Positions 1 through 64,000 are shown, counted from the stretch's first letter. The stretch: DNA of 64,000 nt from Minisyncoccota bacterium (GCA_041666645.1 JBAYGN010000001.1:110276-174275); one strand, 5' to 3'. Numbers and translations: made by a program. Notes: generated by a model not told the origin, from the letters alone.

Positions 1-783
1 TTCTGGGTCAAATTTACCAAGTTCTTCACGTATGGTTGTATAAACTTTAGCAACATCTTCATTCTCAGAAGATACCAAATGAACCAATACACGTGTACGA
101 GTTATGTGACGCAAGAATTTATGACCAAGACCTTTACCTTCACTTGCTCCTTCAATAAGCCCAGGAATATCTGCAAGGACGTATCCAAAATATGCTCCTA
201 AGTTTGGTTCTAGTGTTGTAAATGGGTAGTCTCCAATCTTTGCTCCAGCGCGAGTGAGTGCGTTTAGAAGTGATGACTTGCCGGCATTCGGAAGACCTAT
301 TAAACCAACATCAGCGATCAGCTTAAGCTCAATATCAAATGTTGCAAACTCCCCAGGTTCACCTTTAGTGAATTCTTCTGGTGCACGGTTGGTAGATGAT
401 TTAAAGTTTTCATTTCCTAGTCCACCTTTTCCACCACGAAGAACCAAGAAGTCTCCTTCTTCCATAAACTCATATTTCTTGTCATATTCACGATTGTAAA
501 TTACAGAACCCAATGGAACTTGTAGGTACAAATCTTCTGCACTACTTCCGTGCATACTTCTTTTTTGACCAGCTTCTCCTTCTGGAGCGTCCCATTCTTT
601 TTTGTGTTTATAAACAGATAAAGCTTGGATATCACGAACAACATGGAAATAAACATCTCCACCTTTTCCTCCGTCTCCACCAGCAGGTCCTCCAAAAGGA
701 ATACCTTTTTCACGGCGCCAACGAACAACTCCGTCGCCTCCTTTGCCGGCTTTTACTTGTAGTGTTACGTGATCGATTAACAT
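1..783 (-). CDS. obg: GTPase Obg/CgtA (partial; C-terminal part lies beyond the window start)
   Basis: My own translation from ATG 783-781; it is absent from the ORF track because there is no stop in the window. MLIDHVTLQVKAGKGGDGVVRWRREKGIPFGGPAGGDGGKGGDVY is a Gly-rich Obg N-domain. G1 is GLPNAGKSSLL and G3 is DIPGLIEGA. Confidence 0.9.
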   Translation of the reverse strand, partial: MLIDHVTLQVKAGKGGDGVVRWRREKGIPFGGPAGGDGGKGGDVYFHVVRDIQALSVYKHKKEWDAPEGEAGQKRSMHGSSAEDLYLQVPLGSVIYNREYDKKYEFMEEGDFLVLRGGKGGLGNENFKSSTNRAPEEFTKGEPGEFATFDIELKLIADVGLIGLPNAGKSSLLNALTRAGAKIGDYPFTTLEPNLGAYFGYVLADIPGLIEGASEGKGLGHKFLRHITRTRVLVHLVSSENEDVAKVYTTIREELGKFDPE

Positions 784-789
784 ATTCGT

Positions 790-795
790 ATAATA
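790..795 (-). promoter_or_regulatory. -10-like box TATTAT placed 6 nt upstream of the obg ATG (leaderless-type promoter)
   Basis: The minus strand reads GG TATTAT ACGAAT ATG. No Shine-Dalgarno sequence is visible. Confidence 0.4.
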
Positions 796-840
796 CCACA
801 TTTCTCTTTATTTTGCAAGGGTTTTAAAGAGTTTAAAATA

Positions 841-873
841 ATAAAGAGCGATGCACTAGGCATCGCTCTTTAT
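841..873 (-). terminator. Intrinsic terminator hairpin downstream of rpoD
   Basis: ATAAAGAGCGATGC / GCATCGCTCTTTAT form a 14-bp stem flanked by A/T runs on both sides, 16 nt after the rpoD stop. Confidence 0.7.
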
Positions 874-888
874 TATTTATTAAAACTT

Positions 889-2259
889 TTAGTAGTTTCT
901 CAACCTCTCAGATTTTTCATGTCCTCTTATTTTTTCGTGCACTTTGGCTTCAATCTGACGAATACGTTCACGAGTAACACCAAACTCTGCTCCCACTTCT
1001 TCAAGTGTATGCATTACTCCATCGTACTCACCTAAACCATTTCGCATTTCAACAATCTTTCTTTCTTTTGGAGAAAGGTCGTCGAGAATCTCGTTGATTT
1101 GGTCAGCGAGTATTCTATGTGAAGCCTCAGCATCTGGTGAAAGAATTTTATCATCTGCAATAAACTCACCAAGTGTTGATTTGTCATCATCATCTCCGAT
1201 TGGTTTTTCAAGTGATACTGTGTCTTGGTTAATATTTTCAATGATGTGAATTTTTTCAACATCGACACCCATTTCAACAGCAATTTCTTCTGCTAGTGGG
1301 TCACGTCCCAAATCTTGTGACAAGCGACGCACAACTTGCTTGTACTTTGCGATTGTTTCTACCATGTGAACAGGAATACGAATTGTACGTGATTGATCAG
1401 CAAGCGCGCGAGTGATAGCCTGACGAATCCACCAAGTTGCATAAGTTGAAAACTTATATCCCTTATTCCAATCAAACTTCTCAACAGCCTTAAATAGTCC
1501 AATGTTTCCTTCTTGAATCAAATCCAAAAGCGTTAAGTCAGATGAACGACCAACATATTTCTTTGCAATAGAAACCACAAGTCTGAGGTTCGCTTTTGCT
1601 AAAAGTGTTCCTGCTTCTTGGTCTCCCTTTTCAATACGTTGAGCTAGTTCACGTTCATTATCCCCCGAAATAAGTGGATACTGTCCAATCTCACGCAAGT
1701 ACATTTGAATACTGTCATGAGTACTGTCACGACCTTCTAATCTTGCAAGATCATCATCCATATCAAGAAGATTTCCACCCTCAAGAACATCGATTCCTGC
1801 AGCGGACATTTTTTCATACAGCTCTTCAAGATATAAAATATCTGTTTCTATCGTTGGGAAATATCTGATAATTTCATCATATGTGATGAAACCGCGTTCC
1901 TTTCCTTTCGTAAGAAGCTCTAATTCATTTCCCTCTCGAGTTGTTACTTTCTTTGGCTTCTCGGCAACTTTTGGTTTTGATGGACCAGTCTTGATAGTAA
2001 ATGCCTTTGGTTTATATTTTGCTTTTACTTCTGCTTTTGGTGCAACTTTTTTTGTAGCCGTTTTTTTAACTGTAGCAACTTTCTTAGTTGCTTTAACAGG
2101 TTTTTTAGATATGACTTTCTTCGCTTGTTTCTTTACAGATGTCTTTTTGACAGGTGCCTTTGCTTTGACAACCTTTTTAGCTTTCGCATTTTTGGCTACG
2201 GTTTTAGTCGTAGTTTTTTTCTGTACACTTTTCTTTTGTGAAGATACTTTTTTCGCCAT
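889..2259 (-). CDS. rpoD: Primary RNA polymerase sigma factor (sigma-70 family) with a Lys-rich N-terminal extension
   Basis: 456 aa. Sigma-70 motifs present: YLREIG, DLIQEGNIGLFKAVEKFD, TYATWWIRQAITRA, IRIPVH, TLEEVGAEFGVTRERIRQIE. The first ~110 aa are K/A/V/T-rich. Confidence 0.95.
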   Translation of the reverse strand: MAKKVSSQKKSVQKKTTTKTVAKNAKAKKVVKAKAPVKKTSVKKQAKKVISKKPVKATKKVATVKKTATKKVAPKAEVKAKYKPKAFTIKTGPSKPKVAEKPKKVTTREGNELELLTKGKERGFITYDEIIRYFPTIETDILYLEELYEKMSAAGIDVLEGGNLLDMDDDLARLEGRDSTHDSIQMYLREIGQYPLISGDNERELAQRIEKGDQEAGTLLAKANLRLVVSIAKKYVGRSSDLTLLDLIQEGNIGLFKAVEKFDWNKGYKFSTYATWWIRQAITRALADQSRTIRIPVHMVETIAKYKQVVRRLSQDLGRDPLAEEIAVEMGVDVEKIHIIENINQDTVSLEKPIGDDDDKSTLGEFIADDKILSPDAEASHRILADQINEILDDLSPKERKIVEMRNGLGEYDGVMHTLEEVGAEFGVTRERIRQIEAKVHEKIRGHEKSERLRNY

Positions 2260-2346
2260 ATGACGTGTATCGATTACTCTATCACATTTTATCCACTTTG
2301 TGTAGTGCAGATTATGTGCTAGTTGTGGAAAGCGGTGAGTTTATAT

Positions 2347-3978
2347 TTAATAACCGCTCTTTGCGTGTTCATAAATCTCTTTCAAAACAGCTTCTTGGTC
2401 TTCACCTTCTTCGCGTAATTTTGACTGTAAATCTGTAAGCTTTTCTTTATGTTCTACTTTTTTATAAGTCTTAATTAAATCATAAAAATACGATTCTTTA
2501 TCCCCTGTTACTTTTTCTTCAAGTTTGAACATTTCTTCCTGAATAATCGCTTCTGGGAATTGAGTAACATCAAGTGAAAGTGTTAGAAAATTTTCGTCGG
2601 TCAATTTACCAGTTAGTGTAGCGTAAGCAATAAGTTCGCGGGTAAGACGTTCCTTACTTGGGAGTGTTGCGATTACTTCTTGAATAATTTCTGGTTGTGC
2701 AATTACTCCACGAGAAAGTTCTTCAGTTAATGTCGCTTCTGGTATATGAGCTTTTCCTGAAATAACTTTTATAAAATGTGCGCGGTCAATTGGGGACTGT
2801 ATCGCGCGAAGAAATGGTAACACTTCAGACACAATTCTCTGCCCTTGTTTTCTGTCATCTTTTTCAGCTTCCATAATATGTGCAAGCATGACCTCTACCA
2901 CATGTCTTTTTTTCTCAACTGCTTCTAGCCACGCTTTAGGATTTTCTCTAATTAAATCTGCTGGATCCTTCATTCCAATGTCACCAACTACATATACATC
3001 AAGACCTCCGAGTAAACAAAGTAGTGCGGTTTTTTTGAGAGCGTTTTGTCCTGCGGTGTCTGTATCAAAAGAAAGAATTGCAGTGTCACAAAATCGTTTT
3101 ATCAAATGAATGTGTTCATCTGTAAAAGCAGTTCCAGATACAGCGACAGTATTATGGATTCCAGCTTGATAACTCATACACAAGTCCATTTGACCTTCTA
3201 CAACTACAACATTTTTTACTTCTGACATTTTCTTTTTTGCGGTATCGTAGCCAAATAAAATTTTAGACTTATGGTATAGCACCGTCTCTGGAGTATTTAC
3301 ATATTTACCTTGAGCAACTGAAGGGTCGACAAGTGACGGCAGTATTCGCCCAGAATATCCAACGGTTGCTCCAGAAACATTTCGTATAGGAAACATTATT
3401 CGTCCGCGAAAACGGTCATACCAACCTTTAAGGTTTCCGTTTTCATCTTGAGCTTTTATCATCAATCCCGCTTGTTCCATTTCTTCTGGTTGATAACCAC
3501 GTGATGCAAGATAAATAAATAAATCACGCCATTCATTTTTTGCATATCCAATATGAAAAGTTTTTATTGTTTCTTCAGATAATCCACGCTCAATCAAATA
3601 CTGCATTGCCTCAGGACTCTTTTTTAGATTTTGCTCAAAGTGTTCTGTTGCGTCTTTTAGAAGAGTGATGAGACGGGTGTCTTCTTTATTTTTTTGTGAA
3701 TCAGTAAGTTGTATGCCAGCGCGGTCAGCTAAAATTTTCAAAGCTTCGTAGAATGGTATGTTTTCAATTTTTTCTACGAATGTAAAAATGTCTCCGTGAG
3801 CTTGGCAACCAAAACAGTGAAATGATTTTCTTTCTGGTGAAACATAAAAACTTGGTGTGCGCTCATTGTGGAACGGACAGCGTGCGCGAAATTGACTCCC
3901 TGACTTTTCTAGTCGGATATATGTAGAAACCACTTCTGTTATTGAAAGATTTTCTTTTACTTGATCTTTGGGGTTCAT
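2347..3978 (-). CDS. dnaG: DNA primase
   Basis: 543 aa. Zinc finger CPFHNERTPSF...HCFGCQAHGD. TOPRIM motifs VEGQMD and FDTDTAG. Confidence 0.95.
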   Translation of the reverse strand: MNPKDQVKENLSITEVVSTYIRLEKSGSQFRARCPFHNERTPSFYVSPERKSFHCFGCQAHGDIFTFVEKIENIPFYEALKILADRAGIQLTDSQKNKEDTRLITLLKDATEHFEQNLKKSPEAMQYLIERGLSEETIKTFHIGYAKNEWRDLFIYLASRGYQPEEMEQAGLMIKAQDENGNLKGWYDRFRGRIMFPIRNVSGATVGYSGRILPSLVDPSVAQGKYVNTPETVLYHKSKILFGYDTAKKKMSEVKNVVVVEGQMDLCMSYQAGIHNTVAVSGTAFTDEHIHLIKRFCDTAILSFDTDTAGQNALKKTALLCLLGGLDVYVVGDIGMKDPADLIRENPKAWLEAVEKKRHVVEVMLAHIMEAEKDDRKQGQRIVSEVLPFLRAIQSPIDRAHFIKVISGKAHIPEATLTEELSRGVIAQPEIIQEVIATLPSKERLTRELIAYATLTGKLTDENFLTLSLDVTQFPEAIIQEEMFKLEEKVTGDKESYFYDLIKTYKKVEHKEKLTDLQSKLREEGEDQEAVLKEIYEHAKSGY

Positions 3979-3984
3979 GGGTCT

Positions 3985-3990
3985 ATTTTA
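3985..3990 (-). promoter_or_regulatory. -10-like box TAAAAT placed 6 nt upstream of the dnaG ATG (leaderless-type)
   Basis: The minus strand reads GC TAAAAT AGACCC ATG. It lies just downstream of the terminator of the candidate RNA at 4012-4276. Confidence 0.4.
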
Positions 3991-4011
3991 GCATGTTTGC
4001 GAATTTAGAAG

Positions 4012-4276
4012 GAAAATAAAAAACCACTGCTTTTGGGCAATGGTTGTTGACATTAAATGTCTGTGAATATTTTGGGCTGAGCACCCCGCCACGTGAAAAA
4101 TGAGGAAAAACACATGGCGGGGATTTGCTCTACAAAGCCTTGCAAGGCTCTTAGCAGGAAGTATCCTGTGCAAGTGACGTTGGCGCTGGTGAAATTTGCC
4201 AGCATTCACGTTTGTAATTGCACACGCAGTGGCAGGTCGCTCATGCGGCAACGCCAATGGCGTTCAAATGACATCC
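4012..4276 (-). ncRNA. Candidate ~265-nt structured RNA of unknown class
   Basis: A GC-rich island in an AT-rich intergenic region. It starts after a near-consensus promoter. It contains a 12-bp hairpin, CCCCGCCATGTG/CACGTGGCGGGG, with a U-rich CCUC loop, plus several smaller hairpins. It ends in a 9-bp hairpin (4022-4045) followed by TTTTTTATTTT. Confidence 0.55.
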
Positions 4277-4282
4277 ATAGCC

Positions 4283-4310
4283 ATTATATCATGATGAAAC
4301 ATTATGTCAA
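4283..4310 (-). promoter_or_regulatory. Sigma-70-type promoter, TTGACA-16 nt-TATAAT
   Basis: The minus strand reads TTGACA taatgtttcatcatga TATAAT. On the plus strand this is tgtcaa at 4305-4310 and attata at 4283-4288. Confidence 0.6.
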
Positions 4311-4340
4311 GTTGGAATTCGTGAAAGTTTACCGTGTAAA

Positions 4341-4360
4341 AACCTCGCCGTAGCGAGGTT
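4341..4360 (-). terminator. Intrinsic terminator after the small membrane protein gene
   Basis: AACCTCGC/GCGAGGTT hairpin followed by TTTTT on the minus strand. Confidence 0.65.
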
Positions 4361-4375
4361 GATTAGTGGACATAT

Positions 4376-4675
4376 TTAAGACAGCTGGTACGTGCTCTCA
4401 ATCGTGCTGAGTACCCGTGGCACGTTATTGAGAACTAAGGGTCCCTTTTTTATGGAGTACATAATCGCCAACTTGTCCCTGTTGCGAAATAGAAAGCCAG
4501 GTAACTCTTCTTTCGTGAGATTGCGATTCTTCGCCTCTTCATGCACGTAGGAAACAAAATCTTTTTCTTGTTTGGAAAGCCTGAATCTGGTAAACCATAA
4601 ACCGAGGCCAATAAAAAGAAACAGTGTAGCAAGCACGGTAGGACCAATCCAATTCATATCTTTCCCCTCACACAC
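4376..4675 (-). CDS. Hypothetical small membrane protein (one TM helix)
   Basis: 99-aa ORF with a hydrophobic N-terminal segment, WIGPTVLATLFLFIGLGLWF. It has its own terminator. No motif recognised. Confidence 0.5.
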   Translation of the reverse strand: MCEGKDMNWIGPTVLATLFLFIGLGLWFTRFRLSKQEKDFVSYVHEEAKNRNLTKEELPGFLFRNRDKLAIMYSIKKGPLVLNNVPRVLSTIESTYQLS

Positions 4676-4723
4676 TGTGAAAAGTCACAGTTTCTGACAA
4701 CTATTCTACACTAAATCAGAAAT

Positions 4724-4757
4724 AACAAAAGCGCGACCTTCGGTCGCGCTTTTGTTA
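4724..4757 (-). terminator. Intrinsic terminator of the rpoBC transcription unit
   Basis: AACAAAAGCGCGACC ttcg GGTCGCGCTTTTGTT hairpin, with a T-run on the minus strand. Confidence 0.75.
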
Positions 4758-4820
4758 TTTACTAATTTTATCAAACGTTAACTGGCTATAAAAAGTCAGA
4801 ATTTGATTCATATGCGAGGC

Positions 4821-4882
4821 GGAAGAAATTTTTACGACCAAGACGTACGAATAGTACGTTGCGTGGAGGAAAAATTTCTTCC
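4821..4882 (-). other. Nested hairpin element 20 nt downstream of the rpoC stop
   Basis: 13-bp outer arms GGAAGAAATTTTT / AAAAATTTCTTCC enclose an inner hairpin ACGTAC gaata GTACGT. There is no trailing T-run. Confidence 0.4.
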
Positions 4883-4901
4883 AACAAAGCAGATGAACAA
4901 A

Positions 4902-7900
4902 TTATGCCTTTTTACCGCGAAGACCGGTGCCGGCAGGAATAAGACGTCCAATAATAACATTCTCCTTAAGTCCACGTAGTTCATCCATTTGTCCACGAGT
5001 AGACGCTGTAATGAGCACACGAGTAGTGTTTTGGAATGAAGCACTTGAAAGCCATGAGTCAGTAGACAACGCCACATCTGTAATACCAAGTACCAAACTG
5101 CGTCCCTTTGCCTCTGTCCCACCTTCTTCTTTCACACGGTAATTTTCTGCGCGGAAAGTAGAAACTTCAACAACATCACTTTGAGTAAAGTATGAGTCGC
5201 CTGGGTTTGTAATTTTTACACGACCAAACATTTGCTTGATTATAACTTCCACGTGCTTACGTGAGATAGAAGCTCCTTGTAGTTCATAAACTTTGTTTAT
5301 TTCACTAACGATGTATTCCGCAGCGACTTCTTTGCTTGCGTAAGTGAACAACTCTTCGATATCACATGAACCATCCGTAAGCATTTGACCTTTCTTTATT
5401 TGATCACCAACTTTTACAATTGACTGTCGACGGAACGGTACTGTGTATTCAATTTGCTTTCCACTCTTGTTTCCTTTGGCTCCATCGTCATCTGCCAAAA
5501 CAAGAATAATTTTCTCCTTTCCTTCATCACGCATACCAATAACTTCACCTGATTCGTGTGCAATGATAGCAGGATTCTTTGGAGTACGTCTTTCGAAGAT
5601 TTCTTCAACACGAGGAAGACCTTGTGTGATGTCGACTCCAGACACACCTCCAGCGTGGAATGTACGCATAGTAAGCTGTGTTCCTGGTTCACCGATAGCT
5701 TGAGCAGCAACGATACCAACTGCTTCACCTAAGTCCACTTTCTTGTTACGCCCCATATCGAGTCCATAACACTTCTGACAAAGACCATGTAATGACTGAC
5801 ATGCTAGTGGTGAAAATACTGACACTTCTTCTACTCCAGTATTTTCTATTGTAATAGCATCATCTTTTGAAACAAGGTGATTCTTTTTGAAAACAACAGC
5901 ACCATCTACAACAACATCCTCCGCAAGGACTCTTCCGCGAATGTTCTTTGAAATTGGAACTTCAATTCCGAGAGCGTTTTCTTTGCGAACAATTTTACTT
6001 TCTTTTGTTCCACAATCAATTTCGGTAATGATAGCATCCTGTGCCACATCCACTAGACGACGTGTAAGATATCCAGCTTGAGCAGTCTTAAGAGCCGTAT
6101 CTGAGTTACCTTTACGTGCACCGTAAGTTGTAATGAAGTACTCAAGTGGTGTTAGACCTTCCTTGTATGATGAGATAACCGGGAAGTCGATGTTGCGTCC
6201 TGAGTTGTTCACAATAATACCCTTCATACCTGCCATCTGAATAACCTGAGCAATAGAACCTCTGGCACCTGAAGTAATCAAGTCGTACACTGAGCCATTC
6301 TTTTCGATTGAGTCTGGCATAAGCTTTTCAATCTTTAAACGAACACCTTGCCATACTTCAATAGTTTTTTCATAACGCTCTTCTGCTGAAAGGAGACCTT
6401 CCTCATAATCAGCCTCTACACGAGCAGCACTATCCCATCCTTCTTGAACAAGAGTAGGTTTTTCCTTAGGAACCTTAACGGCGTCAATACTCCATGTTGT
6501 ACCGGAGATTGTTGCATATTTGTAACCGAAGGCTTTTATCTTATCGATAACAGCTGGAGCTTTATCAAGACCGTAAGTAAGGATAACTTCATCAACAATA
6601 GCGTTCATTTTCTTTGCAGTTACTTCGTCGTTCATGTAAGCAAAGTCATTTGGGAATACTGAGTTAAATAGTAGGCGTCCAATCGTTGTTTCAAACCTCT
6701 TTCCTTCAAACTTAGAATATTTTTCTTTGTCTGATGGCATAACCCAAATCTTGGCGCGGAATGATACGATACCAAAATCGTAAGCAGTAATAGCTTCATT
6801 AGGTGAGGCAAAGTATTTTCCTTCACCTATTTCTCCTTCAATAACTTTTGTCATCCAGTAGGCTCCAAGAACCATATCCATACGTGGGTTTACAATAGAA
6901 TCTCCAGAACCAGGTTTGAGCAAGTTACGGTTCGCAGCCATGAGTGTGCGAGCTTCTTCTTGAGCAGCAACTGAAAGTGGCAAGTGAACAGCCATCTGGT
7001 CACCGTCGAAGTCGGCGTTAAAGGCCTGACACACTAGAGGGTGAAGCTGAATAGCATTACCTTCAATTAGCTTAGGGTTGAAAGCCTGAATACCAAGTCT
7101 GTGAAGTGTAGGCGCGCGGTTAAGCAACACATACTTTCCTTCAATAACTTCTTCGAGGATTGCCCACACTTCTGGAATACTGTCTTCTATTAATTTATTC
7201 GCACCACGAATGTTAAATGCGAGTTCACGTTCAAGAATTTTTGAAATAATAAATGGTTTGAAAAGTTCAAGAGCCATGTGCTTTGGAAGACCACATTCAT
7301 TTAATGAAAGTGAAGGACCAACCACAATAACAGAACGAGCTGAGTAGTCCACACGCTTACCTAGAAGGTTTCCACGTAGAAGACCTTGTTTACCTTTTAG
7401 GTTATCAGAAAGTGACTTTAGTTGACGCTTCTGTGACTGACTCATAACAGCATCTTGTCCGTGACGAGCTGAGTTATCGATGAGCGCATCAACAGCTTCT
7501 TGAAGAATACGCTTCTCGTTACGCAAAATAACATCTGGAGCACCGATTTCCATCAACTTCTTCAAACGATTGTTACGGTTGATTACACGACGGTATAGGT
7601 CGTTCACATCTGAAGCAGCATAACGCCCACCTTCAAGTGCAACCATAGGACGAATTCCTGGTGGTATGACTGGAATAACAGTCATGAACATCCATTCTGG
7701 GCGAATTCCTGCATTTTGGAATGCACGAATAAGAGAAAGACGCTTTTCTGCTTTCTCACGCTCTAGAGCTCCACACTTTTCAAGTTGCTTAACGATTTGC
7801 CCTTCAATTTCTTTTAGGTCCATCTTCTTGAAGATTTCGTAAAGAGCATCTGCTCCAATACCGGCCTCAAAACATGTTCCATACTTCATCGCGTAACGGT

Positions 7901-8495
7901 GATATGTTAGTTCGTCAAAGATTTTGTTTGGTTTAATTTCTTCAATTTCTTTTTTTGTTGCAGTTAAAAGTTCACGAAGTTTATCTTGTGTCTTTTCATC
8001 ACTAGCTGATTTAACTTTCGCCTTAAATTCAGAATCAAGATTTGATAGAATTTCATCCTTTGCCGCCTGATTAACTGATTTAACAACATAGCCAGCAAAA
8101 TACACAACCTTTTCAACATCACCTACTGGCTGAGCCAATATAAGAGCGATACGTGAAGGAACTGTGCGCAAGAACCAAATGTGAGCAACTGGTGAAGCAA
8201 GTTCAATATGCCCCATACGTTCACGACGAACAATGGACTTTGTTACTTCAACTCCACACTTCTCACAAACGATATCCTTAAAACGAATACGTCGGTATTT
8301 TCCGCAATAACATTCATAATCCTTTTCTGGACCGAATATTCTCTCATCGAAGAGTCCGTAGCGTTCACTGCGTCCTGTACGATAGTTGATTGTCTCTGGC
8401 TTTGTAACCTCACCAAATGACCAAGAACGTACTGCTTCAGGAGAAGCAATTTTGATTCCTAGTCCATCGAAATTATTTGTGTCGATTGTTTTCAT
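4902..8495 (-). CDS. rpoC: DNA-directed RNA polymerase subunit beta'
   Basis: 1197 aa. Catalytic [12 protein letters not shown] motif, N-terminal zinc motif CYCGKY...CEKCGVEV, typical trigger-loop region. Confidence 0.98.
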
Positions 8496-8516
8496 AGTAG
8501 TTATTTAGTTACGAAA

Positions 8517-11500
8517 TTATAGAGACGATTCGCCAATAAGTTTTGCTTCAGTTGATTTAATCTGACGCGGTTCAACATCAAGTGAAAGACCTCGGAGTGT
8601 ATTCAACATAACAGTAAATGATGCTGGGGTACCTGGTTCCTTAACGTCTTCTCCCTTGATAATACTATCGAACGCTTGTGAACGACCAGTGATATCATCA
8701 GACTTAACTGTTAACATTTCACGGAGTATGTGAGCTGCTCCATAACCTTCGAGTGCCCACACTTCCATTTCCCCGAATCTCTGACCTCCACCTTGTGCCT
8801 TTCCACCGAGTGGCTGTTGAGTGATAAGAGAGTAAGGACCGATAGAACGCATGTGAATCTTATCTTCAACCATATGGTGAAGTTTCATAATATACATAAC
8901 ACCAACGGCAGTTTCCTGATTGAAAGCTTCACCTGTACGTCCATCATAAAGCTGTAATGTACCAGTTTCCTTAAATCCTGCCTTTACTAATTCTTCTTTT
9001 ATTTCTGCATCAGATGCTCCTTGGAATGATGGGACAATAGCTTGATAACCTAAAGAGTCCGCAGCAAGTCCTAAGTGCATTTCAAGAATCTGTCCAAGGT
9101 TCATACGTGAAGGCACACCAAGTGGCGTAAGTATGATATCGATTGGATTTCCATCAGCATCAAATGGCATTTCTTCTACTGGGAGAATTGTTGATATAAC
9201 ACCCTTGTTACCGTGACGTCCGGCAAGCTTGTCTCCAACAGAGATGTTACGAACTTGCGCAACTTCAATGTGAATACGCTTAATGATTCCACTTTCAAGA
9301 TGGTCTCCTCTTTCACGTGAGAACACTTTTACACCAATAATACGTCCACGCTTTCCGTGATCAAGACGAAGTGATGAGTCTTTCACATCACGTACCTTTT
9401 CACCAAAAATAGAGCGAAGAAGTCTCTCTTCTGGAGTAAGTTCTGTCTCACCCTTTGGAGTAATTTTACCAACCAAGATATCTCCTGGGCGAACTTCAGC
9501 ACCGATACGAATGATTCCATCTTCATCAAGATTCTTTAGTTTATTTTCACCAACGTTTGGAATGTCGTGAGTTGTAACTTCAGCTCCTAATTTTGTATCA
9601 CGCACGTTACAAACGAATTCTTCAATGTGGATTGATGAGAACTTACTTTCTTTAACTAATTTTTCTGAAAGAATGATAGCATCTTCGTAGTTCGCGCCGT
9701 TCCAAGCCATGAAAGCTACGCGAATGTTATGCCCAAGAGCGATTTGACCATTATCTGATGTTGCTGCATCTGCCAGAACTTGTCCCTTCTTTACTTTGTC
9801 CCCTAATGAGACTGTTGGTCTCTGGTGGAAAAGGTTAAAGGCGTTTGTACGAGCGAAGTTAATCAAATTATATTCATATTCCTTCTTTTCTGACTTGATT
9901 ACAATTTTCTTTGCATCAACATACTTAACCTCACCTGCTTCTTCTGCAATAATAAGACGTCCAATGTGCTTTGCAGCTTCACCTTCCATACCTGTCGCAA
10001 CCAAAGGAGCTTCAGGACACATAAGTGGCACAGCTTGCTTCTGCATGTTTGAACCCATCAGTGCACGTGACGCATCGTCGTGTTCTAGGAAGGGAATCAT
10101 AGATGTCGCAACAGAAAACGCTTGGTTTGTTGCTACGTCAATGAATTCAACCTCTTCACGGAGCGCAAGACCTGGTTGACCAGCTTTACGAACTTCTGTT
10201 TCTGCTTTTACAAGCTTTCCATCTTTGTCAAAATCATTTCCAGCATGCGCAATGATGTATCGTTCTTCTTCAAGAGCGTTCATGTATACGATTTCTTTTG
10301 TAATCTTTCCATCTTTAACTTTTACATATGGTGTTTCGATAATACCAAAATCATTGATACGCGCGTAGTTAGAAAGGCGAAGAATAAGACCGATGTTCGG
10401 ACCTTCTGGAGTGTGGATTGGACAAACACGACCGTAATGAGATGTGTGAACGTCACGAACTTCAAAACCTGCACGTTCACGTGTAAGGCCGCCGGGACCG
10501 AGGGCAGAAAGAGTACGCAAGTGTTCTACTTCTGCAAGTAGGTTTTCTTGGTTCATAAACTGTGAAAGCTGGTTTGTCGTAAAGAATTCCTTAATACGAG
10601 CCTGAAGTGGGCGCTGGTTGATGATAGAAATAGGAAGAGTCGTATCAGTATCAATAACTGACATCTTATCTTGAATGTTACGCTTCATCTGCATCATACC
10701 TGTACGAATCTTTTGTGCCATCATTTCTCCCACGTAACGAACACGACGTGAACCAAGGTGGTCAATATCGTCTTCTTGCGCATTAGGATTATTGTTTAGT
10801 TCAACAATGTGATTGATGATATCCACCATATCCTCCTTTGAAAGAGTGCGGCGTTGAGCTTCTTTATCCTTTGCATCAATAGACTTTCCAAAACGCTTGT
10901 TGAAACGAAAACGTCCAACAGGAGAAAGATCGTAACGTTCAGGAGAAACAATAGAATCAATATGCTCCTTTGCGTTTTCTGGAGTTGCTAGGTCACCATC
11001 ACGGAGACGCTTGTAGATTTCGATATATGCATCATGAACCGTTTTGATTTCATCACGTTCAACGAGTATGTTCATAAGTGGTCCAGAAACTGGGTGACCT
11101 TCAAAAGCCTTCTTGATTTGCTCATCAGATGTAAGTCCGAGAACACGTAGAAGTGCTATAACAGAAAACTTACGCTTCTTGTCGATACGTACATAAATAC
11201 TACCATCTGCTTCTGTGCCTAATTCAATCCAAACACCACGTGAAGGTATTATTTTTGCTCCGAAGTAACGCTTGCCTTTTGTTTCTTCTGAGTCAAAGAA
11301 AACACCGAACGAACGAGCTAGCTGTGGAACAACTACACGTTCAACACCGTTGATAATGAAAGTCCCGTGGACAGTCATCAAAGGGAAATCCGCCATGAAA
11401 ATCTCCTGTTCTTTAGAGGTGTTCAAAATTTTATTAGTCAACTTAACACGAGCCCGAAGTGGCGCTTCGTATGTTAATTTATTTTCCTTAGCATATACTT

Positions 11501-11735
11501 CATCGTATTTTGCTGGTGAGAGTTCAAAAGAAATGAACTCAAGGTCAAACTTCTTCTCTGAATAGTCACGTAGTGGTGAGAACTCACGGAAGATTTCGAC
11601 AATACCTTTTTCGGTAAGGTCTTTGTATGAAAGAATCTGATTTTCGACGAGATTCGGTAATTTAGTGAGTGGCTCACGATATTTCCCAAAAGTTTTCTGT
11701 GGACGAGAACCTGCTGACAAGTGTGTTTTTGGCAT
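8517..11735 (-). CDS. rpoB: DNA-directed RNA polymerase subunit beta
   Basis: 1072 aa. Motifs GRHGNKGVIS, GEMEVWALEGYGAA, NMQKQAVPL. Confidence 0.98.
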   Translation of the reverse strand: MPKTHLSAGSRPQKTFGKYREPLTKLPNLVENQILSYKDLTEKGIVEIFREFSPLRDYSEKKFDLEFISFELSPAKYDEVYAKENKLTYEAPLRARVKLTNKILNTSKEQEIFMADFPLMTVHGTFIINGVERVVVPQLARSFGVFFDSEETKGKRYFGAKIIPSRGVWIELGTEADGSIYVRIDKKRKFSVIALLRVLGLTSDEQIKKAFEGHPVSGPLMNILVERDEIKTVHDAYIEIYKRLRDGDLATPENAKEHIDSIVSPERYDLSPVGRFRFNKRFGKSIDAKDKEAQRRTLSKEDMVDIINHIVELNNNPNAQEDDIDHLGSRRVRYVGEMMAQKIRTGMMQMKRNIQDKMSVIDTDTTLPISIINQRPLQARIKEFFTTNQLSQFMNQENLLAEVEHLRTLSALGPGGLTRERAGFEVRDVHTSHYGRVCPIHTPEGPNIGLILRLSNYARINDFGIIETPYVKVKDGKITKEIVYMNALEEERYIIAHAGNDFDKDGKLVKAETEVRKAGQPGLALREEVEFIDVATNQAFSVATSMIPFLEHDDASRALMGSNMQKQAVPLMCPEAPLVATGMEGEAAKHIGRLIIAEEAGEVKYVDAKKIVIKSEKKEYEYNLINFARTNAFNLFHQRPTVSLGDKVKKGQVLADAATSDNGQIALGHNIRVAFMAWNGANYEDAIILSEKLVKESKFSSIHIEEFVCNVRDTKLGAEVTTHDIPNVGENKLKNLDEDGIIRIGAEVRPGDILVGKITPKGETELTPEERLLRSIFGEKVRDVKDSSLRLDHGKRGRIIGVKVFSRERGDHLESGIIKRIHIEVAQVRNISVGDKLAGRHGNKGVISTILPVEEMPFDADGNPIDIILTPLGVPSRMNLGQILEMHLGLAADSLGYQAIVPSFQGASDAEIKEELVKAGFKETGTLQLYDGRTGEAFNQETAVGVMYIMKLHHMVEDKIHMRSIGPYSLITQQPLGGKAQGGGQRFGEMEVWALEGYGAAHILREMLTVKSDDITGRSQAFDSIIKGEDVKEPGTPASFTVMLNTLRGLSLDVEPRQIKSTEAKLIGESSL

Positions 11736-12020
11736 AACGACAAATTTGACTAAACCAGCTTTCGCCGATTTAGCTTACTTTATAAAATAGATAAACCCTG
11801 ATAATTTCTAACGTTTCCTAGGTAATTCACTATTTATTGTCCTCGCTCGTTACTCAATCAGTGGTCAATAGTCCGCGCATTATAACAGGATATTTGGTAA
11901 ATAGCAACAGATAATATAAGAAAAAATGGGGATAAAAACAATCAAAAAAAGTGACTAAAATGCATTTTTATGTTGAATCTCTGTTGAATCTCTTTGGGGA
12001 GTAAAAGATATAACAATAAT

Positions 12021-12611
12021 TTATAAACCTTTTAGATTTTTGAAATCTTCAAACAGTGTTCCTCTTAATTTCTGATTGTATATTGCAGCAGCTGGATGAT
12101 ATAGAGGTAATAATTTAACTTTCAAACCATCAATCTCACCTTCAAACATTTTTCCATGCATCTGCCCTATCATTTGTAATTTTTCTTTGACCCCTGCTCT
12201 TTCAAAGAGATAATTCATACTAAGTCTACCTAACATGACAATCACTTTTGGTTTGATAATTTTTATTTGTTCATCTAAAAATGGGGAATATAAAATAATC
12301 TCTTCTTTGTTTGGGTCACGATTATCATGCGGTCTATCATTTACAAGGTTTGTAATATAAATATCTAAGCGAGACAACCCTATAGACAAAAGCATCTCGT
12401 CGAGTAACTTCCCTGAACGTCCACAAAAAGGTTTACCTGTTGCAGCTTCATTTTTACCAGGTGCTTCACCCACAAACATTATGTGAGCATCTAGTGATCC
12501 TTCCCCAATAACTGGAATATAATTGTTTTCTTTACGATAATTATATAGCGGCGACTTTTTGAGATTATCTATTTTCTTTTTTACTCCTGCAATCATTTCA
12601 GATTTGTTCAT
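12021..12611 (-). CDS. Uracil-DNA glycosylase, family 4
   Basis: 196 aa. Motif A is GEAPGKNEAATGKPFCGRSG; motif B is LYHPAAAIY. A TATAAT box lies 6 nt upstream of the ATG (12618-12623). Confidence 0.85.
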   Translation of the reverse strand: MNKSEMIAGVKKKIDNLKKSPLYNYRKENNYIPVIGEGSLDAHIMFVGEAPGKNEAATGKPFCGRSGKLLDEMLLSIGLSRLDIYITNLVNDRPHDNRDPNKEEIILYSPFLDEQIKIIKPKVIVMLGRLSMNYLFERAGVKEKLQMIGQMHGKMFEGEIDGLKVKLLPLYHPAAAIYNQKLRGTLFEDFKNLKGL

Positions 12612-12623
12612 ATGTACATTATA

Positions 12624-12660
12624 GCAAAAAGCGCGAAACCTTTGGTTTCGCGCTTTTTGC
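12624..12660 (-). terminator. Intrinsic terminator after the DUF305-like gene
   Basis: GCAAAAAGCGCGAAACC ttt GGTTTCGCGCTTTTTGC, a perfect 17-bp palindromic hairpin. Confidence 0.75.
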
Positions 12661-12670
12661 TACTTTATAT

Positions 12671-13063
12671 TTATTTCCAATTATTTAATAAATCATTCAT
12701 CATTTTTATTTCAGATGTCTGAGTATTGATTATATCCTCCGCAAGTTTCTTTATTGCTTCGCGTGGACTAAGTTTTAGTACCTTTTGGGACATAAATACT
12801 GCTGCATTATGATGTTTTACCATATCTTCGACAAATTCCTTTTCTGAAGTTATTTCTCCTGAAAAATATGAGTTAGGTCCGCCCATCTGATTTATGTTTA
12901 CTGTATCATCCATCATGTTTCTGTATCTTTTCATGTTATAAGCACGAATCATTTCAGGTCCACTTGGAACAAGAGCTGAGAAAATGAACATACTAATAAA
13001 TGCGCCGAAAATACCTCCGACTATAAGACTCTTTACGTTGTAGCTTTCAATAATTTTTTTCAT
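12671..13063 (-). CDS. DUF305-like protein with an N-terminal TM helix
   Basis: The track ORF starts at a GTG at 13081. I prefer the ATG at 13063 (MKKIIESY...) because 13081-13113 forms the upstream terminator hairpin. The motif DMVKHHNAAVFMSQ resembles the DUF305 HH motif. Confidence 0.6.
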   Translation of the reverse strand: MKKIIESYNVKSLIVGGIFGAFISMFIFSALVPSGPEMIRAYNMKRYRNMMDDTVNINQMGGPNSYFSGEITSEKEFVEDMVKHHNAAVFMSQKVLKLSPREAIKKLAEDIINTQTSEIKMMNDLLNNWK

Positions 13064-13080
13064 ATACACAAAGTCTAACA

Positions 13081-13113
13081 CATAAAAATCACACGTTATG
13101 TGTGATTTTTATG
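13081..13113 (-). terminator. Intrinsic terminator after the peroxiredoxin gene
   Basis: CATAAAAATCACAC gtta GTGTGATTTTTATG hairpin. Confidence 0.6.
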
Positions 13114-13137
13114 TGTTATCAACATTATTGATAATAT

Positions 13138-13686
13138 TTAACTTTTTCTAGAAACCTCAAGATAATTAAGCATTGTGAAAGCATCACTGGCTTCGAACGG
13201 ATCATTAGGACAATTATCAGAAAAACCAGGCTCAACAAACATCTTCTTTATTATTCCATCTTCCACCAACATTGAGTATCTCCATGAACGATTTCCGAAT
13301 CCTAAGTTTTCTTTCTTTACAAGCATACCCATTCCTCGTGTAAAATCTCCATTTCCATCTGGAAGCATAAACACCTTTTCTAGACCAAGATGTTTCTTCC
13401 ATTGAAACATAACAAAAGCATCGTTAACAGAAAGACAAATAACTTCATCTACTCCGAGCGCTTTTATTTCATCATATTTTTCCTCATACCCAGGAGCATG
13501 AGTTGATGAACATGTCGGTGTAAAAGCACCAGGTAGAGCAAATACTACAATTTTCTTACCTTTAAAAATCTCATCTGTTGAAAGATCTTTCCAAAGATAA
13601 GGATTTTCTCCCCCAAAAGAAGCATCTCGAACACGGGTCTTGAAGACTACTTGTGGGACTGAAGCGCCTTCTGTTAATTGATTCAT
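13138..13686 (-). CDS. Peroxiredoxin (Prx5-like subfamily of AhpC/TSA)
   Basis: 182 aa. The motif ALPGAFTPTCS contains the peroxidatic Cys. Confidence 0.85.
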   Translation of the reverse strand: MNQLTEGASVPQVVFKTRVRDASFGGENPYLWKDLSTDEIFKGKKIVVFALPGAFTPTCSSTHAPGYEEKYDEIKALGVDEVICLSVNDAFVMFQWKKHLGLEKVFMLPDGNGDFTRGMGMLVKKENLGFGNRSWRYSMLVEDGIIKKMFVEPGFSDNCPNDPFEASDAFTMLNYLEVSRKS

Positions 13687-13811
13687 AATTTTAATTTTAA
13701 TTTTTAATTTTTATAAAACACTTTATTTAAAACACGATTCATCACTTCAATCATTACAGGCTTTCTATGTGTTTTTTCTACTTGTAGAGTACCACATTTC
13801 TTAAAATATTT

Positions 13812-14014
13812 AAAATAAAAAACAGAAACATTAAATTGTTTCTGTAGGAGTACTGAAGATTGTTATTGCTGACCTTATCAACTTTGTTTCAGCTTAACCA
13901 GGCTTACTAAGCGTCGGACCAGACAGTTTCCTGGCTGGGGATTGATCATAAAGGCGCATTAGCTGATCAGACTAACTTCTCACCGGTTCACGCCACAATA
14001 ACAACTTCAATACA
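13812..14014 (-). ncRNA. Candidate ~200-nt independent RNA gene (rod-like fold, class unknown)
   Basis: Its own promoter lies at 14021-14049. A 13-bp closing stem GAAGTTGTTATTG / CAATAACA-ATCTTC (14008-13996 with 13868-13855) encloses a GC-rich core. The core includes the hairpin CCAGCCAG-GAAA-CTGTCTGG. The RNA ends in the terminator ACAGAAACA atttaa TGTTTCTGT followed by TTTTTTATTTT (13845-13812). Confidence 0.6.
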
Positions 14015-14020
14015 TAAAAG

Positions 14021-14049
14021 ATGTTATACAAAATTAAATATTTTGTCAA
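14021..14049 (-). promoter_or_regulatory. Promoter TTGACA-17 nt-TAACAT for the candidate RNA
   Basis: On the plus strand this is tgtcaa at 14044-14049 and atgtta at 14021-14026. Confidence 0.5.
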
Positions 14050-14052
14050 AAC

Positions 14053-14079
14053 AAAAGCGGCGCTGGAGGCGCCGCTTTT
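14053..14079 (-). terminator. Intrinsic terminator after the DEAD-box helicase gene
   Basis: AAAAGCGGCGC tggag GCGCCGCTTTT hairpin, bidirectional in shape. Confidence 0.75.
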
Positions 14080-14089
14080 GTGTTTATAA

Positions 14090-15451
14090 TTATCGTCTAG
14101 GAACAAATGTCAATGCATGTCCCAATTTTTTTGCTCTACCTGTACGACCAATACGGTGAATATAAGTCTCGTAGTTATTTGGAATATCATAGTTCACTAC
14201 AAGTGAAATATCTGAAATATCCAAACCACGAGCAGCAACGTCTGTCGCAATAACAACTTGAACCTTTCCAGCTTCAAGAGCCTTAACAGCACGCTCACGC
14301 TCACGGTTATGCATGTCACCATGTAAAGCTAGAGCTTTGAACCCACGCTTGTTAAGTTCTGCCGCAAGACCATCCACGTGTCTTTTCATTTCACGGAAAA
14401 TAAGTACCTTAGAATACTCTGGCTTAAGAAGAATCTCGTGTAGAGCTTCAACTTTTTCAGCATCAGTATTCACACGTACTACATCCTGCATAACAGATGA
14501 CGCTGTATCACGTGATTTAACAGAAACAGTGATTGGATTATTTAGGAAGTCAGAACATAGTCTCTTAATTTCTGGAGAGAACGTCGCAGAGAAGAATAGT
14601 CCCTGCTTTGTCTTTGGCATTGCACCAAGAATAGAACGCATATCATCAATGAATCCCATATCTAGCATACGGTCAGCTTCATCAAGTACGATACTGTCAA
14701 AATATTCCATTCTGATTTTACCTCTTTCGATAAGATCCTTTACACGTCCTGGTGTGCCAATAACGGCGTTAACACCAAGTTCTAATTCTTTAATCTGACG
14801 CATGATTGGAGAACCACCAACACAAGAAACAGAGAAAAGTTTCATACCACGAGTAAACGCTACGAACTCAGCCTCAACCTGTTGAGCAAGTTCACGTGTT
14901 GGACAAAGTACCATCATTTTGTGGTCTTTATCAGCAACAAGCTTGTTGATTAGAGGAATTAAGAACGCAGCAGTTTTACCTGTTCCAGTTGACGCAATAC
15001 CAATAACATCTTTTCCTGAAAGTACTTCTGGAATTGATTGGTCTTGGATTGGTGAAGGTGTAACAAGTCCTTTTGCTGTTAGGTTAGCAGAAAGTTGTTC
15101 ATTGATACCAAAATCTATAAATGCGTGCTTTGGTGTGTAGTGATCTACTTCTGTAACTCCAGCTTCTTTATTAATAAAAAGTTTTTCATCAATGTAGTCC
15201 TTCTTGAAACTTCTCTTTGCATTGAAAGCACGAGGAGCTCCTTGTGAACCACCACGTGAGAATCCTCCGCGTGATGGACCACGTGAAGAGTAACCTCCGC
15301 GTGATGATGATTGTCCACGAGAAAATCCACCTTGTGAAGAGTGAGGAGCTCTATCTCCACGAGATGATGAATAAGACGAACGAGAACGAGATTGTGAGTC
15401 AGAAGACCCACCTGTTGTAATGGTGTACATAATTTTATATGAGGAACTCAA
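14090..15451 (-). CDS. DEAD-box ATP-dependent RNA helicase with an N-terminal Ser/Arg/Gly-rich low-complexity region
   Basis: Motifs ASTGTGKTAAF, VLDEADRMLDMGF, FSAT, HRIGRTGRA. The track start at 15451 is a TTG; the first ATG is at 15430 (MYTITTGG...). Confidence 0.92.
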   Translation of the reverse strand: MSSSYKIMYTITTGGSSDSQSRSRSSYSSSRGDRAPHSSQGGFSRGQSSSRGGYSSRGPSRGGFSRGGSQGAPRAFNAKRSFKKDYIDEKLFINKEAGVTEVDHYTPKHAFIDFGINEQLSANLTAKGLVTPSPIQDQSIPEVLSGKDVIGIASTGTGKTAAFLIPLINKLVADKDHKMMVLCPTRELAQQVEAEFVAFTRGMKLFSVSCVGGSPIMRQIKELELGVNAVIGTPGRVKDLIERGKIRMEYFDSIVLDEADRMLDMGFIDDMRSILGAMPKTKQGLFFSATFSPEIKRLCSDFLNNPITVSVKSRDTASSVMQDVVRVNTDAEKVEALHEILLKPEYSKVLIFREMKRHVDGLAAELNKRGFKALALHGDMHNRERERAVKALEAGKVQVVIATDVAARGLDISDISLVVNYDIPNNYETYIHRIGRTGRAKKLGHALTFVPRR

Positions 15452-15636
15452 AAAATAAGAGTCCTGTTTAGGTTAATATTTGATTATTTGCGCTCTGCTT
15501 CCTTTTGTTGAAAGACTCGTCTACCTAGGGGGTAGATTTATGGTTAGCCACAACGCGTCAAATAAAAACTGACTACACATGGATATCCATAAGGAAATAA
15601 TATGTACAGTATAGCAAACTATTTCTTATTTGTCAA

Positions 15637-16383
15637 CTATTTATGTAAAACCACCACAAACTCGTGCTCGTATGGATCTCGAATAAAAGAGTAATTTGTC
15701 CAACCATTTTCTATGGCGAGTTGTTCGATTTGTTCGCGTTGAGTGATATCAAACTCTAAATATAAAGTTCCGCCTTCTTTCAAGAATTCTTTGGCGTGAC
15801 TGAGTACTTGCTTATGATAATAATAACCATCTTCCTTATCAAAAAACGAAAGAGGCGATTCAGCAGACAGCTCTTTCATTACTTCTTCTTTCATTTGTGG
15901 TGGAACATACGGTGGAACTGCAAAAATATAATCATATAATCCTACTGCGCCTTCGAATCCATCCCCTGTTAATACACGCGTGCGGGTCTTCTTTATGTTG
16001 TTTCTTAATATAGATATCTCAATCTGTTCGTTTAACTTCGGATCAAGTTCAATCATGTCCACTGTTGATTCCGGAATATTTTTTAGAATTGCGAGACCAA
16101 TATTTCCTGAACCAGAAAACAAATCCAGCACTCGAAGTGTATAAAAACTTTTACCGTTTTGAATTTCTTCTATTGCTTGCTTGACCCAGTGTTCTGTCTC
16201 GGGACGTGGAATCATGGGACGAAGTGAGAGGTTGATTTTTGCACCGCAAAAATCAACCTCACCTAACAGGTATTCAAAGGCTTCCCCTTTTGCAATTTTG
16301 ATTACATCTTCCAAGAACTCTGGAGTTTCTCGCCCGCTGTATTTTTGTATACGAAGTATTTCTACTTTTTTTTCAAATTTCAT
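15637..16383 (-). CDS. HemK/PrmC-like class I SAM-dependent methyltransferase (variant VPPY motif)
   Basis: 248 aa. MIPRPETEHWV, SAM motif I LDLFSGSGNIGLA, and IFAVPPYVP where PrmC has NPPY. An SD-like AGGGGG lies 8 nt upstream. Confidence 0.65.
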   Translation of the reverse strand: MKFEKKVEILRIQKYSGRETPEFLEDVIKIAKGEAFEYLLGEVDFCGAKINLSLRPMIPRPETEHWVKQAIEEIQNGKSFYTLRVLDLFSGSGNIGLAILKNIPESTVDMIELDPKLNEQIEISILRNNIKKTRTRVLTGDGFEGAVGLYDYIFAVPPYVPPQMKEEVMKELSAESPLSFFDKEDGYYYHKQVLSHAKEFLKEGGTLYLEFDITQREQIEQLAIENGWTNYSFIRDPYEHEFVVVLHK

Positions 16384-16388
16384 ACTAA

Positions 16389-17288
16389 TTACCCCCTGAC
16401 TCTTTGAACTACCCGCACAGTAGATTTTTCACATTTTTCACTACAAAATCCAGAGCCTTCAGTTGACATACAATTATTACAAATCAAAAACAACATATTA
16501 CATTCGGCATTTGCGCAGTTTTGGTACTGTTCATTTGGTGCATCGCAACGTTTACATTTTCCTATAACTTCTCTATCTCCACCAAAATCCATAACTAGTC
16601 TGTCGTCAAAAGTAAAAAGTGTTCCCAAGAAATCCTTTCCTGGATATTTTTCCATATAAGAATGCATTCCTCCGTCTAGTTGATACACATTTTCTTTATC
16701 AAAACCCTCATGGAGGAGATAAGCTGACATTTTTTCACAACGTACACCACCAGTACATACAGTAAGGATTGTTTTACCTTCTGTCTCTTTTTTTATTTTC
16801 TCAATCAAATCTGGCAATTCACGTGAAGCTATCATACCTGGGTCAATTGATTTCTGAAAATGTCCAGATTCAAATTCATATGAGTTACGCATATCAACTA
16901 CCACAAAATCTTTGTCTTCTTTATACCATCTACGGAGTTCTTCTGGTTTTAAGTATTTACCTGTTTGTTTTGTTGGATCAACTTCTTTTGGAAAACGTGT
17001 AGCTACTATCTCATTACGGACTTTAATGGAAAGACGTGGGAAAGAGGCTCCAGTCCCTTCACTTCGTTTAATTTGTACATCGGCAAATCTTTCATCTTTT
17101 AAAAATTCTTTCAAAAAGTTTTCTGTATCTTCAACTGCTCCTTCGGCAGTAAAGTTTAGTCCTTCTTCTGCCACAATAATTCTTCCATTTAAATTAAAGT
17201 GCGTGCATAGCGAAATAAGTACGTTTTTTAATTGTAACGGATCAGCAACAGTAACATATTTATAAAAAAGAAGTACTTGATATTTCAT
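16389..17288 (-). CDS. trhO: Rhodanese-domain tRNA uridine(34) hydroxylase family protein (UPF0176/YceA)
   Basis: 299 aa. N-terminus MKYQVLLFYKY, rhodanese active-site loop CTGGVRCEK, C-terminal Cys-rich tail. Confidence 0.85.
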   Translation of the reverse strand: MKYQVLLFYKYVTVADPLQLKNVLISLCTHFNLNGRIIVAEEGLNFTAEGAVEDTENFLKEFLKDERFADVQIKRSEGTGASFPRLSIKVRNEIVATRFPKEVDPTKQTGKYLKPEELRRWYKEDKDFVVVDMRNSYEFESGHFQKSIDPGMIASRELPDLIEKIKKETEGKTILTVCTGGVRCEKMSAYLLHEGFDKENVYQLDGGMHSYMEKYPGKDFLGTLFTFDDRLVMDFGGDREVIGKCKRCDAPNEQYQNCANAECNMLFLICNNCMSTEGSGFCSEKCEKSTVRVVQRVRG

Positions 17289-17331
17289 ATTTTGATTCTA
17301 ACAGAAATACTTATAACACAAAAGAAACTAG

Positions 17332-17757
17332 CTAATTAAAATATTTAGGCATTACACTTCTTAAAATATCTGTAACTCTTTTAAGTTCTTCATCTGACGC
17401 AGTCTGAGTAAGTTCTGGGTTAGTATCAGATTTCCATACTCCACCTTTTTCTCTCCAAATAGGCATGATATGCATGTGAACGTGGTCAATTTGAAAACCA
17501 TCAATTGCTACTCCTACACGTTCTGGACTATAAATATCTTCAAGAACTTTCGCATACTTTTGTGCAATAACTGCCATGTGAGAAAAAATATCGTGATCCA
17601 ATTCTTCAAATCTACTAACTTCTTTAATTGGAACAATTAAAGAATGTCCTTCTGTGTGAGGGTTTCTTGCAAGAAAAATAAAAACTTTATCGTCTTCATA
17701 AAAAACCTCTTGGCCTGGAATTTCTTTTCTGAGTATTTGTGTGAAAGTTGATGACAT
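17332..17757 (-). CDS. HIT family nucleotide hydrolase
   Basis: 141 aa with the histidine triad HVHMHIMP. Confidence 0.85.
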   Translation of the reverse strand: MSSTFTQILRKEIPGQEVFYEDDKVFIFLARNPHTEGHSLIVPIKEVSRFEELDHDIFSHMAVIAQKYAKVLEDIYSPERVGVAIDGFQIDHVHMHIMPIWREKGGVWKSDTNPELTQTASDEELKRVTDILRSVMPKYFN

Positions 17758-17782
17758 ATTATTAGATTATAACATTTTCCTT

Positions 17783-17920
17783 AAAATAAAATGGGTAGAC
17801 CTTAAAAAGGTCCACCCAACACTCTACCTTTTGGTATATGGGAACTCACTTCCAATACCTCCCACCTCTCTCACGAAAAGGCGCTCACAGGTTTATGGAA
17901 CGGTTACCACAGGTTCGTGT
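17783..17920 (-). ncRNA. Candidate ~140-nt RNA or leader upstream of the HIT gene
   Basis: A TATAAT lies at 17927-17932 on the minus strand, with a weak -35. The region has internal pairing CACGAA...TTCGTG. It ends in the hairpin GGGTGGACCTT ttt AAGGTCTACCC followed by ATTTTATTTT. Confidence 0.35.
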
Positions 17921-17987
17921 GTAAGTATTATACAACAATTTAACTACTTGAAAGATACTGTATATGTGGTAAAATGTTTAGGTTCAG

Positions 17988-18091
17988 AAAAATAAATATG
18001 CAGTCGTAGCTCAGCTCAAGTTAGAATATAGCGAGCCTGCCAAAATGCAGTGCTAAATTCTAAAGATAAGAGAAACGTTTGTAAGTGTTAA
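17988..18091 (+). pseudogene. Truncated duplicate of the tRNA-Asp 5' end plus its upstream flank
   Basis: A 29-nt exact direct repeat AAAAATAAATATGCAGTCGTAGCTCAGCT occurs at 17988-18016 and 18092-18120. The sequence after the first copy does not fold into a cloverleaf. Confidence 0.55.
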
Positions 18092-18103
18092 AAAAATAAA
18101 TAT

Positions 18104-18177
18104 GCAGTCGTAGCTCAGCTGGTTAGAGCACTGCCCTGTCACGGCAGGGGTCGTGGGTTCAAATCCCATCGACTGCG
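18104..18177 (+). tRNA. tRNA-Asp (GUC)
   Basis: Manual cloverleaf: acceptor GCAGTCG/CGACTGC, D arm GCTC/GAGC, anticodon arm CTGCC-CTGTCAC-GGCAG, T arm GTGGG-TTCAAAT-CCCAT. CCA is not encoded. Confidence 0.9.
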
Positions 18178-18178
18178 C

Positions 18179-18225
18179 AAAACTAAAAATACCCTCAACT
18201 TTCTAGTTGAGGGTATTTTTAGTTT
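18179..18225 (+). terminator. Long hairpin terminator immediately 3' of tRNA-Asp
   Basis: AAACTAAAAATACCCTCAAC tttc TAGTTGAGGGTATTTTTAGTTT. Confidence 0.7.
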
Positions 18226-18240
18226 CTGCATCAGAGAGAA

Positions 18241-18335
18241 GAAAGTGACCTGCGTCACTTTCATTGGGATTTGAATACGAGGCTACAAAACTTTATCGAC
18301 GAGCTTGCGAGGAGAAGTTTTGTAGCCAAATCCCA
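18241..18335 (+). repeat. tRNA-linked structured module, copy A (most divergent copy)
   Basis: Hairpin GAAAGTGAC-CTGC-GTCACTTTC. Then TGGGATTTGAATAC, then a long hairpin GGCTACAAAACTT...AAGTTTTGTAGCC, then CAAATCCCA. That last segment repeats the T-loop/T-stem 3' part of tRNA-Asp (18160-18168). Confidence 0.7.
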
Positions 18336-18393
18336 GTGCTTCAATGTTCATGGTACACTATAAAAATTATTTTCAATTTTATATTTAACCCGC

Positions 18394-19626
18394 ATGGCTT
18401 CATCATTTTCCGTAAAAAATTATTTTAAAAAAATATACACCCCTGAACTAATTACAAAACTATACTCAAGTCATTCGATTGTAGCCATCTTTGAAATTAC
18501 AGATAATACTCCGAGAAAAACTGCTGTCGATATAATGATGGATTTTTATAAATCACTTTCTCCTTCAGAAAAAATTGATATAGAAAAAGAGCTAGCTATT
18601 ATAAGTACCTTATCTACAAAATATGCTGTTAGTTTATTTAAATCACTTTTAAAGGAAAAGAAATTAGCTTACGAAGAAACACAGATAGAGTGCGTTTCTG
18701 ACCATGACAAAGTTCTTTATTACTATCTTTTCAATAAAGATGTTTTTGATGAAGTAATGTTTTTCCATGATTTCTATGTGGCGAGAGGTTACATGCTCTA
18801 TGAGGCCAAAGAAGTGGCATTAGACGTTGCTGAGATGAATACTGGGGAGTTAACACGAGAATTCATTCGCATCGCAAACAAAGACGATAGAGCCACTGAG
18901 TGTGATGTTGAAGTAAAGAGTTTAGATGGCTTACTTTATATCAGTGCGACTTTTGAAGGATCTCCTCAAATAACCCCTACACGCAATAAAGAAACTGGAG
19001 AGATAGACAGAACCCGTACGCAACGTAAGTTAGAACAAGTACGCATTGTATATTTACCATCTGATAAAGAAGTTCTTATTTCTTATACTGGAAACAAACA
19101 GGAAAAAATTATTTTCCTTGATACATTCCTAAGAGTTATCTGCGCTTCTGGATATGAAGATAAAGTAGAATCATTTGATTTATCGCTCTGCAAATCCCCT
19201 ACTTTTGATTTCTCTCAAACAAATAAAGGTCTTCCGCTTCTCACTTGGAAAATTAAAAATGTCGCTCTTTCTTTTGGTGGAGATGAAGGGACGAAAAAGA
19301 AAATAAGATTATCATTGCCAAGTTCGGTCCAAGAAAATGGTCTTTCTCCATTTTTTACAACTCTTGATGAATTAGGGTTAGATGCTCAATTAAAAAACTT
19401 TACCATAGAAAACGTTTCACTCAGTTTTTCATTCACTGACAAAGAAAAAGCAGATAAAAATGTCAATGTTTCTTGTTCTGTGTCTCTTGTTAAATCTTCA
19501 TTGTCACCCCTATTTCCTTACGAAAGATATGCGAGGACTTTACTAAAACAGTCCGGTATTGATAAAGGGTTTATTGAACAAGTAAAGAAAGAAAAAGATG
19601 AGAGAGTTAAGAAGTGGGAGGTGTAA
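18394..19626 (+). CDS. Hypothetical protein
   Basis: 410-aa ORF followed by a strong terminator. No motif recognised. Confidence 0.6.
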   Translation: MASSFSVKNYFKKIYTPELITKLYSSHSIVAIFEITDNTPRKTAVDIMMDFYKSLSPSEKIDIEKELAIISTLSTKYAVSLFKSLLKEKKLAYEETQIECVSDHDKVLYYYLFNKDVFDEVMFFHDFYVARGYMLYEAKEVALDVAEMNTGELTREFIRIANKDDRATECDVEVKSLDGLLYISATFEGSPQITPTRNKETGEIDRTRTQRKLEQVRIVYLPSDKEVLISYTGNKQEKIIFLDTFLRVICASGYEDKVESFDLSLCKSPTFDFSQTNKGLPLLTWKIKNVALSFGGDEGTKKKIRLSLPSSVQENGLSPFFTTLDELGLDAQLKNFTIENVSLSFSFTDKEKADKNVNVSCSVSLVKSSLSPLFPYERYARTLLKQSGIDKGFIEQVKKEKDERVKKWEV

Positions 19627-19684
19627 AATATATTGGTTATTTTTATAGTATAAGAGTTAGTTAATTACAGATCGATTTAATATA

Positions 19685-19719
19685 AAAAAACCTCTAGGCT
19701 AGATGCCTAGAGGTTTTTT
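19685..19719. terminator. Bidirectional terminator between convergent genes
   Basis: AAAAAACCTCTAGGC tagat GCCTAGAGGTTTTTT. Confidence 0.75.
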
Positions 19720-19975
19720 AAATACCGTAAGGTTTACTCATGAGTTTTTGAAACTCTTCTTCACCAAAACTAGGAACATTTGGGGCATTTAAATATTTTG
19801 TGCCACATTTATTACATTCTGGTATTGTATATATATACCCATACGGACCATAGCCAGATACAGTCTTGCTAACTGCTCCACTGCAACCTTCTGTTTTGCA
19901 AGAATTATCTGGATTTGGTGTATTTCTTTCAACAAATGAACTAAATACGTTAATGTTTTTTGCAGAATTGCACAT
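19718..19975 (-). CDS. Hypothetical small Cys-rich protein
   Basis: 85-aa ORF with 6 Cys, including CNKC. No family recognised. Confidence 0.4.
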   Translation of the reverse strand: MCNSAKNINVFSSFVERNTPNPDNSCKTEGCSGAVSKTVSGYGPYGYIYTIPECNKCGTKYLNAPNVPSFGEEEFQKLMSKPYGI

Positions 19976-20129
19976 ATCTGATTCTCCTAAAAATGAACTA
20001 CGAACAAAAAGAAGGTGAATTTTTAATTAAAAAATCTGTCTTTCCCATTCTGAAGCAAAACATCTTACTTTATTCACAGACACAGAAACACAAAAAGATA
20101 CACCTAAGATATAGTTTTTTGTATTTCTG

Positions 20130-20203
20130 TGTCGGCGGGTGGGAACGATCCACCGACCTTGGGCTTATGAGTCCCACGCTCTAACCAACTGAGCTACGCC
20201 GAC
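20130..20203 (-). tRNA. tRNA with CAU anticodon (elongator Met or lysidine-dependent Ile2), non-canonical T-loop
   Basis: Acceptor GTCGGCG/CGCCGAC with G1-C72 paired, so not an initiator. Anticodon loop CTCATAA. T arm GGTGG-ATCGTTC-CCACC has A54 and U58 in place of U54 and A58. Confidence 0.8.
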
Positions 20204-20308
20204 ATATATTTATCAATGTATACTACTACAAAAATAATATATTTTCAACGTCTAATTAGTTAAGAGTATTGTGTAAATTGAATAATTGTGGTAGAATATT
20301 ACTTATAT

Positions 20309-20379
20309 AGCGGGGTAGAGTAGAGGTAACTCACGAGGCTCATAACCTCGGGACACAGGTTCGATTCCTGTCCCCGCAA
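20309..20379 (+). tRNA. Initiator-type tRNA-fMet (CAU)
   Basis: 3' strand CCCCGCA plus A73, as in bacterial initiators, with a 1:72 A-A mismatch. Anticodon arm CGAGG-CTCATAA-CCTCG. T arm ACAGG-TTCGATT-CCTGT. CCA is not encoded. Confidence 0.8.
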
Positions 20380-20441
20380 CAAGAATAATAAAAATAGATA
20401 CTGTAATCGGTGTCTATTTTTATTATTCTTGTTGCGATAGT

Positions 20442-20557
20442 AATACATGACCTGCGTCATGTATTCTAGGAATCGAATACGGGGTCGCGAATCTGCTTCG
20501 AGCGAAGCGAGGCAGATTTGTGACCGATTCCTGTCCCCGCAACAAGAATAATAAAAA
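20442..20557 (+). repeat. tRNA-linked structured module, copy B, ending in a 33-nt exact repeat of the tRNA-fMet 3' end
   Basis: Hairpin AATACATGAC-CTGC-GTCATGTATT. Then AGGAATCGAATAC, then a 14-bp hairpin GGTCGCGAATCTGC...GCAGATTTGTGACC with two G-T wobbles. The direct repeat CGATTCCTGTCCCCGCAACAAGAATAATAAAAA occurs at 20362-20394 and 20525-20557. Confidence 0.85.
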
Positions 20558-20667
20558 GGGCGATGCTTACAGCATCGCCCTTTTTATTATTCATTATTCT
20601 TAAAACTTTTATATATGCCACCATTTACTAATTTGCTTTAGATATGACGCGGTAGATGAAGCAAATT

Positions 20668-22053
20668 TTAGTGAATAGCTTTCAGTTCACGAAATACAGA
20701 TTCAAATAAGTTAAACGCTCTTTTCGCTTCGCGTTCAGTCAGAACAAAATCAGAACCTTCATGTGCAATTCTATTTCGTAAATTATGAGCATCCCACGCC
20801 ATTTGAATGGTTTTGAAACTGGCAGTTTTTAACATTTCTCCAACCCCTTCTCCTTTGTATCCTTTTTCACGCAAAACTTCCTGCAACATATTATCTGCTT
20901 CCATAATTCCAATCCTCCAGAGAGCCTCACTATTACTACTCATATATCCTTGTATGATTGCAAAACGTGGATGTTCCTTAAAATCGTTCACCGTTGGTGG
21001 TACTGAAGGTGCATTTTCATAAACAGGTAAGTTAGCAATCCCCGCTGGCATTAACTCAGTTTCAATTTCTTCTACATGTTTTATCGTATGATACCCATGA
21101 CCATCTCCTTTGTGTTCAAAATGGTGTTCGTAATGATTAAGTGATTTCAAAAAAGCAATAAACCATCTCATTGAAGCATAAACAATTACAAGAAGTACCC
21201 CTATTGCGATTATTGAAACAAGGTCAGAAATAAATCCAAGAACTGGATTTTGTATTGAAAGATGTAAACCCTCTGCATGTTTAGAAAGATCAAAAGCTGG
21301 TGTTTGACTTAAATTGTTAGGGTCAAGAGGATACGTGTCCATTCCGTCAGGAATACCATCACCGTCAGAGTCTTTATTGTGTGTATCAGTGCCTAGTACT
21401 TTTTCCGTTTTATCGCTCACGCCATCACCGTCAGAGTCGGTACCTATTGATGATACACCACTATCAAGTGTGGCTTCATCCCTACCGTCAATAATGCCGT
21501 CACGGTCAGTGTCATTATTAAGTGGATCAATACCGTGTGCAAGCTCTTGCCCATCTGAGATACCATCCCTATCGGAGTCTGGGTTATTTGGATCCATGCC
21601 GTGAGAAATCTCATAACTATCTGGTACACCGTCACCATCAGAATCTTTTGGTCCAATGCCAAAAATATCACGCGCGTGATCAGAAAATGTATAGTCTTGT
21701 TGGTAGCGTTCTTTTAACTGTGCAGCTGTTAGGTTTTGCGGATCGTATGGACTTGAGTCAAAAGCATCTGCTATGCCGTCACCATCAGAATCAGGCAATT
21801 TATATCCCAACTTTTCTAACATTTTTTGCCATAATGAAATATGCACATCCGATGGTGGTACATCAGAATTTTTGTTTGCAAAATAACTATCAAACCAACC
21901 ACGGTCACGAAGCCCATCCCAAGAAACATTTTTACGTGCCTCCAGATACACTTCTGGGTCGTTACGAAATATATCAAAAAGCCACACATACTTTACCCAA
22001 AGTAGTGCATCATAGACCCTATTAAATAAATAATCTAAAGAAAGAGAATACAT
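20668..22053 (-). CDS. Membrane protein with thrombospondin-type-3-like Ca-binding repeats and a C-terminal HEPN-like (RNxxAH) region
   Basis: 461 aa. Repeats [46 protein letters not shown] segment [22 protein letters not shown]-terminus [11 protein letters not shown]. Confidence 0.7.
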
Positions 22054-22142
22054 TTAGGCAATTACTAGGTTGTGGTTACTATTTAATAGTAACACAAAGA
22101 CACTTTGTATTTTTGTGTATATTAGAAACTATTGATTATAAG

Positions 22143-23561
22143 CTAAGAACCAGAAACTATTTCAAAATCACGACCAATGGTAAATAAAGCATCTTCACGC
22201 ATATGCGGTGCAATAAATTGTATTCCAAGGGGTAAACCTTCTTTAGTTTTTCCAGATGGTATAGAAATAGCTGGTACACCCACAATGTTTACTGGTACGG
22301 TAAATATATCAGCTAGGTACATCGAAAGTGGGTCATGAGACTTTTCACCAATCTTAAAAGCTGGTATTGGAGATATTGGGGTAGCAATTACATCCACATC
22401 AAGGAACACTCTAGCAAACTCTTTCTTCAACATATCACGCACCAAATTTGCCTTATTATAATAAGCGTCATAATAACCAGATGAAAGCACGTAAGTCCCT
22501 AGAAGTATGCGACGACGCACTTCGGGTCCAAAACCTGCTGTACGACTTTCAAAATAGCTTCTGATACTTGTCTCTCCTGGATGAGATAGTCCATATCTAA
22601 TACCATCATATCTAGCCAAATTACTAGAAACTTCTGCGAACATCAAAATGTAATAAACTGATAGCGCTTTTTCGAGATGTGAAATAGAAATATCCTTAAT
22701 TGCATATCCAGATGTTTCTAATTTTTTAATTGATTCATTGAAATTAGCCAACACCTCAGAATCAATACCTTCACGAGAAATAAAAGACACCGGTACGCCA
22801 ATAATCTTTTTCATGCTTTCAACTTTTATATTTCGTTTATCGTTTGGTATTGAAGTACTATCTTTCTCATCGTACTGACTTATAACTTTAAAAACTTCTT
22901 CCACGTCTTCTACACTATTACCAAATGGACCTATCTGATCAAGCGAAGAACCCATAGCCATAAGACCAAAACGGGAAACGCTACCATACGTAGTTTTTAA
23001 TCCAACTATTCCACAAAAACTAGCTGGCTGGCGAATAGAGCCTCCAGTATCAGAACCGAGAGAAACTGGCACACCACCGTAAGCAACAACTGCAGCCGAA
23101 CCACCTGACGAACCACCAGCAACACGAGATGTATCGTTAGGGTTCTTTGTTACGCCGTATGCGGAATTTTCAGTACTACCTCCCATGGCAAATTCGTCCA
23201 TATTTGAACGACCGATTAGTATGGCACCGGCTTCTTTTAATTTTCTAACGACTGTCGCATCGTAAGTTCCAACATAATTTTCTAATATCTTTGAGCCACC
23301 AGATGAATTTTCCCCTTTGACTAAAATATTATCTTTAAGAACTATTGGGATTCCTGTAAGGACAGTGGCTGTTTTATTTGCAAACATTTCTTTTGCTCTA
23401 CTAATCTGTGATAACACAAAAGAACCGGAATACATGCCCAGAATAGCGTGAATATCTCCGTCTTTTTCGTTAATCTTTTTTTTACTAGCTTCAACAAGAG
23501 ATTCAACTGTCGTTGTTCCATTTTTTAGCTCTTCATGTAATTGTTTCAGTGTTTTATTCAT
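22143..23561 (-). CDS. gatA: Glutamyl/aspartyl-tRNA amidotransferase subunit A
   Basis: 472 aa with the amidase signature GGSSGGSAAVVA...GSDTGGSIRQPA. Confidence 0.95.
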   Translation of the reverse strand: MNKTLKQLHEELKNGTTTVESLVEASKKKINEKDGDIHAILGMYSGSFVLSQISRAKEMFANKTATVLTGIPIVLKDNILVKGENSSGGSKILENYVGTYDATVVRKLKEAGAILIGRSNMDEFAMGGSTENSAYGVTKNPNDTSRVAGGSSGGSAAVVAYGGVPVSLGSDTGGSIRQPASFCGIVGLKTTYGSVSRFGLMAMGSSLDQIGPFGNSVEDVEEVFKVISQYDEKDSTSIPNDKRNIKVESMKKIIGVPVSFISREGIDSEVLANFNESIKKLETSGYAIKDISISHLEKALSVYYILMFAEVSSNLARYDGIRYGLSHPGETSIRSYFESRTAGFGPEVRRRILLGTYVLSSGYYDAYYNKANLVRDMLKKEFARVFLDVDVIATPISPIPAFKIGEKSHDPLSMYLADIFTVPVNIVGVPAISIPSGKTKEGLPLGIQFIAPHMREDALFTIGRDFEIVSGS

Positions 23562-23595
23562 GTATTTGTGTTTGCTAAAATCTAAGTGGTGATAA

Positions 23596-23880
23596 CTATT
23601 TAAGTACCTGTTCTACTTTTACATATCCATCAACCACAGCTGGCGACTCACTCAAGAGAGTTTCTGTATTAGATCCAGTTTCGTTTGTGACAGCATCATT
23701 TCTAACTACATTAAAAATGTCCCCCTCTCCGCGAACAAGCTCTCCTTGTACTTCGTTTATTTCGGAAACATAACCAATAATAGCCTGCATATCTGCAAGC
23801 ATTTTCTGTTTTTCCTCTGGAGCAATATTAATACGCGCAAGGGCTGATAGGTTATCTAAATCAAGTTCTGTAAATGACAT
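23596..23880 (-). CDS. gatC: Glutamyl/aspartyl-tRNA amidotransferase subunit C
   Basis: 94 aa, directly upstream of gatA. LARINIAPEEKQ is typical of GatC. A TAGAAT box lies 6 nt upstream of the ATG (23887-23892). Confidence 0.85.
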   Translation of the reverse strand: MSFTELDLDNLSALARINIAPEEKQKMLADMQAIIGYVSEINEVQGELVRGEGDIFNVVRNDAVTNETGSNTETLLSESPAVVDGYVKVEQVLK

Positions 23881-23924
23881 AATGATATTCTAGCACAAAT
23901 AAACTATAGTATAAAAACAAAAAA

Positions 23925-23961
23925 CCCTCTGCATTATTTATTTCTAAAAAATGCAGAAGGG
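23925..23961 (-). terminator. Intrinsic terminator upstream of gatC
   Basis: On the minus strand: CCCTTCTGCAT...ATGCAGAGGG followed by TTTTTTGTTTTT. Confidence 0.65.
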
Positions 23962-24030
23962 TCAATAATTTCTAGGTTAAACAACGCAATAACCAATAAC
24001 CATAAACAAAACTATTTTGTGTGTTTTAAA

Positions 24031-24348
24031 TCAACTTACTCCCAAACAAAACCCTAACCCATTCCAGAATACGCTAACATTCTGGACCACACCACCACCA
24101 GATTGGATAACAAATGTTTTTAAAAGCCCCCTCTTTTTCAAAGAGTGTCCGTCGCAATTGTTCTGCCTCAGAAGCCAATCATACAGCTTTGATAATTCTC
24201 CTGGGGGAGATTCTACTACGTTTATGAAAGAAGAAATAAAATATTCTCCCAAGTGGGATATTTTTACATGTAAATCTTTACCCTTCATAGCGACAACAAA
24301 ATGATCACGCGCAACAAATGAATTATTGGTTTCAGTCATGATAAACAC
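24031..24348 (-). CDS. Hypothetical protein
   Basis: 105-aa ORF. I chose the minus strand over the overlapping plus ORF because a minus-strand terminator follows it. No motif recognised. Confidence 0.4.
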   Translation of the reverse strand: MFIMTETNNSFVARDHFVVAMKGKDLHVKISHLGEYFISSFINVVESPPGELSKLYDWLLRQNNCDGHSLKKRGLLKTFVIQSGGGVVQNVSVFWNGLGFCLGVS

Positions 24349-24405
24349 CTTATATATTTAAAAACAAAAAGGACAGTTTTTTAACACATCCATATCTATA
24401 TTCGG

Positions 24406-26448
<2,043 letters not shown>

Positions 26449-26453
26449 TTAAA

Positions 26454-27086
26454 CTAACGTACTTCGGTCGTACTCACAACAGCCCTCTCTATTGAACGTG
26501 CAGCACTATCTCCGCATGATGAAAAACCTCTTGATATAATCTGGCGATATGTTGATGTTTTATAAACCAACACATTTGCACATCTAAATGATCCACCCCC
26601 TAAATCCATGCGCATTGAAAATGTAGATTTTTGACCATTTTCAGTGACTCCAGATGAGTTAACCCGTGAGAACGGGGAAGTTGTAAATGAAGAAACTAGG
26701 GGGTTTAGGACGGCTACCGTTGCGCACTTAATATCATTTAATGTGATAGTTGAAAAACCTCGAGATTGTCGAATTTGATTAACTTGATCAAGTGTGGCCT
26801 GCATATCAGCTGTTGTGTTTGTGCTTAGTCCGTTATACGGAAATATTCCCAAGCCTGTAGTGGGGTCTAGATATTTATCATCTACAACAATTGCACACAT
26901 TAACGCCTCATCTGCAGAATAGTATGCGAGCTGACTCTCACGAGAAACTTTTGAAAAATAAAGTTCTTTAGATAAGATGACTGATATCCCTGTTGAAATC
27001 ATGAGAATGATTAAACATACCAGAAGCGTAAGCGGTAAAATAAAACCTTGTATATTTTTTATTTGTTTTTGAGTTATTAATTTCAT
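26454..27086 (-). CDS. Pilus-associated protein with an N-terminal TM helix (PilX-like position)
   Basis: 210 aa. Hydrophobic N-terminus GFILPLTLLVCLIILMISTG. Last gene of the pilin cluster. Confidence 0.5.
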   Translation of the reverse strand: MKLITQKQIKNIQGFILPLTLLVCLIILMISTGISVILSKELYFSKVSRESQLAYYSADEALMCAIVVDDKYLDPTTGLGIFPYNGLSTNTTADMQATLDQVNQIRQSRGFSTITLNDIKCATVAVLNPLVSSFTTSPFSRVNSSGVTENGQKSTFSMRMDLGGGSFRCANVLVYKTSTYRQIISRGFSSCGDSAARSIERAVVSTTEVR

Positions 27087-27089
27087 ATA

Positions 27090-27770
27090 TTAGGCGCGAG
27101 CATGCATAAAATCTATTACTTTAATTTGACGAATATATCCTGTTGCTCGTTTAAAAGTTACAGTGACAGTAACACGTAAGTCATCATTATAATTCTCGTC
27201 AGCACCTGTTAATGTTGGAATTGAGGTTATAAAAACTGACCTAGAGAAAGGTGTAATAGTATAATCACTTTGCGCATGAGCTCCGGTACACACATAAAAG
27301 TGTCCTGGGCTTAGCGAAAGAGTGTTACACATATTGCTAGAGATGTCATATTTTGATGGATTAAAATCTTCATCTTTTGTCATGTCAATAAAATCATAAG
27401 CACACCCTGTAGTATTGTTTGTTCCGTAGCAAGTTGCACCTTGTACGTTATTTGAAAGACGCTCACGAAAAATTCTCCAAGCAGCCTCACTTTGAGTTTC
27501 ATTATCTTGTGGGATGCACGTCAAGTTTGATTGCCCAATACAACGAAGATATAAAGAATCTTGCTGATGATGAAGAAGCTCTACAGCTTCTTGTGCCAAA
27601 TAAAGAGCTATCATTGAATCTTTAGTTTGACGCGCATAAGCTGAAGCGTTACTAGCAACCATAAGTGGACCCAAAATGACTGTTGTAATTATGATGATTG
27701 ATACCAATGTTTCAATAAGAGTAAATGCTCTTATTGGTCCTTTTATTTTTTTGTTAAATAGAGATATCAT
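27090..27770 (-). CDS. Prepilin-type minor pilin
   Basis: 226 aa with the N-terminal motif RAFTLIETLVSIIIITTVILG. Confidence 0.7.
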   Translation of the reverse strand: MISLFNKKIKGPIRAFTLIETLVSIIIITTVILGPLMVASNASAYARQTKDSMIALYLAQEAVELLHHQQDSLYLRCIGQSNLTCIPQDNETQSEAAWRIFRERLSNNVQGATCYGTNNTTGCAYDFIDMTKDEDFNPSKYDISSNMCNTLSLSPGHFYVCTGAHAQSDYTITPFSRSVFITSIPTLTGADENYNDDLRVTVTVTFKRATGYIRQIKVIDFMHARA

Positions 27771-27775
27771 ATAAG

Positions 27776-28426
27776 TTAATTATCAAGACCACGAGCAGAC
27801 ACACTTGTCTGTACACTAAATGGCACAGAATTTATTTCTGCGTTATAAGATAAAGTTGTTCCTGAAACAATCATGGTAATAATCGGTTGGTTTAAATCTG
27901 GTGTACTTGCCTGGGAACTTTCTGCGCCTATTACAAAAAATGTAAGAGCTTTAATAAGCACATCTGATGAAGTTATTTGATATGTTTTTTTATTATTAAC
28001 ATTTCCTTCTACGTATTCATCTTTATAAATAATTCCATTTGAAAGGTAATAAGCCGTTCTGTCTAATGATGCATTGGTTGTAGAAGGAAAACCCACTACT
28101 GGTTTAAATATAAGAACACTTCCCCCAGAACTTGTTGAATAAGGACAACTCTTGCGAGAAATTAAAAGCGATCCCGGTATAGATACATCACAATAAAATG
28201 ATGACCCATACCACATATCGCGCGCCATAACTTCAACAGCTAGATTTACACCATCTAAAATAACCTGGGATTGTTCAAGTCTCACGTTTATTGCTTGAGC
28301 GGAAAAAAGTGACCCTGTCGCTATGGTTATAACGGTTGTGAATAACGCTAGACTTACTAAAAGCTCAACCAGAGTAAACCCTCTAGTATGCCCATTATAA
28401 TTTGTAAAATTAAAATATTTCATCAT
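27776..28426 (-). CDS. Prepilin-type minor pilin
   Basis: 216 aa with the motif RGFTLVELLVSLALFTTVI. Confidence 0.75.
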   Translation of the reverse strand: MMKYFNFTNYNGHTRGFTLVELLVSLALFTTVITIATGSLFSAQAINVRLEQSQVILDGVNLAVEVMARDMWYGSSFYCDVSIPGSLLISRKSCPYSTSSGGSVLIFKPVVGFPSTTNASLDRTAYYLSNGIIYKDEYVEGNVNNKKTYQITSSDVLIKALTFFVIGAESSQASTPDLNQPIITMIVSGTTLSYNAEINSVPFSVQTSVSARGLDN

Positions 28427-29085
28427 GGATTATTATCACACGCTGTAGTAAGTGTACGTATCATACCGGAATTAAAAAACTGCACTGACCTAACATGACC
28501 CCCTAATGGAGCAAGTGGTGAATGAAGCTCTACACAACCTGTAGAATAATTTGTTGCTTTTGAATCATTAACGTAAATATTCGGTTGAGGATTCGGTCTA
28601 GTAAAAGAAACTGTTAAAGTTGTAATTGGCGGAGTATTATCAGTATTACAAATAAACGGAAATCCACTTCCTACACATAATTTGGTAACATTATAACCTT
28701 TTGGAAAAAAAGTAACTGTTTTGGTTTCATCGACTGGATTTTCGTTTTGGAATAACCCGTCTCCCACTAAAATTTGGTAAGTTGATAAAGTTCCATCAAC
28801 AACATCTCCAAATAATATTAATTTATTTGGATTCGCAAGTGCCATATATACCCCATACCCACCAATAGAACTATTAAATGAGTCTACCGCGCTTCCTCTT
28901 ACTTGAGCCTCGCGAATAAGTAGAGCTGTTGTATGCGTCATATTTGCAAGAGTAAGACGCTTTACAGTTTCTGGGTATCTCATAAATAAGACGCCAGTCA
29001 TTATAAGCATAATACTCAAACTTACCAAAAGCTCAAGAAGAGTAAAACCCTTCAAATGAAAATTATTAACCGAAGATACTTTCAT
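28423..29085 (-). CDS. Prepilin-type minor pilin
   Basis: 220 aa with the motif KGFTLLELLVSLSIMLIMTGV. It has a 4-nt overlap with the next gene. Confidence 0.75.
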   Translation of the reverse strand: MKVSSVNNFHLKGFTLLELLVSLSIMLIMTGVLFMRYPETVKRLTLANMTHTTALLIREAQVRGSAVDSFNSSIGGYGVYMALANPNKLILFGDVVDGTLSTYQILVGDGLFQNENPVDETKTVTFFPKGYNVTKLCVGSGFPFICNTDNTPPITTLTVSFTRPNPQPNIYVNDSKATNYSTGCVELHSPLAPLGGHVRSVQFFNSGMIRTLTTACDNNP

Positions 29086-29100
29086 ATAACCATAGTACCA

Positions 29101-29877
29101 TCAAGCAAAGATATGGGCGATAGAAAATATATCTATATCTGTGAACAACACAAATAAGAAAGCAATCATTATAAACGGTACAAATGGCATCGCGGTATTT
29201 TTAATTTCTTTTTTGCGTCTCATTAGATAAATAACAACACCAACAATAGCCCCAATCCAAACAGAAATGAAAAGAACAGCTAGACCTTGAGCAACACCGA
29301 AGAAAGCGCCAACCCCCAAAAACAGCAACACGTCACCAAACCCTAACCCTTTGCCTTTTGTAATAATCCACATAATTAAAAATGGTAAAGCCACAATAAC
29401 AGGGGAAAGCAAAGTCAAACTTGATGGTTCGTTAATAAATCTTATAATGAGCATTATAAGAGTAAGAAGACAATAAGAAAACAGATATGCTACAGGAATA
29501 TATGTATGAAGTCTGTCATATAGAGAAATAACCCCGAGCGTTATAAATAGCAATGAGTAATATAGAAGCCATAAAGAAGATACGAAGACCGAGCCCTGTC
29601 CAGACAAAATAAAATGGTAGAGAGCAACATAAATCAATCCATAAAATACTTCAATGATTAATGCTGATATCCCATACTTAGATGTACAATAACGACATTT
29701 ACCTCGCAAAAACAAATACGATAATACAGGAATAAGGTCATACGCACGAAGTGCCTCTCCGCAAGAGAGGCACTTACTACGTGATTTTATTATTGGAGCT
29801 ACATGTAATCGTGTAGCAACAACCTGCACAAAACTTCCGATTGACGCGCCAAAGAAGAAAGATAAAAAATAGAACAC
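29101..29877 (-). CDS. pilD: Prepilin peptidase (A24 family)
   Basis: 258 aa, polytopic. N-terminal CLSCGE...CRYC zinc motif and GFGDVLL active-site region. Confidence 0.85.
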   Translation of the reverse strand: MFYFLSFFFGASIGSFVQVVATRLHVAPIIKSRSKCLSCGEALRAYDLIPVLSYLFLRGKCRYCTSKYGISALIIEVFYGLIYVALYHFILSGQGSVFVSSLWLLYYSLLFITLGVISLYDRLHTYIPVAYLFSYCLLTLIMLIIRFINEPSSLTLLSPVIVALPFLIMWIITKGKGLGFGDVLLFLGVGAFFGVAQGLAVLFISVWIGAIVGVVIYLMRRKKEIKNTAMPFVPFIMIAFLFVLFTDIDIFSIAHIFA

Positions 29878-29886
29878 AGAATGTAA

Positions 29887-30501
29887 TTATTGCTGAGTGG
29901 TAGTATCGTACACGCAATCAGATGTTAACTGACATGTGGTTGTACCTGTATCAGCTCCGTTAAAATCGGCATTTGTGGCAGTACCAATCATACCAGAAAC
30001 CCATGATGAGTATGTTGATGTAATAGGTGTTGATGTGTTAAACCACACACAATTTCCAGGAGCAATATTTACGCCGGCAGTTGCACCAGTACAGTCCCGG
30101 TCATTATTCAAAGCTTCAGCAAATACATCCATATGAACGCCTAGGTGATAACCGAAATATTGAGACGCCCCACCAAGAGGAGCGGCACTATATACTACGT
30201 ACGCAAATCTATCGCGCACTGGAGCCTGAGTTGTTGCATAAGATGGAAGTACCGGCATGTACTGTGGGGAAAGTTGACTAAGACTAGCTGGATAATCTCC
30301 ATTATTCCCCTCTGCATATTGATCAAGAGCAAGACGCATAGCATCAAGTTCGGCTAGTTTCTTTGCATCCTTTGCCTTTTTACGAGCGTTTTGAATCGGA
30401 GCTGCAATAACTGTTGATAAAAGACCGATAATAGCAATAACCACTAGAAGTTCAATAAGTGTAAATCCCCGTAAACCTTTTTTTGTAAATATTTGTGACA
30501 T
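29887..30501 (-). CDS. Type IV major pilin-like protein
   Basis: 204 aa with the motif RGFTLIELLVVIAIIGLLSTVIA. Separate transcription unit downstream of the pilC terminator. Confidence 0.85.
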   Translation of the reverse strand: MSQIFTKKGLRGFTLIELLVVIAIIGLLSTVIAAPIQNARKKAKDAKKLAELDAMRLALDQYAEGNNGDYPASLSQLSPQYMPVLPSYATTQAPVRDRFAYVVYSAAPLGGASQYFGYHLGVHMDVFAEALNNDRDCTGATAGVNIAPGNCVWFNTSTPITSTYSSWVSGMIGTATNADFNGADTGTTTCQLTSDCVYDTTTQQ

Positions 30502-30612
30502 AATTTTCTATCTTTTAGTAGATATTAATAAGTATAGTACCACATGAAAAAAGCGCAAGGGATAGTGGGGATAAGTATTTTTGGTAAATTTTTGACGGAT
30601 TAAAATTGGAGA

Positions 30613-30649
30613 AATATAAGAGCAACTACTTCGTAGTTGCTCTTATATT
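30613..30649 (-). terminator. Intrinsic terminator after pilC
   Basis: AATATAAGAGCAACTAC ttcg TAGTTGCTCTTATATT. Confidence 0.7.
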
Positions 30650-30689
30650 TATATCTATTAAAACCGACAATTATTATCCATTACTTGAC

Positions 30690-31907
30690 TTAAGTTATCG
30701 CAGATGAAAGTGAGTACATAGGTAGAAGTACAGATGAAACAAGAACACCCACAGCAAGACCAAGCCCAACTATCATAGCAGGTTCAATCAATCCGATAAC
30801 ATTATCAATAGCTGTATCTAATTCACGTCTATAAAATGTCGCCAAATTTTTCAAAATATAACCTAGTTCACCTGTTTCTTCTCCGATGTGCACCATCTGC
30901 ACGAGAATGTTTGGTACAAGAGGTTCTTCGTATAAAGCTTTTGAGAAAGCTGTTCCTGTTTGTACTTTATTTGAGACACGAATTAACAAATCTTTATAGA
31001 CAGCATTTTCTACAACTTCTGATGTTATTTCTATAGATCTTACTATAGGTACACCACTGGAGAGCATTGTATTCATGTTATCTGCAAGGCGTTGAAGAAA
31101 TATTCTTTGAAATAAAGTCTTAAAAACTGGCGCTTTAGTTTTTATTTCATCAATTTTTCTAGAACCAGTTTCTGTTTGAGCCCATCTATAGAAAAACCAA
31201 CCAGCGACAACAATTACAGGAAATGACACCATTCCATACTTCACAAAAATATCAGAGACAGACAAAACAATTTTTGTAATCATTGGGAGTTCTGCTCCTT
31301 GGTCGGCAAACATAGCTGCCATTTTAGGAATAACAAAGGTAAACATTGCAATCATTATAATGATAAAAGTTGCCACCACAAAGGTTGGGTACGTTAGAGC
31401 CTTTTTAACTTTTTGTCGCAATTCATAATCTCTATCCATATAATCGGCCAGGTACAAGAATGACTCATTTAATTTTCCACTTTCCTCACCTGCTTTTACC
31501 ATGTTCACATAAAACGGAGAAAAGAGAGTCGGTCGTCTAGATAAAGCGTCTGAAAGGGAAACACCAGACTCTATGTCATCAGCTACGTGCGTTAATTCTA
31601 ATGTCAGAGCTTTGTTTTCATTTTCAGAAGCTAATAGACGGAAAGCTTTAAGTGCAGAAACGCCAGCTTCAAAAAGAGTTGCTATTTGGCGTGAAAAAAT
31701 AACAATGTCTTTCAGTTGTATTTTTTGTTTAAAAATATTAATGTTCGCCAAAGACTCTAGCCCTCTAGGCTCAACCTTTTCTTTAATATCAACAATAGTG
31801 AGTCCGCGTTTTTGAAGAAGCGATACTGCATCGTCAATTGATGAACTCTCTATATCCGCTTCACCTTTTGTGCCATCCCCGCTAATTGCTATATAGTGAA
31901 AAATCAT
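30690..31907 (-). CDS. pilC: Type IV pilus platform protein (GspF/PilC family)
   Basis: 405 aa. Two T2SS-F repeats and 3 TM blocks, lying between the pilT and pilin genes. Confidence 0.9.
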   Translation of the reverse strand: MIFHYIAISGDGTKGEADIESSSIDDAVSLLQKRGLTIVDIKEKVEPRGLESLANINIFKQKIQLKDIVIFSRQIATLFEAGVSALKAFRLLASENENKALTLELTHVADDIESGVSLSDALSRRPTLFSPFYVNMVKAGEESGKLNESFLYLADYMDRDYELRQKVKKALTYPTFVVATFIIIMIAMFTFVIPKMAAMFADQGAELPMITKIVLSVSDIFVKYGMVSFPVIVVAGWFFYRWAQTETGSRKIDEIKTKAPVFKTLFQRIFLQRLADNMNTMLSSGVPIVRSIEITSEVVENAVYKDLLIRVSNKVQTGTAFSKALYEEPLVPNILVQMVHIGEETGELGYILKNLATFYRRELDTAIDNVIGLIEPAMIVGLGLAVGVLVSSVLLPMYSLSSAIT

Positions 31908-31919
31908 AGGTTAAATTAA

Positions 31920-32978
31920 TTAAATAAGACGTTCAAACATATTCTGACGTCTAGCAAATGACATAGCATCATCTTTTGTAATTTCACCGCGGCGTACAAG
32001 TTCTGCTAAGTTTCTATCGAAATCTATCATTCCTTCTTGTGAACCTGTTTCAATTATCACATCTATTTCATGTGTACGTTTTTCACGTATAATATTTGCC
32101 ACTGCAGGATTATTTAAAAGAAGCTCAAATACTGGGATGAGTCCGCCAGATATACGCGGAACAAGGCGTTGAGATAAAATACCCAGAAGAGAAGATGCAA
32201 GTTGCACACGAATTTGATCTTGTTGATCACCTGGAAAACTATCTATAATGCGGTCGACTGTTTGAGCGGCACTGTTTGCGTGCAAAGTAGACAAAACAAG
32301 GTGTCCTGTTTCAGCAGCTGTAACAGCGGCCGAAATAGTTTCCTTATCACGCATTTCACCAACCATTATAACGTCTGCATCCTGACGAAAAACATGGGTA
32401 AGAGCAGTGTTGAAATCTGACGTATCAACACCAACCTCTCGTTGTTCAATAAGTGATTTATCTTGGTCAAAACGAAACTCAATCGGGTCTTCAATTGTAA
32501 CAATGTGCCGTTTGGCTTCGCTATTAATAAGACCTATCATGGCCGACAATGTTGTGGACTTCCCCTGTCCTACTGGACCAACCACAAGAAAAAAACCTTG
32601 TCTTGCGCGAGCTATCTGTATTATCTGTTCAGGTAAACCAAGTTCTGAGACAGTTCTAACTTTTGGAATAAGACGTAATGCAATAGAAATATATCCACGT
32701 TGAAATGAAGCGTTACCTCTGAGACGATATTCTTTACGATGTTCATAAGAGAAATCTAGTTCTTGTTTTACAACAAAATTGGTGAGAGATTTTTCTCCAA
32801 CCATGACACGCAAAAACCCTAGTGTATCCTCTGCGGATAATTCTTTTTTTCTTGTAAGAGGGATAAGGTCACGATTCACACGAAGAGTTGGAAATGACCC
32901 AACAGTAAAGTGAAGGTCAGAGCCAGCCTCTTTTACAAGGGACATAATTAAATCGTCGAGCTCAGTTTCGTAGTTCAT
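31920..32978 (-). CDS. pilT: Twitching-motility retraction ATPase
   Basis: 352 aa. Walker A GPVGQGKSTT and the GEMRD and STLHAN motifs. Confidence 0.9.
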   Translation of the reverse strand: MNYETELDDLIMSLVKEAGSDLHFTVGSFPTLRVNRDLIPLTRKKELSAEDTLGFLRVMVGEKSLTNFVVKQELDFSYEHRKEYRLRGNASFQRGYISIALRLIPKVRTVSELGLPEQIIQIARARQGFFLVVGPVGQGKSTTLSAMIGLINSEAKRHIVTIEDPIEFRFDQDKSLIEQREVGVDTSDFNTALTHVFRQDADVIMVGEMRDKETISAAVTAAETGHLVLSTLHANSAAQTVDRIIDSFPGDQQDQIRVQLASSLLGILSQRLVPRISGGLIPVFELLLNNPAVANIIREKRTHEIDVIIETGSQEGMIDFDRNLAELVRRGEITKDDAMSFARRQNMFERLI

Positions 32979-33039
32979 AAATTAAGTATACCAGTCGAAA
33001 GTATAAAGTTGAAAGTTAAAAGTGGTGACAACTTATTTA

Positions 33040-34785
33040 TTACAATTCATTTATTTCTGTGAATGGTACGAGGCCATTTATACATTTTATAATTGCGTCT
33101 TCTTTCATTGTAATCATGCCAGTAGCGCGTGCTAATTTCCAAATCGCCTCTTCCCCTTCACTGTGAAGTACTGAAGCTTGTATTGCATCTGTAAAAGTAA
33201 GCACTTCAAACACAGGGACTCGACCTTTCATACCAGTTGCAAACTCTTTACTTGGTTTCGCTTCATGAAGTGGCTTATCAAGAGGCATTTTTGATTTGAA
33301 TTCATCCGGTAAGTCTTTAAACTGCTCTTGAATCATTTGTGTTAAACCTTCATTCATAACCATAGGAACACCACAACCTTCTGCTATTCTTCTTGAAAGT
33401 CTCTGACCTATTGTTGCAATAAGTGTTGGTGCAATAAGGTATGGTTCTATACCCATATCAAGTAAACGTGTCACCACACCTATAGCTGTGTTGGTGTGAA
33501 TTGTAGAAAACACCAAGTGACCAGTAAGCGCAGCTTGAATGGCTAGCTGAGCTGTTTCTGCATCACGAATTTCTCCCACCATAATAACGTCTGGATCTTG
33601 TCGAAGTATAGAACGAAGCCCAGACGCGAAAGTGTAACCAATTTCTGGAAAAACTTGGGACTGGTTCATGCCAGCAACGTTATATTCAATCGGATCCTCA
33701 AGAGAGACCACGTTACGATGCTCGCGGTCTATTTCATTTAACATGGCGTACAGCGTTGTTGTTTTTCCACTTCCTGTAGGTCCACAAATAAGAATCATTC
33801 CATAAGGTCTTCCGAGAGCATTTCGTATCTCTTTCATTTGCTGTTCTGAAAAACCAAGAGTATCTATTGGTCTAACACCTTTATAGCTATCCAAAATACG
33901 GATAACCACTTTTTCTCCGTAATAACCAGGGAATGTTGAAACGCGATAATCAATTGTATGGTCAGCAAATTTTGTACTAAAGCGACCATCTTGAGGCTTG
34001 CGTTTTTCATCAAGCTTCATCAAACAGAGAATCTTCACACGGGCAATGACCATTGGGTGCATCTTTATTGGTAAAGTGGTTATTGTTTCAAGCTGTCCAT
34101 CTAATCTAATACGCACCCGAACCGAGGTTCCGATATGTTCAATGTGTATATCACTGGCACCGTTATCAATAGCGTAACGCAATATAATACTAAAAATTTC
34201 TGGAATTGGTAGCTTTGCCAAATCCTCATCTATTCCACCAGCAATATCCGTAAGATCTATATTTTCACCCGATACCTCTTTATCTTTTTCTCCTGCATCT
34301 TTTGAAACATATGAAAGAAGAGAGTCATCAACTTTCGCCGTTAAACTAGCTTTTTCTACTGGGGCAGCCACCGCCATGCCAAAATGTTTCTTATAAGCAT
34401 CGTATGTAATCAAATAAACCTTATAAGGTTGATGACTAGCACCGAAAAGAAACTGAAGGCTATCTAGGACGTTAGCATGTTCTGGGTCAACAACCCCAAC
34501 CAACAAAATACCATCCCTAACTTCCAAAGGAATAGCAAGTAATTGTTTTGATTGTGCAATACTAATATATTTCGTTAGCTCTTTATCTTCCGAAATTTCT
34601 TCTTTAAAAATAGGCAGTCCGTATAAAACACTTCTTACCTCAACAACATCTTCTGTTTTGACCCCTTTTTGAGCAAGGGCATCATCAATAAGAATATCGT
34701 CACGAAGAGAAAGATCAGATAAAATATCCTTTGCTTCAAGTTCAGTTAATTTATTTTGGCTAACGAATAGATCTAGTAGAAGCAT
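33040..34785 (-). CDS. pilB: Type IV pilus assembly ATPase (GspE/PilB family)
   Basis: 581 aa. Walker A GPTGSGKTTT and the GEIRD and STIHTN motifs. N-terminal GSPII_E-like domain. Confidence 0.9.
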   Translation of the reverse strand: MLLLDLFVSQNKLTELEAKDILSDLSLRDDILIDDALAQKGVKTEDVVEVRSVLYGLPIFKEEISEDKELTKYISIAQSKQLLAIPLEVRDGILLVGVVDPEHANVLDSLQFLFGASHQPYKVYLITYDAYKKHFGMAVAAPVEKASLTAKVDDSLLSYVSKDAGEKDKEVSGENIDLTDIAGGIDEDLAKLPIPEIFSIILRYAIDNGASDIHIEHIGTSVRVRIRLDGQLETITTLPIKMHPMVIARVKILCLMKLDEKRKPQDGRFSTKFADHTIDYRVSTFPGYYGEKVVIRILDSYKGVRPIDTLGFSEQQMKEIRNALGRPYGMILICGPTGSGKTTTLYAMLNEIDREHRNVVSLEDPIEYNVAGMNQSQVFPEIGYTFASGLRSILRQDPDVIMVGEIRDAETAQLAIQAALTGHLVFSTIHTNTAIGVVTRLLDMGIEPYLIAPTLIATIGQRLSRRIAEGCGVPMVMNEGLTQMIQEQFKDLPDEFKSKMPLDKPLHEAKPSKEFATGMKGRVPVFEVLTFTDAIQASVLHSEGEEAIWKLARATGMITMKEDAIIKCINGLVPFTEINEL

Positions 34786-35098
34786 ATGGTATGAATGGGT
34801 CTAAACGTCCACGGGAATCCGTAGGACCAATTGTCACAGAAAAATCTTGCAGTTGTTTTACGAGCTGAGAGTTCATAAGTGACGACTCCTTAAACGAAAG
34901 TTTATCCTGGTTAACGGCTTTTAGAAAAACAATAAAATTAGTACCGAGTAATTGTTGATTAATGGAGTTTTGTGTTGTTGTAGAAGTTGGCTCACTAAAT
35001 GCTGTATAAAGATAATAAATACCACCCAAAAATAGAACTAAAACTACTATTTCTGTAATCAGGGTTTTCTTTTGTAAAAAAAATGTTGGTACTTGCAT
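34760..35098 (-). CDS. Hypothetical single-TM protein in the pilMNO block
   Basis: 112 aa. TM segment LITEIVVLVLFLGGIYYLY. It overlaps the pilB start by 26 nt. Confidence 0.5.
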   Translation of the reverse strand: MQVPTFFLQKKTLITEIVVLVLFLGGIYYLYTAFSEPTSTTTQNSINQQLLGTNFIVFLKAVNQDKLSFKESSLMNSQLVKQLQDFSVTIGPTDSRGRLDPFIPYASTRSIR

Positions 35099-35099
35099 A

Positions 35100-35651
35100 T
35101 TATTTCATGTAATAGGTTTCAAGTTTAACTTGAAAATCAATTAAGGAAGAATCCTTAGCGGAAACATTGAACGTAACGTTTTTAATTGTGAATAACCGTA
35201 AACTTGTTTCATAATTATGCATCAATTCTTTAAATTTTGAATATGTAGTTGTAACAGAAAATGATACTGAATATATTCCGTAATTACCCATTACTAACGG
35301 GTTAGATATATAATTCAAATCACTTAAAGCCACACCTGTTTGTCCGGCAATATTACTAACTTCATTCAAAAGTCGAATTGGGTCAACACTATCTGGAACC
35401 ATAAGCTTTGTTTTTTGTTTTGTGTCATCCGACACAGAATTATATTGAGAGCTTAATGATTGAGCTTGTGTATATAAAACATCAGCTTGATTTAGTGTTT
35501 CAGTATATTGTGTATTTAAATCACGCAATGATTTAACTGACTGTGTAGGCTGCCACACACCACCAATACCTGTGTAAAGAGGATTTATAAACACATAATA
35601 AATAGCAAACGATCCAACGGCAAGCAAAAGTTTTAAAATATTTTTTGACAT
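35100..35651 (-). CDS. PilO-like pilus assembly protein
   Basis: 183 aa. N-terminal TM plus coiled-coil region, in the position after the PilN-like gene. Confidence 0.55.
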   Translation of the reverse strand: MSKNILKLLLAVGSFAIYYVFINPLYTGIGGVWQPTQSVKSLRDLNTQYTETLNQADVLYTQAQSLSSQYNSVSDDTKQKTKLMVPDSVDPIRLLNEVSNIAGQTGVALSDLNYISNPLVMGNYGIYSVSFSVTTTYSKFKELMHNYETSLRLFTIKNVTFNVSAKDSSLIDFQVKLETYYMK

Positions 35652-35655
35652 ATTT

Positions 35656-36447
35656 TTATGGGTTTTTGTTCATACTAGATGTGGCAGTGCTTGTTGATGT
35701 GGTTGGTATCTGTGGTGCACCGTTAGCGGTTTGTAATTCAGGGGTAATCTCCGTTGAGGTTGAAACCATTGATTGAGTAGCGATATCGCTTTGGAGTAGT
35801 AACCCTTCAGGTAGAACATCTACAATTCCTATAGGCATTTTAAGTGTAAAAGAAACAGCGCCAGTTTCATCTGGATGAACATCTCCAATACTTATACTTG
35901 GAATATAAGTATTGTATGGTTTACGTCTAAGTGTATCCATTTGTTCTGCTATAGAACGGTAATTTGGAGCAACAGCACCTAGCTGAAGTTCATACGTACG
36001 AAGACTTTCAGAAAAATGTAAGTCAAAACGTTTATATGTAACTGGATTTTCAACACTCTCTTCAATAATACGAAATGCCGCATTTACTGAAGGGTGTTCC
36101 TTTACAAGTTGATTAACGGCCTTAAGTCGGTTAGATAATTTTCGCATATCATTTAACGGTAGTGAGTCTAATTTTCCTTCATAGGAATCAATCTGGACTT
36201 TTCCTGATTCGACTTTAGATAAAAGATAATAATGATAACCAAAAAGAAAAGCGAGAGTGAGTATTGCTATGCCAAATATCCCTAAAAGTAATGTTTCTGT
36301 TAAATCCCTACCTTCACCAGTGTTACGAAAACCGAATGACATCGGTGTAGATGGTGTAGCAAGCTGAGGGGTTGATGTTACAGAAGTCTGCGAAGGTGAA
36401 GCTTCTTGTGTCTCTGTGCTTGTTGTTGGTTTGAATGAAAATGGCAT
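35656..36447 (-). CDS. PilN-like pilus assembly protein with a Ser/Thr/Pro-rich N-terminus
   Basis: 263 aa with one TM segment, LLLGIFGIAILTLAFLFGYHYYLL. It lies immediately after pilM. Confidence 0.55.
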   Translation of the reverse strand: MPFSFKPTTSTETQEASPSQTSVTSTPQLATPSTPMSFGFRNTGEGRDLTETLLLGIFGIAILTLAFLFGYHYYLLSKVESGKVQIDSYEGKLDSLPLNDMRKLSNRLKAVNQLVKEHPSVNAAFRIIEESVENPVTYKRFDLHFSESLRTYELQLGAVAPNYRSIAEQMDTLRRKPYNTYIPSISIGDVHPDETGAVSFTLKMPIGIVDVLPEGLLLQSDIATQSMVSTSTEITPELQTANGAPQIPTTSTSTATSSMNKNP

Positions 36448-36450
36448 GCT

Positions 36451-37524
36451 TTAAGATTGAGGAATTAATTTCTTCAGTGCGCAACCAATTGCAACTGCAT
36501 ATGTCGGTCCGACGCGTTCTATCATTTCATGAAGAAATGCAGGCACCTCGACTTGTTCAAACGGCGTTGCGATTCTTCCTGCAATGTGTACTGTATTATT
36601 ATATACATCAAGTACACCAGGAACACGCGCACCACCTCCTGATAAAATTATTCCCTCTATGCTTTGATTATACTTTCTTTCGTACATAAGTGATAGACGT
36701 GCGACCTCACCAAACAGTGGATAACTAGAAAGTTGCATCACATCTTTAATATATAAATTTGAAGCATCACCTAAATATCCGAAAGTACGTTTTGTTTCCT
36801 CTGCTGTTTCGATGGGAACCGAAAGTGCTTTCGAAAGTTGCACGGTACTATCTTGTGAGCCGCGACTAATTACGTGCATATCAAGAACTGTTTGTTGGTG
36901 AATAAGAGACAATGTAGTGTATTGCGCTCCAATGTCTACGTACAAGACCATTCCCTGTGTTTTAGGAGCACAACTACGAAGTAGACTGTATCCGTGGATT
37001 TCATATTCAACATTGGTAAGCTCAAGTTTATTAACTATGCGATCGTATGTAGTCAAAGTTTCATTATTTACCGCTGCAAGTACTACGTTTATCATACGCT
37101 CTTCCGCTCCAATATTAATAGTTGTTGGTATATGCCACCAATCCATTTGAACCTCAGCAAGTGGCACTGGTATATATTTACGAGCCTCAAGTGGCATCAT
37201 TGTTCGTAATTGCGAATCATCAACTTTTGGAACTTTAATTAAGGCAACATATGCGGATGAAGGGTCAATTGCGACCACTGTGTCTCGTGCGGTTATCTTC
37301 GCTTCTTTAATAAGATCCTTAAGCGCTTCAATTGTTTTTTCTTCCCCTAAATGGACAGCTTGTCCGGCTTGCATCCCAGCATACGGTCCGAGTTCTATCT
37401 CTCCATAAGTGTCGAGAATTATTTTTTCTTTTTCACGACGAAGTTGCACAATTTTAATTGATGAAGATCCTATATCAAGACCTATAGCTTGCCCAGCTTC
37501 TTCTTTCTTAAAAAGATTAAACAT
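36451..37524 (-). CDS. pilM: Type IV pilus assembly protein PilM (actin-like ATPase fold)
   Basis: GLDIGSSSIKIV phosphate-1 motif. I prefer the ATG at 37524 (MFNLFKK...) over the track start at 37551, because a TATACT box lies 7 nt upstream of it. Confidence 0.85.
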   Translation of the reverse strand: MFNLFKKEEAGQAIGLDIGSSSIKIVQLRREKEKIILDTYGEIELGPYAGMQAGQAVHLGEEKTIEALKDLIKEAKITARDTVVAIDPSSAYVALIKVPKVDDSQLRTMMPLEARKYIPVPLAEVQMDWWHIPTTINIGAEERMINVVLAAVNNETLTTYDRIVNKLELTNVEYEIHGYSLLRSCAPKTQGMVLYVDIGAQYTTLSLIHQQTVLDMHVISRGSQDSTVQLSKALSVPIETAEETKRTFGYLGDASNLYIKDVMQLSSYPLFGEVARLSLMYERKYNQSIEGIILSGGGARVPGVLDVYNNTVHIAGRIATPFEQVEVPAFLHEMIERVGPTYAVAIGCALKKLIPQS

Positions 37525-37609
37525 ATAGATAAGTATAACGCAATAAAACAAAAATGCCTGTGTGTTATGTTTAGTTTCTAATTTTTAATTTTCAGTAATT
37601 GATAACTCA

Positions 37610-38284
37610 TTGTTAGCTCTCATCTATTTCCAAGATATAATATATGATATGCCAATATTGCGTTTATATTTTTCAAACATATTAAATATAATATTTCCTC
37701 CTGCATGTTATATTTGTCGTAAAAAGAATACTTCGCTATGTGATAGTTGTCTAAAAAATTTTGCAAAGTCTTTTGATAACCCTTTTATATATTCCGACAG
37801 TGTCTATAGTTTTAAAGACTTAAACATAAAACGCATTATTCATGCGATAAAGTATTATCACAGAAGTGATCTTGTAGAGCCAATTACTAGGGAACTCACG
37901 AAGCTGCTAATGGACTCAAAATACAATACACAAGAAATAAAATGGTGTATTGTTCCGATTCCAATGCCCAAAATACGAAAATACATTCGTGGGTACAATC
38001 AAGCTGAACTTATAGCTAAAGAGTTATCACAAAAAACCTCCATCCCAATAAAAAATAATGTTCTCACGCGAACTTACAGTCCAAAACGTCAAGTTAAATC
38101 TCACACACGTAATGAACGTCTAAAAAACCAACACAATAGTTTTCAAACAACCTCCAGTGTGAATGGATTAAACATAATTCTCGTAGATGATGTCATAACA
38201 ACCGGCGCAACAATTTTTGAGGCACGTAATATTCTACAAAAATCTGGAGCAAATAAAGTTGTCGCTATTTCTCTTGCTCATTAA
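37610..38284 (+). CDS. comFC: ComF family phosphoribosyltransferase-like competence protein
   Basis: N-terminal CYICRKK...CDSC zinc motif and PRTase motif ILVDDVITTGATI. The track start is a TTG; the first ATG is at 37649. Confidence 0.8.
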   Translation: MLALIYFQDIIYDMPILRLYFSNILNIIFPPACYICRKKNTSLCDSCLKNFAKSFDNPFIYSDSVYSFKDLNIKRIIHAIKYYHRSDLVEPITRELTKLLMDSKYNTQEIKWCIVPIPMPKIRKYIRGYNQAELIAKELSQKTSIPIKNNVLTRTYSPKRQVKSHTRNERLKNQHNSFQTTSSVNGLNIILVDDVITTGATIFEARNILQKSGANKVVAISLAH

Positions 38285-38340
38285 AAATGAAAAAAACGAT
38301 GACGCTTATAGCATCATCGTTTTGTTTTCAGTCTAATTAT

Positions 38341-38817
38341 CTATTGATTCCCTCTTCCAAAAAATCCACGTAAAAAATTAATAAAATTTGGTAAACCAAT
38401 CTGTGTTCCTATTTGAAGACCATCTTGTTGTCTGTTTTGTTGTGGTCGCTCTACGTCATCATCTTCCATCATTGGACGAGTGCTTGTACTATCATCAAAA
38501 GGAACGCCCATTTTCCTTCCCTCGTCCATTCCACGCTTTTCACCACGCACCATACCTAATGGAGTTGTCGTTGATGCAGGGCGGTTTACTTTAGCTGCTT
38601 CGAGCGCATTTTTTATTTTAATCATGTACTCATCGCGAATTGCTTGTATTCTACTTTCCATTTCCCTATTAAGGGCTTTAATCTGTTCTCCAACAGGACC
38701 ACTTAGTGTTGTTACTTGTGGTCTATTTTCTCGTTCTTGGTTCACTCCACCCATTTGCGCGCTAGCGAAAGTAACGCTTGCGAGTGCTATAGCTGTTGTT
38801 ATATATAATTTATTCAT
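38341..38817 (-). CDS. Hypothetical secreted protein
   Basis: 158 aa with the signal-peptide-like N-terminus MNKLYITTAIALASVTFASAQ. Confidence 0.5.
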   Translation of the reverse strand: MNKLYITTAIALASVTFASAQMGGVNQERENRPQVTTLSGPVGEQIKALNREMESRIQAIRDEYMIKIKNALEAAKVNRPASTTTPLGMVRGEKRGMDEGRKMGVPFDDSTSTRPMMEDDDVERPQQNRQQDGLQIGTQIGLPNFINFLRGFFGRGNQ

Positions 38818-38918
38818 GTTTGTTTTAATTTAAGACCATTAAAGAAAACTAGCTAGTCTTTAACCTAAGTATAGTTTATTAAAAAACTATCAGGTGTGGA
38901 CAGAAAAAGGTTTATATA

Positions 38919-40454
38919 TTAAGCAAATCCTGGGAAAAAATCCGTTTTAATTTGTTTTTTAGGAATTCCCATTTCTGCTAACGTTTTTTCAAAAATACTA
39001 ACCATGGTGTGCGGTCCAGAAATATAAAATATTCTATCTTTATAATTAGGAATTTCTTTTTGAATAAAAGTTGAGTCTATAAATCCAGTCCTCATATTTT
39101 CTTCTTTTAAAACTTGCCCCTGATCGGTCACCGCATAAATAGTTTTTATTCCAAGTTTTTCTTCGGCTTCATCAAAGATATTTTTATAAGCAATATCGTC
39201 TACTGTCTTGTTTGAATATAATAATACTATGTCGCGTTTTTCATTTTTATCAATACAATATTTAATCATGCTTCTAAACGGTGTAACACCAATACCTCCG
39301 GCAATAAAAACTAACTTCTTATTTACATCCTTAGGTAAAATAAACTCACCAGCACACTGTGATGCGACTATTGTATCTCCTTGTTTCAAAAAAAGTAATT
39401 TATTTTTGAAACTACTTAACTCTGGGTAAAATTTAATGCCCAATTTAATTGTATCTTCTGTTGGTGATGAGGCTATCGTAAAATACCTTCGATTTCCTCT
39501 ACTGTCCGGGTCACGATGTTTTAAGGTCCACTCCAAATACTGCCCAGGAAGGTAAGATATTTTTTTGTCTCCAGTAAAACTAAACTCGTAAGTGTCTGTA
39601 GCTATATTTAATTTTTCCTTTAGTGTTAAAAACAGCTTTTCCTTTGGACTTATAAGATATGCAAAAATATTACCTAACACTAGAGCAATTTCTGGGGTTG
39701 GATATATTGACCCAATGTGAATATCCGGAATAAAAAATAATCCAACAATAACGCCGTACATTATACGCATTATTCGCGTCGGGGGTGTTGTTAGTGGTTC
39801 AGTCAACATGAACACTGCCAAAAACAATACTGGGGATTGAAACAAAATCCTGTATATGTTTGTAATAGGTGAAATTGAGCTACCTTTAATAATGCCAGAA
39901 ATTACAATTGCCAAAATTGCCGTTATCAAAAAACTTAAAACTAAATCCGTGCGGCGTATTTTTCTAACAACCAAAAAACCAGCGACAGCAACAAATGGCG
40001 CCATGTAAGAGGTTCCGACCCACCAACTAGGTGACTCGTTTATTGCAAAAGCAGCTATAACCAACGCGATGGCTACTGGATTAAATATATGTTTCTTTCC
40101 TATAGCCAAAATATATTTAGAGGCCATTGTAAGAGCCGAAACCCAACATATAAAAGATAAGTAAGAGGCTGGGTCGCTGGTTGTTGATGGAGTGATAATA
40201 AGAACCAAAATAAGTGACGATATGTAAACCGATTCCACGTTTGTTGGAGCGTTAAATGCCCAAGCAAAAATTTTATTAGTTACAAAAGAAACGGTAAATA
40301 TTGCAATGATGGAGTATATAAGATCGGTAACTGAAAAAGGTGCTTTATCTAAAAGACTAAGAGGTGCGGCCAATAACGCTAAAAAAGTAAGCGCGTACAG
40401 TATCAAACGATACATTGTTATTTTGTTCAAGAAACCATCAATCGCCTGCATCAT
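38919..40454 (-). CDS. Polytopic membrane domain fused to an FNR-type FAD/NAD(P)-binding oxidoreductase
   Basis: 511 aa. About 270 aa of hydrophobic N-terminal half. The C-terminal half carries RRYFTIASSP (an RxY[ST] FAD motif) and FIAGGIGVTPF (an NAD(P) motif). Confidence 0.7.
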   Translation of the reverse strand: MMQAIDGFLNKITMYRLILYALTFLALLAAPLSLLDKAPFSVTDLIYSIIAIFTVSFVTNKIFAWAFNAPTNVESVYISSLILVLIITPSTTSDPASYLSFICWVSALTMASKYILAIGKKHIFNPVAIALVIAAFAINESPSWWVGTSYMAPFVAVAGFLVVRKIRRTDLVLSFLITAILAIVISGIIKGSSISPITNIYRILFQSPVLFLAVFMLTEPLTTPPTRIMRIMYGVIVGLFFIPDIHIGSIYPTPEIALVLGNIFAYLISPKEKLFLTLKEKLNIATDTYEFSFTGDKKISYLPGQYLEWTLKHRDPDSRGNRRYFTIASSPTEDTIKLGIKFYPELSSFKNKLLFLKQGDTIVASQCAGEFILPKDVNKKLVFIAGGIGVTPFRSMIKYCIDKNEKRDIVLLYSNKTVDDIAYKNIFDEAEEKLGIKTIYAVTDQGQVLKEENMRTGFIDSTFIQKEIPNYKDRIFYISGPHTMVSIFEKTLAEMGIPKKQIKTDFFPGFA

Positions 40455-40456
40455 AT

Positions 40457-41203
40457 TTAGTTAGTATACACACTAAACCCACTAGTCATGGTAGCTATAC
40501 CTTTTTCATCAATCATATACCCTTCAAAACCTTCCAAACTTTCAATAAAATGAATCCCCTCCTTACCCATAGCAAATGAAGCTGTTGCAAACCTATCCGC
40601 CTCATAGATATTCGGACCAATCACAGTCATGCTTACTATGTCATTCGCAGTTGAATCATTATTCTTTGGATTATAAATATGGTCACCTCTCACATAAGTT
40701 CCAGATGTTGCAACTCCTCCGTTTTGTATATGTAAAGTCTTAACAGATTCTTGTTTTTTATTAAAAGGATTTTGTATTCCTATCTTCCAACTCTCTCCTT
40801 GACTATTATGCCCTGAGACTTGAATGTCTCCAGCCACTTCCACGTAAAAATTTTCTAGACCTCGATTTGTTAATATTTTTGCAGCATTAAAAATAGCCCA
40901 ACCCTTAACCATTCCAGACGTGTCGTAGCTTCCATCTTTTTTATGAATATCAAAATATCCTGAAGTAACTTTTTTTGTTTCTTCAGATAAATCAAAAATA
41001 ATTTTCATGTCTTCACTGTAACCGTCAGCATTTATCTCACCTCTATTAATTGCACTTATTTCACTAGTATCTTTATAAGTGCTAAACTTTTCATCCACGT
41101 AATTAAAATACTCAAATACTTCATCTAGTATTTCTTGGTTTATCTTTTTATCAACAACGTCCAGGGTAACTGGCATACCCATAATAATTCTTGTTTCTTT
41201 CAT
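40457..41203 (-). CDS. apbE: FAD:protein FMN transferase (ApbE family)
   Basis: 248 aa. MGMPVTLDV...FSTYKDTSEISAINRG is typical of ApbE. It lies 3 nt after the preceding gene. Confidence 0.8.
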   Translation of the reverse strand: MKETRIIMGMPVTLDVVDKKINQEILDEVFEYFNYVDEKFSTYKDTSEISAINRGEINADGYSEDMKIIFDLSEETKKVTSGYFDIHKKDGSYDTSGMVKGWAIFNAAKILTNRGLENFYVEVAGDIQVSGHNSQGESWKIGIQNPFNKKQESVKTLHIQNGGVATSGTYVRGDHIYNPKNNDSTANDIVSMTVIGPNIYEADRFATASFAMGKEGIHFIESLEGFEGYMIDEKGIATMTSGFSVYTN

Positions 41204-41209
41204 ATTTAT

Positions 41210-41785
41210 CTATAGAGCTTGAGCGAGTGCACTCCCTAAAGATTCAACAAAAGCTGCGCTGGTATATGACGCGCCAGATACTACGTCAACATTTTCGCTT
41301 TGAGCCGCTATAGCCTCCTGTCGCAAGATTGGCATAGAATAATTACTTACCTCAACAGAGTGTGGCCTGTCATTTGGATAACTCAAAAACTTAATACCCG
41401 AAATTTTTCCATTGGTTATAGTTGCTTTTACTTGAATAATTCCATAACCGGCATCCGCCTCATTTCCTGTATATATACCGTCGCGATATTTTCCTTTTGA
41501 AGTGATTGGTGTCGGAGAAGTGTTTGTCGGTGTTGGCGCCTTGGCTTTAACAACTACTGAGGTTGCTGGACTTGAAATTGTTTTCACTTGTTGTGACACA
41601 GGTGTTGTAGCCTCCTCAATATTAATGTTTTCAAAATAATTTCTAGTAAGAACATCTTCAGTTCCTCTGGCGGCTTGTTCTATTGTTGCCAAAGAAGAAA
41701 CTTTATTTGAATAAATACTACGCTGGTAAAGAGCGTTTAAAAAGAAAGCTAGGATAAAAAAGGTTGAGACGAAAAATTTCTTCAT
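41210..41785 (-). CDS. Secreted or membrane-anchored FMN-binding domain protein
   Basis: 191 aa. N-terminal TM and a C-terminal FMN_bind-type motif, VDVVSGASYTSAAF. Confidence 0.7.
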   Translation of the reverse strand: MKKFFVSTFFILAFFLNALYQRSIYSNKVSSLATIEQAARGTEDVLTRNYFENINIEEATTPVSQQVKTISSPATSVVVKAKAPTPTNTSPTPITSKGKYRDGIYTGNEADAGYGIIQVKATITNGKISGIKFLSYPNDRPHSVEVSNYSMPILRQEAIAAQSENVDVVSGASYTSAAFVESLGSALAQAL

Positions 41786-41902
41786 TAGATGTATACGGGT
41801 AATTATATCACGACCGTTTTAGGTTTATGGGTATGTCTCTATACGAAAAAGGTTTGGTTTTTATTTCAAAAATTATGCTCGCAGTTCTTATGTCCGACAG
41901 GC

Positions 41903-41945
41903 AAGTTAAAAAACACACCAGTAGAACTGGTGTGTTTTTTAACTT
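41903..41945 (-). terminator. Terminator that follows the displaced tRNA-Ser 3'-end copy
   Basis: AAGTTAAAAAACACACC agtagaac GGTGTGTTTTTTAACTT. Confidence 0.65.
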
Positions 41946-41964
41946 GTGCGGAGGATGTGAGATT
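41942..41964 (-). repeat. Direct repeat (attR-like): copy of the tRNA-Ser 3' end
   Basis: ACTTGTGCGGAGGATGTGAGATT matches 58543-58564 (ACTTGGCGGAGGATGTGAGATT) with 17 nt exact plus 5 nt after a 1-nt indel. Confidence 0.85.
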
Positions 41965-42045
41965 AGGTCACAAAACTACCTCGCTTTGCTCGAAGTAGTT
42001 TCGCGACCCCTATTCGAATCTCCGCAAGTGACGCAGGTCACTTGC
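41965..42045 (-). repeat. tRNA-linked structured module, copy D (island-internal, next to the repeat)
   Basis: The minus strand reads GCAAGTGAC-CTGC-GTCACTTGC, then GGAGATTCGAATAG, then the hairpin GGGTCGCGAAACTAC...GTAGTTTTGTGACC, then TAATCTC. It is preceded by a long A/T hairpin at 42064-42106. Confidence 0.8.
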
Positions 42046-42267
42046 TTTCTTTACCTTCGCGGTCAAAAGAAAAATCTAGAGTATGAAACTCTAGCTTTTT
42101 CTTTTGATGCGGGCATCCTCGAGTTAGGACCTTTTGAGGACAAGACCTGTAAGGTTATTTATATCATTTTAATTTTTCAAAATCAACGCTCCTCGAGCGT
42201 CTAGAAAAAGTGACAAAAGTGACACAGGATAGACTAGTAAAAGTTACAGTTAATTGTAACTATTTTC

Positions 42268-43032
42268 TTACTTTTTCCTATTTAATTCCTCTTGTGCCCT
42301 TTTTGGATTTGTAGCAAAAACAGTTACACCACGCTTATCTGGATACTCCTCAATTATCATTATTCCACCTTCAAGATCAAATTTTTCACATATAGGTTTT
42401 AGTGCTTCAAGTGTATATGCAAGAAGATCTTTGAATACAAGTTTTCTTAAGTAGTCGTTATATGGTCTTTCCATAGCTAAATCTCTAGTACCCCTGAACT
42501 TTGAGTGCAAATAGGTTGATAAGTGGCTGTAACTGTCGTACACGGAACTTGAACCAATTTCATTAGATTCCTCTCTAATACTTTTACCGTCCCAATGATT
42601 CTTATTATTACCAGACGGAGAATAATCTTCAGTCATCTTTTTAAGATACTCTAGTAACTCTTTTCCTTTTGGAGGAATATCACTCATCTTATCTGCACGC
42701 TTCAAATATTCTTTTGTTGAAAAATATTTATAGTTTGAAGCTCTTTTCTCAGTGTCGTCTTTGTATATGTATCTAAGATTAATAGTAGTCTCTAAAATAC
42801 TACGAGCCATAATAATACAGCTCCTAAAATGACCCTCTTTATAGAGAATCCTCATAGATTCATACATATCAATAATTTCTTTAAGCAGGAAATCGGTAAC
42901 ATCAAAAAGATTATCTGATACTGTGTCTCCTTTTTCTTGAAATTGTTCAAGGTGTGTTTTTAAGAAATGATTGATTCGTTCAAGATCTTTTACTTGTTCA
43001 GGTTCTTTTCTCCAAAAGTTGAATATATTCAT
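42268..43032 (-). CDS. Hypothetical helical protein (last gene of the six-gene operon)
   Basis: 254 aa. Its start overlaps the upstream stop by 4 nt. No catalytic motif recognised. Confidence 0.6.
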   Translation of the reverse strand: MNIFNFWRKEPEQVKDLERINHFLKTHLEQFQEKGDTVSDNLFDVTDFLLKEIIDMYESMRILYKEGHFRSCIIMARSILETTINLRYIYKDDTEKRASNYKYFSTKEYLKRADKMSDIPPKGKELLEYLKKMTEDYSPSGNNKNHWDGKSIREESNEIGSSSVYDSYSHLSTYLHSKFRGTRDLAMERPYNDYLRKLVFKDLLAYTLEALKPICEKFDLEGGIMIIEEYPDKRGVTVFATNPKRAQEELNRKK

Positions 43033-44288
43033 TTCTTCACATTATCATCTAAAGGGACTACTTTCAAATAATCCATAATCTTGTAACCTTTTAGATGTTC
43101 GTGTGGATCAACAAATTTATACCAAGGTTCCATATGATGATAAGTCTCACCGTCTTTTATCTCACTTAAAGAACGAGACTGCACAAGTTTCTTCGGTGGC
43201 AAGAAATCCTTATTATCTTTTATAAGAAAAAGTTGAGTATGAACACCTTTACCATAACAACTAACATTACGAGCCTTTAAAACACCATCTTTAACCCATT
43301 TTCGTATTGTAGGACTTTTGAGATTAAAACTGCTTTCAATATCATATTTTGAATACCAGCTATCTTTAAGTTTTGCCAAAGATGCAGGTATTTCTTTTTT
43401 ATCAATTGCATTCTGACAGATAAGACATTTGATACCCCATCTGTCATACCAATTATCACCTTTATCATGTGTACTATGTCCACATATAAAACATGTATAA
43501 CCAACGCCATCTAAATGAAAACCATTAGGATTTTCTTTTAATTTTTCTTCTCTTGCTTTTTCTTTTTCTTTCCATTCTTCTGAGAATTTTGCCATTTGTT
43601 GCAAACCCCACTTTTCTTCCTGATACTTTTTGCCAGCCTCATGAGTTAAGCAAAAACGGTCACGGTCTATAGCAAAGTTTTCATCTATATCCTCAGCTTC
43701 TTTTTTAGTCCATATATAATCTTCAGTTTTAGAATATTTACACTTTGAACAAGTAAAAGTTGTAACAAGTTTTTCACTGGTATTTTTCTCACTGCGTTTA
43801 AGTAGACTATTACAATGTGGGCAAAGGTCTGGCTTTACTCTCCACTCTTCACCATCAGAGAAGAAAGCTCTTCTAGGAAGACATTGATTAGGACAATCAT
43901 ACATAAATAAAACACGATCTTCTTTGTTTAACTCAGACCACAACTCTTTAAAAGTTGGTTTCAAACGATTACGACAAGTAAGACACCTCATATCTTCAGG
44001 AGCTTGTGCAGATTCATACAACTCATCTCTTTTTCTATCAGAATCCATCCACTCTTGGATAGTCTTTTCTTTATTGAGATACATTTCGCCAGTTTCAAAA
44101 TGAAGGAATAGATCTGCAACAACTTTTCTCATATGTTCTGCCTGTTTCTTACTAACACCCTTAACTTTTGGAAGGCTTGTATCTTTTTCATTGTAAGACT
44201 TTTCAAGTCTACGACAACGCCCAACAGTCATCCGATCATAACGGTCTATGTATTCTTGTCGATCTTTAAGATAGGGTGACTTTTCCAT
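43029..44288 (-). CDS. Hypothetical multi-zinc-ribbon protein with a C-terminal HTH-like segment
   Basis: 419 aa. At least five CxxC pairs: CLTCRN, CPNQC, CPHCNS, CSKCKYS, CFICGH...CLICQN. The C-terminus SPTIRKWVKDGVLKARN resembles an excisionase/MerR-type HTH. Confidence 0.6.
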   Translation of the reverse strand: MEKSPYLKDRQEYIDRYDRMTVGRCRRLEKSYNEKDTSLPKVKGVSKKQAEHMRKVVADLFLHFETGEMYLNKEKTIQEWMDSDRKRDELYESAQAPEDMRCLTCRNRLKPTFKELWSELNKEDRVLFMYDCPNQCLPRRAFFSDGEEWRVKPDLCPHCNSLLKRSEKNTSEKLVTTFTCSKCKYSKTEDYIWTKKEAEDIDENFAIDRDRFCLTHEAGKKYQEEKWGLQQMAKFSEEWKEKEKAREEKLKENPNGFHLDGVGYTCFICGHSTHDKGDNWYDRWGIKCLICQNAIDKKEIPASLAKLKDSWYSKYDIESSFNLKSPTIRKWVKDGVLKARNVSCYGKGVHTQLFLIKDNKDFLPPKKLVQSRSLSEIKDGETYHHMEPWYKFVDPHEHLKGYKIMDYLKVVPLDDNVKK

Positions 44289-44312
44289 ACCTAATTTTGT
44301 AATTATACCACT

Positions 44313-45224
44313 TTAACCAAAGCTTACATTTGGGTCTTTTATTGCATTAATTATCTCCATTCTATTTTTAAAATCTGAAATATCTGAATGACAATCTTCG
44401 ATTTCATCAATTATAGAAGATGAAAAGTCGGTTCTCTTTTTAAGCAGGAACTGTAGGTACTCAGAATCAAGAGCTGGGTCAAGAGGTAACGGTTCAATAT
44501 CTTTGATAACTTTCATTAAAGTAGATTCTTTTGTTTTCATTAAAAATGCGAGAACTTCTATCATTGCAGTTTCTTCATAATCAAAAAGGATGTCATCGCC
44601 ACCACAGAGTATTTTTGCAGCCTTAGAGCTACTGCTAGAAATCTCATCTGTATACAAGTTTTTTGCGTGTGCTGATTCTTTTATTATGAGATAAATATCT
44701 TTAGTAATTTTCTTTACGGTTTTTCCAATAAACTTTTTAACTCTTAATGAATTATCCACACCAAACATGTCGTCTGTAATATCGATTTGAAGATACTTAT
44801 TTAAAAACAAATGTAATGCTTTTTTATCTTTCGATATATTTGTTACTGATTGTAAACTGAAACGATCATATCTATGAGTTTTATAGAAAATTGAAAGAAG
44901 ATTTAATAGAGCAATATGAGAATCACCCAAGTTGATATTAGTACTCTTTTTTATTCTGTTAAGTAAATCAAGATGATTGTGTGTGATTAATGATTTTTCA
45001 AAGATATTAATATCAGTTTTGTCATTAAACTCCAAAAGGACAATAGCGACTTTAAACAATCGCTCAAGTCCAACTGAAAGATTATAAAGAACTGGGAACA
45101 CTTCTGTTTCCATACTTAAGGTTTCCATTTCATGTAGATTCCTTAATCCGTCGTAAATAAAATTACAAGCAATTTCTTGTTCCTCACCAAGTTTAAAGTT
45201 TTGCCAGAATTGTGTAGGATTCAT
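44313..45224 (-). CDS. Hypothetical protein
   Basis: 303 aa. Its start overlaps the upstream stop by 4 nt. No motif recognised with confidence. Confidence 0.6.
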   Translation of the reverse strand: MNPTQFWQNFKLGEEQEIACNFIYDGLRNLHEMETLSMETEVFPVLYNLSVGLERLFKVAIVLLEFNDKTDINIFEKSLITHNHLDLLNRIKKSTNINLGDSHIALLNLLSIFYKTHRYDRFSLQSVTNISKDKKALHLFLNKYLQIDITDDMFGVDNSLRVKKFIGKTVKKITKDIYLIIKESAHAKNLYTDEISSSSSKAAKILCGGDDILFDYEETAMIEVLAFLMKTKESTLMKVIKDIEPLPLDPALDSEYLQFLLKKRTDFSSSIIDEIEDCHSDISDFKNRMEIINAIKDPNVSFG

Positions 45225-45748
45225 ATTGTGTGATCTTTAACTTTTGATAACATTTCATCAGAAGTTTTAGCAATTAACTCCTCTGTAATTCCATATTTTT
45301 TTAGCACTGGGTCCAGAGTTATTGAAAGTTGTTCATCTGCTTCGTTTATTATACTAATAGCATCTTCAAGTTCCTTAATCATACTTTTACGACCGTCAGA
45401 AAATAAAAATTCTTTTGCACGCTCCCTAAAATAGTTATGAGCTAACCAGTTTCGAAGTGTTAATGCTTTTGCTAATTTATCAGAAAGATTTAGTGGTACA
45501 TTGGTTACTTTTTCAAGATCCTTAATCATCCGACCTAGAGTATGTTCAAAGTGTCTTGAAGTAAAAGAATCAACACTATCTTCCCAATCTTTTGAATGTG
45601 ACACTGGCATTTTTGAAGGGATGAGATCGAGATAAATAAGAGCATTAACTAAACCGTGCTCAAGACATTGGGCACTGTAGATAGCAAGTCCAAAATATGC
45701 ATAAACTTCTTTTACTTCTTCATTTTTTGATGATGTATCAATAATCAT
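45221..45748 (-). CDS. Small helical protein with a HEPN-like Rx4H motif
   Basis: 175 aa. LRNWLAHNYF fits the RNxxxH HEPN signature. Its start overlaps the helicase stop by 4 nt. Confidence 0.6.
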   Translation of the reverse strand: MIIDTSSKNEEVKEVYAYFGLAIYSAQCLEHGLVNALIYLDLIPSKMPVSHSKDWEDSVDSFTSRHFEHTLGRMIKDLEKVTNVPLNLSDKLAKALTLRNWLAHNYFRERAKEFLFSDGRKSMIKELEDAISIINEADEQLSITLDPVLKKYGITEELIAKTSDEMLSKVKDHTI

Positions 45749-47580
45749 ATATTTACTATTTCAAATCCTTCAAAACAGGTTTTGTCTTGCATTGCATCAA
45801 ATATGGTTTTTTGTATCGCGAAAGCAAAAAGATCTTGAGGTCGTGAAGACGCAACATAAATTAATTTTTTATATTTTTTAGTTAACTTATTCTGATTATT
45901 TTGCATTCCATGTTCAATATCATATTTACCGTATGGTGATTTGGTACTTGATATAAATAAAGTTGCATTATGGGTTTGACCTTTAACACTATGAATAGTG
46001 CCTATCCTAACATTAACCCCTTGAGAACTTTTATAGGAATTTGTCCTCTCTTTTATTTCAGTAGAAGTAATTTTCTTCATATTAAATTTAATAAGATCTT
46101 CTCCTAAAATAATATTCAATTTTTCCTGTAATTCAGGAAAGTTTAATACTCCTCCATTAGTTAGGATTTCATTACTAATATCTAATACCATCTTTTTAAA
46201 ATCACTATCTTCATTAAAAAGTTTTTCATGTAATTCAGTCCATGTTCCTTCATTCTTGAAATGCTTATAAAGAAGACGGTATAAAATATTGGATACATGA
46301 TGAGTGCCATTTTTTCTGACTAAATCAGGTGTAAGTAAATTTATGTAATCAATATCATTGGAAAATTTTAAAGTTTTATTTTTCTTATTACTTACCGTTG
46401 ATTCCCTGGAATAGGAGTCAGGGAAACTCTCAATTAATTGATCATGCTCATAGGCAATAGCAAAATAGCCTTTCTGGTTGTCATGTGGTATCTGTTTAGA
46501 AATTAAAATTTCTGAGAATTTTTCAAGGAGATCTTCATTACAACCATTTGAGTAAGTAATTAGAATCTTTTCAGAAGTATTAGTAGATCCTCTTATTGTA
46601 TTTTCTCCAAAGGTGTTTAGACAAAAACCACTCACAAAGGTAATTAGATTTGAACCACAGCGAATTGATTGACCCAAAAATAAAGTAGGTTCAGGGGCAC
46701 TCCAAGCATCTTCAGATATAGACTGATTTATGTCCCCAATTTGTTGGAAACATACTTGTGTATTTTTCCCGAACAAATCATCTAACAATTTAAGTTGAAT
46801 TTCAGAACAATCTTGTGATTCATCAAGCAATACAAAATTAAACCTTTTACTAATAATCTTACTGAACACAGGGTGCTGTTTTAAATACTCCAATGCGTAT
46901 ATAAAACTTTCAATAAATAAAAAGTTACCCTTCTGATGTTGTTTATCTATTAAAGTTTTTATATGGGTATTTGATTGAGCCAATGGAAACGCTATAGTCT
47001 TTAAACTATTGTATTCTGTAAGTTTCTTTGAATCTACGACTTTATCTTGATAGAAACATAGCCTATGAAACTCATTCCAAAATCTAGCAACGGCATCATC
47101 TCCTCCGTGTCTTAATTGTGATAGCTTATTCGATATTCTTGTCTTTAAAGAAGTATCCCCGTCATTGTCATAGTCAAGATATCTACTTTCATCTTGAAAT
47201 CTTATCTGCATATTTACACTTGCTAGATAAGGTATAAAAAGAAATTTATTTACAAATTCTTGTATAGTGCCTACAAAATTTGGATACTCCATTATTTCAG
47301 GATAATGATTTGCTACTCTACTTTTGATTTCATCAATAGCAATATTAGTATGGGAAATAACACAAATACCTTTTCCTGTTTCCCAAACTCTTTTTTGAGC
47401 AAGGATATGTAATTTACCAACCAAAGTACTAGTTTTCCCTGACCCTGCATACGATTGTAAAGAACAAGAATCTAAACATTTTAAAAAAGCTTTTTGTTCG
47501 TCTGAAAAAGACCCTTGTCCAAGGAAAATATCTTGTTCGGCTTTATTTATCTCTTCATCTGTGACAATAAAATTACACAT
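45745..47580 (-). CDS. UvrD/PcrA/Rep-like superfamily 1 helicase (GajB-like)
   Basis: 611 aa. Walker A YAGSGKTSTLV, Walker B VLLDESQD, and the C-terminal motifs IGTIHSVKGQTHNATLF and IYVASSRPQDL. Confidence 0.85.
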   Translation of the reverse strand: MCNFIVTDEEINKAEQDIFLGQGSFSDEQKAFLKCLDSCSLQSYAGSGKTSTLVGKLHILAQKRVWETGKGICVISHTNIAIDEIKSRVANHYPEIMEYPNFVGTIQEFVNKFLFIPYLASVNMQIRFQDESRYLDYDNDGDTSLKTRISNKLSQLRHGGDDAVARFWNEFHRLCFYQDKVVDSKKLTEYNSLKTIAFPLAQSNTHIKTLIDKQHQKGNFLFIESFIYALEYLKQHPVFSKIISKRFNFVLLDESQDCSEIQLKLLDDLFGKNTQVCFQQIGDINQSISEDAWSAPEPTLFLGQSIRCGSNLITFVSGFCLNTFGENTIRGSTNTSEKILITYSNGCNEDLLEKFSEILISKQIPHDNQKGYFAIAYEHDQLIESFPDSYSRESTVSNKKNKTLKFSNDIDYINLLTPDLVRKNGTHHVSNILYRLLYKHFKNEGTWTELHEKLFNEDSDFKKMVLDISNEILTNGGVLNFPELQEKLNIILGEDLIKFNMKKITSTEIKERTNSYKSSQGVNVRIGTIHSVKGQTHNATLFISSTKSPYGKYDIEHGMQNNQNKLTKKYKKLIYVASSRPQDLFAFAIQKTIFDAMQDKTCFEGFEIVNI

Positions 47581-47586
47581 ACAATT

Positions 47587-49329
47587 TTATTCGTCATTCT
47601 TAGGTGGTAAAACAAAATTAATTGAATCAACAATATACGGTAAATTATCAGTGATTTCTGTTTTTATAATTTTTACTTTTTTATCTTTTAAATCAATTAA
47701 CTCAGAAATTTTTTGTGCAACTTCTTGAGCAAGAACGGCTTTCTTTTTCTTCATTCTTGAATACAAGAAGCTTACAGGCATTTCATTTGTAAGCAGTGCT
47801 TTCTTTCGCAATATTTTTGAATTATAAGCATCAAGATATAATTGTTTAAGTTCTTTTGTTTTACTTAAGATTAAGGTTTCAAAGGTAGTGCCTTGGTCTT
47901 TTGATATCTGTAACGCAGAATTTAATTGCTCGCCAACAAAACAACCAATATTATTATTTGTATCAATTATTAAGCTCTTATATTTTTCCATCGATGAACT
48001 ATTCCTCTTGTCGGCATCCGTCATAACAGCAATAGGAATTTTGTTGTAAGGTGCGGTTACACGTTTAAAAATATTTACAAAATGTTCAAACCCAAGACCA
48101 TTGGTTGAGACAACAGATAATCCATAATCAGTAAGATCATAACCTAAAACTTTCGCAAACTCAGGTAATAATAATTGTTCTGTCGTACCCTCAACTAAAA
48201 TTACACCTTGTGCAAAAAATAAGTTTGCTTTAGTTGCACTTAAAAATCTTCCTAAATAAGAGTAGTTATCATCAGTTAATTTAGTAGACCCTTTGGAAAG
48301 GGAGTAGAAATCTGCATTATTAATAGTACAAAGCCGTTCAATATCTACGACAGAAGCAAGATTAGGGCTATGGGTAGTTAATATCATTTGAATACCCTTT
48401 TTTGATTCATCTTGTAGAGCACGGATAATTTTGAGTTGTCTCTGTGGATGTAGATGGGCTTCAATCTCTTCCACTAAAAGCATATTAGGATTTTTATGTG
48501 TATTTAAGTGCAACAGTTCTGCCGCAATAAAAATCATATTAAGAGTACCCAATCCTGGCTTATTCAAATTCTCATAATACAAAGAGATTCTCTCTAATGC
48601 TTTTAAGTGATCAATTTTTTCCGTTGGTCCAAAATTTATATCTTTTTTACTGTAATGTGATTGTTCGTCAAATAAATCAAGAAGTCTCTTAACCTCTTCA
48701 GCAATTTCTCCTCCGTTGCCACCAGATGAAAAGAAGTTTTTTGATGAGCGTTCAAAATCTTCCAAGAAACTCTTAAGTTCAAATTCATTATTTTTTATGT
48801 CCTTATGCTCTTTCAATATTTTAGAAATTCTAGATCCTTGTTTTGCTCGTAATTCATTTTCTGCATCTCTTAGCGGTCTTAAATAAACAACTTTAAAATT
48901 TTCACGACAGTGTGGGTCCATGTCTATCGCAACATCCTTTGTTGGTCCAACTTTAAACGATGGGAATTTAATACCTTTCTCATCAGCTTTTGCTGTATAC
49001 CAAATTTTCAACTCAGGAACATCACCTTCACCAAAAGATAAGTATTCTGCAAAGAGACTTGTATCCTCTACAATATCTTCTTCTGAAACACAATCATCGA
49101 AAGCAAAAACAAGGTCAATATTTATTTCTTTTGTAGTGTCTTTGAAATCATCAATTTGTAATTTTACATAGTCATCAACAACTTGTTTCAATACTAATCT
49201 TAAAGCATCTATGAGAGCTGTTTTCCCAGAATCGTTAGCACCAACAATAAGATTAAGCCCACAATTAAAAGTACACACTGCGTCATCAATCTTTCTAAAG
49301 TTTTTAATATGAGCATTTTTGAGATACAT
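47587..49329 (-). CDS. OLD-family ATP-dependent endonuclease, ABC-type ATPase plus TOPRIM (GajA-like)
   Basis: 580 aa. Walker A VGANDSGKTALIDAL, LLVEEIEAHLHPQ, and TOPRIM motifs VILVEGTTEQLLLPEF...VMTDADK. A TATAAT box lies 6 nt upstream of the ATG (49336-49341). Confidence 0.85.
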   Translation of the reverse strand: MYLKNAHIKNFRKIDDAVCTFNCGLNLIVGANDSGKTALIDALRLVLKQVVDDYVKLQIDDFKDTTKEINIDLVFAFDDCVSEEDIVEDTSLFAEYLSFGEGDVPELKIWYTAKADEKGIKFPSFKVGPTKDVAIDMDPHCRENFKVVYLRPLRDAENELRAKQGSRISKILKEHKDIKNNEFELKSFLEDFERSSKNFFSSGGNGGEIAEEVKRLLDLFDEQSHYSKKDINFGPTEKIDHLKALERISLYYENLNKPGLGTLNMIFIAAELLHLNTHKNPNMLLVEEIEAHLHPQRQLKIIRALQDESKKGIQMILTTHSPNLASVVDIERLCTINNADFYSLSKGSTKLTDDNYSYLGRFLSATKANLFFAQGVILVEGTTEQLLLPEFAKVLGYDLTDYGLSVVSTNGLGFEHFVNIFKRVTAPYNKIPIAVMTDADKRNSSSMEKYKSLIIDTNNNIGCFVGEQLNSALQISKDQGTTFETLILSKTKELKQLYLDAYNSKILRKKALLTNEMPVSFLYSRMKKKKAVLAQEVAQKISELIDLKDKKVKIIKTEITDNLPYIVDSINFVLPPKNDE

Positions 49330-49450
49330 AAGACAATTATAACATTTTTGACTTGATTTTTATATATTATGTTGTATTTAAAATTTTGTTATAAATAAAG
49401 CTATGTTAAACTCAAAATAGTACATTCATAAATCACAATCTTGCTTTTTA

Positions 49451-49650
49451 CTGGTCCCACACGGAGGGGCTGTCTGCGGTTTTACCGATGTAAGTTAAAA
49501 GCCACGGGACGTTTATTACCAGCACGAAAGTGTGTTAAGGTACGATCTTTTTTAACGGAAGCAATAATCACAACCATTATAGGTTGTTGTTATTGCGTCT
49601 GTAAAATTCATAAACGCAAAAAACACCAACCTAACAGGTTGGTGTTTTTT
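49451..49650 (+). ncRNA. Candidate structured RNA or leader between the divergent island operons
   Basis: A GC-rich core closed by CTGGT/ACCAG and GTCCC/GGGAC (49451-49522). Then a 15-bp hairpin GCAATAATCACAACC/GGTTGTTGTTATTGC. Then the terminator AAAAAACACCAACC taac GGTTGGTGTTTTTT, which ends 40 nt before the ParB-methylase ATG. Confidence 0.35.
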
Positions 49651-49690
49651 GCTTGTATAAATTAATAATAATTAACAAAAAAATAAACTT

Positions 49691-50965
49691 ATGCAAAAAC
49701 CCAATTGGCGAGCAGAAAAAAGACTACTGAAAGATCTCAAAACATGGCTTGCAAATCCACGCAAAATTACAAAAGATAATTTTGCAAAATTAATAAAAAG
49801 AATAACAGAACGTGGTTTCCATGATGTTATCAAAATTGATACTGATGGGACTGTACTCTCAGGAAATCAAAGGAGAAAAGCATTAATAGAGCTAGGTATA
49901 AAAGAAGTTATTGTTTTAATTCCCGACCGCAAACTCACAGAAGATGAACGTAACAAAATCGCACTCGAAAGTAATATTAATGATGGTGAGTGGGATTTCG
50001 AAGCTTTGAAGTTATTTGAACTAGATACACTTTCGGAAGTTGGTTTTAATGAAATAGATGTTAAAAACATTTGGGGTGAAAATCTAGAAGCTAAAAATGA
50101 CGAATTCAATGAAACTGAAGAACTTAAAAAAATTAAGAACCCTAAAACTAAGAAAGGAGATCTCATAATTTTCGGTAAACATAAGTTACTATGTGCCAGT
50201 TCAACAGATAGTAACGCAGTGAAGGCATTGTTTGGAAATGATAAAGCATCTGTTATCTATAGCGACCCACCTTTTAACATTGGGCTCGACTATAACAAAG
50301 GAGTAGGTTTAAAAGCCAACTATGGTGGTAATGTCGATGATAGTAAGTCAGCAGAAGATTATAAAGAATTTATAAGAAAGACATTAGTAAACGCTCTAGC
50401 AGTATCTTATAAAGATGTTCACTGCTTCTATTGGTGTGATGAGGCTTGGGTGTGGGTATTTCAGACTCTGTACAACGAACTTGGTATTAAAAATAGAAGG
50501 CTTAACATTTGGTTAAAAAATAATTCATCACCTTGTCCTAATGTAGCTTTCAATAAAGCAATTGAAGTGTGTTGCTATGGAACTTTAGGAAGTCCACATA
50601 TTTCTAACTCGTTAAAAAATCTCAATGAGATTATGAACAAGGAGTTAACAACTGGCAATGAATTATTTGATGATGTGACAAATGTACTTGCCGTTAAACG
50701 ACTTCCATCTAATCAATATGAGCATCCGACAAGTAAGCCACCAAGTCTTCATGAAAAACCAATCAAGCGTTGTAGTCAGGTTGGAGATATAATTTTTGAC
50801 TCTTTCTCTGGGTCTTCTAGCACAATGATCTGTGCAGAACAATTAAGCAGAAGGGTGTACTCACTAGAGATTTCGGAAGTCTTTTGTGATTTAGCTATCC
50901 GTCGTTGGGAGAAGTTAACAGGTAAGAAAGTAAAGGTAATTAAAAACTTCTATGAAGAAAACTAA
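49691..50965 (+). CDS. ParB-like nuclease domain fused to an N6-adenine/N4-cytosine DNA methyltransferase
   Basis: 424 aa. N-terminal ParB-type motif VLSGNQRRKAL. SDPPFNIG (motif IV) precedes FDSFSGSSST (motif I), which is a beta-class motif order. Confidence 0.8.
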   Translation: MQKPNWRAEKRLLKDLKTWLANPRKITKDNFAKLIKRITERGFHDVIKIDTDGTVLSGNQRRKALIELGIKEVIVLIPDRKLTEDERNKIALESNINDGEWDFEALKLFELDTLSEVGFNEIDVKNIWGENLEAKNDEFNETEELKKIKNPKTKKGDLIIFGKHKLLCASSTDSNAVKALFGNDKASVIYSDPPFNIGLDYNKGVGLKANYGGNVDDSKSAEDYKEFIRKTLVNALAVSYKDVHCFYWCDEAWVWVFQTLYNELGIKNRRLNIWLKNNSSPCPNVAFNKAIEVCCYGTLGSPHISNSLKNLNEIMNKELTTGNELFDDVTNVLAVKRLPSNQYEHPTSKPPSLHEKPIKRCSQVGDIIFDSFSGSSSTMICAEQLSRRVYSLEISEVFCDLAIRRWEKLTGKKVKVIKNFYEEN

Positions 50966-51353
50966 ACTCCAAAACCAATTCTTTATTGAATTGGAAAAAG
51001 TCCCCATCATTCAAGTTGCTTGTGAAAAAACTGGTATATCTCGTAATAGCGTATACCGTTGGCGTAAGGAAGACAAAGTATTCTGTAAGAATATGGATGA
51101 GTCAATTTCAAATGGTGTTGCACTCGTAAATGATATGAGCGAATCACAGTTACTTAGCCTTATTAAAGAAAAGAACTATTCGGCTATTTCTTTTTGGCTT
51201 CGACATAGAAATGACAATTACAAAGACAGAATAGAAGTAACTACTAAAGAAGAAAAAGGAGAACTTACGAAAGATCAACAAAAAGTTATAAAGCATGCTC
51301 TTAAGCTTGCTTCTCTCACAAAGCAGAAGTCTATTAAAAATATCAACAGATAA
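50952..51353 (+). CDS. Putative terminase small subunit / HTH DNA-binding protein
   Basis: 133 aa. VACEKTGISRNSVYRWRKED is an HTH. It lies directly upstream of the large terminase and overlaps the methylase gene by 14 nt. Confidence 0.55.
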   Translation: MKKTKLQNQFFIELEKVPIIQVACEKTGISRNSVYRWRKEDKVFCKNMDESISNGVALVNDMSESQLLSLIKEKNYSAISFWLRHRNDNYKDRIEVTTKEEKGELTKDQQKVIKHALKLASLTKQKSIKNINR

Positions 51354-51358
51354 GTTAT

Positions 51359-52807
51359 ATGAAAAACAAACATATCTTTGATGTTTTAAGTAGAAATATC
51401 ATCAACAAAATGATGAAAGATAAAGCTGTTAGGGTTGCAATTACTACAGAAAGCTTTTTGTATTTCTTTCACTTTTACTATGCACATTATGTGGGATACA
51501 AGACAGCAGATTTTCAGAAAGAAATTTTTCATTTACTTGAAAAGAGTAATACTGAAAATCTTTACATTGTTGCCTTTCGTGGGTCAGGTAAATCAACTCT
51601 TGTTACTACTGCTTACCCTATATGGGCAATATTAGGTAAACAAAAAAAGAAATTCTGTGTTATCTTTTGCCAAACAAGAAATCAAGCTAAGCAACACATG
51701 ATGAACATTAAAAAAGAGCTCGAAAATGATAATCTTCTTAAAAGTGATCTCGGTCCTTTCCAAGAAGAATCAGATGAGTGGGGGTCGTATTCTTTAGTGT
51801 TTAAAAAACATGGGGCAAGAATTACTGTTGCTTCAACTGAGCAAAGTATCCGTGGTATTCGTCACAATGAACACAGGCCAGACTTAATTATTTGTGACGA
51901 TGTGGAAGATGTTCAATCTGCTAAAACACGAGACGGTCGTGATAAAACATATAACTGGCTTAGAGGTGAGGTTATTCCTTGTGGTGATATAAATACTCGC
52001 TTAATTATTATAGGCAACTTACTTCATGAAGATTCGTTACTGATGAGAATTCAAGATGAGGTGAATAATAATAAAACAAGAGGAGTGTTTAAGAAGTATC
52101 CACTATTAAACGATAATGGTGAATGCTTGTGGACTGGTAAATATCCCGATGAAGAAGCAATCGAGGATGAAAGACTAAAAGTTGCAAGTGAAGTTTCTTG
52201 GTATAGAGAGTATTTACTTAAGATAATCTCTACCGACGGACAAATCGTAAATCCTGAATGGATACAATTTTATGATAAATTTCCAGCAACTGGTCTACAT
52301 AGTATTTGTATAGGTATTGATCTTGCGGTAAGCGAAAGAGATTCCGCAGACTGTACAGCCATGTTAGTTGGGTATGTATATGGAACAGGTAAAAATATGA
52401 AAGTTTATCTAAAAGAGAATCCAATTAATGAAAGAATCTCATTTCCTGTACAAGCAGAATATGTAAAAGCATTAGTAGCTACTGAGAAATTAATACATCA
52501 TAGAGTTAAACTGTTTGTGGAAGATGTTGGATATCAAAAAGCATTTATACAACTCTTTGAAAGTAAGAACTACAATATAGAGGGTGTTCCAACAGGAAGA
52601 AACGATAAAGCTACACGATTAAGAATGACTACTCCTTTTATTAAAGAAGGAAGAGTCCTTTTTCCTAAAAATGGCTGTGAGGAATTGATTCAACAATTAC
52701 TAGGATTTGGAAAAGAAAAACATGACGATCTTGCGGATTCTTTTTCAATCTTAGTATTAAAAGTAATTGAAACTAATCCTAGTGGTGGAGGAATATTATT
52801 TGGGTAA
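51359..52807 (+). CDS. Phage terminase large subunit
   Basis: 482 aa. Walker A FRGSGKSTL and Walker B LIICDDVED. The C-terminal RNase-H-like nuclease has acidic residues at GIDLAVSERDSAD and HDDLADSF. Confidence 0.8.
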   Translation: MKNKHIFDVLSRNIINKMMKDKAVRVAITTESFLYFFHFYYAHYVGYKTADFQKEIFHLLEKSNTENLYIVAFRGSGKSTLVTTAYPIWAILGKQKKKFCVIFCQTRNQAKQHMMNIKKELENDNLLKSDLGPFQEESDEWGSYSLVFKKHGARITVASTEQSIRGIRHNEHRPDLIICDDVEDVQSAKTRDGRDKTYNWLRGEVIPCGDINTRLIIIGNLLHEDSLLMRIQDEVNNNKTRGVFKKYPLLNDNGECLWTGKYPDEEAIEDERLKVASEVSWYREYLLKIISTDGQIVNPEWIQFYDKFPATGLHSICIGIDLAVSERDSADCTAMLVGYVYGTGKNMKVYLKENPINERISFPVQAEYVKALVATEKLIHHRVKLFVEDVGYQKAFIQLFESKNYNIEGVPTGRNDKATRLRMTTPFIKEGRVLFPKNGCEELIQQLLGFGKEKHDDLADSFSILVLKVIETNPSGGGILFG

Positions 52808-53551
52808 CCTTCCTCCACTGTTTAAACAATCATTTATTGAAGCAAAAGAAGTATATTTAAGAGTTGCGTTATAATACCTTGTCCCTTTAGCATGACAGAT
52901 TCCTGTACTACTCTTTTTAACTTCAGTATTGCTAGTACTAACTGTTGTATTGACTATGCTGTTTTCTTTTGGAGCAAGTATGACACTTGTTACCACAGTA
53001 GTAGCAACAGGAACAACATTTGAAGTTGTAGTTTTTGGTTGTACGACTGTTTTAGTGGTAACACCCAATACTTCTATTTGATAGTAAGATAGCCAATCAG
53101 ATGATATTTGTCTTTGTGCTTCTACAATATCCATCTTTCCACCACACACTTGTTTATGTAGATAGTTTTCAAACTTATCCTTTATACGAGCATTATCTTT
53201 GATTGTGTAAGATTCAGGATAAAGATTAGATATGTCATTACTTCCACCAAGCTCTAAACTAATGATATGGTCTACTTCGTAGTTACTTCTTTGAGAGTAA
53301 GGAATACCGTATTCTTTAAATACTTTCTTCTTAGTTGTTTCAGTTACATTTCTAACAGTTTTTGTATAACCTGTTTTACAGATTACTTTTATATCTGTTG
53401 TTAATACTGCCCCAGGAGAACAAGCAGAATCTGGCAGTGTTTGATTACCTACACAGTTACTCGTTTTAGTTTGAATCCCATAAGTAGCAAAAACTACATT
53501 ACTTGAAATTAGAGCTAACGAAACGAAGAATATAGATATCTTTTTGTTCAT
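52796..53551 (-). CDS. Secreted HNH-motif nuclease-like protein
   Basis: 251 aa. Signal-peptide-like N-terminus and YEVDHIISLELGGSNDISNLYPE (an HNH-type motif). Confidence 0.6.
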   Translation of the reverse strand: MNKKISIFFVSLALISSNVVFATYGIQTKTSNCVGNQTLPDSACSPGAVLTTDIKVICKTGYTKTVRNVTETTKKKVFKEYGIPYSQRSNYEVDHIISLELGGSNDISNLYPESYTIKDNARIKDKFENYLHKQVCGGKMDIVEAQRQISSDWLSYYQIEVLGVTTKTVVQPKTTTSNVVPVATTVVTSVILAPKENSIVNTTVSTSNTEVKKSSTGICHAKGTRYYNATLKYTSFASINDCLNSGGRLPK

Positions 53552-53563
53552 AGTATTTACATA

Positions 53564-54040
53564 CTACCTTATAACCATCTCGTTTGGAACCCAACCTGCT
53601 TGTCCTATATATTTACCTTCATTGATTCTAACTTCACTAGAAAAATAACTAGCATCAATCACTTTAACTGCTGTACTTTTATCTACCAATAAAATCTTTC
53701 CATCTAATGACATTTGAGCAAGTCCAGTTGTATCATTAGCTGCAACAAGCTTCATCATTTCATCGTAGTAACTTTTATTTATAGCAACTAAAACTGGATT
53801 ATTACCTGAAATAGTTAAGTGAGCATTCTCTCCAATTTTTACAGATTCAACTACAGGCTGTGATGTGCTTGAACCATCTGAAAATGATGACCGTATAATA
53901 CCTATTACAAAAAGAATTAAGATACTCTGATAGATTCTTTTCTTGATTACTGATGGTTGTTTTTTACCACAATGTTTACATACTGTGGCATCGTTTAAAA
54001 TTTCTTCTTTACAGAAGTTACACTTTTTATTTGTATTCAT
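53564..54040 (-). CDS. Zinc-ribbon membrane protein, hypothetical
   Basis: 158 aa. CNFCKEE...CKHCGKK zinc ribbon followed by one TM. Confidence 0.5.
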   Translation of the reverse strand: MNTNKKCNFCKEEILNDATVCKHCGKKQPSVIKKRIYQSILILFVIGIIRSSFSDGSSTSQPVVESVKIGENAHLTISGNNPVLVAINKSYYDEMMKLVAANDTTGLAQMSLDGKILLVDKSTAVKVIDASYFSSEVRINEGKYIGQAGWVPNEMVIR

Positions 54041-54046
54041 AAATTA

Positions 54047-54190
54047 TCTGATAGGACTTAATAATCTCTCGTGGAAAGCAAAAATCCCACCACGTGAGTA
54101 AGGTCTTGCGACCTTCATATCTGTTTCCAGATATGGCCTATCAGAGCAAAGCCCACATGATGGGGTTTTTACTCTGATAGGACTTTTTTC
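54047..54190 (+). promoter_or_regulatory. Candidate structured leader or small RNA with mutually exclusive helices upstream of the recombinase gene
   Basis: CTGATAGG (54048-54055) can pair with CCTATCAG (54137-54144), enclosing three hairpins. Alternatively CCTATCAGAG pairs with CTCTGATAGG (54172-54181), which is followed by TTTTTT. A possible promoter TTACAC-16 nt-TAAATT lies just upstream. Confidence 0.4.
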
Positions 54191-54342
54191 ACCATATCAA
54201 TATTGCTATTGGGTTAGGTTACTATTGAATTGTTCCTCTTAATACTCTTTGTATTAATCTATTGATTATATCGCAAATAATTGCTTTTGCTAAGGCATTT
54301 TTATCAACAAATAAATCTCTCACAATGTCGCCTTTTTTAATT

Positions 54343-54359
54343 CTGCATAGACTATGCAG
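54343..54359. promoter_or_regulatory. Perfect 8+8 palindrome upstream of the recombinase gene (possible operator)
   Basis: CTGCATAG a CTATGCAG, about 20 nt upstream of the TATAAT that abuts the annotated ATG. Confidence 0.35.
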
Positions 54360-54386
54360 GGATTATGGTTCTGTCATTAATATAAT

Positions 54387-55712
54387 ATGGAACAACAAGA
54401 AACATTTGGACTTATGGGCAATATGGTAGCTCTACCAGTTCAAAAAATGAAATACGTTTTGTATAGTAGAAAAAGTACTGAATCAGAAGAAAGACAAATT
54501 CTTTCAATTGATTCTCAAATTAAAGAAATGCTTAGATTAGCAGAAAGAGAAGGATTAGAAATAGTGGATATCAGACGAGAATCTCATTCAGCTAAAGATT
54601 CAGGACAACGACCAGTTTTTAAAGAAATATTAGAAGATATAAAAAGAGGAAGATTTAATGGAATACTTGCATGGGACGCTTCAAGAATTAGTAGAAATGC
54701 TGGTGACTTAGGTTCAATAGTAGATCTTATGGATCAACAGTTGCTTTTTCAAATACGAACATATGGGCAAACATTTTCTAACTCTCCAAATGAAAAGTTT
54801 TTGCTAATGATTTTATGTTCTCAAGCAAAACTAGAGAACGATAATAAAAGTGTAAATGTGAAGCGTGGACTAAGAACTAGAGTTGAGATGGGATTATGGC
54901 CATGCCCTGCCCCTACTGGATATTTGAAAGAAAATAGAATGGATAGAAAATGTCAGACATATATTGATCCAGATAGAGGTCATATCATTAAAGAAATGTT
55001 TGAGAAGATTGCTTATAATAAATGGAGTTGTTTAAAAGTCTACCATTGGCTTAAATTTGATCTTAATTTTAGAACTTCATACGGAAAGAAACATCTTAGT
55101 TTAGGGAACATTAACTTACTTTTAAAGAACACCTTTTACTATGGAGAATTTGAGTATCCAAGAAAAAGTGGTAACTGGTATAAAGGAAGTCATAAACCAC
55201 TCATTACCAAAGAACTATACGATCAAGTACAAGCTCAACTGACAAGACAAATTACAAGAACAGAATTCAATAACAGAGAATTCGCTTTCACCAAACTAAT
55301 GACTTGTGGGCTTTGCGGTTCTGGTATTACAGCTGATGAAAAGATAAAGAAACAACAGAATGGTAATATTCATCGATATGTCTATTATGCGTGTACTAAA
55401 GCAAAAGATAAAAACTGTAAATGTGGCTATACCAATGAAGACGAACTCATAAAACAGTTTCAAGAACTATTGGATAAAATTGACCTAGACGAGATAGGCA
55501 TGAAAGAAAAGATACGAACTGAGGTTGAAAGGATTAAGAGCTTCCAAAGAAGCGTTTTAGGGGATACAAAGCAAATTAAGGTTAAGGATGTAGATATTCG
55601 TAACTATGCTAAGTACATCCTAAAAGAAGGAACTGACCTAGAAAAAAGAGAACTATTAGGATGTTTTAAAAGTAAGATTTTATTAAAAAATAAAATGATA
55701 TCTATTACTTAG
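54387..55712 (+). CDS. Large serine recombinase
   Basis: 441 aa. N-terminal resolvase motif YSRKSTESEE with the catalytic Ser, then a recombinase domain, then the zinc ribbon CGLCGSG...YYACTK...C.C. The true start may be a later in-frame ATG. Confidence 0.85.
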   Translation: MEQQETFGLMGNMVALPVQKMKYVLYSRKSTESEERQILSIDSQIKEMLRLAEREGLEIVDIRRESHSAKDSGQRPVFKEILEDIKRGRFNGILAWDASRISRNAGDLGSIVDLMDQQLLFQIRTYGQTFSNSPNEKFLLMILCSQAKLENDNKSVNVKRGLRTRVEMGLWPCPAPTGYLKENRMDRKCQTYIDPDRGHIIKEMFEKIAYNKWSCLKVYHWLKFDLNFRTSYGKKHLSLGNINLLLKNTFYYGEFEYPRKSGNWYKGSHKPLITKELYDQVQAQLTRQITRTEFNNREFAFTKLMTCGLCGSGITADEKIKKQQNGNIHRYVYYACTKAKDKNCKCGYTNEDELIKQFQELLDKIDLDEIGMKEKIRTEVERIKSFQRSVLGDTKQIKVKDVDIRNYAKYILKEGTDLEKRELLGCFKSKILLKNKMISIT

Positions 55713-56472
55713 TCTTTGGTTTCTTTTCGCTTATAAACTCACTTATTTTATTTGGTCTATCTCTAAGAAGCCATCTTCGTATGACAGTATTCATATAAGA
55801 GTTCTTTAAACGAAAAGCTCTTATCTCTGCAGGTGTATCACTGAAAGGTTGTTTAGTTTTTGATTTTCTGTCACTTGGGTCTTTAAAAGTTCCTCCATGT
55901 TTAGGGCATAATGTAAGATTTGTGTGTTGGTGTTGATGTATATGATGAGCTTCTCCTTTTTTAATATAATCAAGAATCATTTTGTAATCATCGTTAATTT
56001 CATTAATTACCGTGCTATCCATTTCCCAAAGAAAAACATATTTAATTAAATACTCGGAACGGAGTTTATTTTTGTCATGTATATACCACACGAAAAGAAC
56101 TTTTTTGTTCTTCTTATACAAAGACGACTCTGTTACATTTCCTTTTTTATACTCCTCGCTGTAGTTAATAATATTTAAAGACAAAGGTTCTTTAACCCTA
56201 AGCTTTCCATCTTTACCAAGAGATAAAGGGCTTGTTTTTAATTCAACCCCAAGATGAGGAATATCTGGACCTGCAGTATTGTTTTTACCAATCCCAAAAT
56301 ATCCTTCTTCAATAACATATCCAACTCCAGCTTTCGTGCTGACGCGGGTACTAGAATCACTCGCTGTAATAGAAGCCATTATTTGCTGTAAGGTTTTACC
56401 TTCAAGATCATGTTGTGCAATTTTTTCTAAATCTTGAGAAGTCTTTATTTCAGCTAAATTAAGAATTGACAT
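55705..56472 (-). CDS. MutH/Sau3AI-family type II restriction endonuclease
   Basis: 255 aa. GPDIPHLGVELKTSPL matches the D...E-x-K core of MutH-like nucleases. It is divergently paired with a C5 methyltransferase. Confidence 0.7.
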   Translation of the reverse strand: MSILNLAEIKTSQDLEKIAQHDLEGKTLQQIMASITASDSSTRVSTKAGVGYVIEEGYFGIGKNNTAGPDIPHLGVELKTSPLSLGKDGKLRVKEPLSLNIINYSEEYKKGNVTESSLYKKNKKVLFVWYIHDKNKLRSEYLIKYVFLWEMDSTVINEINDDYKMILDYIKKGEAHHIHQHQHTNLTLCPKHGGTFKDPSDRKSKTKQPFSDTPAEIRAFRLKNSYMNTVIRRWLLRDRPNKISEFISEKKPKTK

Positions 56473-56573
56473 GTAATCGCATTATAGAACAAAAACTTGA
56501 TCTTCTCCACCTTTTGTGTTTTAATACTTAAAGCTTGATCGAAACAATCCAATGTGATAGAATTATCTTTGAT

Positions 56574-57815
56574 ATGAAAAGTGATAATAAAAAAATTAGA
56601 GTTGTTGAATTGTTCGCTGGTGTTGGTGGTTTCCATATAGGTTTAAAGAGAGCTTCAAAAGATTTTGAGGTGGTTTTAAGTAATCAATGGGAGCCAGCCA
56701 CAAAGAAGCAACATGCTTCAGAAGTTTATATAGAACGATTCGGGTCTGATGGACATACTAATGTTGATATTAAAACACTTACTATCTCCGAAATTCCAGA
56801 ACATGATTTGTTAGTAGGAGGATTTCCTTGCCAAGATTATTCTGTTGCAACTAGTCAAGCAAGTGGTCTTGATGGAAAAAAAGGAGTGTTGTGGTGGGAG
56901 ATTCATAGAATTTTAAAAGAGAGTGGTAAAAAAGCACCTTCATATTTAATGTTAGAAAATGTTGACCGTCTACTGAAATCACCAACATCACAAAGAGGTA
57001 GAGATTTCGCAATCATGCTTTCTTCTCTTAATAGTCTTGGGTATGCTGTAGAATGGAGAATAATTAACGCGGCTGATTATGGTATGCCACAACGAAGAAG
57101 AAGAGTGTTTATTATGGGATATAAGAAGGGAACTGCTTTATACGAGAAAATTACAGAGAATAAAGATGTATCTGATTGGATAAAAAAAACTGGGACAATA
57201 GCAAAAGCTTTTCCTGTCAAAAAAGAAGTCTACTTAAATGATTTCAAAATTGAAGGAACTCTTGCAGAAATTACAAAAGAGTTTAATAAAGAAAATCCAT
57301 CGAGAAGCCCATTTGGTACTGCTGGGGTATCTATTAATGGAAAAGTAACTACTGGTGATATTGAACCAGATTATTCTGGTAAGCGTATTAACCTTGGTGA
57401 TATTGTATTAGACGAGAAAGATGTCCCTAAAGAATTTTTTATAGAGAAAAAAGATATAGAAAAATGGAAATATCTAAAAGGGGCAAAGAAGGAAGAGCGT
57501 AGTAAAGGTGATTTTACTTTCTTTTATGTTGAAGGTCCTATGGTATTTCCTGACTCACTCGATAAACCATCAAGAACAATCATTACAGCTGAAGGAGGGT
57601 CAACACCTTCTCGTTTTAAACATGTTATAAAAACAAAATCTGGAAAGCTAAGAAGACTAACTCCTTTGGAATTAGAAAGATTATGTATGTTCCCTGATAA
57701 TCATACAGAAGGTCAAGCAGATACAAAAAGAGCTTTCTTTATGGGCAACGCTTTAGTTGTCGGTGTCATAGAAAGGTTAGGAAAACACCTTTCTAAAGAA
57801 GTGTCTAAAGATTAG
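56574..57815 (+). CDS. dcm: DNA (cytosine-5)-methyltransferase
   Basis: Motif I FAGVGGF, motif IV GGFPCQDYS, motif VI ENV, motif VIII QRRRRVF, motif X GNALVV. I prefer the ATG at 56574 to the track TTG at 56535. Confidence 0.92.
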   Translation: MKSDNKKIRVVELFAGVGGFHIGLKRASKDFEVVLSNQWEPATKKQHASEVYIERFGSDGHTNVDIKTLTISEIPEHDLLVGGFPCQDYSVATSQASGLDGKKGVLWWEIHRILKESGKKAPSYLMLENVDRLLKSPTSQRGRDFAIMLSSLNSLGYAVEWRIINAADYGMPQRRRRVFIMGYKKGTALYEKITENKDVSDWIKKTGTIAKAFPVKKEVYLNDFKIEGTLAEITKEFNKENPSRSPFGTAGVSINGKVTTGDIEPDYSGKRINLGDIVLDEKDVPKEFFIEKKDIEKWKYLKGAKKEERSKGDFTFFYVEGPMVFPDSLDKPSRTIITAEGGSTPSRFKHVIKTKSGKLRRLTPLELERLCMFPDNHTEGQADTKRAFFMGNALVVGVIERLGKHLSKEVSKD

Positions 57816-58083
57816 TATTAGTTGAAATTCCTATTTTAGATAAGTTAATTAGCAGTTGCTTACTAGATTCCTCAAAACCGCCTTCAAAAAGAAAAGAATC
57901 TGAATGGTCAACCCATACAATTTCTGGAACTGTTTCTAAAATTAGTTCACTTATATTTTTATGAAGACTTTTTATTTCTTCTTTTGACAGTTTAGATTCT
58001 ACTAAAGATTTCTCTATAGTCTCAAGCAGGGTTGGGAGTTCTTTGTTATCAGGCTTAAATTGTTCACTCCATTTAATTGTCAT
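57805..58083 (-). CDS. Hypothetical protein
   Basis: 92-aa ORF. No motif recognised. Confidence 0.4.
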   Translation of the reverse strand: MTIKWSEQFKPDNKELPTLLETIEKSLVESKLSKEEIKSLHKNISELILETVPEIVWVDHSDSFLFEGGFEESSKQLLINLSKIGISTNTNL

Positions 58084-58121
58084 TATTATATACTACTCCT
58101 TTTTATCTAAGTTGAAAACCT

Positions 58122-58445
58122 TTAAATTCTATTTGTATCAACTGTTTCTTTAGATAAATTATCCAAATCTTCTACAACTGCAATAAATTCTCTTTCTTCT
58201 TTTTCAATTTTAGCTAACTCTTTATCTGAATATTCAGTTTTTAAACTTTCTTCTCTTGTTACCTTTTTTAAATATAAATATATTAACCACTCAACACCCA
58301 CTGCGAATATAAACAATAAAATACTTAAAACTGGGTGATTAGTGTGCTTAAAACTATTTATAAAATTACTAAACATTCCCAATACAAGCCAAATGCCGAC
58401 AAACTCTATCCAATAGTTCTTTATCCAAGATTTTAGGGATTTCAT
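58122..58445 (-). CDS. Hypothetical membrane protein
   Basis: 107 aa with two hydrophobic helices. Confidence 0.45.
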   Translation of the reverse strand: MKSLKSWIKNYWIEFVGIWLVLGMFSNFINSFKHTNHPVLSILLFIFAVGVEWLIYLYLKKVTREESLKTEYSDKELAKIEKEEREFIAVVEDLDNLSKETVDTNRI

Positions 58446-58545
58446 AAAAATTATTAGTTAAATTATATCACAAAAGCTACCTAATTAAGGTAGCTTTTGT
58501 TGTCATTTAATTCTATGCTCATCGAGCACCAGAACCTAAACGACT

Positions 58546-58635
58546 TGGCGGAGGATGTGAGATTCGAACTCACGGTCCGGTTGCCCAGACGACAGTTTAG
58601 TAAACTGTTGCTTTAGACCACTCAGCCAATCCTCC
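58546..58635 (-). tRNA. Type II tRNA-Ser with an apparent ACU anticodon; CCA encoded
   Basis: Acceptor GGAGGAT/ATCCTCC plus G73 and CCA. D arm GCT/AGC. Anticodon arm ACAGT-TTACTAA-ACTGT. Long variable arm. T arm CGTGA-GTTCGAATC-TCACA. Confidence 0.75.
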
Positions 58636-58684
58636 AATTTTAATACAATACACAAATGCACGGAATTTATTTTTACAAATAAAA

Positions 58685-58802
58685 TGCGGAGACGGCGGGA
58701 TCGGTCATCTCGTCTCGTTTTATGATTACATAAAACAGAAGACTCCGCGACCCCCATTCGAACCCCGACGAAAGCAAAGCAGTTTGCTTTCTCCGTCTCC
58801 GC
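58685..58802 (-). repeat. tRNA-linked structured module, copy E (between the two tRNA-Ser genes)
   Basis: The minus strand reads GCGGAGACGG, then GAAAGCAAA-CTGC-TTTGCTTTC, then CGGGGTTCGAATG, then a hairpin beginning GGGGTCGCGG and ending GATGACC. It finishes with GATCCCGCCGTCTCCGCA, a 17-nt repeat of the tRNA-Ser(GCU) 3' end (58685-58701 equals 58825-58841). Confidence 0.8.
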
Positions 58803-58826
58803 AGATTTTCACTGCATTTCAATCTG

Positions 58827-58913
58827 CGGAGACGGCGGGATTCGAACCCGCGAGGGCTTTAACACCCTGCCTCTTTAGCAAAGAGGTACGTTCGACCACT
58901 CTGACACGTCTCC
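58827..58913 (-). tRNA. tRNA-Ser (GCU), type II
   Basis: Acceptor GGAGACG/CGTCTCC plus G73. Anticodon arm CCTCT-TTGCTAA-AGAGG. Long variable arm. T arm GCGGG-TTCGAAT-CCCGC. The D stem is weak in my manual fold. Confidence 0.8.
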
Positions 58914-59003
58914 GAATGTTTCGTATTCTAACATATTTTATGGTCGCTTTCTACACCCAAAATAGTTATACTAAAAATATATAAACCAACTTAATTAACT
59001 TGT

Positions 59004-59303
59004 ATGAAAGGATTTTTAAATTTTATTAGGTCTCAAGGTGTTATGGGTCTAGCTGTCGGTTTTCTTTTAGGAGGTGCTGTTGGTGACCTTGTAAAATCAC
59101 TAATGGTAAACGTTGTTAATCCTTTACTTGGTATTTTGCTTAACCAAGCACAAGGAATAACAGATGCTTCTGTTATCATTGTTGGTGCAGACATTAAATA
59201 TGGTGCACTCTTCATAACACTTACAAACTTTTTTGTTATAGCTGCAGTTGTGTATTTTGGTGTTAAAGGTCTCGGGTTAGATAAGATAGATAAAAAAGAT
59301 TAA
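59004..59303 (+). CDS. mscL: Large-conductance mechanosensitive channel
   Basis: 99 aa. The N-terminus FIRSQGVMGLAVGFLLGGAVGDLVKSLMVNVVNPLLG is typical of MscL. A terminator hairpin and T-run lie at 59318-59345. Confidence 0.85.
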   Translation: MKGFLNFIRSQGVMGLAVGFLLGGAVGDLVKSLMVNVVNPLLGILLNQAQGITDASVIIVGADIKYGALFITLTNFFVIAAVVYFGVKGLGLDKIDKKD

Positions 59304-59354
59304 TAACTAAAAATAAAAACGGACCCGTAGATCCGTTTTTTTATGTAAAGGGTT

Positions 59355-59696
59355 TTACTTTCTGCTTCCGTTTCGCCTTCCCATTTTTGGGCGGTTGGGT
59401 GAGTTTTGTCTCACCTCTTGCCTTAGAACAGCAAGTCCGCCGTGTGGAAACCTTGAACAGATAATTCTGTGTGTCATTGGTTTCGTTGATTTCGAGAGAC
59501 CTTTGTAGCAAACAAGATGAGCTTGAGGGAAAATTTGTTTTACCATTTTAGAGTGCTCCATTTCCAATACATGTTTAAGGGAAGGTTCATTCAATTCACT
59601 CACAGAAAATGTTGACGATATCCCCGAAGAGATTGCCTCCAAAACTTTCTTCAAAAATGAACCTGGCAACCGACTATCAAGTACAACCAAATACAT
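59355..59696 (-). CDS. Hypothetical protein with a basic C-terminal tail
   Basis: 113-aa ORF. No motif recognised. Confidence 0.4.
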   Translation of the reverse strand: MYLVVLDSRLPGSFLKKVLEAISSGISSTFSVSELNEPSLKHVLEMEHSKMVKQIFPQAHLVCYKGLSKSTKPMTHRIICSRFPHGGLAVLRQEVRQNSPNRPKMGRRNGSRK

Positions 59697-59843
59697 ATCG
59701 TTTCTCCTTTTGTAAATAACTCCTAAAGTAATCTACCATACATGGATAACAAAAACAAAACGCGACCTTGCGGTCGCGTTTTGTTTGTTTGATTTTGCTC
59801 TGGTATGAGCTATACCCTTTTAAAGGCATCGAGACGATATCTT

Positions 59844-60380
59844 TTAATTCATATCAGTCTCGATTTTTTTCATAATAGCAAATACTTCATCAGGATATTC
59901 AGGTACAACTGTTCCGTTGTAATAGTAAAGCTTATCCATTGTAGATTTACCAGCATAGTAACGAGCAGTCTTTGGGTTAGCGCCTCCTAAGTTTTTACCA
60001 AGAGCTTCAATAGCCTGTGCGTAACTTGAGAAGTTATTAAGCTTACATGATCCCCAACCGAAAGGATTGTGACCACAAGCAGCTTTACCACCTGAAGATT
60101 CACGAACACCGATGGCAGGAAGAAGTCTCCAATCTAGACCATACTTTTCAGCTACAAGTACGAATGTCATACCTGTACCTAGAAGAGGCATAGAACGTTC
60201 ACGGAAATACACATCGATAGCATCGGCTTTCTGCTGACGTAAGTCGTCCACTGATATTTCTACAGAATTATTTGCAGAAGTATTAAGTGAACCAATATGT
60301 GAGACTAGTGAGATACTCGGGATGGCCATGAATGGCACAAACGCAAGAATCCGACTGGCCTTATAAATGTTTTTTATCAT
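59844..60380 (-). CDS. Secreted protein, possible peptidoglycan hydrolase or transglycosylase-like
   Basis: 178 aa. N-terminal TM or signal sequence. AIGVRESSGG...NPFGWG loosely resembles lytic transglycosylase or glucosaminidase cores. Terminator at 59757-59783. Confidence 0.45.
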   Translation of the reverse strand: MIKNIYKASRILAFVPFMAIPSISLVSHIGSLNTSANNSVEISVDDLRQQKADAIDVYFRERSMPLLGTGMTFVLVAEKYGLDWRLLPAIGVRESSGGKAACGHNPFGWGSCKLNNFSSYAQAIEALGKNLGGANPKTARYYAGKSTMDKLYYYNGTVVPEYPDEVFAIMKKIETDMN

Positions 60381-60672
60381 AGATTAGTAGTTTCGCTCTA
60401 CAAAACGGTCTGTGGTCTGGATTTCGGTGAAAATAAAATATCTGAACTCATTGATACGAACTCAGATATCTACGTTTAACCTTGTTTTTATTACCTCACC
60501 ATTGTAGCAAATACCAACCATTTTGTCAAGCATTTCAACACAAAATAGCCTACTTTGTCAAATCTAAACCTAATTAAACCCTTATTTTATAAGTATTTCT
60601 TGCAATTACCCAAAAAAGTGCTATAATTCGTAAATTGTCAAAAAAGACAGTTCCTGATCATTTCTCGTTCAT

Positions 60673-60744
60673 GGCCCTATCGTCTATCGGTTAGGACGTA
60701 TCCTTCTCAAGGATAAAAGCAGAGTTCGACTCTCTGTAGGGTCA
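60673..60744 (+). tRNA. tRNA-Glu (CUC)
   Basis: Acceptor GGCCCTA/TAGGGTC. D arm GTCT/GGAC region. Anticodon arm TATCC-TTCTCAA-GGATA. T arm CAGAG-TTCGACT-CTCTG. Followed by a terminator hairpin at 60748-60782. Confidence 0.85.
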
Positions 60745-60798
60745 CATCAACAAAAACACAGGTTATTCCTGTGTTTTTGTTGACTGTGGTCAATGGAA

Positions 60799-60886
60799 GT
60801 AAACCACCTGCGTGGTTTACGAGAGAGTCGAATACGGGGTCGCGAAACTACTTCGAGCGAAGCAAGGTAGTTTTGTGACTGACTCT
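60799..60886 (+). repeat. tRNA-linked structured module, copy C
   Basis: GTAAACCAC-CTGC-GTGGTTTAC, then AGAGTCGAATAC, then the hairpin GGGGTCGCGAAACTAC...GTAGTTTTGTGAC, then TGACTCT. The last segment echoes the tRNA-Glu T-loop/T-stem CGACTCT. Confidence 0.8.
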
Positions 60887-60924
60887 ATATACTTGTGATA
60901 TTTTTAATAAGTTATTAAATATCC

Positions 60925-61827
60925 CTACCCTCTTTTGAGATAGACTTTCACAAAACTACTTTTTAGTTCTGCCGCTTGAGCTGATAACACGTTTACATCT
61001 CCATTTCTAGCTGAAGATACAACCCTCTCCAACTTTTGACGAATATTTTGTATTTCTTCATCATTAGTAACTTCTTCTACAGATTTTAATTTATCACTCA
61101 CCTCTGGATAAACCTCAATAACTAGTGTCACGTCTTTTGCATCAGCTGCTGCTATTACTTTTTCCATGGCATCATGGAAATCTACTAAATATACAGCAAG
61201 TATTGAGAAGCCATTTCTTTTTAAGATTTCTTGAAAAACTGGACGTATGGCTTCAAAGTCTTTGTGCGCTTCTTGTAAGTCACCAGTAGCAACTTTTTCT
61301 TTCATAGAAGAAATAATATTTTTAACTTCTAAGATATCCATATCAAATATTTCATCTGAAGATATGACATAAGGGTGATACTTTGAATACTTCTGATAAA
61401 ACACATCGTACCCTTTAGTTAAATTATCGTAGTTATTTAATGATTCCGTGCGATTGTTTTGCCCAGTAAAGAAAAGTGTCTGCTTATAAAACTGATTCAT
61501 TTTATTGAAATCTTCTAAAAAGATTTTTTTAGTAAAGAAAATACTGGTATAAATTCCCGCAGTTATTATAAAGATATATAATAAAACAAAAGAAAGGTAG
61601 GAAGTTTTTGATAGTTTCTTACCGTCTTTGGAAAAGGTGTTTATCTTAAACAGATTATACAGTATGCAATATTTAACAAGTGAAGTAATAAGCATTATAA
61701 TCCCAAAAATATATGCAATTATTTGTAATACTCCATATGTCCAAAAAAGAGCTATAAGAAAAAATATTCCTGCTAGGAAAAATCTGATAAGTCTATCTAT
61801 CTCACCAATATTTTTTGTGATTTTCAT
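60925..61827 (-). CDS. Membrane protein with a DUF2892-like N-terminus
   Basis: 300 aa. The IGEIDRLIRFFLAGIFFLIALF pattern is followed by further TM helices and a soluble C-terminal half. Confidence 0.5.
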   Translation of the reverse strand: MKITKNIGEIDRLIRFFLAGIFFLIALFWTYGVLQIIAYIFGIIMLITSLVKYCILYNLFKINTFSKDGKKLSKTSYLSFVLLYIFIITAGIYTSIFFTKKIFLEDFNKMNQFYKQTLFFTGQNNRTESLNNYDNLTKGYDVFYQKYSKYHPYVISSDEIFDMDILEVKNIISSMKEKVATGDLQEAHKDFEAIRPVFQEILKRNGFSILAVYLVDFHDAMEKVIAAADAKDVTLVIEVYPEVSDKLKSVEEVTNDEEIQNIRQKLERVVSSARNGDVNVLSAQAAELKSSFVKVYLKRG

Positions 61828-62110
61828 ATTTGTTATTTAAATATTAATTAGTTTGTTAAAAACCTCAAACTGAAACCCAATGATCTCATTTATATATTAT
61901 AGCTTACTTTATAATGACTACCATTCTTATCTGTTATATACATTATAAATAACAAGAAAGATTCAAATTAAATTTTATTTATATAACTCTAATAAAAGCT
62001 TTGCAACAACCTAATACTTTTTATTTTTAATACTGTATATTTGGTTTTTACCTAATAAAGACCTATTAACATGCACTAATATGTGGTGCGATATGTTAAT
62101 ATAAAAACAA

Positions 62111-62278
62111 ATGACTACCACAACTACAAATTCAAATAAAAAATGCATTTTCTGCAAACTAGACATAAGTGACAGAAAAGAACGTCCAGGGGGAGATAGT
62201 GTGAAGTATTGCAGTAGTAAATGTAGAAAGGCTGATATGAGGAACTCTGGCAAAATGAAGAAGTCTAAAAAAAGATAG
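62111..62278 (+). CDS. Small zinc-ribbon protein (55 aa), not in the ORF track
   Basis: My own translation: MTTTTTNSNKKCIFCKLDISDRKERPGGDSVKYCSSKCRKADMRNSGKMKKSKKR. It has a CxxC...CxxxC pattern and a basic tail. It competes with the unlikely minus ORF at 62011-62253. Confidence 0.45.
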   Translation: MTTTTTNSNKKCIFCKLDISDRKERPGGDSVKYCSSKCRKADMRNSGKMKKSKKR

Positions 62279-62317
62279 TTCTTTATCTTTTAGAAAGTTG
62301 AGAAATAAGGATACACC

Positions 62318-62803
62318 CTATAGATAACTATCAAAATATATGGCGTGACAAGTATAGCCGCCTGGATTTTTCTCCAAATAATCCTGATGGTAGTCTTCCG
62401 CAAGATAAAACTTCTTAAGTGGCTCTAGGGTTGTAACGACTGGATTATTCCAACGTCCAGATTTGTTGACAATATCTATAAAGTTTTCAGCCTCATTTTT
62501 CTCTTCTTCATTGGCATAAAAGATGGCTGATCGGTAAGAGGAACCTACGTCATTCCCTTGCTGATTGAGGGTTGTTGAGTTGTGTATTTGAAAGAAAAAA
62601 TCTAACAATTTTTTGTAAGAAGTTTTTTCGGTATCATACTCTATTTCAACTGCTTCTGCATGCCCTCCATGGTTTTCGTATGTAGGATTTTCTACATCAC
62701 CCCCTGTATAACCTACACGCGTATTTATTACGCCTACTTGTTTCCGTATAAGATCTTGTAATCCCCAAAAACACCCTCCAGCTAATACTGCTTTTTTAAT
62801 CAT
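62318..62803 (-). CDS. msrA: Peptide methionine (S)-sulfoxide reductase
   Basis: GGCFWG active-site motif. I prefer the ATG at 62803 ([14 protein letters not shown]), because the track's N-terminal extension overlaps msrB. Confidence 0.9.
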
Positions 62804-62805
62804 AA

Positions 62806-63162
62806 TTATTTTCCTGGGATAAATTTCATTGAAATTGAATTTACACAATGGCGTACGTTTTTGTCTGTTAAGTTCTCTCCCGCAAACACATGCCCTAAAT
62901 GTCCACCACATTTTGCACAAGTTATTTCTGTTCTCACACCATCTGCATCCAAACTTTTGTGAACTGCTCCTTTTATTTCGTCATCAAAGCTTGGCCAACC
63001 ACAATTAGATTCAAACTTATCTTTAGAATCATATAGAGGTGCGCAACACTGTCTACAAACATATATCCCTGTTTCTTTATTATTAACATATTCACCGACA
63101 AAAGGCGCTTCCGTCTCTTTATCAATTATTACTTTTTTTTCTTCGGGTGTTAATTCATTCAT
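62806..63162 (-). CDS. msrB: Peptide methionine (R)-sulfoxide reductase
   Basis: 118 aa. Zinc motifs CRQCCAPL and [12 protein letters not shown], plus RHCVNS with the catalytic Cys. Confidence 0.9.
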
Positions 63163-63168
63163 GGTATT

Positions 63169-64000
63169 TTATCTCATCCCCCATTCAGATTCTTGGCGGA
63201 CTAATACCTGTTGTGGGTCATGAGTTTCTGCAAGAATCATCTTCACAGCTCTTTCCATGCGCATACTCTGTGAGCCTTTTATATATACAATATCCCCCTC
63301 TTTTAATATCTGCACGAGTTCTTTACCTACATCTATTGCTGTGTCGCATTGCATTATATTTTCATCTAACATACCACCGTCCAAAGCACCTTCCGCGGTA
63401 GAACGTGAACGTATACCGACTGTAAAAAGTTTATGACATGATTTTGCGGCTATCTGTCCAATTTTGTAATGTTCATCATGTGTAAATTGTCCAAGCTCCA
63501 ACATATCTCCAAGAACAGCAATCTTGCGCCCGCTTGTTTCCATTTTGCTTAATGTCTCCAATCCGTGTTCCGTTGCTTTTGGTGACGCGTTATAAGTATC
63601 ATCAATAATAATTGAATCGTTCATTCCTGAAAGCAATCGCATGCGTCCTTTAGGTTTATCTGCATCGCGAATGGAAGCGCAGGCTATCTCAATCGGAATA
63701 GCAAGTTCACGCGCGATAGCAATAGCTGGTAGCGCAGAATAAACAGCCGACTTACCTATAACTTCTGGAAGAACCAAGTGGTGTTTGGCTCCATCTACAA
63801 CTATATCTGCTTCAGTTCCTTGTAATGGTTTTCCATAAAGCTTTACATCATTCGCTTTAATATCCGCCTGCTCATGTATTCCAACACCAACTTTTCTACA
63901 TTCAGTTGTACTTAATAATTTCTGCGCATCGTGATCATCTGCATTAAAAATAAATAAACCAGTATTTTTTAAAGCTTCAACTAAATACCCTTTTTCTTTT
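63169..64000 (-). CDS. murF: UDP-N-acetylmuramoyl-tripeptide--D-alanyl-D-alanine ligase (partial; N-terminus beyond the window end)
   Basis: The reading frame stays open upstream of the track start at 63777 all the way to the window edge. IIDDTYNASP and AVLGDMLELG are typical of the Mur ligase C-terminal half. Confidence 0.85.
   Translation of the reverse strand, partial: KEKGYLVEALKNTGLFIFNADDHDAQKLLSTTECRKVGVGIHEQADIKANDVKLYGKPLQGTEADIVVDGAKHHLVLPEVIGKSAVYSALPAIAIARELAIPIEIACASIRDADKPKGRMRLLSGMNDSIIIDDTYNASPKATEHGLETLSKMETSGRKIAVLGDMLELGQFTHDEHYKIGQIAAKSCHKLFTVGIRSRSTAEGALDGGMLDENIMQCDTAIDVGKELVQILKEGDIVYIKGSQSMRMERAVKMILAETHDPQQVLVRQESEWGMR

Follow-up and report, generated by a model that had tools for sequence, protein, structure and literature searches.

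Gene content and organization of the locus

The window analyzed here is a 64,000-nt stretch of bacterial DNA in which ORF calling places six consecutive genes on the minus strand, at 42268-49329 (Table 1). Homologues were found for all six ORFs, indicating that they are real genes. GajA and GajB are separated by a 6-nt gap, GajB overlaps p175 and p175 overlaps p303 by 4 nt each, a 24-nt gap separates p303 from p419, and p419 overlaps p254 by 4 nt; all of the 4-nt overlaps are of the ATGA type. The ORFs, their lengths and the five junctions are exactly as given in the initial annotation, which had also noted the lack of an internal terminator. A scan for hairpins followed by T-runs likewise revealed no convincing intrinsic terminator within the six-gene block, and the sole intergenic candidate (42094-42076) lies downstream of p254.

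The same annotation treated the block as a single operon. The tight same-strand spacing agrees with this view and co-transcription of all six genes is possible, but the spacer between p303 and p419 contains a promoter-like extended -10 box, TGGTATAAT, so that the 'one operon' may be two overlapping transcription units. This box is also found, at the same spacing, upstream of p419 in two other loci, in both of which p419 heads its unit. A further extended -10 box, TGTTATAAT, lies 6 nt before the GajA ATG and is kept as TGCTATAAT in the near-identical contig L002 and as TGGTAAAAT in the diverged locus L162; it is a candidate cassette promoter that would yield a near-leaderless transcript.

Table 1. 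Features of the six-gene block and the surrounding element (window coordinates)
Feature	Position	Strand	Description
Left 17-nt exact direct repeat, GCGGAGGATGTGAGATT	41948-41964	.	att-like; displaced tRNA-Ser 3' end
Candidate terminator after p254	42076-42094	-	hairpin plus T-run
p254	42268-43032	-	254 aa; DUF5677 protein
p419	43029-44288	-	419 aa; multi-zinc-ribbon plus C-terminal winged-helix-like segment
Candidate p419 promoter, TGGTATAAT	44302-44310	-	extended -10 box within 24-nt p303/p419 spacer; read from sequence
p303	44313-45224	-	303 aa; all-alpha; widespread uncharacterised family living in defence islands
p175	45221-45748	-	175 aa; small protein with HEPN-type motif
GajB	45745-47580	-	611 aa; UvrD-like SF1 helicase
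GajA	47587-49329	-	580 aa; ABC-ATPase plus TOPRIM, class-2 OLD nuclease
Candidate cassette promoter, TGTTATAAT	49336-49344	-	extended -10 box, 6 nt before GajA ATG
ParB-like + N6/N4 DNA methyltransferase	49691-50965	+	phrog_498 4.5e-76, Pfam N6_N4_Mtase; divergent from cargo arm
Terminase small subunit (TerS)	50952-51353	+	PHROG terminase families; syntenic in related loci
Terminase large subunit (TerL)	51359-52807	+	PHROG terminase families; syntenic in related loci
LOOT RNA (Rfam RF03000)	54100-54220	-	87.1 bits vs gathering 46.4; divergent from recombinase gene
Large serine recombinase	54387-55712	+	element integrase; Pfam Resolvase, Recombinase, Zn_ribbon_recom; syntenic in related loci
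MutH/Sau3AI-like endonuclease	55705-56472	-	type II R-M cargo; Pfam MutH 1.5e-22
C5 methyltransferase	56535-57815	+	type II R-M cargo; Pfam DNA_methylase 4.4e-67
Right 17-nt repeat copy	58548-58564	.	inside 3' end of tRNA-Ser
tRNA-Ser	58546-58635	-	3' end holds right repeat copy

A Gabija pair followed by a HEPN-motif gene

GajA matches the PADLOC GajA model (1.4e-141) and Pfam AAA_15 (3e-35), AAA_21 (1e-20) and OLD-like_TOPRIM (4e-17). The translation shows a Walker A motif (GANDSGKT) and the TOPRIM motifs (VEG...DAD), and the PDB entries related to GajA in sequence (6p74, 6nk8) are nucleases of the OLD family. GajB matches the PADLOC GajB model over its full length (residues 2-611, 8.7e-106) and Pfam UvrD-helicase (1.2e-21). 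The agreement of PADLOC, Pfam and PDB relatives identifies the two as a bona fide Gabija pair, as had been proposed from the combination of a class 2 OLD nuclease with a UvrD helicase. In Gabija, the GajA-GajB complex cuts invading DNA when nucleotide pools change, and published work has found the two genes to be a sufficient system.

The p175 protein, with 98 homologue matches, carries the motif R99-N-W-L-A-H104-x-Y106 (Rx4HxY), in which R99, N100 and H104 are invariant among 31 aligned homologues. The best curated HEPN model, NCBIfam HepT_toxin, spans this motif with a weak match (E 0.023, 14.6 bits vs a cut-off of 60); no curated HEPN family scores above threshold, no Pfam or PDB profile match was found, and phrog_12893 matches at 1.7e-11. 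The earlier description of a HEPN-like Rx4H protein holds for the motif, which is present and invariant, but not at the level of curated HEPN models. The motif suggests that p175 is probably an RNase.

p175 is co-inherited with one GajAB lineage, being present in the window, L002, L162 and L176 and absent from L180, and a p175 HMM run on the other 160 loci recovered only the twin L002, with no match in the 79 other p303 loci. Homologues in contexts lacking Gabija follow PDC-M01A/B pairs, occur in an integron-like array or beside an HTH_37 gene, are encoded with a 163-aa partner, or stand alone with no recognisable partner, and p175 homologues are mostly found without p303. That p175 comes after two different systems built on an ABC-ATPase, Gabija and PDC-M01, is as compatible with a common accessory function as with autonomy. 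p175 is the only extra gene whose distribution resembles that of a possible Gabija add-on, and it is also dispensable and promiscuous.

The p303, p419 and p254 genes

The p303 family comprises 480 homologue clusters. Its AF2 model (pLDDT 86) contains 14 helices, and Foldseek searches of the PDB and BFVD gave no match to it. Of 80 genome loci, 8, spread over several phyla, have an OLD-type ATPase immediately next to p303, a count that may exceed chance and that weighs against the explanation we favor below; a complete OLD+UvrD pair adjoins p303 in five loci and is lacking in 75. The gene lies behind a second and very different Gabija subtype in two loci and ahead of a third subtype in two others, and is found after Hachiman, beside type I R-M genes, between glyQ and glyS, and as a stand-alone gene on plasmids of Lactiplantibacillus (6.5 kb) and of Bacillus. 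Across CPR elements its identity is 57-65%, the level of backbone genes. These contexts point to a widespread stand-alone defence-island family.

p419 has 339 homologues (56-72% identity), and those with a named source are all from Patescibacteria. Both p419 and p175 have an identical counterpart in a Candidatus Paceibacterota MAG, on a 182-kb contig. Foldseek gave only local matches to Zn-ribbons for the p419 AF2 model (pLDDT 83.5). Among 80 metagenomic p419 loci, the methyltransferase was present in 29, TerS in 22, TerL in 12 and the serine recombinase in 19, in the order SerRec(-), TerL(-), TerS(-), MTase(-) and then p419(+), with mostly host genes downstream; Gabija, p175 or p303 occurred in none (0/80). 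Judged by this synteny, which is with the backbone and not with Gabija, p419 is the last of the core genes of the mobile element around it, where it probably serves as a DNA-binding regulator or recombination accessory factor. p254 (78 representative homologues) belongs to Pfam DUF5677 (PF18928; 70.8 bits vs gathering 27.1, E 1.9e-19); its subfamily has the motif R170-x5-H176, and the window copy has H170. It follows p419 in only 3 of the 80 p419 loci, co-occurs with an OLD/UvrD pair in none of 80 when the twin is excepted, and appears to be an occasional passenger behind p419.

A defence hotspot within a probable integrative element

The block lies within a putative 16.6-kb element bounded by the two 17-nt repeat copies (41948-58564), in which a large serine recombinase is combined with an exact repeat at a tRNA-Ser 3' end. 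Large serine integrases need no long repeats. The att ends are candidates defined by this single 17-nt repeat, a point that counts against our preferred explanation. The terminase genes (50952-52807) match PHROG terminase families, with phrog_38 at 1.4e-81. The element encodes TerS, TerL and an integrase, with no capsid or tail genes recognised among the ORFs profiled; PICI-like phage satellites are defined by an integrase and packaging genes, a lack of capsid and tail genes, and mobilisation by a helper phage. LOOT RNA was found in six of seven related elements scanned. No description of an element family with this backbone (serine recombinase, LOOT RNA, TerS/TerL, ParB-methyltransferase and p419) was found in the literature searched.

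In the window, 5.4 kb separate the methyltransferase from p419, a distance that ranges from 0.07 to 5.5 kb across loci; of 28 measurable gaps, 16 are shorter than 1.1 kb, one is 1.4 kb and 11 span 2.4-5.5 kb. Among the genes in filled gaps are those for CBASS cyclases (3), SAVED-HNH effectors (2), S24/LexA-like repressors (7), E1/E2/JAB proteins, Shedu SduA and a NACHT-domain protein, and in Saccharibacteria the corresponding slot is occupied by Hachiman HamA/HamB or by another Gabija subtype. Conserved flanks and known-defence cargo identify this slot, at the level of gene content, as a mobile-element defence hotspot.

At least four diverged variants of the cassette show the order GajA-GajB-p175-p303 and its ATGA overlaps (the window and L002, L162, L176 and, as GajAB-p303, L180). 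Percent identities to the window for GajA, GajB, p175 and p303 are 84, 76, 81 and 64 in L162 and 83, 84, 75 and 62 in L176; in L180, which lacks p175, GajA, GajB and p303 are 67, 69 and 86% identical. The divergence of p175 tracks that of GajAB, and that of p303 is incongruent with it. Identity within the cassette (76-84%) exceeds that of the element backbone (46-63%), indicating that the cassette moves as a unit. L162 and L180 carry the Gabija cassette and p303 without p419 or p254.

One expanded system or stacked cargo

The initial annotation proposed that the four extra proteins are accessory, sensor or effector parts of an expanded Gabija-like system, or else a second system joined to the first in one transcript. 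The first proposal is not supported, because the four genes do not co-occur with OLD/UvrD pairs elsewhere: p419 is found with Gabija in none of 80 related loci, p254 seldom follows p419, p303 rarely adjoins an OLD+UvrD pair, and p175 is confined to one GajAB lineage, where it is not obligatory. The second comes close to the arrangement that we favor, Gabija (with p175) beside independent genes. We consider it probable that 42268-49329 is a hotspot in which Gabija and a HEPN-motif gene are stacked with independent genes, the whole perhaps transcribed as one or two units. The block would be the arm that carries variable cargo in a ∼16.6-kb integrative element at a tRNA-Ser 3' end in a Candidatus Paceibacterota genome, with a backbone of large serine recombinase, LOOT RNA, TerL, TerS and ParB-methyltransferase, p419 on the opposite strand, and a hotspot between methyltransferase and p419 that would host differing defence systems by copy. 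The first item in the window's hotspot would be the canonical GajA-GajB pair. p175, translationally coupled to GajB, would be a probable RNase acting as an extra or autonomous abortive-infection or toxin module; p303 would be an autonomous all-alpha defence-island protein that has resided in these elements as long as their backbone genes; and p419 would be an element gene with its own promoter-like box and p254 as a passenger behind it. The ATGA overlaps and tight spacing would then reflect compact co-oriented packing, probably with read-through, and not a single six-component machine.

A machine of that kind, with all four downstream proteins as dedicated parts, would account for the common strand, the tiny gaps and overlaps, the lack of a strong internal terminator and the gene order shared by the near-identical contigs L001 and L002. 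However, beyond such near-identical twins the six genes do not occur together, the p419 loci lack Gabija, p175 and p303, the cassette and p303 occur without p419 and p254 in L162 and L180, p419 is syntenic with the backbone and preceded by a promoter-like box, and unrelated systems fill the hotspot in other copies; we regard this reading as highly improbable. Equally remote is a reading in which p175/p303 and p419/p254 form two toxin-antitoxin-like pairs that lie after Gabija by chance. The 4-nt overlap inside each pair, with 24 nt between pairs, would suit such an arrangement, as would the common occurrence of HEPN proteins as toxins and the Rx5H motif of p254 relatives. However, neither pair is maintained across loci: the p175 HMM gave no match in the 79 other p303 loci, most p175 homologues lack p303, L180 has p303 without p175, and p254 is missing from 76 of the 80 p419 loci.

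A further reading, unlikely in our judgment, is a three- or four-gene Gabija subtype in which p175, and possibly p303, are functional accessories of the GajAB lineage and p419 and p254 are unrelated. In one form, p175/p303 would be a second effector triggered by the GajA ABC-ATPase, so that DNA cleavage would be joined by cleavage of RNA and by abortive infection. This reading is favored by the ATGA overlaps that couple p175 to both GajB and p303, by retention of the block in L002, L162 and L176 and of GajAB-p303 in L180 (a recurrence that also counts against stacked cargo), by the parallel divergence of p175 and GajAB, by movement of the cassette as a unit, by p303 beside second and third Gabija subtypes, and by p175 homologues behind PDC-M01 (PtuA-like ATPase plus PtuB-like protein), again an AAA_15/21 ATPase system. 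Against it stand the absence of p175 from L180, the p175 homologues lacking an ATPase partner, the incongruence of p303 with GajAB, the 75 p303 loci without an OLD+UvrD pair, the other settings of p303 (Hachiman, type I R-M, plasmids) and the established sufficiency of two-gene Gabija. It is correspondingly doubtful that p175, and perhaps p303, are plug-in effectors for ABC-ATPase defence and that GajA-GajB-p175(-p303) is a distinct Gabija subtype in the hotspot of an undescribed Patescibacteria element family; if true, this subtype would add RNA-targeting abortive infection to DNA cleavage. The main interest of the locus lies in the uncharacterised p303 and p175 families and in the CPR element, which encodes terminase and LOOT RNA.

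Comparison with known systems

The window pair shares with described Gabija both defining proteins, full length, adjacent and co-oriented, with ATPase, TOPRIM and SF1 helicase domains. It differs in being carried by a Patescibacteria mobile element and in having, in its lineage, a coupled 175-aa HEPN-motif gene directly after gajB, an arrangement of which we found no description in the literature searched. p175 resembles the minimal HepT/DUF86 HEPN toxins in its invariant Rx4HxY motif, its small size (about 172 aa) and its weak HepT_toxin match over the motif, whereas its score falls far below the family cut-off and it has no MNT-type antitoxin neighbor. The block would be like Septu/PDC-M01 and PARIS-type systems (AAA_15/21 ATPase plus separate nuclease) in combining an ABC-type ATPase and a small putative nuclease effector, and p175 homologues trail PDC-M01A/B pairs. 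However, GajA already bears its own TOPRIM nuclease, and the p175 motif is of HEPN type, not HNH or TOPRIM.

As in the defence hotspots of P2/P4-like phages and satellites, the slot lies between conserved core genes, the methyltransferase and terminase at one border and p419 or p303 at the other, and holds Gabija, CBASS, Shedu, Hachiman or a NACHT-domain protein by copy. The window element differs in its host phylum (CPR/Patescibacteria), in its backbone, composed of serine recombinase, LOOT RNA, TerS/TerL, ParB-methyltransferase and p419, and in that no capsid or tail genes were seen in its 16.6 kb. DUF5677 has been reported to be enriched near large serine recombinases in a study of Bacillota (RADS), where it was tested and was not among the five protective genes (bioRxiv 10.1101/2025.10.07.681051). 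The window element and RADS islands have in common a large serine recombinase linked to defence cargo, whereas in the window about 11 kb separate the recombinase from the DUF5677 gene, which occupies the distal end of the element.

Organization of the six-gene block

The six minus-strand open reading frames lie exactly where the initial annotation placed them, and their junctions (a 6-nt gap, two 4-nt overlaps, a 24-nt gap and a further 4-nt overlap) are as it stated. The overlaps are of the ATGA type, and the existence of homologues for all six frames indicates that they are real genes. We also agree that the block contains no convincing internal terminator; a hairpin with a T-run lies 3′ of the last gene. 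The four proteins encoded downstream of GajA and GajB are referred to by their lengths in amino acids as p175, p303, p419 and p254.

The assignment of the first two genes, an OLD nuclease and a UvrD helicase, as a Gabija pair is upheld. GajA matches PADLOC GajA (1.4e-141), contains AAA_15/AAA_21 and OLD-like TOPRIM domains, and has OLD-family nucleases, class 2 OLD among them, as its nearest solved sequence relatives. GajB matches PADLOC GajB over its full length (8.7e-106) and carries a UvrD-helicase domain. The pair is a member of the known Gabija family, whose GajA/GajB complex cuts invading DNA under nucleotide control. A search of viral contigs found no GajA relatives.

Coordinates of features in the window and of LOOT RNA copies in related loci
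Feature	Locus	Position	Strand	Remarks
Left 17-nt repeat	window	41948-41964
Hairpin and T-run	window	42094-42076		3′ of p254
p254	window	42268-43032	minus	DUF5677
p419	window	43029-44288	minus
Extended −10 box, p419	window	44310-44302	minus
p303	window	44313-45224	minus
p175	window	45221-45748	minus
GajB	window	45745-47580	minus	611 aa
GajA	window	47587-49329	minus	580 aa
Extended −10 box, GajA	window	49344-49336	minus
ParB-like N6/N4 methyltransferase	window	49691-50965
Terminase subunits, small and large	window	50952-52807
HNH-motif protein	window	52796-53551	minus	251 aa; weak Pfam HNH matches
LOOT RNA	window	54100-54220	minus	RF03000
Large serine recombinase	window	54387-55712
MutH/Sau3AI-like endonuclease and C5 cytosine methyltransferase	window	55705-57815		type II R-M pair
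Right 17-nt repeat	window	58548-58564
tRNA-Ser	window	58546-58635	minus
Second tRNA-Ser	window	58826-58913		GCT
LOOT RNA	L003	483-610
LOOT RNA	L004	3257-3377
LOOT RNA	L092	4944-5062
LOOT RNA	L097	5674-5787
LOOT RNA	L100	2725-2842
LOOT RNA	L162	1339-1465

The block forms one arm of an apparent integrated element

A 17-nt exact direct repeat, GCGGAGGATGTGAGATT, occurs on both sides of the block and its neighboring genes, and its right copy coincides with a tRNA-Ser gene's 3′ terminus. We read these repeats as the bounds of a 16.6-kb integrated element in which the six-gene block is the far arm. The ARAGORN call for this tRNA gives an unusual anticodon, ACT; a second tRNA-Ser has GCT. Genes beyond GajA are mostly on the opposite strand to the block and encode, in addition to the products in the table, a zinc-ribbon protein. 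The HNH-motif protein, encoded just after the large terminase subunit (TerL) on the opposite strand, begins with a signal-peptide-like segment. The restriction-modification pair is further cargo and occupies the stretch from the serine recombinase (SerRec) to the element's tRNA end.

The element also contains a LOOT RNA (87 bits; gathering score 46) that is divergent from the SerRec gene and lies 166 nt upstream of it. This RNA is present in six of the seven related CPR elements scanned, upstream of SerRec in five of those six and between SerRec and TerL wherever TerL was seen. It therefore looks like a core RNA of the element family. The main text of the paper that is the source of the LOOT motif contains no discussion of it, and our literature search found no description of this element.

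p419 belongs to the element backbone

The initial annotation had proposed that p175, p303, p419 and p254 are parts of one expanded Gabija-like system, or else a second system in the same transcript. Co-occurrence is the defining test of the expanded system, which failed it. Gabija, p175 and p303 were all absent from the vicinity of p419 in 80 metagenomic loci, where its synteny partners are the methyltransferase (29 loci), the small terminase subunit (TerS, 22), SerRec (19) and TerL (12). The order is fixed and divergent: SerRec, TerL, TerS, methyltransferase, a variable gap and p419. Host genes predominate 3′ of p419, so the element core ends with it. Judged from this gene order, p419 is a backbone gene of the element and not a Gabija accessory.

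The 339 p419 homologues (56–72% identity) have three or four CxxC zinc ribbons and are conserved in their C-terminal half, and every source-named one is from Patescibacteria. A Candidatus Paceibacterota MAG encodes proteins identical to p419 and p175. AF2 models p419 (pLDDT 83.5) with a helical hairpin, with beta zinc ribbons and, at residues 314–355, with a helix-helix-beta-hairpin segment; for this model Foldseek returned only local zinc-ribbon matches (RPB9, NrdR). Sequence-profile searches of the PDB with the p419, p303 and p175 alignments found no match. The protein may act as a DNA-binding regulator or a recombination accessory factor of the element.

An occasional trailer of p419, p254 has a homologue directly 3′ of p419 in three of the 80 loci. 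It is a clear DUF5677 member (Pfam) of a small subfamily (23 representatives at E ≤1e-30), whose members carry a HEPN-like Rx5H motif, Y-x-R-L-S-x-Y-x-H. The window copy has His at residue 170 in place of the motif Arg; the other 19 aligned members have Arg in 18 cases and Gln in one. Searches for p254 relatives in viral contigs, phages and plasmids were all empty. In Bacillota, DUF5677 has been reported in a preprint to be enriched beside serine recombinases, and the one DUF5677 gene assayed in E. faecalis was outside the five protective genes (bioRxiv 10.1101/2025.10.07.681051).

Searching all four proteins against Pfam, NCBIfam, PADLOC and PHROGs gave two matches only, of p254 to DUF5677 and of p175 to an unannotated PHROG, and hhalign detected no relationship among the p175, p303 and p254 families. 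Co-occurrence counts rule out p175/p303 and p419/p254 as obligate pairs.

The slot between the methyltransferase and p419 carries exchangeable cargo

In 28 measurable loci, the gap between the methyltransferase and p419 is below 1.1 kb in 16, 1.4 kb in one and 2.4–5.5 kb in 11; in the window it is 5.4 kb. Filled gaps carry CBASS cyclases, SAVED-HNH effectors, E1/E2/JAB genes, Shedu, a NACHT-domain protein and S24/LexA-like repressors. The order GajA-GajB-p175-p303 recurs in L002, L162 and L176, and L162 and L180 retain the Gabija cassette and p303 and lack p419 and p254.

Amino acid identity (%) of proteins in related loci to the window proteins
Locus	GajA	GajB	p175	p303
L002	95	91	94	90
L162	84	76	81	64
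L176	83	84	75	62
L180	67	69	absent	86

Identity of p175 follows that of GajA and GajB, unlike that of p303. The L162 cassette (76–84%) stands far above the backbone (methyltransferase 46, TerS 46, SerRec 63). Across CPR elements, p303 identity (57–65%) is within the backbone range. These patterns therefore point to GajA-GajB-p175 as an exchangeable cassette and to p303 as a longer-standing occupant of the slot, at its far edge.

In the p175 family (98 clusters, ∼172 aa), R99-N100-x3-H104 never varies and Y106 almost never does. The signature Rx4HxY is typical of HepT/DUF86 HEPN proteins, an assignment backed here only by a weak HepT match. In each of L163, L164 and L177, p175 trails a complete PDC-M01A/B (PtuA/PtuB-like) pair, and in L166 it is the first gene, adjoining the ParB-methyltransferase; its companion elsewhere is a 163-aa gene or an HTH_37 gene, or there is no recognizable partner. 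It is a putative HEPN RNase that could serve as an autonomous toxin or abortive module, or as an extra effector for ABC-ATPase systems. In Pseudoxanthomonas sp. NC8 (L165, 3900-15700), a p175 homologue belongs to a series of small ORFs, all in one direction and adjacent to a tyrosine integrase, that looks like an integron cassette array.

The p303 family (480 clusters, ∼305 aa) spans many phyla and has invariant polar residues E54, R55, K58, E65, E76, H82, H84, R118 and R121. Its confident AF2 model (pLDDT 86) is all-alpha with 14 helices, and Foldseek matched it to nothing in either the PDB or BFVD (best E 0.4); a search for p303 in phages was empty. Among 80 genome loci its surroundings vary, with immediate neighbors that include HsdM/N6_Mtase, Eco57I, GmrSD, AAA_15/21 ATPases, resolvases and T4SS coupling proteins. 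By iterated HMM search, an OLD-type ATPase directly adjoins p303 in eight of the 80 loci and the full OLD-UvrD pair is present at five. In the same slot of three Saccharibacteria copies of the element (L006, L007 and L010; ∼5990-10906), p303 follows HamA/HamB (Hachiman matches of 3e-90 and 8e-273) and a 142-aa PD-Lambda-3_A-like gene. A different Gabija subtype precedes p303 in L004 and L005, and a third lies 3′ of it in L037 and L081; p303 comes after HsdS in L055 and after HsdR in L078, and is the lone cargo gene of 6.5-kb Lactiplantibacillus plasmids. We infer that p303 is an autonomous defence-island gene. In Moraxella sp. VT-16-12 (L059, 9051-13303), a p303 homologue lies between glyQ, which it overlaps by 4 nt, and an apparent glyS (glycyl-tRNA synthetase alpha/beta), an odd housekeeping spot for a defence-island gene.

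Promoter-like boxes

Extended −10 boxes of the form TGnTATAAT precede GajA (TGTTATAAT, conserved in L002 and L162) and p419 (TGGTATAAT, which fills the 24-nt spacer). The latter recurs upstream of p419 in L104 and L130, two loci in which p419 opens its unit. Because the boxes are only 6 nt (GajA) and 13 nt (p419) from the start codons, they suggest leaderless or very short-leader transcripts. The sigma-70 promoter scan by itself carries no weight because it gave fewer matches than shuffled sequences. Transcription would start in the divergent region and continue across the cargo, and would start again ahead of p419.

Discussion

To treat the six genes as one system is attractive but mistaken: genes of a compact CPR genome can be tightly coupled in translation and still not form a single system. 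A narrower proposal, that GajA, GajB and p175, perhaps with p303, constitute a real Gabija-plus-HEPN subtype, we consider unlikely; our literature search found nothing on Gabija with a HEPN third gene. Our preferred reading is an exchangeable Gabija cassette in the defence hotspot of a mobile element, next to independent genes.

Immunity and the mobilome are poorly known in Patescibacteria. A hotspot with defined, conserved flanks in an element family of this group could be searched for new systems, as was done with the P2/P4 hotspots. The p303 and p175 families are well populated, uncharacterized and recurrent at the 3′ end of known defence cassettes, which makes them good candidates for anti-phage testing. 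The orphan LOOT RNA gains a genomic home beside the SerRec gene and with it a testable handle on function. The closest concept is that of the defence hotspots of phages and satellites, found here in a Patescibacteria element that has a serine recombinase, LOOT RNA, terminase genes, a ParB-methyltransferase and p419.
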